Under the pieces are notes generated by a model. That model was given only the letters and a program-made list of their open reading frames with translations, had not been told where the DNA came from and searched no databases. From Macrostomum lignano (taxonomy: Eukaryota), in contig NIVC01003448.1 of assembly GCA_002269645.1 (NCBI GenBank), positions 33,136-97,135 on the forward strand: a DNA stretch of 64,000 nucleotides. The letters run 5' to 3'. Below, one piece after another: positions 1 to 64,000 of the stretch. The position numbers were made by a program, and so were the translations under genes. Position 1 is the stretch's first letter. The number at the start of each line of letters is the position of its first letter.

Positions 1-1329
1 ACAATAAGTAGCTCAGCATTGCAACTATTGCCCTTGAATGAGGCCCCTCTTATTATAATAAATGACTTAAAGAGTCAGTTCAATGCAGCTATCTCATTGT
101 GAATGGACTTTGCAAAAGCAACTGGAGCTACATCCTTCGACCTTTGGTTTGACACTTTTAATAAAGCTAACATTGGCTATATATAGGCATGATATATGAT
201 ATATATTATCATGCTAAATTCCCCCTTTCTTTTCTAGTCACACTCCTCAGCAGACTTCTCTTTTCTTATATGCCTCATTCACATTGTCAAATCTTATTTT
301 GAATCAAATCCTATATGACATAAAAGTCTATTTCAAATTAGATCCATTTTGATAGTTCAAAATGGTTAGCTCATATCAATGGCTAATTAAATATCAATGG
401 ATCAATTTCTAATCTCCTTTCTTTTTCTTAATGATTCCAGTTCTGATCAGATCCTATTTCTCATCTGACCTCTTTTCTTAGTAATCCATTTTGTATCATT
501 CTTCATTATAAATGCATGCCTGACAATTTATCTTTTAAAATAGAATAAGGCAGGTACCAGGTGTGCAGATTCATGAATCATGGGACTGGTCTTTGTCCAC
601 TGAAACATTTTTTGTATTTCTTCAATTGCAAAACACATTGAAAACAACAAAACAACAACAATTGAGTGAGCATCTGGCAAAATTATTATTATACAAATAC
701 ATATCATTATGACATTATAAGAAAACAAACTCCAAATGTAGAGAATTCAGCGATTTTCCTCTTTCGTTTGTTAAATTATTTTTTCGACAGAAACAAGTTG
801 TGACTACTGAGTAATGTCAGAAAACGACAGTAATGGGACAGTAATGGGATTCAGTTCAATGAAAAAAGAAAAAATTGCATTGCACCTAAAAATATTACCC
901 ACAAACAGTAAACATGATGCACTTGCAGAAGGCTCCGCCAACAAGACAGTATCATTGCACAGTTCATTGCATTTGACTGCAAGAATAATGGTGTCAATCC
1001 TACTGCTTGTTGGCTTGCTTTACTCTGCACTGCTGGTCAGAGGCATTCACTGGGGCAAGTTAAGTTCACGCACTCAACGTCACACAAAAAGCTTAGCTAT
1101 CACAAGTCTCTAGGTTTGCTGAAGCTGCTTCAAACCTCTCTCTCATGGCTGCATACCCTCAGTTTTAGAGTGGAAGAACCTCTGAATCGTGAAAAAGCAG
1201 CGAACACGTTATTTCAACCACAATCTCAAGGCCCATTGATATGCAGCCAACCTGCTATATATTCACCTAATATTTACCTACATTAATTTCACTATTACTT
1301 ATTAACTTTCATGGCACAACTAAATTGGG

Positions 1330-1600
1330 ATCCGATTGTATCCGATCCTATTCTGGTTTGCCTTGATCCCAATCTAGTTATGCAATGATCTCAATCTAGT
1401 TATGAAAGGATCTCAATTTTGTTATGCAATAATCCCATTTTAGTTACGCCAAATGATCCCAATTACGCTAAGCAATGATCTTAGTTCTGTTATGCAATGA
1501 ACCCAATTAGGCTAAGCAATGATCTCACTTCTGTTATGCCACAAACACAATTTAGCTAAGCAATGATCTCACTTCTGTTATGCCACAAACACAATTTAGC
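1330..1600. repeat. Degenerate tandem repeat (TTATGCAATGATCTCA-like)
   Basis: Recurring gttatgcaatgatc / ctaagcaatgatctcacttctgttatgcc units. Confidence 0.7.
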
Positions 1601-1604
1601 TTAC

Positions 1605-1897
1605 AAAATCTGCAGACACACGCCATGACGCTGTTGGCGCGGGTTCCATTCACTACGACAGGCAGGAGCTGGCGGAAGTCACCGGAACACACCAGAGTGA
1701 CTCCTCCAAATGGCTTGTCCTGCTTCCGAACGTCTCGCAGACACCTGTCCACGGATTCCAGATCCTTTCGATTGGTCATGGAGATCTCGTCCCAGACAAT
1801 CAGCCGAACTCTACGAAACACTTCCGCTTGCTTGGACTGCGCGCCAACAGCGCAGACATCCTTGTTGGATCGGAGCAGCCGGACTGGGATCTTGAAC
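1605..1897 (-). CDS. Helitron RepHel exon: Pif1 helicase motifs II-III (last exon detected)
   Basis: TFKIPV, LIVWDEISM, PFGGVTLVCSGDFRQLLPVV. Acceptor CTCTAG|G. Later helicase motifs not seen at 1-1600. Confidence 0.85.
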
Positions 1898-1980
1898 CTA
1901 GAGTGAAGTTGTCATAGGTAGAATCGATTAGAAACGCGACTCTAAAATTCAGAAGCATTCCCCTAATCTAAAAAACTTAC

Positions 1981-3002
1981 GTGGAATGCGCAGTCTGTCC
2001 GCCTGGCAGCAGAGTCGCTGCGATTCCAGACGCCGCAACTGCCAGGGCGAGTTCACCGCGGCTGCGCACAAAGGCCAGCAAAACCTCCAGCAGGAAGGTC
2101 TTGCCAGTGCCAGCGGGCGCGTCCAGGAAGTGCAAACCGCCCGAGCCGGCCACAAGATCCGCAGTCACCGACTCGTACACCGCAATCTGCTCCTCCGTCA
2201 GCATTGACAGTCTCGCTTCCCGGATCTCGGCCTGTTCAACCGGGTCGAACTGCATCGGTCCGACTTGAAGCGGCACGGAGGCCGCAGGCAAGCCGTACTC
2301 GGGCAGGCTGTGACCGCCCATGGAGGTCAGCATGCTCTGCAGCTCGCGCAGCGCCAGGTCGGTGATTTCCTCAGCGCTCAGATCTCGGTGGTGAAACCGC
2401 AGGTCCTCGCACAGATCCTCGGCGAATGTGCACCACAGATCGCTGCCATCCTCAGGGTTGCCCCAAATCAGAATGACAGCCAGCAGGTGCCTGAGAGCTC
2501 TCGGCATTCGCGACTGGACTGCCTCGGCTAGGCAGCGCCGCCAGTGGTCGTCTCGTTGCAGCAGACCCAGGGCCGTGCAAGCAGCCTTGGCGCTGGGACA
2601 CAGCACTCCGTCCACAGTGTGCAGCGCCTCGAAGCTGGTTGGCCCTCTAACCTGCAGGAGGAGCATTCGCATATAAAACAGATCCCCTGCTCTCGGACTC
2701 ACCGTGTACATTCGGGCAATGTTCGTGTTGTGCACAACACCAGGGTGGCCCTCAACTCTCGAACCCTTCTTGGCGCGGCGCCACTCCCTCTCGCTGTGGT
2801 GCCACACGAAGTAGGACGGCACCTCGGTGTACACCAGGCCTCTAGCGAATTCATCAGTGCGGCACAGCTTGAAGAAAGCCGTCAGCGTCGAATCTCTGGG
2901 CGCCCTGGCCTTTGTGCTCGCATTTTGCTCGTTGAAATACACGAGCTGCTCGTTAGACTTGTGCACGCACAATCGGATCACAGCCGGAAATCTGTTGTGC
3001 AC
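1981..3002 (-). CDS. Helitron RepHel exon: linker and Pif1 helicase motif I
   Basis: RMYTVSPRAGDLFYMRMLL, PTSFEAL, FLDAPAGTGKTFL, ATLLPGGQTAHS. Donor AC|GTAAGT. Confidence 0.9.
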
Positions 3003-3085
3003 CTGTTGTGTTTTAGTTTAAAAACCATATCATTATTTTCCCATTCTTTGCTCCTAGCACTGCCTTGCAAACATCTATGACTTAC

Positions 3086-3404
3086 TTCAAAGCCCAAGAT
3101 GGTATTCACGGCTTCCATTGGGCCTATGTAGCGCGCCAGCAGATACTCCTTGATCTCATTTCGCCCCTCCTTCTTGGCTTGAGTCGGAGCCTTGCTAGCT
3201 GAACCTTCCTGTCGTTCGCCATCCGCAGCCTGCTCTCCTGGCCCGCTCGGCTTCTTGTTTGCCTCGAACTTGAACGACGCCATGTCGCCGCCTTTTAGCA
3301 AGTACTTGATCACGTACTTGACCGACTTGACGGTGGCACAAACTTCAAAGTTCATGTGGCATTCGAAAAGGAGCAGCAGGCCCGGGTTGTATGGTACAAC
3401 CGAC
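3086..3404 (-). CDS. Helitron RepHel exon: Rep motif 3 (catalytic tyrosines)
   Basis: VVPYNPGLLLLFECHMNFEVCATVKSVKYVIKYLLKGGD. Acceptor TACAG|G; donor GAA|GTAAGT. Confidence 0.9.
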
Positions 3405-3599
3405 CTGTATTTGTGCCAGGAAAAGAATTGCTAATTAATGATTTATGTATTCTAGCAATGGTAAATTAAACTTACAGTAAATAAACAATTTAGCAATATA
3501 AATAAACTAAACACAAGGCTAAACTAAGTACTTTGCTTTCGTATTAAAGAATCAACCTTTCAATCAAGTCTGAAAAAACACCAACACCTCCTCACTCAC

Positions 3600-3942
3600 C
3601 TGTTGTCCATGCGAATGCTGCGGCCTTTGAATAGTTTGTCCACCGTAAATCCGCCCATCTCAGGGGACAGCCTGCGATACAATGGGTAGCCAGTATCGCT
3701 GGTTAGGGTCGCCTGCTGGAACTCCTTCGGGAAGCCCTTGCTGCACTGGCCGTCCACCATGCACGGGCAGGCTGGATTTACCACGCCGCAGGGGCCATGG
3801 ATCATGTGAGTCTTCACCAGCTCGTGCAGCCTCGGCTGCTGCTGTGGGTCCGGGATCTCAGCGGACACGATTTTGTCGTAGCGGTCCGGAGTCACTCTCT
3901 GTCCACTGACCAGCCAGAGCAGAAAGTGCACATGGGGGAGAC
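3600..3942 (-). CDS. Helitron RepHel exon: HUH motif 2
   Basis: GLPHVHFLLW, MIHGPCG, CMVDGQCSKGFPK, GYPLYRR. Acceptor CACAG|GT and donor AG|GTGAGT in matching phase. Confidence 0.9.
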
Positions 3943-4199
3943 CTGTGGAAGACATAAACAAGTGATTCAAAGCGACGTATGAGTGATCACAATTTAGTCA
4001 TGTAAATTAATTAAAATTCTAAACCAGCGTTTGCATCGTAGAGAAAGCGGAGTTTGAATCATGGAGAAACTGGAGTTTGAATCATGGCTAAACCAGAGCT
4101 TAATTCCGGTTTGCAATGACCCCTTGCATAAAAATATGGATTGCTAAACCTGGAATGCAATTACAGAATGAAAATTGAAAGCGCAATTTGCTAACTTAC

Positions 4200-4998
4200 C
4201 GCGCTTCTGATATTCCAGAGAGCAAACATGCGCGGCCTCCTTTCCAAAGCGCTTCCTCAGCTCGGCAAGCAGAGCCTTCTTCTTCAGCTCGAAAACACGC
4301 GTGACAATATCCGGCCGGTCCTCAGGTCGCTGTCCAGGCAGCAGCTGTGCACTGATTTCCGGCCACTTAGGGTTGCACGTCGCCGTGACAAACAGGTCCG
4401 GCTTGCCAAACTTTTGTACATAGGTCATGGCGTCTTGCAGCCTCTCCATCAGGTACCTTGGCCCGCCAACGAAGCTGGAGGACAGGAACACGTGCGCAGG
4501 CTTGCCAATATCAGTCGGATTTGTGTCGGTCGACCTGCCATCAGCAGCGAATAGAGCGTCTCGCAGACCGCTGTACGTCTCACTGCGCAGATCGCTCTGA
4601 TGGGTCCGCAGATAGAGCAGCCTCTCTGACTCAATCTTGGCGCACATGTCCACCAGGTACTGCTGGAACAGCCGCCGTCCGTGGTGCAGCAGGCTGCTAT
4701 GGCCCGCTCGCACCATGATTTCGCTGGCATAGTACTTCATCGGCGTCAGCTTGCGGCCATTGCTCATGCGCAGCTCCGGGTGCCAGCCGTCCTCGCCATG
4801 GGGGAACAGCAACACGTACTCCAGTGCATCATACGATCGGTGCGTTTTGCTAATCCTCTTGTAGCCGCCACCCCGCAGTTGAATGACAACATCTCGGCTA
4901 GTTGCTGGCTCATCACCGTCTTCAGGGGCCTCAGTGTCCTCAGTGTCCTTAACAATGAGGATGCCGACCTCGTTTGCCGTGGGCAAATTGTAGCGCCT
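4200..4998 (-). CDS. Helitron RepHel exon: Helitron N-terminal region and Rep motif 1
   Basis: RRYNLPTANEVG, YDALEYVLLFPHGEDGW, LFQQYLVD, FGKPDLFVTATCNPKWPEI, EYQKR. Donor G|GTAAGT at 4200. Link to the OTU exon unresolved. Confidence 0.9.
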
Positions 4999-5018
4999 GA
5001 TTTTGAACGGTAGTCAAC

Positions 5019-5499
5019 TCAGGGATGCTGAGGGAACTCAGCATCTGTAAAGGCTTGCAAAAGCTCTCGAAGTCTCAGTGACTCGTAATGTTCATGGCGC
5101 AAAAGCACACGCACAATGGCATTAGGAGGGCGCAAATTAGCCCTGAAATATTGCATCACACTACCATTGGCCTGGTAAATGACCAGATCCACATCAAAGC
5201 AGCGGCTCAACAAAGAGGCAACTTCATCTGAAACATAAATTCCTGCTTGAAAAGAGGAATTCACGATCTCATCAGCAATCTCAGGTGCAATGAGGCCATC
5301 TGCAATCAGCTGTGGCATGAGTTCTGCAACACGGCAAGACAAGTCCTGCCGCAGGGAGGCTGCGTCAGTTTCCAGCGGGGTTCCACGCAGCTGATCACAC
5401 ACAGCATAAAAAAAGCAATTGCCATCACCAACAATGGGGATTACCTGCAACTGCTCAAAGGGTACTATAGTTTCTGTACCTTGCTGCTGGGTGTCCGAC
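5019..5499 (-). CDS. Helitron exon: OTU-like cysteine protease domain
   Basis: IVGDGNCFFYAVCDQL and RHEHYESL (Cys and His boxes). Acceptor CCCCTTAG|G at 5499 matches the phase-2 donor of exon 1. Frame stops at 5019. Confidence 0.8.
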
Positions 5500-5686
5500 C
5501 TAAGGGGCAATGGGTGAACGTAAGCACAGCAGCCTTAATTGGCTTTTTAAGACAATTCATTCCTCAAAAATCGTTATCCGCTTAATTTATACAGAATAAA
5601 ATAGATACTACAAATTATCCCCTTCAAGGCAATTCAGAAAAAAACAAAAATAAAGACTTGTTATAAAAAGTTACTATACAACTCAC

Positions 5687-6096
5687 CTAGAAACCACAGC
5701 TCCACGGCAACGAATCCGATCGGCTTCCAGTCGGGCAGCCCACTCTGCCTCAGTCTCAGCCTCTCTGCGCTGAGCGTCCCGCTGCCGCTGTTCTTCCAGT
5801 CGGGCAGCCCACTCTGCCTCAGTCTCAGCATCTCTGCGCTGAGCATTCCGCTGCCGCTGTTCTTCCAGTCGGGCAGCTCGCTCTGCCTCAGTCTCAGCAT
5901 GTCTGCGCTGAGCATCCCGCTGCCGCTGTTCTTCCAGTCGGGCATCCCGCTCTGCCTCAGTCTCAGCATGTCTGCGCTGAGCATCCCGCTGCCGCTGTTC
6001 TTCCAGTCGGGCATCCCGCTCTGCCTCGGATTCTGCCTGTCGCCGTCGCTTGGCATCGCGGCTCTTCTTTAAACTGCTGGCGCCGCGTCGAACCAT
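5687..6096 (-). CDS. Helitron RepHel exon 1: 23-aa STPR-like repeats (4 full, 1 partial)
   Basis: Unit ETEAERDARLEEQRQRDAQRRHA resembles the 23-aa STPR DNA-binding repeat. ATG at 6096; donor AG|GTGAGT after 5687. Confidence 0.7.
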
Positions 6097-6594
6097 GATT
6101 GAGAAATGAGAAGTGAAATGAAATTAGTTCAGAAAGAATGATATGGTTTGAAAGATGAAAGTTTGTGAATTTGGATGTCTGAAGAATCAGATAAGGTGCC
6201 CTTGAGCCAAACTATTACAGGCTATTTATCATCCAGTGGGCTGAATTGGAGCTTATCTTAAGACGCAGGGTAGAAACTGAAAAATCGATAAAGAAGAAAG
6301 GGGTCTAAATCTAAAAACCTATGATTTGGGGTGTGGGCTCTCCAGGCCCGTGTGTCCAAATTCCGGGGCAGAGGGCTCACAATGTACACTGGTCTGCGCC
6401 AGCCAGTGAAAAAAACTGTGAATGTAATCTATTTATGACTGTCTCGCCAGTGGGGTTGATACAGCTATGTACTTTTGACATAGTGAAATTCTTATCAGAG
6501 TTACCAGTATCACTGATATCAGTGATATCATCAATATCAGTGATAATCAGTATCACTTTTAACAAAACTGGTTTTGCAATGATTCAAACTCTGG

Positions 6595-6900
6595 TTTAGC
6601 CATGATTCAAACTCTGGTTTAGCCATGAGTCAGACTCTCGTTTAGCCATGATTCAAACTCTGGTTTTGCCATGATTCAAACTTTGGTTTAGCCATGATTC
6701 AAACTCTGGTTTAGTCATGATTCAAACGATGGTTTAGCCATGACTTAAACTCTGGTTTAGCCATGATTCAAACAATGGTTTAGCCATGATTCAAACACTG
6801 GTTTTAGCCATGATTCAGACTCTGGTTTAGCCATGATTCAGACTCTGGTTTAGCCATGATTTAAACTCTGGTTTAGTCTGATTCAAGCTCTATTTTTGCA
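6595..6900 (+). repeat. 23-bp minisatellite TTAGCCATGATTCAAACTCTGGT
   Basis: About 13 tandem units. Inverted units of the same sequence at ~4050-4100 in a RepHel intron. Confidence 0.9.
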
Positions 6901-7709
6901 ATGATTCAAAGTCAGATAATATTTTATTTACGAAGTGAATGAAAAAAATAAATTTAAATAATCTTCAATCACTACTGGCTGAAATTTGACGCAGTGCAGA
7001 ATCGAACCCTAGCCGAGCCTATAACCAATTCCTAGTGCCTACACATCGGCTATCGGCTAGTCTGTTCGCATCTTTCTTGGCTATCTCTTTTCAATTGGAG
7101 AACATGAATTGTGGCCCTTATAATTCAATTCTTACAGCAAGTCAATTGGAGTAAAAAATTATGACATAATCAATTTCTCAGTCAGCCAGAATCAGTCTCA
7201 ATTTAAGTTGGCAATATGGTTACGCAATTTCATTCAAGTTTTGTGTGCATTTGTTCGGCACTGTTTTCAACTTGTTGTGATGCAATCTTTATCACAATCG
7301 GAATTCAGTCAGTCAGTTTTTTCTCTAGCATTCTTACAATGCATTTCAGGTCGAAAGAGCTGCTTGACCTTTGCAAAAAATCATGTTTTTCGAATATTTA
7401 ATCCCTTTAACATTGAGCAATTTCTTAGCCAATATGCATGTACCGTCCCGGGAAAATTTCTGATCGAATGGTGCAAGTTTGAAGAAAATCGGTTGAGCCG
7501 TTCGGGAGAAAATCAATTACAAGCAAGCAACCAAGCATTTCATTTTTAGTATATAGGACTAGCAATCTTCGCCCCCCGATGGGGGGCATCTAGATAGAAT
7601 CTCTGGCACTCTACAAGTATCAAAAAGACGGCCAAATAAAGCCTTCACATAGACAATAGAAAAACTGCTCAAATGAAGTGCAATGCAAAAAAATATCCCA
7701 GGACAGCAA

Positions 7710-8605
7710 GCAACCCCCCAGATAGCAAGCACCCCCAGATAGCAAGCATCCACCTAATAGCAAGCACCCTTAGATAGCAAGCATCCCCAGATAGCAAGCA
7801 CCCTTGGATAGCAAGGCAAGCATCTCCAGATAGCAAGCACCCCCAGATAGCAGGCACCCCAGATAGCAAGCATCCACCTAATAGCAAGCACCCCAAGATA
7901 GCAAGCATCCACCTAATAGCAAGCACCCTTAGATAGCAAGCACCCCCAGATAGCAAGCACCCCCAGATAGCAAGCACCCCAAGTAGCAAGCATCTCTAGA
8001 TAGCAAGCACCCCCAGATAGCAGGCACCCCAGATAGCAAGCATCTCCAGATAGCAAGCACCCCCAGATAGCAAGCATCCACCTAATAGCAAGCACCCCCA
8101 GATAGCAAGCATCCACCTAATAGCAAGCACCCCCAGATAGCAAGCACCCCAGATAGCAAGCACCCCCAGATAGCAAGCATCTCTAGATAGCAAGCACCCC
8201 CAGATAGCAGGCACCCCAGATAGCAAGCATCCACCTAATAGCAAGCACCCCCAGATAGCAAGCATCCACCTAATAGCAAGCACCCCCAGATAGCAAGCAC
8301 CCCCAGATAGCAAGAACCCCCAGATAGCAGGCACCCCAGATAGCAAGCATCCACCTAATAGCAAGCACCCCCAGATAGCAAGCACCCCCAGATAGCAAGC
8401 ACCCCCAGATAGCAAGCACCCCCAGATAGCACGCATCTCCAGATAGCAAGCACTCCAAGATAGCAGGCACCCCAGATAGCAAGCATCCACCTAATAGCAA
8501 GCACCCCAGATAGCTAGAACCCCCAAGATAGCAAGCATCCCCCAGATAGCAAGCACCCCCAGATAGCACGCATCTCCAGATAGCAAGCACTCCAAGATAG
8601 TAGGC
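7710..8605 (+). repeat. 17-20-bp minisatellite ATAGCAAGCACCCCCAG
   Basis: Tandem array inside the non-autonomous Helitron; remnant units at ~15820-15860. Confidence 0.95.
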
Positions 8606-8609
8606 ACCC

Positions 8610-10310
8610 CATTTATGTTTGACATGGTAGCTGTTTTGTGTCTGACATGGTGGCTCTTTAATGTTTGAGCTGGTGGCTCTTTTATGTTTGACATGGTGGC
8701 ACTTTAATGTCTGAAATGGAGTCATGTATACGCTTGACATGGTGACTCGTAGATGTTTGACAAAGTGGCTCTTTTATGTTCGACATGTGGCTCTTTAATG
8801 TTTGACATGGTGGCTCTTTAATGTTTGACATGGTGGCTCTTTAATGTTTGACATGGTGGGTCTTTAATTTATGACATGGTGGCTCTTTTATGTTTGACAT
8901 GATGGCTCTTTAATGTTCGACATGGTGGCTGTTTAATGTTTGTTATGTAGTCATATGTATATGTTTTACATGGTGGCTCTTTTATGTGTGACATGGAGTC
9001 ACGTATATATTTGACATGGAGTCACATATGTTTGACATGGTGGCTCTTTAGTGTTCGATATGGTGGCTCTTTAATGTTTGACATGGTGGCTCTTTTATGT
9101 TTGACATAGTGGCTCTTTAATGTCTGACATGGTGGCTCTTTAATGTTTGACATGGTGGCTCTTTTATGTTTGACATGATGGCTCTTTAATGTTCGACATG
9201 GTGGGCTGTTTAATGTTTGTTATGTAGTCATATGTATATGTTTTACATGGTGGCCCTTTTATGTGTGACATGGAGGCACGTATATATTCGACATGGAGTC
9301 ACATATGTTTGACATGGTGGCTCTTTAGTGTTCGATATGGTGGCTCTTTAATGTTTGACATGGTGGCTCTTTAATGTCTGACATGGTGGCTCTTTAATGT
9401 TTGACATGGTGGCTCTTTTATGTTCGACATGTTGGCTCTTTAGTGTTTGACATGGCTCTTTAATGTTTGACATGGTGGCTCTTTTATGCTTGACATGGTG
9501 GCTCTTTAATGTTCGACATGGTGGCTCTTTAATGTTTGACATGGTGGCTCTTTTATGCTTGACATGGTGGCTCTTTTATGTTCGACATGGTGGCTCTTTT
9601 TGTTCTACATGGTAACTCTTTTATGTTTGATACGGTGGCTTTTTAATATCTGACATTGTGGCTCTTCTATGTTTGACATTGTGGCTCTTTTATGTTTGAC
9701 ATGGTGGCTCTTTAATGTTTGACATGGTGGCTCTTTAATGTACGACATAAAGGTTCGTTTATGTTCGACATGGTGGCTCTTTTAGGTTTGACATGGTAGC
9801 TCTTTTATGTTCGACATGGTGGCTCTTTTAGGTTTGACATGGTGGCTCTTTTAGGTTTGACATGGTAGCTCTTTTATGTTCGACATGGTGGCTCTTAAAT
9901 GTTTCACATGATGGCTCTTAAATGTCTTACATGGTGGCTCTTTTATGTTTGACAATGTGGCTCTTTAATGTTTTACATGGCGGCTCTTTTATGTTCGAAA
10001 TGGTGGCTCTTTAATGTTCGACATGGTGGCTCTTTAATGTTTGACATGCTAGCTCTTTAATGTTCGACATAGTGGCTCTTTTATGTTTGGCATGGTGGCT
10101 CTTTAATGTTCTTCATGGTGGCTCTTTTACGTTTGACATGGTGGCACTTTAATGTTCGACGTGGTGGCTCTTTAATGTTTGAAATGGTGACTCTTTAATG
10201 TTTCACATGGTGGCTCTTTAATGTTTGACATAGAGTCACGTATTTGTTTTACATGGTGCCCATGTAATGTTTGACATGGTGCCTCTTTTATGTTTGACAT
10301 TGTGCTTTTT
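8610..10310 (+). repeat. ~22-bp minisatellite TGTTTGACATGGTGGCTCTTT(T/A)A
   Basis: 1.7-kb degenerate tandem array inside the non-autonomous Helitron. Confidence 0.95.
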
Positions 10311-11708
10311 TATGTTTAGCAGTTTCGTGTTTTCAAGGTGTTTTATAAAAAAATTATTTTGCACTACTAAGATTCGAACCCAGGTCGCTACGTTGGCAGT
10401 CCAGTCTGTTCGTATCTAGGCTATCTCTTTTCAATTGGAGTACATGAATTGTGGCCCTTATAATTAAATTCTTACAGCAAGTCAATTGGGGTAAAAAGTT
10501 ATGACATAATCAATTTCTCAGTCAGCCAGTATCAGTCTCAGTTCAAGTTAGCAATATTGGTTACGCAATTTTAATCAAGTCGTGTGTGCATTTCTTCGGC
10601 ACTGTTTTCAACTTGTTGTGATGCAATCTTTATGACAATCAGAATTCAGCCAGTCAGTTTTTTTCTCTAGCATTCTTACAATGAATTTTAGGTCGAAAGA
10701 GCTGCTTGACCTTTGCAAAAAAGCATGTTTTTCGAATATTTAATCCCTTTATCATTGAGCAATTTTTTAGCCAAGATGCATGTACCGTCCCAGGAAAATT
10801 TCTGATCGAATGGTGCAAGTTTGAAGAAAATCGGTTGAGCCATTTTTTCTGAAATCTATCGCATACCTACCCACATACAGACAACTCATTTTTAGTATAT
10901 AGGATGATGAAGTTTTTAAGAAAATGTGCTTTTTCATTGATTTCCATAAACTATTTTTGCTTCGTTCTTATTGGGCGCCCCGATTTGAGTGCAGTATAAC
11001 AACTTTGTTGAATTATTGTTGAATAAGTATACAGAAGGGTACCAGTAAAGTAGAATAACACGCATTTACACATGCATATACTAGTCTAGAACTGATTTGA
11101 GTTTATACATCAAGATCAACAGCTTCTTAGTATCCTCAGTTCAAATTCCCTTTTAATAAGCTATAAACTATTCACGCACAGCATATATATGTAGCAGATA
11201 GGGCAGCTAGTAAAGCAGAGGGGGAAATGGAATAAAACAGAGGACGTGTAGGGTAGCTATCTCGTCAGTGTGCCGTGCGGATAAGCAGAAAATTATTCGC
11301 ACGGCATATGTAGAAGATAGGGCAGCTATCTCCTCAGTGTGCCGTGCGGATAAGCAGAAAATTATTCGCTGATTCGCACGGTACCATTGGAATAAGACAA
11401 ATTATTCCTACGGTACCGTGGGGATAAGCACTGCCTGCAACAATATAGAACAGTTTTGGGTAAATGTCAGGGATATCTATGACGGCATTCCTTCAGTTTA
11501 CAATCATTGAAATTAGTGACAATCCCCATTGGAGAGATAGGGAAGATACAAAATTGTTGTTTATTTCATCAAAATGCAAAAAAACAGTGTAGACAAGCAC
11601 TCCAATCATTTTATTTATCCATCATAACATTAGTTGCATGTTCAAATGAAAAAAGAAGGTAAAGGGGTTATAGTGATCCATTTCACAGTTCCAAGAATCT
11701 AAAGATAA

Positions 11709-12256
11709 CCTATATATCCACTTCGGTTTACGATCATTTAAATGGAAGAGATACATGTAAATGATCGTGAACCGAAGCTAGCGTATGTGTGTAAAGGGGT
11801 TTTGGTGTTTTACAAGCTCTATCTGAAATCGATCACTATCTCAATACATGGCTAGCTTTGGTTCACGATCATTGACATGTATTGCTTACATCTAAATGAT
11901 TGTAAACCGAAGCTGAGGGGGGGTGGCAGCATGCAGAGAATAATAAAACATCAAGTTACTTGGGAGCGCACATTAACTCAAGATGACATTTCAATTGCCA
12001 ACAAGCTACCAATTATTAAATGACTACATATGTCTTTGACACCCCCTCTTAGCTTTGGTACACGATCATTTAAATAGAAGAAATACATGTAAATGATCGT
12101 GAACCAAAGCTAGCCATGTATTGAGATAGTGATCAATTTCAGATAGAGCTTGTAAAACACCAAAACCCCCTTACACACATATGCTAGCTTCGGTTCACGA
12201 TCATTTACATGTATTGCTTCCATTTAAATGATCGTAAACTGAAGTGGATATATAGG
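11709..12256. mobile_element. Foldback/MITE-like element with ~210-bp terminal inverted repeats
   Basis: 11709-11920 is the reverse complement of ~12045-12256 (CCTATATATCCAC...GTGGATATATAGG), with a ~120-bp spacer. No clear TSD. Confidence 0.8.
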
Positions 12257-13919
12257 ATCCTCGTCATTGCCATGCCATGAAAGAAACCATTTGTTGGCTA
12301 TTCTGTTCAGTTTTTTTAATGTAATGAATATGCTCAGTTTAACAATTTTTGTTTATTTCAAGCAAGCTATGATCATTTATATGAAAAATTACATGGGGAT
12401 TGTGAACCGAAATGTGGGTGGAAAAATGATTGTAAACTGAAGGAATGCCACTATGACTGTCTTATTAGGGTGGCCTAAGGCTAGGCCACTAAATGCCTCG
12501 TTATCGAAATTCTAGGCCTAATTGCTACTAGGCCTATACTTGTATTCAATGCAAAAGTTAACATGTTCTATGTCATATCACATTTTTGAGCTATTAGTTT
12601 TAGACTCTGTAAATAGTATATATCTGTAGGTTTTCTACATTTATTCTAATCTAATAGAGTTATCAAGTCATCAATCATTCATTTATATAAAGCATAGCAT
12701 AGGCCCTTAGTTTTTGCTAAATATATTGTAGGGCTTCTTATATTCTTGATATCCCACCCCTTAGTCACCAAAAGTTGTTGTAGGGCTGCTTGTTCTCACT
12801 GTAACTATCCTACTATTGCAGCCAAAAGCTTTCCTAAGGCTTTCTCTTCCTCTATTTATTATTTAGACCTATTCTTACTAAGTTGTAATAGGGGTGACTA
12901 TTTTATCAAGCTCACTTAGTCTTAATGTACTTTTGCATATACTTTTACTTGTTGGTAGCGTGACTACTTCTTTATCTACTTCTATGTTGGTAGCATCTAT
13001 TTGTCTTGTCTATTGGTAGCATTTGTATAGGTATTGTACCTCTAGCCTGAGCAGTCTAATTGCATTGCCTACTTTATTCTTACTCTTATAGAGGGTTTTT
13101 TCTTAGTCCAAGCATTCCCTAGATCAGAGGGTCACAGTCTACTTGCTGGGTATTCTGCCCTAAGGTGGATTTCTTGGACTCTGAGTCTGGATTATATACC
13201 ATTTGGTAAGTGTTCTGCCCTCTAAGGCGATTTACTGCTCTAAGGCAGTCCTCTTTAGACTACTAAGTAATTCTCACTTTCAGCGGTTTTCAATTCTCCC
13301 AATTTTGAGGTTTCTTAGTGCTCAAGAAATTAAATAAGCCGATTTGAACAATTGCTTAAAGATTTTAATTGTTTGTATGTTCAAGTTTGCTTGAGTTGCT
13401 TGAAGGCAAGGTTGCTCTTCTTGGCCCGCTCTAGGTATCTATTTATACTCTTTGCACAATATATTTAAATATATCCAATCTTGATTACAGAGGTGCATCC
13501 ACAACATTTAAACAAAAACTATACTAATTTCTTTTTTTCATAAATTCAAATACAGTATTTTCTAAGAAAAGTTTTTGTAATTAATATGTATAGGCCTACT
13601 GGAAGGTTTTCTATATAAAAAATGAGGTACACTACATCAAATGTTCAAGTAATTTGTTATAGATATAGTAATTATTCACTGTTGCCAAAATGCAATATTA
13701 AAATAAAAAATGCAATTTCAAAAACTGCTTGTTTATATCACCTTTGAAACTGACTATTCTAGAATCAACATAAACTAAAATGGTTTATGTTTAAATTTTT
13801 TAAATTTTTATTGTAATGATTTACTTTTTGTAGCTTTATAAACCATAAAAAATAAGGGTTAAAGGTCAAGGTGTGTGGCGAGGGAAGAATTTTAAGAAAC
13901 TAGGTGATTAATTTAGATT

Positions 13920-15250
13920 TGAGGCGGAAGGCCTTAATTAGTTCAATAGATAGAATGGCAGGGAAGATTCTGCACTGCGTTGCGTGTGTATTTATATAAT
14001 TATAACAAACAATGCAAGATTGAGGGGCCAAGGGAGGTGTGAAAAGGTGGCGTGGCGTGATTGGCTACGTCAACCCCCCCGGCTTAGCAAGCCGGCTAGC
14101 TTGGCGTACACCTACCCCACCTCAGCTAGACAGAGGTGGGGGGGGGTTTCCAGTGCGGCTGCACTGGTGCTGCCGGTCGCGTAGTCTGGCCACCACACAG
14201 CTCCCCCCAGCACCGAGCTAGGCCCCGAACATCGGGTGGTAGCCAAGGCCGCGAGAGTGCCAAGGAGTGGGCACCGAAAGCTAAGCGCCAAAGACCATGG
14301 AGCTGCTGAGGAGCGGGCACCAAAGACCGCAGGGGCGCAAGGCGGGTGCCAAAGGCGGCAGGGGTGCGAGGTGGGCGCCAAAGGTGGCAGGGGTGCAAGG
14401 CGGGTGCCGAAAGTGGCAGGGGCGCGAGGCGGGCACCAATGGCAGCAGGGCGCCGAGCAGGCGCCGATGGCAGCAGGGTGCCGAGCATGCGCCGACGGCA
14501 GCAAGGTGCCAGGTGGGCGCCAAAAGCAGCAGGTCGCCGAGCGGGCGCCGAAGGCAGCAGGGTATCAGGTGGGCGCCGAAGGCAACAGCAGGGCGCCAGG
14601 CGGGCGAAAAAAGCAACAGCAGGGGCGTATGGCCAGACCACACCCAAGGCAATCGACAGTCAGTTGCCGCCGTGAGCCAGGTCAATGCTCCTGCACAGAG
14701 GCTGGGGACGTTAGGCTAGTAGCAGCAGTGCAAACCTAAAATTTGCTGCAGCGTGTGGCGCTGGTTGGTCCAACGCGGGGGCCGAAAGGCAAGACACCAG
14801 GAGCTACCGGGGGGCGGGCTGACTTGGCCAATTCGTGCTGCAGGGTACTGCTGTGCTGCGGAGCTGTTGTGCTGCTGTTGCGGTCAGCCAAGGCGGTTGG
14901 CTACCAGGACTGCACAGGGCCAACAAGGTAGGCCCAGGTAGGCCCAGCATTCCGCGCTGGGAGTCGGGCTCACCAATGAGGCGGAAGGCCTTAATTAGTT
15001 CAATAGATAGAATGGCAGTGAAGATTCTGCACTGCGTTGCGCATGTATTTATATGATTATAACAAACAGTGCAAGATTAAGGGGCCAAGGGAGGTGCAAA
15101 AAGGTGGCGTGGCATGATTGGCTACACTAACCCCCCCAGCTTAGCAAGCCAGCTAGCTTGGCGCGCACCCACCCCACCTCAGCTAGACAGAGGCAGGGGG
15201 TTTCCAGTGTGGCTGCACTGGTGCTACCGGTCAGTAGTCTGGCCGCCATA
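13920..15250 (-). mobile_element. Miniature non-autonomous LTR retroelement (TRIM-like)
   Basis: Direct repeats 13920-14197 and 14977-15250 with TG/CA-type ends. TSD GATT (or TAGATT). PBS-like TTGGTGAGCCCGAC at 14976-14963. PPT-like GGGGGGAG next to the other LTR. No pol ORF. Confidence 0.85.
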
Positions 15251-16059
15251 GATTCCAGATTACCAAATGCAATTTTGATGCTTTAAAAACCTTGATTGAA
15301 AGGTTTATATATGTTAAAGTTTTTTTGTTTATCTACTAACTTTATATTCTATTTATCTTGCTTTTTATGTAGGAAATTCTCTAGAATATTGCCATAGACC
15401 AGAATAACAATGGTTAAATATTGTATTTATTTATAAAAAATTGTGTATGCACCTTATTACATTATAAAAAACAATGTCAAGCAACTAGTGCTAGGCATTA
15501 TTGCCCATTTTGCTAAGTCCCCTAGGCAGATATATGTAAGAGTGTACAGTGGTCTTGAATTTTCAATTGTCCAGCATATTCACATTGTGCCATGGCAACT
15601 TGGCCTTTAAAGGTATTAATTTCAAAAGGAGACTCAATCTAAGATTTTGTTAAGAAACAATTCCTTTTTCAGTTTTATAAATCGCCTTATTTGAGTAAAA
15701 TTGTCTTGGACAAAGATGGTTACTAAGAACCTATCTTTTAAAAATAAGGACCCAACAAAATAAAGCCATTGAAAAGTTAAAAGACATTCCCCTAGGGCCC
15801 TAAATTGAAATAATCCCCCCAATAGCAAGCACCCCAGATAGCAAGCATCCCCCCCAGATACCACATAAGAACTGAAATGTAAAACGCTGATAATACAGTC
15901 AACTATACAATGATCACCTTATAATAATTTATAGAGATTTAGTATATTTGGATTTAGTGTGAGTAAATTAGGGATTAATATTCTAAGAAGTGACAATCAA
16001 AATAAATATTTAACTTGCTCCATTCCTGCAGTTGCAACCCAATTAACACAATTGAAAAT

Positions 16060-22480
<6,421 letters not shown>

Positions 22481-22554
22481 GGATTGTTGACAAATCTTTT
22501 TGGTGATGGTTTTGATTACGTTTTATACTGCTATAATATTAGACGGTGTTAAAT

Positions 22555-22980
22555 TAGGTAGGCTATTAGACAGTCTGTTCTATTAGGCTATTAGACAGTC
22601 TGTTCAATTAGGTCATTAGACAGTCTGTTCAATTAGGCTATTAGACAGTCTGTTCAATTAGGCCATTAGACATTCTGTTCAATTAGGCTATTAGACAGTC
22701 TGTTCCATTAGGCTATTAGACAGTCTGTTCAATCAGGCTATTAGACAGTCTGCTCAATTAGGCTATTAGACAGTCTGTTCAATTAGGCTATTAGACAGTC
22801 TGTTCAATCAGGCTATTAGACAGTGTTCAATCAGGCTATTAGACAGTCTGTTCAATTAGGCTATTAGACCGGCTGTTCAATTAGGCCATTAGACAGGCTA
22901 TTCAATTAGGCCATTAGACAGGCTGTTAAATGAGGCCATTAGACAGGCTATTAGACAGTCTGTTCAATTAGGCTATTAGT
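22555..22980 (+). repeat. 25-bp minisatellite TTAGGCTATTAGACAGTCTGTTCAA
   Basis: Tandem array just 3' of the PK stop. Confidence 0.95.
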
Positions 22981-23469
22981 GTGATTAATCAATTTAGGCT
23001 CATTATTATTCTGTACTTGTGTAGTTTCTTCATAGATGAAGTTTTTACATTCTAGTGTCTCTATATCTGATTAATTACGTCGTATTTACTAGAACTAGTT
23101 TCAGATTAGAAAATTTGATTGTGTTAAAATGTGTAGTCAACTTCTTCAAATATTGATTACTTTTTTATTCTAAGTTTGCCGCTAAAATAATTCAATGATG
23201 CAAATAATTCAAAGGCAAATTTTTACAAGTTAATTAAAACTATTAAAGATACTCCGTAGATTCGGATTTACTAGAACTTTTCAACGTATCGGCAGACCCG
23301 GATTCCTGTCCAGCTATACAGGTAGTGTATTTTATTTTTTTAAATTCTAAGTTTAAATGTAACAAGTTTTTTTTTCCGAAAAATAATTTCAAAATTAGCA
23401 TTAAATAAATCAGTTGGACTTTCATCTTACAAAAAAAAAAATTTTGAAGTATTTTAATGTTTTCGATGC

Positions 23470-24140
23470 TTTTTTTATGTTCTGAAGTGGATGCTACAGT
23501 CCTAAATATTGTAGCTTAATAATGTAGGCTTAAAAAGACTAAATGATGTGGAGTGACTGGGCACCGCTGGTCAGCAGCCTCAGAACTCCACTGCCGCTGG
23601 TCAGCAGCCTCAGAACTCCACTGCCACTGGTCAGCAGCCTCAGAACTCCACTGCCACTGGTCAGCAGCCTCAGAACTCCACTGCCACTGGTCAGCAGCCT
23701 CAGAACTCCACTGCCACTGGTCAGCAGCCTCAGAACTCCACTGCCACTGAGCAGCAGCTTCGAAGATGTCACAAAATCGACGTCGCTCTGTTGTACACTG
23801 CTGCATTATCCGACACAGGTATTGGTATACAAAGCTGACAGTACGCTGGTATTCACAATCTTAAGCGAGTTAATTTCGATAATACTCGTACACTCGCCAA
23901 TCACTCAGCTCCATTCGTTGTGGCTCTGATAGACCGGCCATTTGGTGCAATGGACAACGTCTTGCAGAAAGTAATAATAAACACGTCTACTGACTTGTTG
24001 GACTTACAAGTACTCGTACTTGACATTCCGTGCCAATTCAAATTATCTACTGGTAATGCTGACAAACTTCTCAAAGGGACTGATGTTCACTTTTTGCAAC
24101 GAGATAGATAATGATTCTGTCAAGAACTGAATCTCATGAG
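23470..24140 (+). pseudogene. Otopetrin-like pseudogene fragment (C-terminal half) with an internal 30-bp tandem repeat at ~23567-23750
   Basis: Nucleotide similarity to 58850-59250 (gagcagcagcttcgaagatgtcacaaaatcgac vs gatcagcagcctcgaagaagtcacggaatcgac; gacattccgtgccaattcaaat in both). Contains stops and frameshifts. Confidence 0.8.
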
Positions 24141-24344
24141 AAGGCGCAAAGGTTACGGATATCCGCTGATGTTCGCCTCGAGCAGGGGCTTGGTACACTT
24201 GTCAATGGCGCAGATTTCGATTTGAGAACTCCCGAATCTTTTCGATTGCTGCTTCCATCTAGGGGGAGGCCGGCATTTGCCTCCTTGGGCTCTTAGGGTC
24301 CAGCGAGGGGTCCGTGTGCTCGTCTAGCATGGATTTAATGTTTG

Positions 24345-24600
24345 TTCAGTCCAATATCAACTGCCGATAATTCATCACTCGATTACGTTCTGCATGCTTG
24401 TTTGGGTCGATGCTCTCTCGAATCAGCCTCACCAAGATGCCGATTGTGCTCAGGTTGCATGCCAGCATCAGTGGTGTGCACTCGTGCGAGAATCGTGTCG
24501 ACACTCCTCCCACCGGCAATGAGGTTCTCCACCGCTTGCAAGTCGTCCGCTTCAATCGACTCGAAGACCTCTTTGTCAGCGGGCTCGGCTGGCTCAGAGT
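24345..24600 (-). pseudogene. Ankyrin gene 5' fragment (copy C)
   Basis: Similar to 40200-40420 (EVFESIEADDLQAVENLIAGGRSVDTIL); truncated and frameshifted. Confidence 0.8.
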
Positions 24601-24796
24601 TTTCGAGTTTAAATTCACAGGTGAAAATCATTTAATCGTCAGGTGAAAATCACTCAGAAACGATAAACCGAAATTTTTGTGTAGTGAGACGCCAGGGAGG
24701 CAACCATATAACCAAATATTTAACCATTCATAAAGTGCCTAATAAGGTTATGAGACGTGTTCTACTGCTTGTGTGCATCGCAAAACCTGGATTTCG

Positions 24797-24810
24797 GTTG
24801 CCATGGTAAC
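24797..24810. promoter_or_regulatory. RFX X-box-like palindrome GTTGCCATGGTAAC (copy C)
   Basis: Matches the X-box consensus GTNRCC(N0-3)RGYAAC; lies in the conserved upstream block of the ankyrin module. Confidence 0.5.
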
Positions 24811-25016
24811 GGTTAAAGACTCGATTAATTGCGATTCGCTATGTGGAGATAAAAATGAGGCCTCGCCCCACCCTACTAACAGTAGACTGAGATAAATGAA
24901 AATCTTTAAACTTTGACTGGCGCACCAGCGACTGCAGCACCTGAGGCTACTTGATGAGTTAAGATTACTTAAAGACTTGAGCATATTTATGCATTTGTAC
25001 AGTACGTGTATGTCAG

Positions 25017-28000
25017 CACAGATCTGTCAGTAGGGGATCTGTCAGTAGAGGATCTGTCAGCAGGGGATCTGTCAGTAGGGAATCTGTCTGTAGGGGGGAT
25101 CTGTCAGTAGGGGATCTGTCAGCAGGGGATCTGTCTGTAGGGAATCTGTCTGTAGGGGGGATCTGTCAGTAGGGGATCTGTCAGCAGGGGATCTGTCTGT
25201 AGGGGGGATCTGTCAGTAGGGGATCTGTCAGTAGGGGATCTGTCAGTAGGGGATCTGTCAGTCAGTAGGGGATCTGTCAGTAGGGGATCTGTCAGTAGGG
25301 GATCTGTCTGTCAGTAGGGGATCCGTCAGTCAGTAGGGGATCTGTCTGTCAGTAGGGGATCCGTCAGTCAGTAGGGGATCCGTCAGTCAGTAGGGGATCT
25401 GTCAGTCAGTAGGGGAACTGTCAGTAGGGGATCTGTCAGTCAGTAGGGGATCTGTCAGTCAGTAGGGGATCAGTCAGTAGGGGATCTGTCAGTCAGTAGG
25501 GGATCTGTCAGTCAGTAGGGGATCTGTCAGTCAGTAGGGGATCTGTCAGTAGGGGATCTGTCAGTAGGGGATCTGTCAGTCAGTAGGGGATCTGTCAGTC
25601 AGTAGGGGATCTGTCAGTAGGGGATCTGTCAGTAGGGGATCTGTCAGTCAGTAGGGGATCTGTCAGTCAGTAGGGGATCTGTCAGTAGGGGATCTGTCAG
25701 TAGGGGATCTGTCAGTCAGTAGGGGATCTGTCAGTCAGTAGGGGATCTGTCAGTCAGTAGGAGATCTGTCAGTCAGTAGGGGATCCGTCAGTCAGTAGGG
25801 GATCTGTCAGTAGGGGATCTGTCTGTCAGTAGGGGATCTGTCAGTAGGGGATCTGTCTGTCAGTAGGGGATCTGTCTGTCAGTAGGGGATCCGTCAGTCA
25901 GTAGGGGATCTGTCAGTCAGTAGGGGATCTGTCAGTAGGGGATCTGTCAGTCAGTAGGGGATCTGTCAGTAGGGGATCTGTCAGTCAGTAGGGGATCTGT
26001 CAGTAGGGGATCTGTCAGTCAGTAGGGGATCTGTCAGTAGGGGATCTGTCAGTCAGTAGGGGATCTGTCAGTAGGGGATCTGTCAGTAGGGGATCTGTCA
26101 GTCAGTAGGGGATCTGTCAGTAGGGGATCTGTCAGTAGGGGATCTGTCAGTAGGCGATCTGTCAGTAGGGGATCTGTCAGTAGGGGATCTGTCAGTAGGC
26201 GATCTGTCAGTAGGGGATCTGTCAGTAGGGGATCTGTCAGTCAGTAGGGGATCTGTCAGTCAGTAGGGGATCTGTCAGTCAGTAGGGGATCTGTCAGTCA
26301 GTAGGGGATCTGTCAGTCAGTAGGGGATCTGTCAGTCAGTAGGGGATCTGTCAGTCAGTAGGGGATCTGTCAGTCAGTAGGGGATCTGTCAGTCAGTAGG
26401 GGATCTGTCAGTAGGGGATCTGTCAGTCAGTAGGGGATCTGTCAGTCAGTAGGGGATCTGTCAGTAGGGAATCTGTCAGTAGGGGATCTGTCAGTCAGTA
26501 GGGGATATGTCAGTCAGTAGGGGATCTGTCAGTCAGTAGGGGATCTGTCAGTCAGTAGGGGATCTGTCAGTAGGGGATCTGTCAGTCAGTAGGGGATCTG
26601 TCAGTAGGGGATCTGTCAGTAGGGAATCTGTCAGTAGGGGATCTGTCAGTAGGAGATCTGTCAGTCAGTAGGGGCTCTGTCAGTAGCGGATCTGTCAGTC
26701 AGTAGGGGATCTGTCAGTAGGGGATCTGTCAGTAGGCGATCTGTCAGTAGGGGATCTGTCAGTAGGGGATCTGTCAGTCAGTAGGGGATCTGTCAGTCAG
26801 TAGGAGATCTGTCAGTCAGTAGGGGATCTGTCAGTCAGTAGGGGATCTGTCAGTCAGTAGGGGATCTGTCAGTAGGGGATCTGTCAGTCAGTAGGGGATC
26901 TGTCAGTCAGTAGGGGATCTGTCAGTAGGGGATCTGTCAGTCAGTAGGGGCTCTGTCAGTAGCGGATCTGTCAGTCAGTAGGGGATCTGTCGGTAGGGGA
27001 TCTGTCAGTAGGGGATCTGTCAGTAGGGGATCTGTCAGTAGGGGATCTGTCAGTAGTGCATCTGTCAGTAGGGGATCTGTCAGTAGTGCATCTGTCAGTA
27101 GGGGATCTGTCAGTAGTGCATCTGTCAGTAGGGGATCTGTCAGTAGGGGATCTGTCTGTCAGTAGGGGATCTGTCAGTAGGGGATCTGTCAGTAGGGGAT
27201 CTGTCAGTAGGGGATCTGTCAGTAGGGGATCTGTCAGTAGGGGATCTGTCAGTAGGGGATCTGTCTGTCAGTAGGGGATCTGTCAGTAGGGGATCTGTCA
27301 GTAGGGGATCTGTCTGTCAGCAGGGGATCTGTCTGTAGGGGGGATCTGTCAGTAGGGGATCTGTCAGTAGGGGATCTGTCAGTAGGGGATCTGTCAGTAG
27401 GGGATCTGTCAGTCAGTAGGGGATCTGTCAGTCAGTAGGGGATCTGTCAGTCAGTAGGGGATCTGTCAGTAGGGGATCTGTCAGTCAGTAGGGGATCTGT
27501 CAGTAGGGGATCTGTCAGTAGGGGATCTGTCAGTAGGGGATCTGTCAGTAGGGGATCTGTCAGTAGGGGATCTGTTAGTCAGTAGGGGATCTGTCAGTCA
27601 GTAGGGGATCTGTCAGTCAGTATGGGATCTGTCAGTAGGGGATCTGTCAGTCAGTAGGGGCTCTGTCAGTAGTGCATCTGTCAGTAGGGGATCTGTCAGT
27701 AGTGCATCTGTCAGTAGGGGATCTGTCAGTAGTGCATCTGTCAGTAGGGGATCTGTCAGTAGGGGATCTGTCAGTCAGTAGGGGATCTGTCAGTAGGGGA
27801 TCTGTCAGTCAGTAGGGGATCTGTCAGTAGGGGATCTGTCAGTCAGTAGGGGATCTGTCAGTAGCGGATCTGTCAGTCAGTAGGGGATCTGTCAGTCAGT
27901 AGGGGATCTATCAGTAGGGGATCTGTCAGTCAGTAGGGGATCTGTCAGTCAGTAGGGGATCTGTCAGTAGGGGATCTGTCAGTAGGGGATCTGTCAGTCA

Positions 28001-28180
28001 GTAGGGGATCTGTCAGTAGGGGATCTGTCAGTCAGTAGGGGATCTGTCAGTAGGGGATCTGTCAGTAGGGGATCTGTCAGTCAGTAGGGGATCTGTCAGT
28101 CAGTAGGGGATCTGTCAGTCAGTAGGGGATCTGTCAGTCAGTAGGGGATCTGTCAGTAGGGGATCTGTCAGTCAGTAGGG
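25017..28180 (+). repeat. 3.2-kb satellite of 15-bp GATCTGTCAGTAGGG and 19-bp (+GTCA) units
   Basis: Direct reading; same family at 44485-45038 (inverted) and 56285-57110. Confidence 0.97.
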
Positions 28181-28319
28181 TAATGTCAGAAGAGGGGATC
28201 TGCCAGTAGAGCAGATATTCTGCATAATTTTAGAGCTCATCACGAATCAGCTGAGCCAGACATACTACTTGTATTTGATCTCAAGCTCCCCAGCCCCACT
28301 GTACGCAAGAGCAGCTCTA

Positions 28320-28373
28320 CCCAGGCCAGCATTCCAGTCTCACCCGGTTGCCAAAGTGGCAAGAATAACAAAC

Positions 28374-28469
<96 letters not shown>

Positions 28470-29589
28470 TCACGTTGCAGCCCCGCAACGGCGAAACACG
28501 AGATGGAGGAGGGCGGGGGTTGATGGCGCACCCAGTCTCAGGCTCGGAGCAGTGCTGCAGCTGCTGCATAAGCTGGATCAATAATTGAATGGGGGCCACA
28601 TTTTGAGAGCTATTCGAGTGTCTGATAGCCCCGCATTACAATGGAAGCTGCAATAACTGGTGCAGCAATTAAAACCCAGAATTAATGAGCAGCACAGAGC
28701 CGCAGGGGCCACTCATGCGAAGCTCTGAGCCGTTTCGGTTCGCTGATTGTGTTGAATTGAAGTTTCTCTCAGCAGCCGCTCGAAGCCACTGAGTGCTTCA
28801 TCTCTATGCCTCATCTGTCAGAGGCTCTCATTGTTCCCGCTTATATTGTGAATTCAACCTTATGAATCTTTTTATATGCTGTTAAAGGTTCAGAAAAGTT
28901 GAATTTCTTTCCTGTCCATGCAGAGTGTTTGCGTATTCGTTGGTTTTTTGGTTTTAATCATAAAATATTGCTGGGTGGTGTGGCATGTTGCATTAGCAGA
29001 TGCTATTAAAATGCAGGGCATCGAATGTCAGTGTCAATAATCCTTTTAGGCTGAAAGAATTCAACTCTGTATGTATAACACATTTCTGGCTGCATAGCAT
29101 AACACATTTTTGTCTGCATGCCTGCATAACACACACGCCTGCATAACACACACGCCTGCATAACACACACGCCTGCATAACACACACGCCTGCATAAAAC
29201 ACACGCCTGCATAAAACACATGTCTGCAAAACACACACGCCTGCATAACACACACGCCTGCATAACACACACGCCTGCATAACACACACGCCTGCATAAC
29301 ACACACGCCTGCATAACACACACGCCTGCATAACACACACGCCTGCATAACACACACGCCTGCATAACACACACGCCTGCATAACACACACGCCTGCATA
29401 ACACACATGTTTGCATAACACACATGTCTGCATAACCCTATACATGTATGTTAGTAGGTCATCTATCAGTGTTTCAGGTCTGACGTTAAGGTGATATTCT
29501 GCATCATTTAGAAAGTTCATCAAGAATAATCCGAGCCCAGCCCAGCATTTTCAATCTCACCCGGTTGCCAAGTGGCAAGAATAACAAAC

Positions 29590-29651
<62 letters not shown>

Positions 29652-30480
29652 ACGTTGCTGTCCAGCTTCGGCGAAACACGAGATGGAGGAGGGCGGGGGG
29701 TTGATGGCGCACCCAGTCTCAGGCTCGGAGCAGTGCTGCAGCTGCTGCATAAGCTGCATCAATAATTGAATGGGCCAATTTTTAGAGCTTTTCGAGTGGT
29801 TGGACAGACTCGATTTAACAATGGAAGCTGCAATAAGTGCTTCATCAGTAGGAGCAATTACTGAGCAGCACAGAGCCGCAGCTCTGAGCTGTTTCGCTTC
29901 ACTGACCGTGTTGAATTGAAATTTCTCAGAGCAGTCGCTCGAAGCCACTGGGAAAGTGCTCAGCATCGGAGCGGAAAAACAACAACCTCTACTCGTCTCG
30001 ACCCCAGCAAGCCAAGCAGCCGACCTCAATGCCCAAAGGAAAATAACGAAGATGAGGTTTGAGAGCCAAACCAGCAGCTTGCGAACGCGTGACACAGAAG
30101 ACCCAAAGGTTGCTTTGCATTTGTGCCCATGCGCTCTCTTTAACTAGAAAATACACCCTGCCTTGAATAATATTCGGTGCTGTGAGCTTTGAGATGTGAG
30201 CCTCACTCATAATACGCCTTCAGAGGCCAAGTGTTTGTGAGAGTCTTTCTGACATGCAAGCAGAGAAGACAACAGGAAAATAAAACCTGTTGCTGCCCAT
30301 CTCTCGGGGGCTCTCGTTGTTCCAGCTTATTGTCAAATCTGTCCAATGAAGCAGTATTTCTTATATTACTTGAGTGCTTGCACATTCGTTAGTTTTTTCA
30401 TAATCATAAAATTTTCATAATAATATAATCATAAAATATTTCCTGATGGTTTGTTGCATTGGCAGGTGCCATCAATACCC
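28320..30480. repeat. Local tandem duplication (28320-29010 vs 29535-30480), each copy with a (CT)n tract
   Basis: Shared gcaagaataacaaacaac(CT)n...gagatggaggagggcgggggttgatggcgcacc...ctcgaagccactg. 17-bp array GCCTGCATAACACACAC at ~29118-29435 between the copies. Confidence 0.85.
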
Positions 30481-30829
30481 AGCCCATCGAATTTCTAGTT
30501 TATTATAGTAACTCTAAGTAAGGTTTAGAATATCTCAAAAATGTAAAATTAAGCAAGACCCGATACGCAGATGCAGTCATTCAAGATGCAGTCAGGTAAA
30601 CCTGGTTGCCATGCAATTAAAGCATTAACATCTGAGCCGCCACAGGTGCCTGGCTCCCCTGCATTGGCGGCAGAAGCTCAGCAGGTATGAAAAGCAATTG
30701 GCAAGAGTTGCAGAGGCTGAGCACTGCTCAGTGGCCTGCTATGGGCCTCTTCTGTCCATCTTTCTCTCTGTGTGCGTTGGGGCACTGCGGCTCTTCCTGC
30801 CTTATCTACCACTCTGACGGCCATCTCCC

Positions 30830-31740
30830 TCATTTATCTACCTCTTTGAATACCCCTCTCCCTCCCTAATCTACCTCTTTGAATACCCCTCTCCCTCCCT
30901 TATCTACCTCTTTGAATACCCCTCTCCCTCCCTAATCTACCTCTTTGAATACCCCTCTCCCTCCCTAATCTACCTCTTTGAATACCCCTCTCCCTCCCTT
31001 ATCTACCTCTTTGACTCTCCCTCTCCCTCCCTTATCTACCTCTTTGAATACCCCCTCTCCCTCCCTTATCTACCTCTTTGAATACCCCTCTCCCTCATTT
31101 ATCTACCTCTTTGACTCTCCCTCTCCCTCACTTATCTACCTCTTTGAATACCCCCTCTCCCTCCCTTATCTACCTCTTTGAATACCCCTCTCCCTCCCTT
31201 ATCTACCTCTTTGAATACCCCTCTCCCTCCCTTATCTACCTCTTTGAATACCCCTCTCCCTCCCTTATCTACCTCTTTGACTCTCCCTCTCCCTCCCTTA
31301 TCTACCTCTTTGAATACCCCTCTCCCTCCCTTATCTACCTCTTTGAATACCCCTCTCCCTCCCTTATCTACCTCTTTGAATACCTCTCTCCCTCATTTAT
31401 CTACCTCTTTGAATACCCCCTCTCCCTCCCTTATCTACCTCTTTGAATACCCGTCTCCCTCCCTTATCTACCTCTTTGACTCTCCCTCTCCCTCCCTTAT
31501 CTACCTCTTTGAATACCCCTCTCCCTCCCTTATCTACCTCTTTGAATACCCTTTTCCTCCCTTATCTACCTCTTTGAATACCCCCTCTCCCTCCCTTATC
31601 TACCTCTTTGAATACCTCTCTCCCTCCCTTATCTACCTCTTTGAATACCCCTCTCCCTCCCTTATCTACCTCTTTGAATACCCCCTCTCCCTCCCTTATC
31701 TACCTCTTTGAATACCCCTCTCTCTCCCTTATCTACCTCC
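30830..31740 (+). repeat. 33-bp minisatellite TATCTACCTCTTTGAATACCCCTCTCCCTCCCT
   Basis: Pyrimidine-rich tandem array. Confidence 0.95.
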
Positions 31741-33099
31741 CTGACTCTCCCTCTTCATCTCTTTATGTACTGGATCACCGTCCAGCTTTTTAAGTACAAA
31801 ATACAAAACTGAACGAAAATGAATAAAGTCAACTTTTCTCTTAATTGAATCTCCATAGCTATTCTTAGCTAGTATTATTTTCTCAGACTGCATTTTCCTA
31901 CCGCATAAGGCAGAAGCCCATGCTCGGATTAAACAAATATTTTATATTTTTTGCCAATTAAATGACTCCAGCATGTCAGGTGCGACTTTGCAAAATTTCA
32001 ACTCGCATAGCGGTGGAAAAATATAATGAAAAAAATTTAAATCACGTGAAATGACTGATCAATAAATGCCAATTGTTGAAGCCAATATTAGAGTCACGCT
32101 TTGGAGGCAGCTAATGCGCCTAGTCTGCTATTAGGCAATTAGTAGACTATTAGATAGTTAGACTATTAGGCTGAATTAGCAAAGCAATTATTGTGACCAA
32201 AAACTACCTCTATTAGTCAGTTTAACAGATCAGGCCAGCTTATAAATATGCAAATCATATTACAGCAATTTATAACAAAATGCGTCATGGAAAAATGACA
32301 GAATTACGGCCTACTAATACAATTTTTACAACAAGCTACACAATTAAAATTGAAATAAAAAATCAGGAATTTTAGAGAACTTAAAAAAAAGCATATGCAA
32401 TTTTACTCTACAGTAATACAACGATTGAGTGGGTTATCAACGCCAAAATCACTCGGATTAGCAAGTAGATTATCACATCATAGTTTAGGTAAATTTGTAT
32501 CAACTCCACAGCAGCCATTTAGTATAAATACTTACCAATATAATTAGAATATATATTTAGAACAATTAGCTAGTTAGCAACTATATTAATGAAAGAGTCA
32601 ACACAATTAGATATTGTAACCAAACAAATGCGATCGAAACACAAGAAATTAGACTAATTATTAATTATAAAATAAGCAATTCAGTCAAAATAAATCAGTC
32701 AGACGATTAGGGAATTAGGCAATTTGAAAATTTGGAAATTGATCATGCAGCTAGGCTTATCAGACAATTGGGCATTTAGATCGAATCAAATCGTAAAACA
32801 GTGCAGTGTGTACGCCATCAAGAATTTCAGTTCGTTAGCAGAAAGTGCATGCAAATTTGACAAATGAGAAAATTTGAAAACTAGCTACAGTTCTGAAAGA
32901 ACCGCTCTGAAACTAAAATCAACACAAGTGAAAATCTAAGGAAGAAAATTATTTGCAACAGAATAAATATTGGCGGCACAAAGAAATAAAAGTAAAAATA
33001 GACGCTTTTTTCACTACATATCGGTAGATTGCCTCAGCTCAATTGGAATGAAATGGGGTCTACCAGTTTTCCAGCAAGCCATTTGCCAGCCAGATATTT

Positions 33100-33700
33100 G
33101 AGAGCCACTGCGGGACCTACCAAGAATGACTTCATCTGGAGTCAGCAGCATGATGAAGCGTTCCGAAAGATGACGAGGGAGCTGAGCGTGCCCCTACGAT
33201 GGCCTTTTATGATCAACCTCTCTTATTTACCTCTCGTATCTGCATGGCACACAGATGCTTCCAGACCCAATTATCTCCGCTCTAACCTGAAGCAGAAGCA
33301 GAGCGACTGCTCATGGCGAGTCGTCCAAGCCGGCTCAAGATTCGTTTTGGAGGCCGAGCGTCGTTGCGCAACGATCGAACTTGATCTGCTGGCTGTTGCT
33401 TGAAGAGTGAAAAATATCTTGTATTTTTCTCGAAAGATTGAAACACTTCGAAATAGTAATCGATCACGGACCGCTGAAGCCGATCTCAAATAAGCACGCT
33501 TTGGACGAGATCGACAACCCAAGGTTGCAGCGACTGTCTCTGAAGCCCTACTAGAGCTTGCGTAAGAAGCTCAATGTTGAAGAAGAACTAATACTGGTTG
33601 GAAAGAGATTATTGATACCGGGAGAGATGAGACGAGAGGTGCTCGAACACCTGCCAAGTATGCACCATGGAGCAGCAAAGATGAAAGAGAGCGAAAGACA
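33100..33700 (+). mobile_element. Degenerate Gypsy pol fragments (RT linker, RNase H, integrase Zn finger)
   Basis: TDAS, QAGSRF..EAERRCATIELDLLAVA, LDEIDNPRLQR and KRLLIP..MRREVLEHL..MHHG..KMKE, with stops and frameshifts. Confidence 0.8.
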
Positions 33701-33759
33701 CTATTTAAGCAGCCTCACAACTCAAAAGCAATGCACACACGCGAGAACACGCGAGAATC

Positions 33760-34415
33760 TGGCTGGAAAATGTCTTACTTGCAAATATCGGGCTGGCAAA
33801 TATCTGGCTGCCAAATATCTGGCTGGCAAATATCTGGCTGGAAAATGTCTTACTGGCAAATATCTGGCAGGCACATATCTGGCTGGCAAAAATCTGGCTG
33901 GCTAATATCTGGCTGGAAAATGTCTGGCTGGCAAATATCTAACTGGCAAATATCTGGCTGGCAAATATCTGGTTAGCAAGTATCTGGCGGCAAATATCTG
34001 GCTGGAAAATGTCTGGCTGGCAAAATGTCTGGCTAGCAAATATCGGGCTGGCAAATATCTGGCTGGCAAATATCGGGCTGGCAAGTATCTGGCTGGCAAA
34101 TATCTGGCTGGAAAATTTCTGGCTGGAAATTGTCTGGCTGGAAAATGTCTGGCTGGAAAATGTCTGGCTAGCAAATATCGGGCTGGCAAATATCTGGCTG
34201 GCAAATATCGGGCTGGCAAGTATCTGGCTGGCAAATATCTGGCTGGAAAATTTCTGGCTGGAAATTGTCTGGCTGGAAAATGTCTGGCTGGAAAATGTCT
34301 GGCTGGCAAATATCTGGCTGGCAAGTATCTGGCTGGCAAATATCGGGCTGGCAAATATCTGGCTGGCAAATATCTGGCTGGCAAATATCTGGCTGGAAAA
34401 TGTCTGGCTTGCAAA
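33760..34415 (+). repeat. 15-bp minisatellite TCTGGCTGGCAAATA
   Basis: Tandem array; inverted units at ~33075-33105 and 60662-60900. Confidence 0.95.
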
Positions 34416-34701
34416 CCTAAGTATCCCATAAGAATGGCTTCAGATTTGACATCAGAAGCAAGGGATGTACATGAATAGCATTTGAAGCGAGGACGTCACA
34501 GCAGAAAAAACGGAGGGTTTAGGCGTGCTGCATGAGCAGATCACTGAGTCACGCAGCTACTGGTAGAAAACAAACATTAATAAGCCATCAAGTTGCTCGA
34601 TTACAAAGCAATCCAATGGTGCCAAGAAGCCATGAAGGTAGTCACCCACCGGTGCAACCGCAGTCGCATCTGGCACTCGGCTCAGGACATTCTCACTTTT
34701 T

Positions 34702-36284
34702 TTATTTCGGTGCCCGCAGCTCCTGCAGCCGCTCTTCCACTTTGCTCTCCAGCCACCGAGGCACGTAGCCGAGCATCCTGGAGCTTCTCCTACGCAACTG
34801 CTGCAGCAGCTCCAGATCTTGACAGAAAACTGCAGCCACCATCAGCTCCTGCTCATCCGCATCCTCACTGAGCACCACATCCCGGATCCAGTCTTGAGCA
34901 ATGGAGTCTCCTGCTTCTATCAGATCGAAGCGGAGCGCCCAAAGCAGAGCCTCGAAGTTCACGAAGAAGTAAGTGCCGTAGTTTTCCAGCTGTAGCGGAA
35001 CGAAATCTGCGACAGTCCGATTTCCGATCGGCAGCTCCGGCCGCTTGTCGATGTGAAAGCAGAACTTCCACGCGGAGTCTCGGCTCCTCAGGTGCCGCCA
35101 CACCAAGTCCGCAGTCGCCTCACTCGCCGACCTCTCAGCGGGCCAGTCGATGCCTCTGCTCGCGCTGAACGGCCTGCAGTCGCTAACGACTTTCGCTGCA
35201 TCCTCTCGGTCGCCGAACTTCAGGCAGCTCAGCGCTCTGAGGGACTCTCTCGCCGAGCGGGCGCAGTCTGGCAGCTTGCCGATCAGCTCCGAGAGACGCT
35301 GTCGGGACTCTGGGCTTCGGTCTCCGTCTGACACTCCGAGAAGCGACTCTCTCACGATGCTGTAGATCTCGTGGTACTCGCATACGTTCGCTGCTGACAC
35401 TGGAGCTCTGTAGCCTATCAGTGGCAGAATGAGGAACGGGTGGAAGTGGAATCGGCCCGAGTCGGTGACGGGTCGCAGGCTGTGCTCGAACTCCAGCAGC
35501 AGCTCAGGCAGCCTTTCGATCGCCTCTCTCACTGCATCGGCTGCCTCATTCAACGCTCGAGTCGCCTTCTCAGCTGATGTGATGTCCACGCCTCTCAGAT
35601 ACACAGCGGCATCGCCAAGGAAGAAGTGGTCCATGATCCTGGCGTCAGCTCTGCCTGATCTGCAGTCGCTCTTGAGCATCTGCAGCGAGCGTCTGGTGAG
35701 ACTCACGAGATTCCGAGCGTCGTTCCACTGCTCTGCCGGTGTCTGCTCGAGCATTCGGAACGCGATGGTCTTTGCGTGATACGACTTGAAGCCGTTGTGT
35801 CGGACGGCCTTCTTCAGCAGCCACTTGAGCGTGACGAACAGCTGGCCCTGCAGAGTGGTGAGACTCCGCAGCAGCCGGTTCTCCAGGAAGCTGGTGCTCA
35901 CTCGGAGCTGCTGGCCTTCTTTTCCGGGAGGCGCTGCGTGCACCACGTGACAGGGCGATGAAGCAGAGGTGAGGAGATGCTGGAGCGACTGCAGCACGGA
36001 CTGGGGTATGTTTGAGTCGGAGACTCGGTTCTCAAGCAGCGGCGCGATGGGCGGGTGGCGGCAGAGGCGGCGGGCGTGAACTTCATCGACAGCCGGTCTC
36101 AGGATTGAGCCTCTTTCTTGACGGGCTGGCCTGGATGCTGCAATGCGCGGGAGATGAAGAGACGAGTAGTAAAGAAAAAGTTTTTTCTAACGAAAAAAAC
36201 ATTCATTGCAAGCAATGAAATAGGTTTATCAATACAGTATCTTTATCAATCTTTTTATCGAAATTTAAATTAGCCAGAATAACT

Positions 36285-36372
<88 letters not shown>

Positions 36373-36445
36373 CACAGACAGACAGACAGACAGACACTAA
36401 GACAGACAGACAGACAGACAGACACACAGACACAGACAGACAGCC

Positions 36446-36514
<69 letters not shown>

Positions 36515-36574
36515 CTAAGTTCAGGCAGACAGACAAACAGACAGTCAGACAGACAGACACTAAGACAGGCAGCC

Positions 36575-36605
<31 letters not shown>

Positions 36606-36606
36606 A

Positions 36607-36667
<61 letters not shown>

Positions 36668-36684
36668 CACACAGACAGACAGCC

Positions 36685-36725
<41 letters not shown>

Positions 36726-36861
36726 GCCAAAAAGACAGACAGGCAGAGAGACAGACACACAGACAGACAGAAAACAGACAGACAGACAGACACACACAGA
36801 CAGACAGGCAGAGAGACACACACACAGACAGACAGAAAACAGACAGACAGACAGACAGAAA

Positions 36862-36926
<65 letters not shown>

Positions 36927-36928
36927 AA

Positions 36929-36973
<45 letters not shown>

Positions 36974-37473
36974 AAACAGACAGACAGAAAACAGACAGAC
37001 AGACAGACAGAAAACAGACAGACAGACAGACACACAGGCACACTGACAGGCTGTCTCTCACCGTATCCGGGACTCAAGACGTGTCCGTTGCGGTACTCCA
37101 CTTTTGTCTGAGTCGTCACTCCAGTGCACTCGCACAGATCGATCGGGTGAATCAGACTTCTTCCAAGTAGCCTAATCACGTCAATGTCGGACTCGATGCT
37201 AGTTCTGCCATCCAGAGTGACCAGGCTGTTGCCCCAGCCCTCTGAAAAGCTGCCCACCACGAAAATTTCATCATCATTCAGTCTTCTCCTCAGAACATCC
37301 TGCAGGACATCAGCCGCGGCGCTCTGCAAGGCGGCTCTGGAGTCCACGAATCCGGAGTGGGTCAGCGCTGAGTGCAGCTGCTGGCTGAGGTCATTGTCGC
37401 TGGGAGCAGGTCTGGATGATGGGAGGAGTGGGAGCTGCTGTGCTTCACTATGATTGGCTGAGATCAGATGCAT
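34702..37473 (-). CDS. cGAS/Mab-21-like nucleotidyltransferase (cGLR-like), exons 37473(or 37447)-37062 and 36137-34702; 615 aa if started at 37473
   Basis: NTase motif [10 protein letters not shown]...SDIDV and a third acidic position in AVDEVHA. Mab-21 C-terminal helices [20 protein letters not shown]...L...L..MDHFF. Donor G|GTGAGA and acceptor TTGCAG|CA in phase; ORF intact. Confidence 0.85.
36283..37035 (+). repeat. (CAGA)n microsatellite in the cGLR intron
   Basis: Direct reading. Confidence 0.97.
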
Positions 37474-37996
37474 GTTTCATGAGGAACTTATCGAAAACTC
37501 AATTCGTACCCCAGAGAGTGGCATGGAAATCTGCTCAAGCTTGACTGCTCAAAAGGCTCATGAGGAACATTCTAGATGGGAGGAGGGAAAACTGAGTATA
37601 AAAATTGCAACTGTGTTTGATGCCCTCAGACTGTCTGCCACTCAATCAGTGACAAACTCTGCAGAGTTTAAGATTCAGTTCAGACTTCAGTTTTCCCGCT
37701 GCCGCCTCTGCAGCTGCAAGATCAGAGCTTCAGTGAGCAGCTCAGCTACTCGACACTCAATTCAAATGAAATAAAATTCCCATAAGTAAGGTGTATTTGT
37801 GTTTCATCATCATCTAGCAACCGAGTGATCTGCAAATCCGCCATTCAAAATGGATTCTTTACAAAACTCTGCCAGGTACCTTGATACAGACACCTGCTGC
37901 TTGGAATGGAAACCTAATTGATATACATGAACACCAATTTTGAATTAAAGTAGTCACCAAGTTGAGTAACCAAGTTGCTCAGAAGCGCTCGCTCAC

Positions 37997-40503
37997 CTGT
38001 GTGCAGCCTCTCGGACCGAATTCGGTCGCTCATCGCCCGTCAGCGCACGGTGCAGAATTTGGGCAGATCGCTCACTGCGGAACTCGATGGCACGGCTGAG
38101 AGCAGACTGAAGTGACTCTCGAGATCCAGCCAAAGCGGAGGCCTTGAGAAGTGACTCAACCACGTGATGGTGGTCGTTTTGTGCCGCAATGTAGAGAGGT
38201 GACTCGCCAGTGTTTCGTTGAAGATTGACGTCGGCTCGTGCTTTGAGGAGTCGATCGACTACCTCATGGTGGCCATTTTGTGATGCAATGTAGAGAGGTG
38301 ACTCGCCAGTGTTTCGTTGAAGATTGACGTCGGCTCGTGCTTTGAGGAGTCGATCGACTACCTCATGGTGGCCATTTTGTGATGCAATGTAGAGAGGTGA
38401 CTCGCCAGTGTTTCGTTGAAGATTGACGTCGGCTCGTGCTTTGAGGAGTCGATCGACTACCTCATGGTGGCCATTTTGTGATGCAATGTAGAGAGGTGAC
38501 GAGCCACTGACCTTCTCTTGAAGATTGACGTCGGCTCGTGCTTTGAGGAGTCGATCGACTACCTCATGGTGGCCATTTTGTGATGCAATGTAGAGAGGTG
38601 ACTCGCCAGTGTTTCGTTGAAGATTGACGTCGGCTCGTGCTTTGAGGAGTCGATCGACTACCTCATGGTGGCCATTTTGTGATGCAATGTAGAGAGGTGA
38701 CGAGGCAGTGTTTCGTTGAAGATTGACGTCGGCTCGTGCTTTGAGGAGTCGATCGACTACCTCATGGTGGCCATTTTGTGATGCAATGTAGAGAGGTGAC
38801 GAGCCACTGACCTTCTCTTGAAGATTGACGTCGGCTCGTGCTTTGAGGAGTCGATCGACTACCTCATGGTGGCCATTTTGTGATGCAATGTAGAGAGGTG
38901 ACTCGCCAGTGTTTCGTTGAAGATTGACGTCGGCTCGTGCTTTGAGGAGTCGATCGACTACCTCATGGTGGCCATTTTGTGATGCAATGTAGAGAGGTGA
39001 GCAGCCATCGACTTCTTGAAGATTGAAGTCGGCTCGTGCTTTGAGGAGTCGATCGACTACCTCATGGTGGCCATTTTGTGATGCAATGTAGAGAGGTGAC
39101 TCGCCAGTGTTTCGTTGAAGATTGACGTCGGCTCGTGCTTTGAGGAGTCGATCGACTACCTCATGGTGGCCATTTTGTGATGCAATGTAGAGAGGTGACT
39201 CGCCAGTGTTTCGTTGAAGATTGACGTCGGCTCGTGCTTTGAGGAGTCGATCGACTACCTCATGGTGGCCATTTTGTGATGCAATGTAGAGAGGTGACTC
39301 GCCAGTGTTTCGTTGAAGATTGACGTCGGCTCGTGCTTTGAGGAGTCGATCGACTACCTCATGGTGGCCATTTTGTGATGCAATGTAGAGAGGTGACGAG
39401 CCACTGACCTTCTCTTGAAGATTGACGTCGGCTCGTGCTTTGAGGAGTCGATCGACTACCTCATGGTGGCCATTTTGTGATGCAATGTAGAGAGGTGAGC
39501 AGCCATCGACTTCTTGAAGATTGACGTCGGCTCGTGCTTTGAGGAGTCGATCGACTACCTCATGGTGGCCATTTTGTGATGCAATGTAGAGAGGTGACGA
39601 GCCACTGACCTTCTCTTGAAGATTGACGTCGGCTCGTGCTTTGAGGAGTCGATCGACTACCTCATGGTGGCCATTTTGTGATGCAATGTAGAGAGGTGAG
39701 CAGCCATCGACTTCTTGAAGATTGACGTCGGCTCGTGCTTTGAGGAGTCGATCGACTACCTCATGGTGGCCATTTTGTGATGCAATGTAGAGAGGTGACG
39801 AGCCACTGACCTTCTCTTGAAGATTGACGTCGGCTCGTGCTTTGAGGAGTCGATCGACTACCTCATGGTGGCCATTTTGTGATGCAATGTAGAGAGGTGA
39901 CTCGCCAGTGTTTCGTTGAAGATTGACGTCGGCTCGTGCTTTGAGGAGTCGATCGACTACCTCATGGTGGCCATTTTGTGATGCAATGTAGAGAGGTGAG
40001 CAGCCATCGACTTCTTGAAGATTGACGTCGGCTCGTGCTTTGAGGAGTCGATCGACTACCTCATGGTGGCCATTTTGTGATGCAATGTAGAGAGGTGACG
40101 AGCCAGTGTTGAGTTGAAGATTGACGTCGGCTCGTGCTTGAATTAGTAAATCGACAGCCTCACGATGGCCTTGTTGACATCCAATATGCACTGCCGAGAA
40201 TCCCTCACTGTTCTGTTTGTTGACATCAACACTCTCTCGAATCAGCCTCGCCAAGATGCCGATTCTGCTCAGGTAGCAAGCCCACATCAGCGGTGTCCAC
40301 TCACTTCCTCTCCAAGTCAGAATCGTGTCGACACTCCTCCCACTGACAACGAAGTTCTCCACCGCCTGCAGGCGGTCCGCTTCAATCGCCTCAAAGAGCT
40401 CTTCATCTATGGGCTCGGCTGCGGCATCCCGGCTCGCCCTGCGGCCGAAAACCCGCAAGCAGCAGGCGGCCACCGCGCTGAAGAGTCGCTGCAGAAATCC
40501 CAT
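37997..40503 (-). CDS. Ankyrin repeat protein exon (copy A) with 20 near-identical tandem units; ends in a splice donor
   Basis: Repeats SPLYIASQNGHHEVVDRLLKARADVNLQ with 99/102-bp DNA units. N-terminus MGFLQRLFSAVAACC. CAC AG|GTGAGC at 37997. Confidence 0.95.
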
Positions 40504-41436
40504 GTCAGATTTCGAAGCAAGGAATACCTGAAGAAAGTACTTAAGATGCTTAGAAGAAAGAAATAATTAGTACTCAAGTCGTCCTTGCATCGGAGCTCAC
40601 TCGGATTTCTCCAAGTGCACTCAGAGCGAGCTGCTGTCCATTTTAACCCCAGTGCTGAAGGCTTTTGCTGCTGAGAGCCAATCAGCTTCGCGCGGTTCTC
40701 AACTTCATTCGCGAACTGCTGCCCAGTGCTGCTCAGTAATATCTGTGGGAGCGAGCTGCAAAAATTGGAAACTGCTGTGGTAAATGAGAGAATGCCTGCA
40801 GCTGGCAGAGACGCGGCTTCTGCACGAATAAATTCAGTCAGAGCAGGGACTACTCAAACACCGGGACGGAAAACTAAAATTTTTACGAGGCTGGCTGGCA
40901 ATTATTTGCATTAGAGAGATGCTGTGTTACTTTGTTGTCTATGGTTATTTTCTACTGCTGATAAAAGACCAGCCTCGTAAAAAATTCCTAGTTTCCCGTC
41001 CCGGTGTTTGAGTAGTCCCTGAGTCAGAGTTTCCAGTTTAAATCCACGAATAGCTCAGACTGTTGCAATTGATGCAAAATGCAAAATGTAATTTAATCGC
41101 TAGGTGAAAAATCACTTTAAAACACTAGCCAAAATCATGGTGTAGTGAGGCGCCAGCGAGGAAGTGATGCGCTACGGAAGCAGTCAGGCGCCAGTGAGGT
41201 GCCATACGAGGACATCGTGGCATTTGTGCTATCTCAAATCAAATGACCGAGGTTTCCCATTAGTTTATTTACTAGGGCTCACAATATTTTGTCAAAATGG
41301 CCCTAAGCGGATTCTAGGAGGGCCCGCACCGGGGCTCCCGTCTCTCTTTGTGACAATTTTTTCAAATACCTTTTGGTCGGCAGCAGGTTATGAGAAGTTT
41401 TCTACTGCCTGTGTACATCGCAAAGCCAGGATATGG

Positions 41437-41450
41437 GTTGCCATGGTAAC
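41437..41450. promoter_or_regulatory. RFX X-box-like palindrome GTTGCCATGGTAAC (copy A)
   Basis: Consensus match ~0.93 kb upstream of the ankyrin ATG. Confidence 0.5.
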
Positions 41451-41662
41451 GATTAACAACTCGAATAATAGCAGTTTGTTACATTGTGCCGGAAGGAGGT
41501 TTCGTCCAATCCTACTAACAGTAGTCTGCGATAAATGAGCATTTTATTTAAACTTTGAGTTGCGCACCAGTGACTGCAGCATCCTAGGCTAATTGATGAC
41601 GCAAGACTTGAGTTCATTCATGCACTTTTACAGTACGTGTACAAGAGTGATGCTCCATTTAT

Positions 41663-42370
41663 TAGAGTGCTACTCCATTCAGAGTGCTACTCCATTCAGA
41701 GTGCTACTCCATTCAGAGTGCTACTCCATTCAGAGTGCTACTCCATTCAGAGTGCTACTCCATTCAGAGTGCTACTCCATTCAGAGTGCTACTCCATTCA
41801 GAGTGCTACTCCATTCAGAGTGCTACTCCATTCAGAGTGCTACTCCATTCAGAGTGCTACTCCATTCAGAGTGCTACTCCATTCAGAGTGCTACTCCATT
41901 CAGAGTGCTACTCCATTCAGAGTGCTACTCCATTCAGAGTGCTACTCCATTCAGAGTGCTACTCCATTCAGAGTGCTACTCCATTCAGAGTGCTACTCCA
42001 TTCAGAGTGCTACTCCATTCAGAGTGCTACTCCATTCAGAGTGCTACTCCATTCAGAGTGCTACTCCATTCAGAGTGCTACTCCATTCAGAGTGCTACTC
42101 CATTCAGAGTGCTACTCCATTCAGAGTGCTACTCCATTCAGAGTGCTACTCCATTCAGAGTGCTACTCCATTCAGAGTGCTACTCCATTCAGAGTGCTAC
42201 TCCATTCAGAGTGCTACTCCATTCAGAGTGCTACTCCATTCAGAGTGCTACTCCATTCAGAGTGCTACTCCATTCAGAGTGCTACTCCATTCAGAGTGCT
42301 ACTCCATTCAAAGTGCTACTCCATTCAGAGTGCTACTCCATTCAGAGTGCTACTCCATTCAGAGTACTAC
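41663..42370 (+). repeat. Near-perfect 17-bp minisatellite CAGAGTGCTACTCCATT (~41 units)
   Basis: Direct reading; explains the three repetitive ORFs here. Confidence 0.97.
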
Positions 42371-42679
42371 TCCAATGACCACATGCGCACAGTGGCTGAT
42401 TATAACAAAATTGCTCACAATTGCGCCAGGAATTCGGGTCAGGGGGCTCAGCATCCGGTCAGATGGCATCGCTGATATTTTTGACAGAATTGAAGGCTGC
42501 TTGAGGGATGAAGAGCTGAAACGTTTGATGAAACAGGTGCAAAATATTGAAAATTTATGTTTTTAATTATAGCACAATAAAGCAAACAGATGTGGCATAA
42601 AAGTACAATGAGCAGCAAAACTCAATTTTATAAAGTCTGTCCCTGAACTGCTGAGTCAGTGCTGCAGCTGGGAGTGAGA

Positions 42680-42890
42680 GCTTTGAGTCCCCGCAGACTC
42701 TCAGCTCTCCATCAGCTGCACTGCTTAACGCCCAGTCCCGCAGACTCTCAGCTCTCCATCAGCTGCACTGCTCAGCGCCCAGTCCCCGCAGACTCTCAGC
42801 TCTCCATCAGCTGCACTGCTCAGCGCCCAGTCCCCGCAGACTCTCAGCTCTCCATCAGCTGCACTGCTCAACGCCCAGTCCCGGCAGACT
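42680..42890 (+). repeat. 48-bp tandem repeat (~4 units)
   Basis: GCAGACTCTCAGCTCTCCATCAGCTGCACTGCTCAGCGCCCAGTCCCC. Confidence 0.9.
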
Positions 42891-42894
42891 CTCA

Positions 42895-43395
42895 GCCAAG
42901 AAGTTTACCGGCGCGGAGCTCTGCATCTGCAGACTCCACAGGCAGCCCCGGAAGTCGCTGAGTTGACCGGCCGCAGTCGCCGACATCGAAGCCGCCAGGG
43001 CGCCGCCGTACGGCAGGCCACCGACGAAGCCACCGCCCCGACGTCTCGACGACGCCTCCAGCGGCAGCGTCGCAGAGGCCGCGGCGCTGTCCTCGACGAG
43101 CATCTGCAACCGAATGTCGGACTTTCGACGCCGAGCGACCAGTCGAAACCGACGTCCCAAGCCATCTTCAATTCTGGGCGACTCCAGCGACGCCTCGAGC
43201 GCCGTCAGCAGCTGCGCGGAGCCGACGGTGAAGTCGCAGTTCAGCCGCAGGAGGCCGCGGCTGCTGACGGTGACAGCGATGAAGTCCTGACCGTCGGGCA
43301 GCTCGTCGGCCCTGCAGGCAGGAGCCCGGCAGCTCAAAGATGCCGTCGTGATGGAAACGGGAAGACTGGTGTAAGCATCCCGGATCTGACGGGTC
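42895..43395 (-). CDS. Orphan exon encoding a laminin-G-like domain
   Basis: DFIAVTV..GLLRL..DFTVGS, IEDG..RRFRLVARR, LQMLVED, FVGGLP, FRGCLWSLQM. Phase-2 acceptors at 43395 or 43311; donor unresolved. Confidence 0.6.
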
Positions 43396-43399
43396 CTGC

Positions 43400-43950
43400 T
43401 GTCTCCGTGTGTATCTGAGCGGTTGCTATGCAAAACTGCTGCTGTCTCCGTGTGTATCTGAGCTGTTGCTATGCAAAACTGCTGCTGTCTCCATGTGTAT
43501 CTGAGCTGTTGCTATGCAAAATTGCTGCTGTCTCCATGTGTATCTGAGCTGTTGCTATGCAAAACTGCTGCTGTCTCCATGTGTATCTGAGCGGTTGCTA
43601 TGCAAAACTGCTGCTGTCTTCATGTGTATCTGAGCGGTTGCTATGCAAAATTGCTGCTGTCTCCATGTGTATCTGAGCTGTTGCTATGCAAAACTGCTGC
43701 TGTCTCCATGTGTATCTGAGCTGTTGATATGCAAAACTGCTTCTGTCTCCATGTGTATCTGAGCTGTTGATATGCAAAACTGCTGCTGTCTCCATGTATA
43801 TCTGAGCGGTTGTTATGCAAAACTGCTGCTGTCTCCATGTGTATCTGAGCGGTTGCTATGCAAAACTGCTGCTGTCTCCATGTGTATCTGAGCGGTTGCT
43901 ATGCAAAACTGCTGCTGTCTCCATGTGTATCTGAGTGGTTGCTATGCAAA
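43400..43950 (+). repeat. 43-bp minisatellite TGCAAAACTGCTGCTGTCTCCATGTGTATCTGAGCGGTTGCTA
   Basis: About 13 tandem units abutting the LamG exon. Confidence 0.95.
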
Positions 43951-44484
43951 ACTAACACTGAGCTGCTGAGCTTTGAGAATTAGTGAAAAAAACGTTTTCC
44001 TCGATCACACCTGTGGATTCTCCCAGTTGCTAGGGAAACGAGATGCCGCTCACATTCCTCAGGTGGCAGGTTGGTTGAGCTCTTCTCAACGGACAGCTCT
44101 GATCTAGAATTGAAGTGCCTGCAGTGACTGCTGGCCGCACACCGCTCAACTCCCTGCCCCTCAGATGTACATTTCCTCCCCTCACCCTGGAGCCAATCAG
44201 CTCGCACGCTGCTGATTCATCAGCTCCACCCACCCCAATATCGATCGCTATATATTGATTGGCACTCAATGCCGTGAGCTGCCGAGCCATTTCTCACCTC
44301 TAAAGCCAGTCTGCAATTTCTCAGTCAATTATCACAGCATGTGGCTGCGCTGACTCAATGCTTTTTACTCATTTTGCCAATTGCATTTGTGAGGAACTGC
44401 AGAGCTGAGTTCATTTCTCAGCCCTGCTTCTGTGCCAGAACCATTCGGCTGCTGAAAAATCAATTATTTTTAAGCACAGAGCAC

Positions 44485-45038
44485 TGACCCTACTGACAGA
44501 TCCTCTACTGACAGATTCGCTACTGACAGATCCTCTACTGACAGATCCCCTACTGACAGATCCCCTACTGACAGATCCCCTACTGACAGATCCCCTACTG
44601 ACAGCTCCCCTACTGACAGATCCCCTACTGACTGATCCCCTACTGACAGATTCGCTACTGACAGATCCTCTACTGACAGATCCCCTACTGACAGATCCTC
44701 TACTGACAGATCCTCTACTGACAGATCCCCTACTGACAGTTCCCCTACTGACAGATCCCCTACTGACAGATCCCCTACTGACAGATCCCCTACTGACTGA
44801 CAGATCCCCTGCTGACAGATCCCCTACTGACAGATCCCCCACTGACAGATCCCCTGCTGACAGATCCCCTACTGACTGACAGATCCCCTGCTGACAGATC
44901 CCCTACTGACAGATCCCCCACTGACAGATCCCCTACTGACAGATCCCCTACTGACAGATCCCCTACTGACAGATCCCCTACTGACAGATCCCCTACTGAC
45001 AGATCCCCTACTGACAGATCCTCTACTGACAGATCCAC
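44485..45038 (-). repeat. 15-bp GATCTGTCAGTAGGG satellite, inverted copy
   Basis: CCCTACTGACAGATC units on the plus strand. Confidence 0.95.
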
Positions 45039-45043
45039 ACTGA

Positions 45044-45690
45044 TAACAACAACAACAAAATACGCGACCCCGCATTCAAGGTCACAGTTAGAGCAGGGCG
45101 CGTCAGATGGCGCGCTGCAGAGCCTGGGAGCGAACGAAGTCCGCTCCGTTGGCAGTGTCGGGCGCCCCAGCATCGCACAGAAGGCAGTCCACGTATCGAC
45201 GGGTTCGGGCCTGACCCCGCCTGAACGGGCCCTGCAAGGTGAGCAGCAAGGCGTCCTAAACAGGTTGGGGGCAGTAGCCCTCGGCCCGGATCACGTGACC
45301 CCGCCAGTTGAGGTCGCCGCCGGCGAAGGATGGAGGACGGGCGCTGCAGCTTGGCCCGATCGTACAGGGCCTCGGTCCCGAAGCTCTCGTCAACTCGAAA
45401 GGCCGCATTGAGCAGCCCTGAGTGCGCCGAGTCCAGCTGCCGCTCTAGCGTAGCCGTCAGCGTCCACGTCTCGGCGTTGTATAGCAGGACGGTTTCGACC
45501 ACCGCCTGCCACAGCCGAGCCCTCTGGCGGTCGGGCAGCGCTTCGGACTGGAGGACGGCTCGGATCGAGCGAAAGGCCGCTCAGGCAAGTACTCTGCGCC
45601 ACCGTAGGTCCTCTTCCACGTGGGGCACCAGACCGCCGAGGTAGGTGAACCGCTGGCAGCGTACGAGCTTTGTCATCTGCCCGTCTGCGC
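45044..45690 (-). mobile_element. RTE-like LINE 3' fragment with (TTG)n tail
   Basis: FTYLGG, AAFRSIRAVL, VVETVLLYNAETWTLT. (AAC)n on plus at ~45045-45058. Confidence 0.85.
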
Positions 45691-45900
45691 CGCGGCACGT
45701 CAGGACCGGCTGCTGCGGAGTCTCAGCACTCTGCAGGGCCAGCTGTTCGTCACGCTCAAGTGGCTGCTGAAGAAGGCCGTCCGACACAACGGCTTCAAGT
45801 CGTATCACGCAAAGACCATCGCGTTCCAAATGCTCGATCAGACACCGGCTGAGCAATGGAACGACGCTCGGAATCTCGTGAGTCTCACCAGACGCTCGCA
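45690..45900 (+). pseudogene. ~210-bp duplicated fragment of the cGLR exon 2
   Basis: [43 protein letters not shown]...LVSLTRRS, nearly identical to 35690-35880. Confidence 0.9.
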
Positions 45901-46795
45901 AATCTTCTTCATTTGCGCCACGATGCTCGCGAAATAGTTTAACCAAATGACCGATGTTTCTCGCCCAGAAAATGCCGAAAATGGCGCAGAGAATGGAATA
46001 TTCAGCGGTTAACGGAACGATGTATGGCAGAAGTTTTTCTGATGCAGACGATTCGCTTGTTGAATGATTGCTGAACCGTTCAAAGACTTCAGAGTTAACG
46101 CTTAATAACCAAGACACAAGGTTTGTGCTGATTAGATTGGCCATTAGAAAAAAGAATAAAATTGAGAATTTATTCGGACTCTGGTTGCCATACAATGCAA
46201 AAAATATGGTCTGCAGTATAGTAAACGCGACTTGTAGGATTGGAATTAGAAGCTTGTCAAGTATCCACGAGAAACTTGGATGCGAGCTGCAGTGGATAAG
46301 CTGGATAAAACCGTCAATAAATTTTATGCCATTTCCAACGACGACGAACAGGCCCAGCAAAATGCAGGCGGCTATCAGGAATGTAGAGGGCACGGAAGCG
46401 TGCTTATCCAGCACAGGAATCCAGTATGAGAGCCCTTGAAGCAACCAATTTTTGCCTTCCACTGACACTCTGACATTGTCAAGCTTCTTTTTGCTAAACA
46501 ACCGATACAAATAAAACAACGAAGACAGCAAGGCCAAGACTAAAAGGACTAAACGAAACATTTCCGACCATAATAGCTTGAAGTCAGCACAATTCTCGTC
46601 ACCTCTCTCCATGTTGTTGTCTCTTTGTATGAGAAATAGACTCACCAGTGATAAGATCATTAAGCTGATGATGAACACTATCCACTGGAGGGTGAGCTTG
46701 AAGTCATTCATTCTGCTGCTTGTTTGTCTAACTTCAGTTTGCTCATCCTCACTCTTATGAAGCAAGGGGTCGGCTTCGCTTCCACATGATGACAT
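45900..46795 (-). pseudogene. Otopetrin-like N-terminal half (copy A), truncated and fused to the antisense cGLR fragment
   Basis: Paralogous to 57728-58625 (LMANLISTNLVSW, LPYIVPLTAEYSILCAIFG). ATG at 46795 aligns with the copy B start. Confidence 0.85.
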
Positions 46796-47149
46796 GACCA
46801 AAACTGCTGCAATAACGCCGTGGTAGCTCAGGATATCGCTTAAACAGTTCGTAATTCGTTAAGCTTAGACGAAGATATAAATGAGAATACTCTCTTACGA
46901 TAAGGTACTTCTTGACTTTCTAATCTGCCTTTCGAAATTGGGTGTAGACTTATAAAACAAAAAGTGCAGTAGAAAAGTGTAGAGTTGACTGCGCTTGTGC
47001 ACCCAATGCCCTCTTTACCTCCCTCGTGGTTGATAAATATCCGGCTGACAAACTTGTAGACCCGAGTTCATTCCAACTGATGCTTCAGTTCGATAGTGCT
47101 GAGGCTGCTCAGAGATTTTTGGCTAGCCAAACTTATTCAACTTTTTTTG

Positions 47150-48720
47150 GGTACTATGAGTTTGCGCATGATGAATGTAAATCAGCTACGTGAAGAATTG
47201 GGAGATAGGGGCCTGAGCACGCACTTCTTTAAGAAAGACCTGGTCAGCAGACTCTCCATTGCGATGAGCCAGAGCGAAGCAGCTAGTCGGCAGGAACAAG
47301 TGACGTCAAACTCCGCGGAGTCCGACAGCGAAGCGGGGCGGCGGCAGCAGCAGCAACAACGGCTGCAGGCAGGGGAGGCGCTGGACCTAGCAGAGCTCCG
47401 GCGGAAGATAGCTAGCCTGGAATCGGAGACAGGAGCAGCTGGAAGGCCGATTTAGACCAGGTGAGGTGGACCATCAGCTTTTTAATGAGCCCTCTGATTG
47501 TAGTAGCAACATGAATATCCCGAGTATGCTAAGAGGCTTCGAGGCCAGGCTCGAGCCCTCAGTAACTCAACCAAGGCTACGGGCGGCGCCACTCGTTGTT
47601 GCGGATTTCTGCGCTTGCGACCTTCGGACGGCGTCGACGAGTCGCAGGGAAAAGGTGCTGCATCCAACCGCCAATCAGCCTAAACCCGAATCGCTTTGAA
47701 TCGGTGAGTGGATAGTCGGCAACGCGCGCATCCTCGACGCCCTGATCTCTAGGAGACAGCTCGACCTGGAAGGCGTTCGGCAGCACTTGCAGTACAATGT
47801 GAAGATCGGTGAGCTGGTCGAGGCAGGTTTCGACACCAACAGGATCATGCGCAGTTCAACGACGAGAGCAGCAGGCGGGCATGCAAGACTGGGCGCGACC
47901 GAGTTTCTTGCTGGTGGCACGGCACCTCATCACCCCCAGCAGACTCCACAACATGCCCGCTCTCGCCTGGACAGGAAGATTCCGGTGGTTCAATGAGCGC
48001 CCATCTGCCTCAAGTTCAACAGCTGTGGTGGCTGCAAGTTCCATAATTACAAGCACACTCATGCGTGCCTGGTCTGCTTGCGCTCGGACCACGGCGAGAT
48101 GCAACACGCGGCAAAAAACGAATAGCCGCGGCTTCAGTGGCCTCGGCAAGCTGGCAGCCGTAAGTTTTAACCACAAGTTTTTACTCCATTCGCGACATCA
48201 ATTACAATCCGAGTGGCTCCCTTGACTCAAATGCCTGGGCGAAGGAGCTGGATGGCGACCCCGACGGGCCTTTTTTAATTGACGGAGTCCAAAACGGCTT
48301 CGCGCTCACTACTGAAACCGATTTTAAGCCTTCCGAAGTTGAGAACTACTAGTCGGCTATTGAGTACAAGACGTTGGTCGAAGAGAAATTGCAGCGTGAG
48401 ATCACCAGCGGGCGGTATGTGTCAGTCTCTTGATCGCAGACCACAAGATTAAGCTTGAGACGGTTAGCGGCCTCTTCTCACAACTCAAGCCCGGTAACTT
48501 TACGGCTAAGATCGATCTCGGAGGTGTATCGCTCAGTGGGTGTTCATCCTTCTTCTCTCGACGCTCTGGGCATCGAATGGCAATTCAGCGGCGACAGCGA
48601 GCCTACCTACCTGGTCGACACCTGGCTGAGCTTCAGCGCTGCGGCCTCGGTGTACCATTTCAACTGGCTGTCTAAGGCGGTGGGCGTTGCTGCAGTCACT
48701 GCTGGCTTCTGGTGTGAAAT
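47150..48720 (+). mobile_element. Degenerate DIRS/Ngaro-like (tyrosine-recombinase class) retrotransposon: gag and RT fragments
   Basis: SAP-like start LREELGDRGLST..KKDLVSRL; Zn motif ICLKFN..GGCKF..HACLVC...H; W..ELDGDPD..FLIDGVQNGF..ENY*SA..EITSGRY; AKIDL..VHP..LGIEW..YLVD..LSF. YR gene not seen. Confidence 0.7.
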
Positions 48721-49399
48721 TTGCAGCGATTTTATGGGATCTTCGTTGGCCAGGCAACCATTTGCCAGTCAGACTTTCTTGCATTAAAAATATTGCATGA
48801 ATAACTATTCATACATGAAACTTCCAACACAATTTAAATTAGCCTATCAATTACTTGAGCAATAAATGGAACCCTCAACTACAAGTGACCAGTTTTCAGT
48901 GCCAACCCCTTCAACTTGACCCAGGACTCAGCTGCTTCACTGCCTGGATCGAGAGGCTCAAATCATCGAGCAAAGACGAGGCAGTGAAATCCAAAACTCG
49001 CTTCGCAGTCTGCTGGCTGCCCTGGCAACTGGTCCTGGCTCAGTCGGCAGTCTGCTGGCAGCAGTGAGGCTGCAGTTCCCGCAGAAGTTCGAGCCGAGGC
49101 AGCAGCACTGCGCGAACGAGCTGCTGCAGTGCATCCTGTCGCATCTCACGCTCAAAGACAGCTGCCTCAGAGTTTTCGCTACTTTGCTCCGTGCAGTGGC
49201 TGCCACAACTGTGAAGATGCCACCGCAGGAGCCACAGACATAATTTATATTCATAATTTAGACATAAAGTTATAATTTAGTGTTAAGTTTCACTTTTGTG
49301 TCGCTGAACCTCAAGAATATCGCATTTAATATTGTTGAGAATTCAACTGTGTGACAGCCTCATTGTAATGTCTAATGATGGATCTTCCTGTATTCATAA

Positions 49400-49835
49400 A
49401 TACTCGTATGCTGTGTTCACCAATGCTGTGTTCACCAATGCTGTGTTCACCAATGCTGTGTTCACCAATGCTGTGTTCACCAATGCTGTGTTCACCAATG
49501 CTGTGTTCACCAATGCTGTGTTCACCAATGCTGTGTTCACCAATGCTGTGTTAAATATAATTTTCGATAAAAATGCTTTTAAATACCTATATGATTGCAA
49601 CCTTCAAAAACTTTTCCTCTGTAGCAATACTGAGGTAAAAAATTCAGTTTCGAATACCTGATCGAGAACCTGATCGAGAACCTGATCGAGTACCTGATCG
49701 AGTACCTGATCGAGTACCTGATCGAGTACCTGATCGAGTACCTGATTGAGAATCTGATCGAGAACCTGATCGAGTACCTGATCGAGAACCTGATCGAGTA
49801 CCTGATCGAGAACCTGATCGAGTACCTGATCCTGA
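49400..49835 (+). repeat. 15-bp (TGCTGTGTTCACCAA, ~49400-49550) and 12-bp (TACCTGATCGAG, ~49655-49835) arrays
   Basis: Direct reading. Confidence 0.95.
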
Positions 49836-50519
49836 CTACCAGATCGAGTACTTGCAAGCAAGCTCAGTGACTCTGATCTGCTCACAGTAGTTCAGTTTTC
49901 AACAGACAGAGTCAAGACCCATTTCTGAGCGCAGATAAAACCAGGACTCAATTTTGTCTGCTCTGCTAAGCCAAAGGTCGACGTGGGCTTATGTCAGGGG
50001 TCGGCATGATAAGAAACTTTTCGAATGGATTTTATTTGCGATTAGATTGCAGCCTGAAGTGTCACTGCTTCAATGCGAGCAATTTGAAGATCGGAAAAAC
50101 CGCAAACTGTGGCTTTTTTATCTGTTGTCTTCCAGATAAGAAATTCAAGTTGAAATGGAAAAAAAAGAAGTTCGAACAAGTAGTCAGGTTGGGGGCAGTT
50201 AAACTGTAAATTAAGTTGCACTCATCAGGGAGCCAGGTGCGCTCGCCAACCTCACCTGTTGCTCCACTTGTGGTGTTTCGGAGTTGCTCTTTACCGAGCG
50301 AGACGAGAGATGCGGTGAACGACGACTACCGGGACCGCCGCAGGAAGGCGCCGGGCCATCAGCGGGAGGGACCACGCAGAAGGGGGCCTGGATAGCTCAC
50401 CTTCAAAGGCATTGAAACATTGCGCTCCTCCAAAAATGGAATGATGGAGGAGAACCAAGAACCAAGACAGGAGCTCAACTTTTGCCACCTCTTGGACGTG
50501 GCATCCGCCGGCTTAGAAG

Positions 50520-50720
50520 ACAGGGACGCCTACCAAGAGACAGGGGCGCCCACCAAGGGACAGGGGCGCCTACCAAGAGACAGGGCGCCCACCAAGAGAC
50601 AGGGCGCCCACCAAGAGACAGGGCGCCCACCAAGAGACAGGGCGCCCACCAAGAGACAGGGCGCCCACCAAGAGACAGGGCGCCCACCAAGAGACAGGGG
50701 CGCCCACAAAGAGACAGGGG
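50520..50720 (+). repeat. ~20-bp GC-rich repeat GGGCGCCCACCAAGAGACA(G)
   Basis: About 9 units. Confidence 0.9.
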
Positions 50721-51128
50721 CGCCCAAGCGTCGAGATTCACAAGCACGGAGTTTCCCTTTGCCGAACTTATTTACACTTAGAAGACTGTTGGCTCGTGCA
50801 GTTTCGAGCTGGTTCAGAAGTCGGAAACCTACTGGAATTCCCCCCGGACAAAGAGGGCCTCCCGAGCGACTTGCAGGCAGCCGAGCCTGCAGCCTGGACT
50901 GGCTGGCTGGAGTCGCAGCTGATCATTATGTTTGATTAACCAGTGTCCACGTACGGTAAAAGTGCATGAATTAACTCAAATCTTGCGTCATCAAGTAGTC
51001 TAAGATGCTGCAGTCGCTGGCGCACAACTCAGAGTTTGAATAAAATGCGCATTTATCACAGACTACTGTATGTAGGATGGGGCGAGGCTCGATATGATGA
51101 ACCGCTATTAATTATCGAGTTGTTGATC

Positions 51129-51142
51129 GTAACCATGGCAAC
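51129..51142. promoter_or_regulatory. RFX X-box-like variant GTAACCATGGCAAC (copy B)
   Basis: Same position in the inverted upstream block 50940-52080. Confidence 0.4.
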
Positions 51143-51404
51143 CGAAATCATGGCTATGCGATGTGCACAGGCAGAAGAAAAAGTCTGATATCCTGCTGCC
51201 CGAACAAAATTTGCCTCGGTGCGCGCCTCCTGGAGACCGCCTGGGGCCATTTTGCCCGAATATTGTGAGCCGCGTTTTATAAACGAGTTCACATGAGTAA
51301 CATATTCGGGTGGAGCAATTAGGGCGCTTTTTTCTAACGAACGAGAAACCTTGCTTATTTGGTTGTGAGATGGCGGGAAATGGCACGATGCCCTCATATG
51401 ACAC

Positions 51405-51825
51405 TTCCCTGGCGCTTCACTGCCTCCCTGGCATTTCACTGCCTCCCTGGCGCTTCACTGCCTCCCTGGCATTTCACTGCCTCCCTGGCGCTTCACTGCC
51501 TCCCTGGCGCTTCACTGCCTCCCTGGCGCTTCACTGCCTCCCTGGCGCTTCACTGCCTCCCTGGCGCTTCACTGCCTCCCTGGCGCTTCACTGCCTCCCC
51601 GGCGCTTCACTGCCTCCCTGGCGCTTCACTGCCTCCCTGGCGCTTCACTGCCTCCCTGGCGCCTCATTGCCTCTTTGGCGCTTCACTGCCTTCCTGGCGC
51701 CTCATTGCCTCTTTGGCGCTTCACTGCCTCCCTGGCGCCTCATTGCCTCTTTGGCGCTTCACTGCCTCCCTGGCGCCTCACTGCCTCTTTGGCGCTTCAC
51801 TGCTTCCCTGGCGCCTCACTGCCTT
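51405..51825 (+). repeat. 19-bp minisatellite TGGCGCTTCACTGCCTCCC
   Basis: About 22 units inside the copy B upstream block. Confidence 0.95.
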
Positions 51826-52129
51826 TCTGACACCTCTGTCAGCTGCAGGCACTCTCTCATTTGCCCACAGGAGTTTCTAATTTTAGCAGCTCGCTCCGAA
51901 GCATGCTACTGAGCAGCACTGGCTGGGCAGCAGTTCGCGAATGAGGTTGAGAACCAGGAAAAGCCGATTGGCTCTCAGCAGCAAAAGCCTTCAGCGCTGG
52001 GGTTAAAATCAACAGCAGCTCACTCTGAGTGCACTTGGAGAAATCCAGAAGGACGACTCAAATATTTTTTATTCTTTCTAAGTATCATCAAAACTTTCTA
52101 AGTATTCTTTGTTCCGACATCCGACAGGG

Positions 52130-53507
52130 CTGCAGCCGATGAAGAGCTCTTTGAGGCGATTGAAGCGGACGACTGCAGGCGGTGGAGAACTTCGTTGCCA
52201 GTGGGAGGAGTGTCGACACGATTCTCACTTGGAGAGGAACTGAGTGGACACCGCTGATGCTGGCATGCTACCTGGGCGGAATCGGCATCTTGGTGAGGCT
52301 GATTCGAGAGAGCGTCGACCTCAACAAACAGAAGAGTGAGGGATTCTCAGCAGTGTATGTTGGATGTCAACAAGGCCATCGTAAGGCTGCTGATTTACTA
52401 ATTCAAGCACAAGCCGACGTCAATCTTCAACGAAACACTGGCTCGTCACCTCACTATAGTCTGAGTCAAATCCCTCAAAACCCCCCTCGAGCCGGGTGGT
52501 GGGTGTCTGGCCGGCCGCTCGCTAAGCCGACTCGCACTGGACCCGCGGCGCCGGGTAGACTTGGATTTGCCGCGTGCCGGGGTCCAGGCCGATTCTGATT
52601 GGTTGGCCGCGCAAAGCTTGGGGTACGCAGAAAACTCAACCCTCCGCTGAGTCACAAAATTGGCGTCTAACTTTTAACCTGTTTACGCAAAACAAACTCT
52701 AAACTAAGAGAAAAAAGTACATGGAAACGCGTGACTAAATTAAAGCAAAATACAATAATTAACAACAATAATACAAAACTAACTACAAACCAGCGCAAAA
52801 GATGCTCACACTACAAGTAGGTGGGTAACTGAGTGATGTTTATTTTTGCAGCGTACGAGTAATGTCCTCGATTCCAATTCTATTCATATCTACACATGTG
52901 GCTGTGAATTGGCTATCTTATATCGATTTGAACTGCACTGCTTTGTGCGTGTGGCTGCTCAATTTAAATTGCCATTTTAGACCCTCTCCCTCCCCTGAGC
53001 TGATCGATTTCTATTTATACATACAGTACTTCTTCGCAATGTACATCGTTCGACCTAACTACTCAATTCTATAATACAATGTAAAAGACCAACGCTACAT
53101 TGTAGACCTCTCTACATTGCATCACGAAATGGCCACCATGAGGGAGCAGATCGACTCCTCAAAGCACGAGCCGACGTCAATCTTCAACTCAACACTGGCG
53201 AGTCACCTCTCTACATTGCATCAGCCTATGGCCACCATGAGGTAGTAGATCTACTCCTCAAAGCACGAGCCGACGTCAATCTTCAACTCAACACTGGCGA
53301 GTCACCTCTCTACATTGCGGCACAAAACGACCACCATCACTTGGTTGAGTCACTTCTCAAAGCCTCCGCTTTGGCTGGATTTCGAGAGTCACTTGAGTCT
53401 GCTCTCAGCCGTGCAATCGAGTTCCGCAGTGAGCGATCTGCCCAAATTCTTCACCGTGCGCTGACGGGCGATGAGCGACCGAATTCGGTCGGAGAGGCTG
53501 CAGACAG
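52130..53507 (+). pseudogene. Ankyrin gene copy B: 3 array units, N-terminus deleted, frameshift, 653-bp insertion
   Basis: Colinear with copy A, including the last repeat, C-terminal tail and AG|GTGAGC donor at 53507. Lacks MGFLQ...CC. 1-nt loss at ~52170. Confidence 0.9.
52453..53105. mobile_element. 653-bp non-coding insertion with 5-bp TSD ACCTC
   Basis: ACCTC at 52448-52452 and 53106-53110 duplicates ankyrin codons (TCACCTCTCTAC); termini CACTATAG...TTGTAG. Confidence 0.75.
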
Positions 53508-54479
53508 GTGAGCGCTCCTCGGTTGAGTCCAAGCAGCGCCCTGCGCAGGGCGGGGGAATGACAGGAGACAGCCGCGCTGGATTTCCGGCAGTCGTGGGCG
53601 TTATCTCTTCTCTCCCTGTGCTTTGAAGCCACCCACTGGTTGATCCGAGTGGTGACGACGTGGTGGGGTTGGAGCCACGGGCAGGGGACCAGAGAAAGAA
53701 CCAGTCGAGCTAGCCTTGGCCAAGGTATCGGCCAACTCGTTGATGGGGTGGCTCGAGTGCTCGGGGATCCACCCTAGGGACACCTTGTTGGAAGCGCCTA
53801 CGTGTTTGAGCTGCCCGATGCAGTCGAGGACTGTACGCGAGCAGGTTGTGGTGCTCTCAAGGGGGTGGATTGCCGCTTGACAGTCCGAGTCGAGGATAGT
53901 CTCCTTCCCCCGACACGCTGATTGTACAACTCCATGGCGCCGGAGAGGAATTTTCTAGAACATCGGAGATGCCCGATGTTCTAGAAAACGGTGGAGCAGG
54001 TGCTAGTGTGCTGAGAGAAGGTCGCCACGGTTCTTGTTACGAGTAGTGTAGGCAAAACTGAGTAAGTCATGTTTGCAAGCGAAGGGAAATACGCTTGAAC
54101 AGAACTCTACCGAAGTGACGAAAGTATTTACTTGAGGATCGTGAACTGAAGACTGTGATATTTGGGGTTTGTGAACTGAAGAACGTGCAAATAAGAGCCG
54201 TGCAAATACGTGTGCAAATAAGAGCCGTGCAAATACATGTGCAAATAAGAGCCGTGCAAAAAAAATCAGAAGCAGCTGTTTGAGCACAATTACTTGGGTG
54301 ATCAAGACTGCTCAATTTTATTCACTCATGGCTCTGAGGCGGGGGGTTCCTGTAAACCTCAGACAGAAATCGGCCATATATTTGTTATAATGAATATTTA
54401 TTCCTGTTGTGTGAAACTCATGAGACTTCAGTCTGTAAAATTCCTGGCTATAAGCCTCACATGGCGCTACACAATGTAA

Positions 54480-56282
54480 GTTTGGGGGGTTAACAAAACT
54501 TATTGCCGCAAGCCCTTATGGCAGATCTTTCTAAGAAACCTACAATGCCTGTCAGAGCTCTGCATGAGCACAGCTGGGGAACTCACAGAGCCATCGTCGC
54601 ACCATCCTTGTCCAGCTGGCCTACGACCTACAGCTGGACCTCGTCTCGCTGCAGGAGGTCTCTATCGTGGCTGAGCCGGGGCTCCACTCTGAGGACCTAC
54701 CTCGGAGCCGGCTGGAGCCTCCTGTACACGTCGGCAGACAACCGCGGCCGGGGCGGTGTCAGCGTGCTGATCGGATCGCGCCTCCAGCAGAGCGTGCACT
54801 GCATCTCGCTGTCCCCGCGACTGATGCGGGTCGACCTGCGACTTCGCGCCCGCTGCATCCGGCTGTTCTGCGCGTACGCACCCACCGCTGCTCACCCCGA
54901 GGAGGATCGTGCCTTCTTCGAATTCCTGGCTGGGCAGCTGGAAGAGGTGCCAAACCGCGACACGATGGCAGTGCTCGGAGACCTGAACGCAGTCCCGCCG
55001 CGTCACCAACTGCGACACCATGGCTCCGCTGGCTCTCCGGTCAGACCACCGACTCCTGATCTGCGACTTGCGGCTCCGCGACCAGCTCTACCCGCGTTGG
55101 ACATCCGCGTGAAGCGTCAATTCGCGGGCGGCTTCGTCAGCGCGCTTAGAGACCAGCGCGAGGCGGAGTATTCCGACATCAGCACCGCCGTTAGAGCTGC
55201 TGCAGAGCAGACGGTCCCGCTGATGCGGCCAGCGCAGAAATCGCTGCCTGTCTGGCAGAGCGACCTGTCTATCAGGCAGGCGCGGCTCAACTTTGAGCGA
55301 CTCCGCAGAAACCGGCGACTTACGGGCGACACTGAAGACGCGTTTGAGCGTCTTCTAGATGAGCGGCAGCAGCCTGCTGTCGATGACGCCGTCCGGTACA
55401 TCACTGCAGCCGGCCCCGACGTGAAGAGCCGCGCAGTGTGGACGGCCGTCCGGACTCTGACGGGGCGCAAAAAGCGCGTGGCGCTGAACCTGGCCGGCGA
55501 CACCCCGGAGGAGCGCAGGAATGAATTGCGCGACTTCTTCGCCGGCATTGTGAACGCGCCCGCGTCGCCGCTGCCCGCTAGCTTTGCGCTCCCACTGGAC
55601 ACGCCGCTCCCAGCTGAGGAGGACTTCTGCACCAGACCAGTCGCCACGGAGGACGTTATGCTGTTCGCTCGGAAAACATCAGGCGGCAAGGCGCTCTACC
55701 CCGACGAAGTCCCGGTCGAAGCGCTGCGGCTCCGCTGTGTGGCCTCCCAGGTCACAGGCGTCATGAAGCGCGAGCTCGACGGCGCTCCTGCGCCTACCGA
55801 GTAAACCGTCGCGCACATCGTGCCGATCCCGAAGAAGGCAGGGACAACGCGGAAAGAAGACCACGGCGGGATCTCGCTGATGTCCTGCACCGCGAAGCTC
55901 TTCAACCGGCTACTGCTCGATCGTCTGCAGTCGGTGCTGGACCCGCACCTGCGGTACGAGCAGAACGGATTCCGGCCGCAACGCGGTACAGTGAAACAGA
56001 TCCTCGCACTCCGCCGTGTCATCGAGGAGGCGCGCATCCGACAGTCTACGCTGGTCATTGTCTTCGTTGACTTTCGAAAGGTGTTTGCCTCGGTGTTGAG
56101 AGCCGCGCTCCCCTTTGTCCCTCGAGCCTACCGGGTACCCCAGCAGCTAATCGACGCTGTCATGGCGCTGTACTGCGATACTTGAGCTGCTGTGGTGACG
56201 GCGGACGGCCTGTCTGACCTGTTCGACACTTCATCAGGAGTTCTGCAGAGTGACACGCTAGCGCCGTTCCTCTTCGGGGTGC
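54480..56282 (+). mobile_element. RTE-like LINE, 5' part (AP endonuclease and RT domains 0-4), degenerate
   Basis: LQEVSIV, CAYAPT, VLGDLNA; IVPIPKK, GISLMSCTAKLFNRLL, EQNGFRPQRGT, VFVDFRKVF, GVLQSDTLAPFLF. Stops at 55802-55804 and 56183-56185; ends at the satellite. Confidence 0.9.
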
Positions 56283-56284
56283 TC

Positions 56285-57110
56285 TGTCAGTAGGGGATCT
56301 GTCAGTAGGGGATCTGTCAGTAGGGGATCAGTCAGTAGGGGATCTGTCAGTAGGGGATCTGTCAGTAGGGATCTGTCAGTAGGAGATCTGTCAGTAGGGG
56401 ATCTGTCAGTAGCGATTCTGTCAGTAGGGTATCTGTCAGTAGCGAGTCTGTCAGTAGGGGATCTGTCAGTAGGGGATCTGTCAGAAGGGGATCTGTCAGT
56501 AGGGGATCAGTCAGTAGGGGATCTGTCAGTAGGGGATCTGTCAGTAGGGGATCTGTCAGTAGGGGATCTGTCAGTAAGGGATCTGTCAGTAGAGGATCTG
56601 TCAGTAGAGGATCTGTCAGTAGGGGATCTGTCAGTAGGGGATCTGTCAGTAGGGGATCTGCCAGTAGGGGATCAGTCAGTAGGGGATCTGTCAGTAGGGG
56701 ATCTGTCAGTAGGGGATCTGTCAGTAGGGGATCTGTCAGTAGGGGATCTGTCAGTAGGGGATCTGTCAGTAGGGGATCTGTCAGTAGGGGATCTGTCAGT
56801 AGGGGATCTGTCAGTAGGGGATCTGTCAGTAGGGGATCTGTCAGTAGGGGATCTGTCAGTAGGGGATCTGCCAGTAGGGGATCAGTCAGTAGGGGATCTG
56901 TCAGTAGGGGATCTGTCAGTAGGGGATCTGTCAGTAGGGGATCTGTCAGTAGGGGATCTGTCAGTAGGGGATCTGTCAGTAGGGGATCTGTCAGTAGGGG
57001 ATCTGTCAGTAGGGGATCTGCCAGTAGGGGATCTGTCAGTAGGGGATCTGTCAGTAGCGAGTCTGTCAGTAGGGGATCTGTCAGTAGGGGATCTGTCAGT
57101 AGGAATCTGT
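56285..57110 (+). repeat. 15-bp GATCTGTCAGTAGGG satellite, third array
   Basis: Direct reading. Confidence 0.97.
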
Positions 57111-57727
57111 CCTCTGTGCGCAAATTCGCGGATAGCTAAATACTTTCAGAAAGTAAAAAAACATATTTCATATTTCATATTCACAAGTTACGGACGGAAA
57201 GTGGCTGCATATAGTTAATATCTTCTAGAAGCAAACAGAAAGCAGCTGCTCCTGTGTCAAGACAGACCGCATCAGATTCAATCTACACTTCTGTTACGCT
57301 GCAGCTCTTGCCAAACAAATCCAACCACGGATGTCGAACTTCCGGTCAACCGGAAGCTGTGAAATTCAGATGTGCATTTAGTGCGGTGCCAGCTGATCGC
57401 AGTGTGGGGTTCTTTGCGGTCACCTGAAAAACTGACCGGAAACTTTCAACCTACTGCGGTTAGCGGCAGCTCTCGGTGAGTCAATGCTGCAGATTGGAAT
57501 ATGAGATGGTTGCAGAGCGGTGGCTCCATCAGCAGTCAACTCTGATGCACTGCACTTTCCTACTGTAATTTTTGTTTTAAAAGTCTTCACCAAATTAGGA
57601 AAGACAAAGTTGCCAAGTTATTTAAACGGTGTTATTTTCATTTATCTTTGGCTTCGTCAAAGCTTAAAGAATAAAAGCTGTTTTAGGGATATCCTGAGCT
57701 GCCACGAAGTTAATAGCAGTTTCGGTC

Positions 57728-59797
57728 ATGTCTACAGATGGAGGCGATACAGATCCCTTGGTTAATGGGACTGTGGGGCCACCGGCCGACAGCACCGACA
57801 ACAGAGACACATTTTGGGTTAAGTTCGGCCTGTTAATCGTCTGCACTGCGATTGCAGCACTAGTGAGTTTAGCTTTTATCATAGAAGACAACAACCTGGA
57901 GAGAAGTGTCAAGAATTGTGCTGACTACAGCCCTTTGGTGTCGCCAATAATTCGTTTAGTCCTAATAGTCTTGGCTCTGCTCTCGCTGTTATATCAGTTG
58001 CTTTGCAAAAAATGTGTCAGTATAAGAGTGCCAAATGAAGGCAACAGAAACAAACATTGGTCGCCTAATGAGGTCTTAGACTGTATTCCTGAGCTGGACT
58101 GGCACGCTTCCATGCCTTCCACATTCCTGCTGACCGTCTGCATTCTGCTAGGCCTTTTCGATGTCGTTGGAAAGGGCATAAAATTTATTGACGGTATTAT
58201 CCAGCTCACAAGCCATAGAAACGACTGCTGGCTTCCAAATTTCTGGTGGACACTTGACAAGTTTGTGATTCCATTCCTACAAGTCGCGTTCACTATACTC
58301 CAAACCATATTCTTCGCAGTGTGTGGCAACCGAAGTCCAAACAAATTTTCTGCTATTTTATTCTCCGTTCTAATGGCCCCTCTAATCGCCACCAACTTGG
58401 CGTCTTGGTTCTCAAGCGTTAACTCTGAAGTTCTGGAACACTTTAAGAATCATAATCATTCAAAAAGCAATAACTCTGTGGCAAACACAATTCTGCCATA
58501 TATTTTTCCATGTAGCGCTGAATACTCCATTCTCTGCACCATTTTCGGCCTGTTCTGTTGGATCAACATCGGGCATTTGGCTAAACTGTTGCGCGAGCAT
58601 CCTGTTAATAATGGAGACGATTTGCAGCAACTGCTGAGCCAAAATTCGCACGATCGTGCAGTGGTACCTGACACTGTGGCTCACTATTGGTGCGGCTTGG
58701 GGTTGGGCCTGTTCCCAACGACAGCTGCTATCATTTCCATCTTATTTTTCTCGTCTCTTAACCAGACGGATCGAGACATCTTATTCTACAGTGTTCTGAT
58801 GGGCTTGCACTTTGCCAATACGATTGCTTTGGTTTTTTTTCTTAGGGTTGGTCATCAGAATCAGAGCTCCACCGATCAGCAGCCTCGAAGAAGTCACGGA
58901 ATCGACATCTTACTGTTGTGCACTGCTGCAGTATGCGACACAGTCTACAACCTATTTTTATTTGTATACAACGTTAAGAGCATTGGAGATCCCACACAAG
59001 TTAATTTCGATGGTTCATCCGCCAACAACTCGGCTCCATTCATTGCGGCTTTGGTAGATCTGGTATTTTGTATTGCAGACAGCGGCTTGCAATTAATAGT
59101 ACTGATTCTGGCGCTCAACTACTGGACATTCCGTGCCAATTCAAATCTCAACGGGCTAAAGCAGTGTTCGGTCGCCATGATGCTAATAAACTTCTCACAG
59201 TGGCTGATGTTCACTTTTTGCAGCTCCGAAATGATCGTCGACACAGCTTCTGTAAAGACTGGGATCCCATCCGCAACGCTATTTGTGTCAATGCTGTGCT
59301 CACCGTTCTCAATATTTTACAGATTTCACAGTGTCGGCTGCTTATACGAGATCAGAGGACACCTGGCACAGGTGGAATTGACGCGAGGAAATACGACCAA
59401 CCATGGTACTAATCGCCATCACGATGCTACTGGCAGCCATCATGATGCTGCTGTCAGCCATCACGATGCTGCTTTCAGCCATCACGATGCTGCCGATGCT
59501 GCTGTCAGCCATCACGATGCTGCCGATGCTGCTGTCAGCCATCACGATGCTGCTGTAAGCCATCACGATGCTGCTTTCAGCCATCACGATGCTGCTTTCA
59601 GCCATCACGATGCTGCTTTCAGCCATCACGATGCTGCTTTCAGCCATCACGATGCTGCTTTCAGCCATCACGATGCTGCTTTCAGCCATCACGATGCTGC
59701 TTTCAGCCATCACGATGCTGCTTTCAGCCATCACGATGCTGCTTTCAGCCATCACGATGCTGCTGTCAGCCATCACGATGCTGCTAGCATTGTGTGA
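57728..59797 (+). CDS. Otopetrin-family proton channel, intronless, 689 aa, with a (HHDAAFS)n C-terminal tail
   Basis: Multi-pass hydrophobic ORF with otopetrin motifs LMAPLIATNLASW, FPCSAEYSIL, INFSQW and IFYRFHS.GCLYEI. Confidence 0.88.
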   Translation: MSTDGGDTDPLVNGTVGPPADSTDNRDTFWVKFGLLIVCTAIAALVSLAFIIEDNNLERSVKNCADYSPLVSPIIRLVLIVLALLSLLYQLLCKKCVSIRVPNEGNRNKHWSPNEVLDCIPELDWHASMPSTFLLTVCILLGLFDVVGKGIKFIDGIIQLTSHRNDCWLPNFWWTLDKFVIPFLQVAFTILQTIFFAVCGNRSPNKFSAILFSVLMAPLIATNLASWFSSVNSEVLEHFKNHNHSKSNNSVANTILPYIFPCSAEYSILCTIFGLFCWINIGHLAKLLREHPVNNGDDLQQLLSQNSHDRAVVPDTVAHYWCGLGLGLFPTTAAIISILFFSSLNQTDRDILFYSVLMGLHFANTIALVFFLRVGHQNQSSTDQQPRRSHGIDILLLCTAAVCDTVYNLFLFVYNVKSIGDPTQVNFDGSSANNSAPFIAALVDLVFCIADSGLQLIVLILALNYWTFRANSNLNGLKQCSVAMMLINFSQWLMFTFCSSEMIVDTASVKTGIPSATLFVSMLCSPFSIFYRFHSVGCLYEIRGHLAQVELTRGNTTNHGTNRHHDATGSHHDAAVSHHDAAFSHHDAADAAVSHHDAADAAVSHHDAAVSHHDAAFSHHDAAFSHHDAAFSHHDAAFSHHDAAFSHHDAAFSHHDAAFSHHDAAFSHHDAAFSHHDAAVSHHDAASIV

Positions 59798-60661
59798 TTT
59801 ACTGGGTCCCTCGAGTACTCCAACTTGAAGCACCCAGACTAGTGGCAAGATGGTTTCACGATAAGTTTGCATAAAAATGCAAAGTACACCAATTTGATTG
59901 CTAGATTCCTATACATACGGAATGGATATGCCAAGATTCTCAGTGAATTCAGAGTGCTTTAGTTTTCCCTTGCGTATAAGAACTAGCAAAAATTACAGAC
60001 TTTAACCGTTACAAATATGAAATGTTTTTTACAATAGCTTTTTTCTAATTTTAATGATAAAAAAATCTTGTAACCACTTTTTAATGCTTTTATCTTTTTA
60101 AAAGGATGTTCACCAGAAGACTTTTTACTATGATTACTATTTTTTAACTGTCTCGAACTTGTTCATTCAGAAACTCTGTTTAACTTCGACTTTTTTGTTT
60201 GCGTACTCTTCTATTTATGTTTATTACAAAGTTAACTATAGATATAGATTTGAGGCTGCTTGCCATGATACAATAAATATGGTAATAAATTTTTTTCCAT
60301 TTTTCTGTCCATCTAAAACTTACTTGCGCTGCAATACTCAATATTTATGAAATAGAATTTCGCTATAAAATGGTCAAATTATCTTTGACCTAATTATGCG
60401 TCACTGCTCGGATCGAATAATTAATTATTTTTTTTAAAACTGATTTTTTTCACTTCGGGCTTCCCGGATGTTTCCGTCATTGACTCATTGCATCAAAAGC
60501 TCTCACAGCCGCGAGTTGAAGCCTGAGGGCCAGCAGTTGAGCAGGTGGGGATTTGCCTTGGCACAGAGGAGCAGCGCATGCAGTGCTGAGGAATAAAGAT
60601 GAGCAGCCTCAGCACCATTGAACTGAAGCGTCAGTTGGAATGAACTCGGGTCTACTAGTTA

Positions 60662-61320
60662 ACCAGCCAGACATTTGCTGCCAGATATTTGCCAGCCAGA
60701 CATTTGCCAGCCAGACATTTGCTGCCAGACATTTGCCAGCCAGACATTTGCCAGCCAGACATTTGCTGCCAGACATTTGCCAGCCAGACATTTGCCAGAC
60801 AGACATTTGCCAGACAGACATTTGCCAGACAGAAATTTGCCAGACAGACATTTGCCTGACAGACATTTGCCTGACAGACATTTGCCAGCCAGACATTTGA
60901 CAGCCACTGCGGGACCTACTGAAGGCCAAGAATGACTTCGTCTGGAGTCAGCAGCATGATGAAGCGTTCCGAAAGATAACGAGAGAGCTGAGCAGTGTCC
61001 CTACGATTTCCTTTTATGATCAACTTCTTATCTACCTCTCTTATCTGCATTGCACACGGATGCTTACAGACCAAACTGTCTCCCCTTTACCCTGAAGCAG
61101 AAGCAGAGCGGCTGCTCATGGCGAGTCATCCAAGCCGGCTCAAGATTAGTATCGGAAATCGAGCATCGCTACGCAATGATCGAGCTTGAACTGCCGGCTG
61201 TTGCTTGGGCAGTGAAAAGAGATGTCTTTTTCTCAAAGGATCTTAAACAAATACACTTTGGACCAGATCGAAAACCAAAAGTGGCAGCTACTGTCTCTAA
61301 GGCCATACTGCAGAAAGCAT
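60662..61320 (+). mobile_element. Second satellite plus Gypsy RNase H composite
   Basis: ATTTGCCAGCCAGAC array (60662-60900), then sequence colinear with 33105-33545 (QAGSRLVSEIEHRYAMIELEL.AVAWAVK). Confidence 0.85.
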
Positions 61321-61323
61321 GGG

Positions 61324-61528
61324 AACAACAACAACAACAAAATACGTTGTCAGTCAGTCAGCAGACAACGTCACAAGGCACGTTTCAAGGCCTGGGCGCG
61401 AACGCAGGCCGCACCGCCGGCAGTGTCCGGGCGCCGGCATCAGCCAGCAGGCAGTCGACGAAACGCCAAGTGCGCGCCTGCCCCGCCGGTAGCGTGCCTG
61501 CAGCGTCAGCAGCAGCACCTCCTATAAA
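61324..61528 (-). mobile_element. Short 5'-truncated RTE-like 3' end with (TTG)n tail
   Basis: aacaacaacaacaaaatacg and gcctggg.gcgaacg.ag.ccgc.ccg..ggcagtgtc shared with 45045-45260. Confidence 0.7.
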
Positions 61529-63544
61529 AGTTAGAAATCTGAAGTTTTAACCCTAAGTTAGAAGATAGAAATTTATGAAATGCACAGGCGCAGTGAAGGG
61601 CTGAAGAGTTGATTCGGGAGGTGATCAGTCTCCCGAAAACTCCCACTTCCAGACACTTAAGCCTGGGAACAAATTTAACGTGTTCACTTACTGTGGCGGG
61701 CTCTTCTTCTGTGTCGGGCAGGTTCTCCGAGCTCGTTCCTTGTTTCTTCCTTGTGGCGCGCGTTTGTAGAGTTCGCTTCTTCCAATCTTCTTCTTCTCCG
61801 GAGGAATCTTCTTGAAGTCTTCGAAGTCCAAAGTCGGCCGAGAGTGAGAGCAGAACAGTGAAGTCGACGTTGATATATCACCTTGAGTGCGGGATTCAGT
61901 ACGTTCCTCGAGTGCCAAATCAATATCGACAGTGCGCCCTAATAAACTCAAATTCTAACGCGAGGTCCTCCAAAGGGGGCGTCTTCTTCTAGATCTAACG
62001 GAATCGGAGTCGTGTTCTCCTATCGGTTAATCTAGGATAATCCAAATCAACCGTCAATAATCCTCTAAGGGTATCGGAATCGGTCCCCAGATCCTATCCA
62101 ATCCCTTAGGAAAATGGGAGGCCTCCAATAGTCTCAGTAAAGTCAGTGGATCAAAAACGGCCGGCCGGCAATAAAATCGCTCTTAATTAATCAAAATAAC
62201 GAAGACTTGAACAACACTTCTCAATTGACACGCTTCTCTCCCAGAGATTTAGCCTCGATTAGTTGCTCTAACTAACAACAAGATCTTTTGAGGCTGCTCC
62301 GAGTCTGAGGTTTCAGCTCGGATTTTACGCTTATATTTATAGTCGAATTTTTGGTATATACTTAGTAGCGCGACTCATATTTCATCAGATTTCAACTTAT
62401 TTCATCATATTTCACCATAGTTGCAACGTATTTCACCATAGTTGCAACTTGTCTCATGCTTCGTGGTACGTTGTATTCACTGTCTTAAAGTAGAGTATAA
62501 AAATTTGCAATTTTTATAACATTCAAGTTTTTCGCATTTTTATGTTACTACTTACAGTAGTCTACTTGTATTGTTTCTGGAGATCTCTACAGGGCGAGGC
62601 AGAAGAGCACAATGGAACCCTAGATAGCTATTAGAGGGCAAACAGAAGCAGCTTTAAGATAATTAATCAACTGTCAAGTGAATTTAAATAGCCGAATCTA
62701 ATAAAGCCCTTTTCATTCCAGTCAGTAGCGTCACCCCGCCGCAGGCACAATGGCGCTCAAACCGGCTGGGAGAAGCAAGCTGAGGCAGCGGCCTGACTTA
62801 GAGAACAACGCGGCACGCGGCAGACTTTGGCGCACCTGAGGGAGAAAACGTGAGGCCACCTACAGATTCCTACCCAACCTGAACCGACCCAAGAAGGCGA
62901 GATCAACCCCAAACAGCTTGACAACCGAGAGGACTGTTTAATCATCAATGGACAGAGTTAAGAGACGGAAAATTAAGCTCTTTTTCTATAATCTTTCTAT
63001 CCAAATTTTATCCAACTCAACACATAGATTTGCGAAACCCCGAGTAAACTCTAACCCTCACACTTAGCAACCTACTAGAACTAACTAAATTCGTGTACAA
63101 CTAGGGGACTGAGTCCCGGATTTTTATTGCTTAAAACCCCCCCCCCGCCATTGCTAACACGCGAAGACACCCCACCCGGCGGCGGGGAGGTCAAAAATTC
63201 TAATTGTATAAATAGACGCCCATCTCAAACTGGAGCGGCGCTTCGTTTTTTCTTGCGCAGTTTTCGATCTCGAATTGGTCCCTTTGATTGGTCTCTGGAT
63301 TATCCAGTTGGCACAAATCTAGTCTTCAATACAGTTATTTGTCTTAATTGTCACGCAGAGCATATCCGAGAAAGAGTCAAACTCAGCTTAGATACTAGGA
63401 GATCCCGTCAGTTTATACGGTTTTCTCTGACGGCCTGATTGAGAGATTAGAGCTGTAAGAACCTTAGACCGCTAGACATCTATCTTACGAAAGTGAGAAC
63501 ACAAACTCAAAGGCCAGAGAAAAATGTGTATACTCCTGCACCGG

Positions 63545-64000
63545 CTGTGGGCAGTACTCGCTTGTAGCCGACCTTGAAGGCGGCGCGTGTGCTGCATCGA
63601 CCAGCTGTTCGAGCGAATCTGTCAGCATCCAGGTCTCGGCGTTATACATTACAGGTACAACAGAACGGTCTCGATCACCGCCTGTAACAACGCCGCCCTC
63701 TGGCGGTCGGGCAGGGCCTCAGAATGCAGGACAGCCTTCGCGGAACGGAAGGCAGCCCAGGCAAGTCCACTACGACGTACACAGGTCCTCGCGAACGTCA
63801 GGCACCAGACAAACTGCTGAGAGCACGGAAGCTTTTTTCACCTGCTCGTCGACGCCTCGGCAGAAAATTGCAACCTCGATGTCGTCCGGCACGCAGAGCA
63901 CGACGGTCTTCTGTATGTTGACTACCAGGCCGACGCTCGCCGCAACGCTCATTAGCCGGTCCAGCTGGCGTTGGCCGCCCTCGACAGTCGAGGACAGCAG
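63545..64000 (-). mobile_element. Diverged RTE-like LINE RT C-terminal fragment, runs off the window
   Basis: LLSSTVEGGQRQLDRLMSVAASVGLVVNIQKT; 63690-63790 similar to 45500-45620. Confidence 0.8.

What the first reader, a model, noticed from the sequence alone, without database searches (positions are those of the whole stretch)
34702..40503. Candidate ankyrin-cGLR fusion: a repeat-variable sensor spliced onto a cGAS-like nucleotidyltransferase
Seen: the ankyrin ORF reads ...AAH AG|GTGAGC at 37997, so its stop codon lies inside a donor consensus, and the same donor is kept in copy B (53507). About 550 bp downstream on the same strand, the cGLR frame has CATAG|T at 37450-37447. The phase-2 AG plus T gives AGT, which is codon 9 of the cGLR ORF. 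The spliced total is 2507+386+1436 = 4329 nt, or 1442 aa with no stop. Established: cGAS/Mab-21-fold NTases use a G[G/S]...DhD motif plus a third acidic residue, and cGLRs make cyclic dinucleotide immune signals. Inference: one protein with a variable ankyrin sensor and an NTase output. Caveat: the acceptor has a weak pyrimidine tract, and an out-of-phase CAG lies 10 nt upstream.
Basis: partly seen in the sequence, partly recalled or inferred. Interest (0 to 1): 0.9.

Follow-up and report, generated by a model that had tools for sequence, protein, structure and literature searches.

The report
Known flatworm ankyrin–cGAS-like fusion gene

Summary
The fusion is real but not new. Window 31702-43503 is byte-identical to GenBank NIVC01003448.1 (Macrostomum lignano, assembly Mlig_3_7). 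The RNA-derived gene BOX15_Mlig034160g2 (PAA51373.1) spans exactly 34702-40503.

Exon 2 is therefore 350 nt and the full conceptual product is 1430 aa, not 1442.

Paralogues at 58, 52 and 42% identity keep the same three exons and the same intron phases (2, then 1). Of 41 family representatives, 37 carry ankyrin repeats.

The enzyme part has the cGLR motif (GS, DID, third D). Its confident AlphaFold model matches cGAS and cGLR structures.

Li et al. 2023 already list M. lignano ANK-cGLRs. They cloned five without the ankyrin part, and no flatworm enzyme is in their active panel. Sensor role, product and receptor are untested.

Three side observations stand out:
- The 19 core repeats have DNA-identical 84-nt cores, and all variation sits in 15-18-nt hairpin-tip cassettes.
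- A conserved 256-aa C-terminal domain has no match among solved structures.
- The family expansion is seen only in Macrostomum.

"Copy B" is a broken pseudogene fragment.

The parts
37997..40503 (-). Exon 1 (2507 nt, ends in phase 2). It holds the ATG at 40503, a short N-terminal segment, two diverged ankyrin repeats, 19 near-identical 33/34-aa repeats, a C-terminal capping repeat and a linker ending ...VREAAH + AG.
   Evidence: ORF. Pfam Ank_2 scores 998 bits, E = 0. Repeat dissection. The exon end reproduces PAA51373.1.
38167..40139 (-). Tandem ankyrin-repeat array: 99/102-bp units, 19.8 copies. The 84-nt core is DNA-identical across units and a 15-18-nt hairpin-tip cassette varies (RNTGE x9, EKVSGS x5, EVDGC x4, RNTAS x1).
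   Evidence: TRF. Per-unit comparison.
37412..37996 (-). It has no AATAAA or ATTAAA.
   Evidence: The equivalent phase-2 intron is present in paralogues L002, L003 and L004.
37062..37411 (-). Exon 2 (350 nt, ends in phase 1). It encodes the NTase N-terminal spine helix, strand beta-1, G-S (37254-37249) and D-I-D (37188-37180).
   Evidence: The exon length matches 347-362 nt in paralogues.
36138..37061 (-). Intron 2 (924 nt, phase 1), GTGAGA...TTGCAG, mostly a (CTGT)n microsatellite (36285-37049).
   Evidence: A phase-1 intron is conserved at this position in paralogues.
34702..36137 (-). Exon 3 (1436 nt including stop TAA 34704-34702). It encodes the third catalytic Asp (GAT 36087-36085), the Mab-21/cGAS helix bundle (SYHAKT...) and the C-terminal domain. 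An AATAAA (34706-34701) overlaps the stop.
34705..35472 (-). Family-specific C-terminal domain (256 aa) of unknown fold and function.
   Evidence: AF2 pLDDT 86.9, pTM 0.87. Best PDB Foldseek E = 1.5. No Pfam or PADLOC hit. Conserved across the family.
52138..53514 (+). Copy B: a partial, disrupted duplicate of exon 1 only. It has no ATG, a frameshift and a 650-bp insertion at 52456-53106. Homology to copy A stops 7 nt after the donor and no NTase exons follow.

Best explanation
Window 34702-40503 (minus strand) is a single three-exon protein-coding gene of Macrostomum lignano. It is already in GenBank as BOX15_Mlig034160g2 / PAA51373.1.

Gene structure:
- Exon 1 (40503-37997) encodes about 22 ankyrin repeats.
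- A 585-nt phase-2 intron (37996-37412) is removed.
- Exon 2 (37411-37062) and exon 3 (36137-34702) are separated by a 924-nt phase-1 microsatellite intron. They encode a cGAS-like (Mab-21 fold) nucleotidyltransferase with an intact GS / DxD / D active-site motif, followed by a 256-aa family-specific domain.
- The conceptual product is 1430 aa, about 159 kDa.

Shown here: locus identity, exon structure, conserved intron phases, domain architecture, fold and motif.

Inferred by analogy with ankyrin-repeat proteins and with cGAS/cGLRs: the ankyrin solenoid binds a protein or other ligand, or tethers and regulates the enzyme. This controls the GS activation loop of the NTase, which then makes a nucleotide second messenger for a receptor not yet identified in this animal.

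The gene is one member of a large ANK-cGLR expansion seen only in Macrostomum in the library searched. Li et al. 2023 already catalogued ANK-cGLRs from this species.
For: - Locus identity: L005 (NIVC01003448.1) equals window 31702-43503 reverse-complemented with 0 mismatches, and the called gene spans exactly 5802 nt.
- Junction: the NTase part of PAA51373.1 is 595/595 identical to my splice and the junction reads REAAH|RPAPSDND. The whole annotated protein is rebuilt exactly with junctions 37997|37411 and 37062|36137.
- Annotation basis: the GenBank annotation of Mlig_3_7 comes from RNA-seq and transcriptome assemblies, cut at experimentally mapped trans-splice and poly(A) sites (PMC5730564).
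- Paralogues: P0007, P0011 and P0023 (58, 52 and 42% identity) share three exons, a phase-2 then a phase-1 intron, and an exon 2 of 347-362 nt. In L002 there is no in-frame ATG upstream of the catalytic motifs, so fusion is obligatory there.
- No AATAAA or ATTAAA lies in intron 1.
- Family: 37 of 41 representatives have Ank and 32 of 41 have Mab-21_C.
- Motif: VVGS-x20-DIDV-x54-VDE is conserved across the family.
- Sequence homology: a profile search of PDB sequences gives cGAS at E = 1.8e-5.
- Fold: the AF2 model has pLDDT 88.4 and pTM 0.89. Foldseek top hits are all cGAS, Cv-cGLR1 or Sp-cGLR1, with probability 1.00 and TM (normalised to target) 0.5-0.57.
- Literature: Li et al. 2023 Table S2 lists M. 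lignano cGLRs with N-terminal Ank_2, and Table S3 lists five cloned ones.
Against: - I did not see raw RNA reads. The evidence for the junction is an RNA-derived annotation plus conservation.
- The same annotated CDS also removes three single repeats as 99/99/102-nt GT-AG 'introns'. These may be aligner artefacts, so the model is not flawless.
- This protein's own Pfam Mab-21_C score is 16.3 bits, below the 24.1 cut-off, and Pfam Mab-21 (N-terminal) does not hit.
- The residue before GS is V, not the Q/T of the strict motif, and the GS-to-DxD spacing (20) is at the upper limit.
- No enzymatic activity is reported for any M. lignano cGLR.
- No STING or other receptor is established for this species.
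Confidence: 0.88

Rival explanations
1. Two separate genes: an ankyrin-only protein ending at TGA 37993, and a stand-alone 615-aa NTase starting at ATG 37473. They could be independently transcribed or form a trans-spliced operon pair.
For: Both ORFs exist. ATG 37473 is in frame and the short upstream ORF is also open in sister locus L001. M. lignano does use spliced-leader trans-splicing and polycistronic precursors. Some database models lack Ank.
Against: - The annotated RNA-derived CDS joins them at this very locus, and the TBONE pipeline did not cut between them.
- Paralogue L002 has no in-frame ATG before the catalytic motif.
- Intron phase and position are conserved down to 42% identity.
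- There is no poly(A) signal in intron 1.
- 37 of 41 family representatives carry Ank. The NCBI models without Ank are partial or N-terminally truncated.
- After acceptor 37411 there is no in-frame Met before the GS motif.
Confidence: 0.04
2. The reader's junction (37997 joined to 37447, a 1442-aa protein) is the main splice form.
For: It is in frame and stop-free, and it is the most upstream acceptor with that property. It could be a minor alternative acceptor adding 12 residues.
Against: - PAA51373.1 and all close paralogue models read REAA[HD]R[PL]APSD, which requires 37411.
- The pyrimidine fraction is 60%, against 85% for 37411.
- Exon 2 would be 386 nt, against 347-362 nt in paralogues.
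Confidence: 0.05
3. The gene is a real fusion, but the Mab-21 domain is not a ligand-activated cyclic-nucleotide synthase. It would be catalytically silent or serve a non-immune role, as in the MAB21L1/2 type, with the ankyrin array acting as a scaffold.
For: - The five M. lignano cGLRs cloned by Li et al. are not among the 15 active enzymes.
- Most platyhelminths have lost cGLR signalling.
- The strict h[QT]GS motif is not met (V), and the Pfam score is weak.
- No receptor is known.
Against: - GS, DxD and the third Asp are conserved across dozens of diverged paralogues. This is unexpected without catalysis.
- The Li et al. constructs lacked the ankyrin domain and were tested only with dsDNA and poly I:C, so inactivity is uninformative.
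- The fold matches active cGAS and cGLRs.
Confidence: 0.3
4. The 20-repeat ankyrin array (and hence the 'repeat variability') is partly an assembly artefact of near-identical 99-bp units.
For: The cores are 99.9% identical. The RNA-derived model has 17 repeats, against 20 in the genome. The sister locus has 9 core repeats. The Mlig_3_7 assembly is described as redundant.
Against: The tip cassettes give the array an aperiodic, non-degenerate order, which long reads can anchor. The three missing repeats fit GT-AG gap placement by a spliced aligner.
Confidence: 0.2

Closest known systems
GenBank PAA51373.1, hypothetical protein BOX15_Mlig034160g2 (Macrostomum lignano, contig NIVC01003448.1)
   Same: It is this locus. 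The DNA is identical, the gene span (34702-40503) is the same, the ankyrin-to-NTase junction is the same, and the NTase part is 595/595 identical.
   Different: The deposited CDS is 1330 aa. It skips three single ankyrin repeats that the genomic ORF contains, so the continuous exon gives 1430 aa. It is named only 'hypothetical protein'.
M. lignano ANK-cGLRs in Li et al. 2023 (Cell; preprint PMC9980059): Table S2 (PAA67649, PAA58690, PAA68676, PAA86972, PAA45980, PAA68216) and Table S3 constructs 89-93
   Same: Same species, same family (GSxxEGWGNSL...SDIDV...RPAxD motifs) and same N-terminal Ank_2 plus cGLR architecture.
   Different: These are different paralogues. I could not find this accession in the stored tables, which were truncated when stored. 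The constructs were expressed without the ankyrin domain.
[quoted passage not shown] 2023, Fig. 4C)
   Same: An ANK module appended to a cGLR NTase core.
   Different: They come from a cnidarian and are only a few genes. No near-identical long repeat array or extra C-terminal domain was examined here.
Human/mouse cGAS, Drosophila cGLR1, Cv-cGLR1 (8gjw), Sp-cGLR1 (8gjy)
   Same: Same fold (Foldseek probability 1.00), the same catalytic motif layout and the SYHxKT helix-bundle signature.
   Different: Identity is 13-18%. There is no N-terminal ankyrin array or 256-aa C-terminal domain. The GS-to-DxD loop is longer (20 residues) and the DxD-to-D spacing shorter (54). Ligand and product are unknown here.
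Designed ankyrin repeat proteins and TALE repeat arrays (analogy only, from general knowledge)
   Same: Arrays of near-identical 33-34-aa repeats in which variation is confined to a few surface positions. Here this is the beta-hairpin tip, which overlaps the positions randomised in DARPins.
   Different: No homology to TALEs. Only 3-4 cassette types occur. No evidence of code-like recognition.

Membership tests
cGLR (cGAS-like receptor), criteria of Li et al. 2023 | G[S/G] activation-loop motif plus [DE]h[DE] - X50-90 - [DE] catalytic triad (strict form h[QT]GS X8-20 [DE]h[DE]h X50-90 h[DE]h) | tested here: met
   VVGS(889-890)-x20-DIDV(911-914)-x54-VDE(D970), conserved in the family. Caveats: V replaces Q/T before GS, and the spacing of 20 is at the upper limit. 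Criteria quoted.
cGLR (cGAS-like receptor), criteria of Li et al. 2023 | Sequence homology across the NTase core and the C-terminal helix bundle | tested here: inconclusive
   The family profile hits cGAS at E = 1.8e-5, but only over about 60 residues of the helix bundle. Pfam Mab-21_C reaches E <= 0.001 in 32 of 41 relatives. This protein alone scores 16.3 bits, below the 24.1 cut-off. The NTase core has no sequence-level Pfam hit.
cGLR (cGAS-like receptor), criteria of Li et al. 2023 | Predicted structural homology to known cGAS/cGLR/CD-NTase enzymes | tested here: met
   AF2 pLDDT 88.4, pTM 0.89. All 50 listed Foldseek PDB hits are cGAS or cGLRs, E from 6e-7, probability 1.00, TM (target) 0.46-0.57.
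cGLR (cGAS-like receptor), criteria of Li et al. 2023 | [quoted passage not shown] | not testable with these tools
   No biochemical data exist for this protein. The M. lignano constructs in Li et al. are not in the active panel.
Ankyrin-repeat proteins | Tandem 33-aa helix-turn-helix/beta-hairpin repeats matching Pfam Ank models above threshold | tested here: met
   Ank_2 998 bits, Ank 554 bits, 18-21 matched stretches. 99-bp period, 19.8 copies.
ANK-cGLR fusion architecture (Li et al. 2023, Fig. 1C / Table S2) | Ankyrin repeats and the cGLR domain encoded in one mature mRNA and polypeptide | tested here: met
   The RNA-derived GenBank CDS of this locus is reproduced exactly across the junction. 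The phase-2 intron is conserved in three diverged paralogues. Raw reads were not inspected.
MAB21L1/L2-type developmental Mab-21 proteins | Mab-21 fold without a complete catalytic site | tested here: not met
   A complete acidic triad and the GS loop are present and conserved, so the gene is not filed here. The definition is taken from Li et al..

The most novel reading that the evidence does not exclude
The Macrostomum ANK-cGLR family could be a rapidly reshuffling, germline-encoded receptor repertoire. Near-identical ankyrin units with interchangeable hairpin-tip cassettes, and copy numbers that differ between loci, would set ligand specificity for non-nucleic-acid ligands. The cGLR core would convert binding into a nucleotide signal. 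The conserved C-terminal domain, which has no match among solved structures, would be a new regulatory or signalling module. This would be a pattern-recognition logic not yet demonstrated for any cGLR.
Probability: 0.12. Interest if true: 0.75.

Novelty: already known. Interest (0 to 1): 0.27.

Why it matters
As a gene-structure call it adds little. The fusion is already in GenBank, and ANK-cGLR fusions, including ones from this species, are in the published cGLR catalogue.

What remains open, and is sharpened a little here, is what an appended ankyrin array does to a cGAS-like enzyme. The published screen removed the ankyrin part and found no active flatworm enzyme.

M. lignano is transgenic- and RNAi-tractable. 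It carries at least 80 diverged clusters of this architecture, so it is a practical system in which to ask whether cGLRs can sense ligands through an accessory repeat domain.

The corrected exon map (1430 aa, junction 37997|37411) is what anyone cloning the full-length protein would need.

Tried and rejected
- Pfam on the 615-aa stand-alone NTase translation gave no hit at E <= 0.01. At E <= 10 only a sub-threshold Mab-21_C hit appeared.
- The first PDB profile search was swamped by ankyrin hits because alignment A1 kept the ankyrin columns. I repeated it with an NTase-only alignment.
- PADLOC gave nothing for the NTase core or the C-terminal domain.
- The C-terminal domain had no significant PDB fold match; the best E was 1.5, to a TRIF N-terminal domain with TM 0.2-0.3. 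I rejected this as meaningless.
- Literature searches for Macrostomum with cGLR, Mab-21 or STING found nothing relevant.
- A search for PAA51373 and five sister accessions in the Li et al. supplements found nothing, but three of the tables were truncated when stored. Absence there is uninformative.
- My exon mapper could not rebuild P0001 on L001, presumably because of repeat collapse in that model. I used P0036/L005 instead.
- I considered spliced-leader AUG donation at acceptor 37411. From general knowledge, flatworm spliced leaders end in AUG. I rejected the idea because that AUG would be out of frame with the NTase, which needs two preceding bases.
- I considered copy B as support for the donor and rejected it, because copy B is a pseudogene fragment.
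- Whether M. lignano has STING could not be resolved with the tools available.

Full report
**What is in the sequence**

On the minus strand there is an 836-aa ankyrin ORF (40503..37993). Downstream lie an ATG-initiated ORF from 37473 carrying ...[11 protein letters not shown]...ESDIDV..., a (CTGT)n-filled gap, and a 431-aa ORF ending at 34702.

40503-37997 (2507 nt) + 37447-37062 (386 nt) + 36137-34702 (1436 nt) = 4329 nt, or 1442 codons with no internal stop.

**Whose genome, and is the gene already known**

A search with the NTase part returned only Macrostomum lignano proteins. Many were already annotated as Ank + Mab-21-like.

One cluster member, P0036 = PAA51373.1 (BOX15_Mlig034160g2, 1330 aa), is 595/595 identical to the window's NTase part. 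Across the junction it reads REAAH|[13 protein letters not shown].

Its contig stretch (NIVC01003448.1, 64837-76638) is identical, with zero mismatches, to window 31702-43503. The called gene spans exactly 5802 nt, which is 34702-40503.

That annotation was built from RNA-seq and de novo/genome-guided transcript assemblies. Transcripts were cut wherever trans-splice or poly(A) sites had been mapped experimentally (Wudarski et al. 2017, PMC5730564). The annotated fusion is thus transcript-based, and no gene boundary was placed between the two halves.

**The junction**

PAA51373.1 can be rebuilt exactly from the genome only with these junctions:
- donor last base 37997 joined to acceptor first base 37411 (CATCATCCAG|ACCTGC; AG+A = Arg);
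- 37062 joined to 36137.

Its upstream 20 nt are 60% pyrimidine, against 85% for 37411.

The corrected gene has exon 1 of 2507 nt, intron 1 of 585 nt (phase 2), exon 2 of 350 nt, intron 2 of 924 nt (phase 1) and exon 3 of 1436 nt. This gives 4293 nt, or 1430 aa.

**Independent support from paralogues**

Three diverged paralogues, P0007, P0011 and P0023 (58, 52 and 42% identity), map to their loci with the same three exons. All have a phase-2 first intron at the same point, an exon 2 of 347-362 nt and a phase-1 second intron.

In L002 the ankyrin ORF ends GAA AA|GTAAGT, so its TAA stop again lies inside the donor. No in-frame ATG precedes the catalytic motif there, so the NTase can only be made as a fusion.

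A stop inside the donor follows automatically from a phase-2 GTRAGT donor. It is expected rather than evidential.

Intron 1 has no AATAAA or ATTAAA. The only AATAAA in the gene overlaps the final stop codon.

An HMM search of 1.84 billion cluster representatives found 83 clusters at E < 1e-30. In most of them the NTase starts several hundred residues into the protein. Of 41 representatives scanned, 37 have Ank_2 and 32 have Mab-21_C.

Sixteen of the 20 representatives I looked up are M. lignano proteins, including every one stronger than about E = 1e-27. The first named hit from another species is a bivalve protein at E about 2e-13, and it matches only part of the core.

**Is it a cGLR**

The family conserves hVGS-x20-[S]D[IV]D[VI]-x54-RPAhDxV. 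In this gene the residues are:
- G889-S890 (37254-37249);
- D911 and D913 (37188-37180);
- D970 (36087-36085).

This meets the G[S/G] + [DE]h[DE]-X50-90-[DE] rule of Li et al., although V replaces their Q/T.

Sequence-level signals are weak for this protein alone. Pfam Mab-21_C scores 16.3 bits against a cut-off of 24.1. The family profile, however, hits cGAS at E = 1.8e-5 over the SYHxKT helix region.

The AlphaFold2 model is confident (pLDDT 88.4, pTM 0.89). It shows the expected order: spine helix, beta-1, GS loop, a beta-2 strand carrying DxD, and a later strand carrying the third Asp.

All 50 listed Foldseek PDB hits are cGAS or cGLRs (Cv-cGLR1, Sp-cGLR1), with probability 1.00.

The computed pI of the NTase core is 8.65. 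The ankyrin part is 6.5 and the C-terminal domain 5.5.

**Comparison with the literature**

Li et al. 2023 (PMC9980059) state that 87% of cGLRs are stand-alone but some carry TPR or ankyrin modules. They show ANK- and death-domain-fused cGLRs in the coral Stylophora, and they note that most, but not all, platyhelminths lack cGLRs.

Their Table S2 lists M. lignano accessions with N-terminal Ank_2. Their Table S3 lists five M. lignano constructs (numbers 89-93). These are plainly the same family and begin after the ankyrin region.

The main text never mentions Macrostomum. The 15 active enzymes are described as coming from insects, anemones, molluscs, hydras and corals.

The architecture is therefore already known, including in this species. 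Its function, and the contribution of the ankyrin array, are not.

**Mechanism**

Shown: one gene, one spliced mRNA, and the domain order ANK(~22) - cGLR NTase - unknown domain.

Inferred from what ankyrin solenoids and cGAS/cGLRs are known to do:
- The ankyrin array binds a partner or ligand, or tethers or autoinhibits the enzyme.
- This gates the GS activation loop.
- The NTase condenses NTPs into a second messenger.
- An unidentified receptor reads that messenger.

I put about 0.9 on the gene structure and about 0.5-0.6 on ligand-gated nucleotide signalling. The main functional rival is a catalytically silent or non-immune protein, which I put at about 0.3.

**The 'repeat-variable' claim**

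The array has 19 internal units. Their 84-nt core differs at 1 position in 19 x 84 nt. The 15-18-nt hairpin-tip cassette comes in discrete versions: RNTGE x9, EKVSGS x5, EVDGC x4 and RNTAS x1.

The same core sequence, with 0-1 differences, occurs in the sister locus L001. That locus has 9 core units and a partly different cassette set, although the unique flanks are only 92-96.6% identical. This points to concerted evolution of the cores with retained tip diversity, at positions that normally face ligands.

It is a genuine and somewhat unusual pattern, but there are only 3-4 cassette types. An assembly contribution also cannot be excluded, because the RNA-derived model has 17 tips against 20 in the genome.

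Each unit contains CATGAG|GTAGTC. The three repeats missing from PAA51373.1 correspond to 99/99/102-nt GT-AG gaps. These are either spliced-aligner artefacts or cryptic in-array splicing.

**Copy B and other fragments**

Copy B (52138-53514, plus strand) matches only exon 1 and its upstream region. The match ends 7 nt after the donor. Copy B lacks the ATG, is frameshifted and carries a 650-bp insertion. A retroelement follows it rather than NTase exons. It gives no support for the donor.

Small gene fragments also lie at 45701-45898 (NTase) and 24589-24394 (N-terminus).

**The C-terminal domain**

Residues 1175-1430 (35472-34705) are conserved throughout the family and fold confidently (pLDDT 86.9). 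They have no PDB fold match (best E = 1.5) and no Pfam or PADLOC hit. This is the least-explained part of the protein.

**Verdict**

Novelty is 'already known'. Interest is low to moderate. It rests on the unexplained ankyrin cassette pattern, the orphan C-terminal domain and the size of the Macrostomum-only expansion, not on the fusion itself.

Noticed in passing
window 38167-40139 (-), and L001 6319-7364: The 84-nt core of the ankyrin repeat unit is DNA-identical across 19 units here (1 difference in total). It is also identical in a paralogous locus whose unique flanks are only 92-96.6% identical. All variation sits in a 15-18-nt hairpin-tip cassette with 3-4 discrete versions.
   Followed up: partly
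window 40059-39961, 38961-38863, 38562-38461 (-): The GenBank CDS PAA51373.1 omits exactly three single repeats. Each gap can be written as a GT-AG 'intron' CATGAG|GTAGTC...CATGAG| of 99, 99 or 102 nt. Every repeat carries this donor-like site, so the gaps may be spliced-aligner artefacts or cryptic in-array splicing.
   Followed up: partly
window 34705-35472 (-): A conserved 256-aa C-terminal domain follows the cGAS-like fold. Its AF2 model is confident, but it has no PDB fold match and no Pfam or PADLOC hit.
   Followed up: yes
family-wide (P0043-P0178): There are at least 83 clusters at 50% identity with E < 1e-30. One of the 41 representatives scanned also carries a caspase (Peptidase_C14) domain.
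   Followed up: partly
window 52138-53514 (+): Copy B is a pseudogene fragment of exon 1: the ATG is deleted, there is a frameshift, and a 650-bp insertion lies at 52456-53106. Homology ends 7 nt past the donor.
   Followed up: yes
window 45701-45898 (+) and 24589-24394 (-): There are two isolated gene fragments. One is a 198-bp piece of the NTase helix-bundle region (92% aa identity), antisense next to an otopetrin exon. The other is a piece of the N-terminal ankyrin region at about 73% identity.
   Followed up: no
window 45884-46982 (-) and 57550-59797 (+): Two otopetrin-like genes (Pfam PF03189) in opposite orientation, about 71% identical at the DNA level, flank the region. The second ends in an HHDAA[VF]S coding minisatellite (59415-59785).
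   Followed up: no
window 1977-4986 (-) and 54503-56185 (+): There are Helitron-like ORFs (Helitron_like_N, PIF1 helicase). A long ORF and a neighbouring one downstream of copy B look like a retroelement by eye (no domain search hit it).
   Followed up: no
window 36285-37049 (-): Intron 2 is almost entirely a (CTGT)n microsatellite of about 194 copies. Translated, it mimics a Cys/Leu/Ser-rich ORF. The sister locus L001 has the same feature.
   Followed up: no
NTase part residues 89, 94, 96, 143, 180 (window exons 2-3): His and Cys residues (H89, C94, C96, C143, C180) are invariant or nearly so across the family. They may form a metal site placed differently from the cGAS zinc thumb. This was not tested.
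   Followed up: no
window 40503-40440 (-): The N-terminus MGFLQRLFSAVAACCLRVF is hydrophobic and has a Cys pair, so it could be a lipidation or membrane-anchor signal. It is absent from the more distant paralogue P0007.
   Followed up: no
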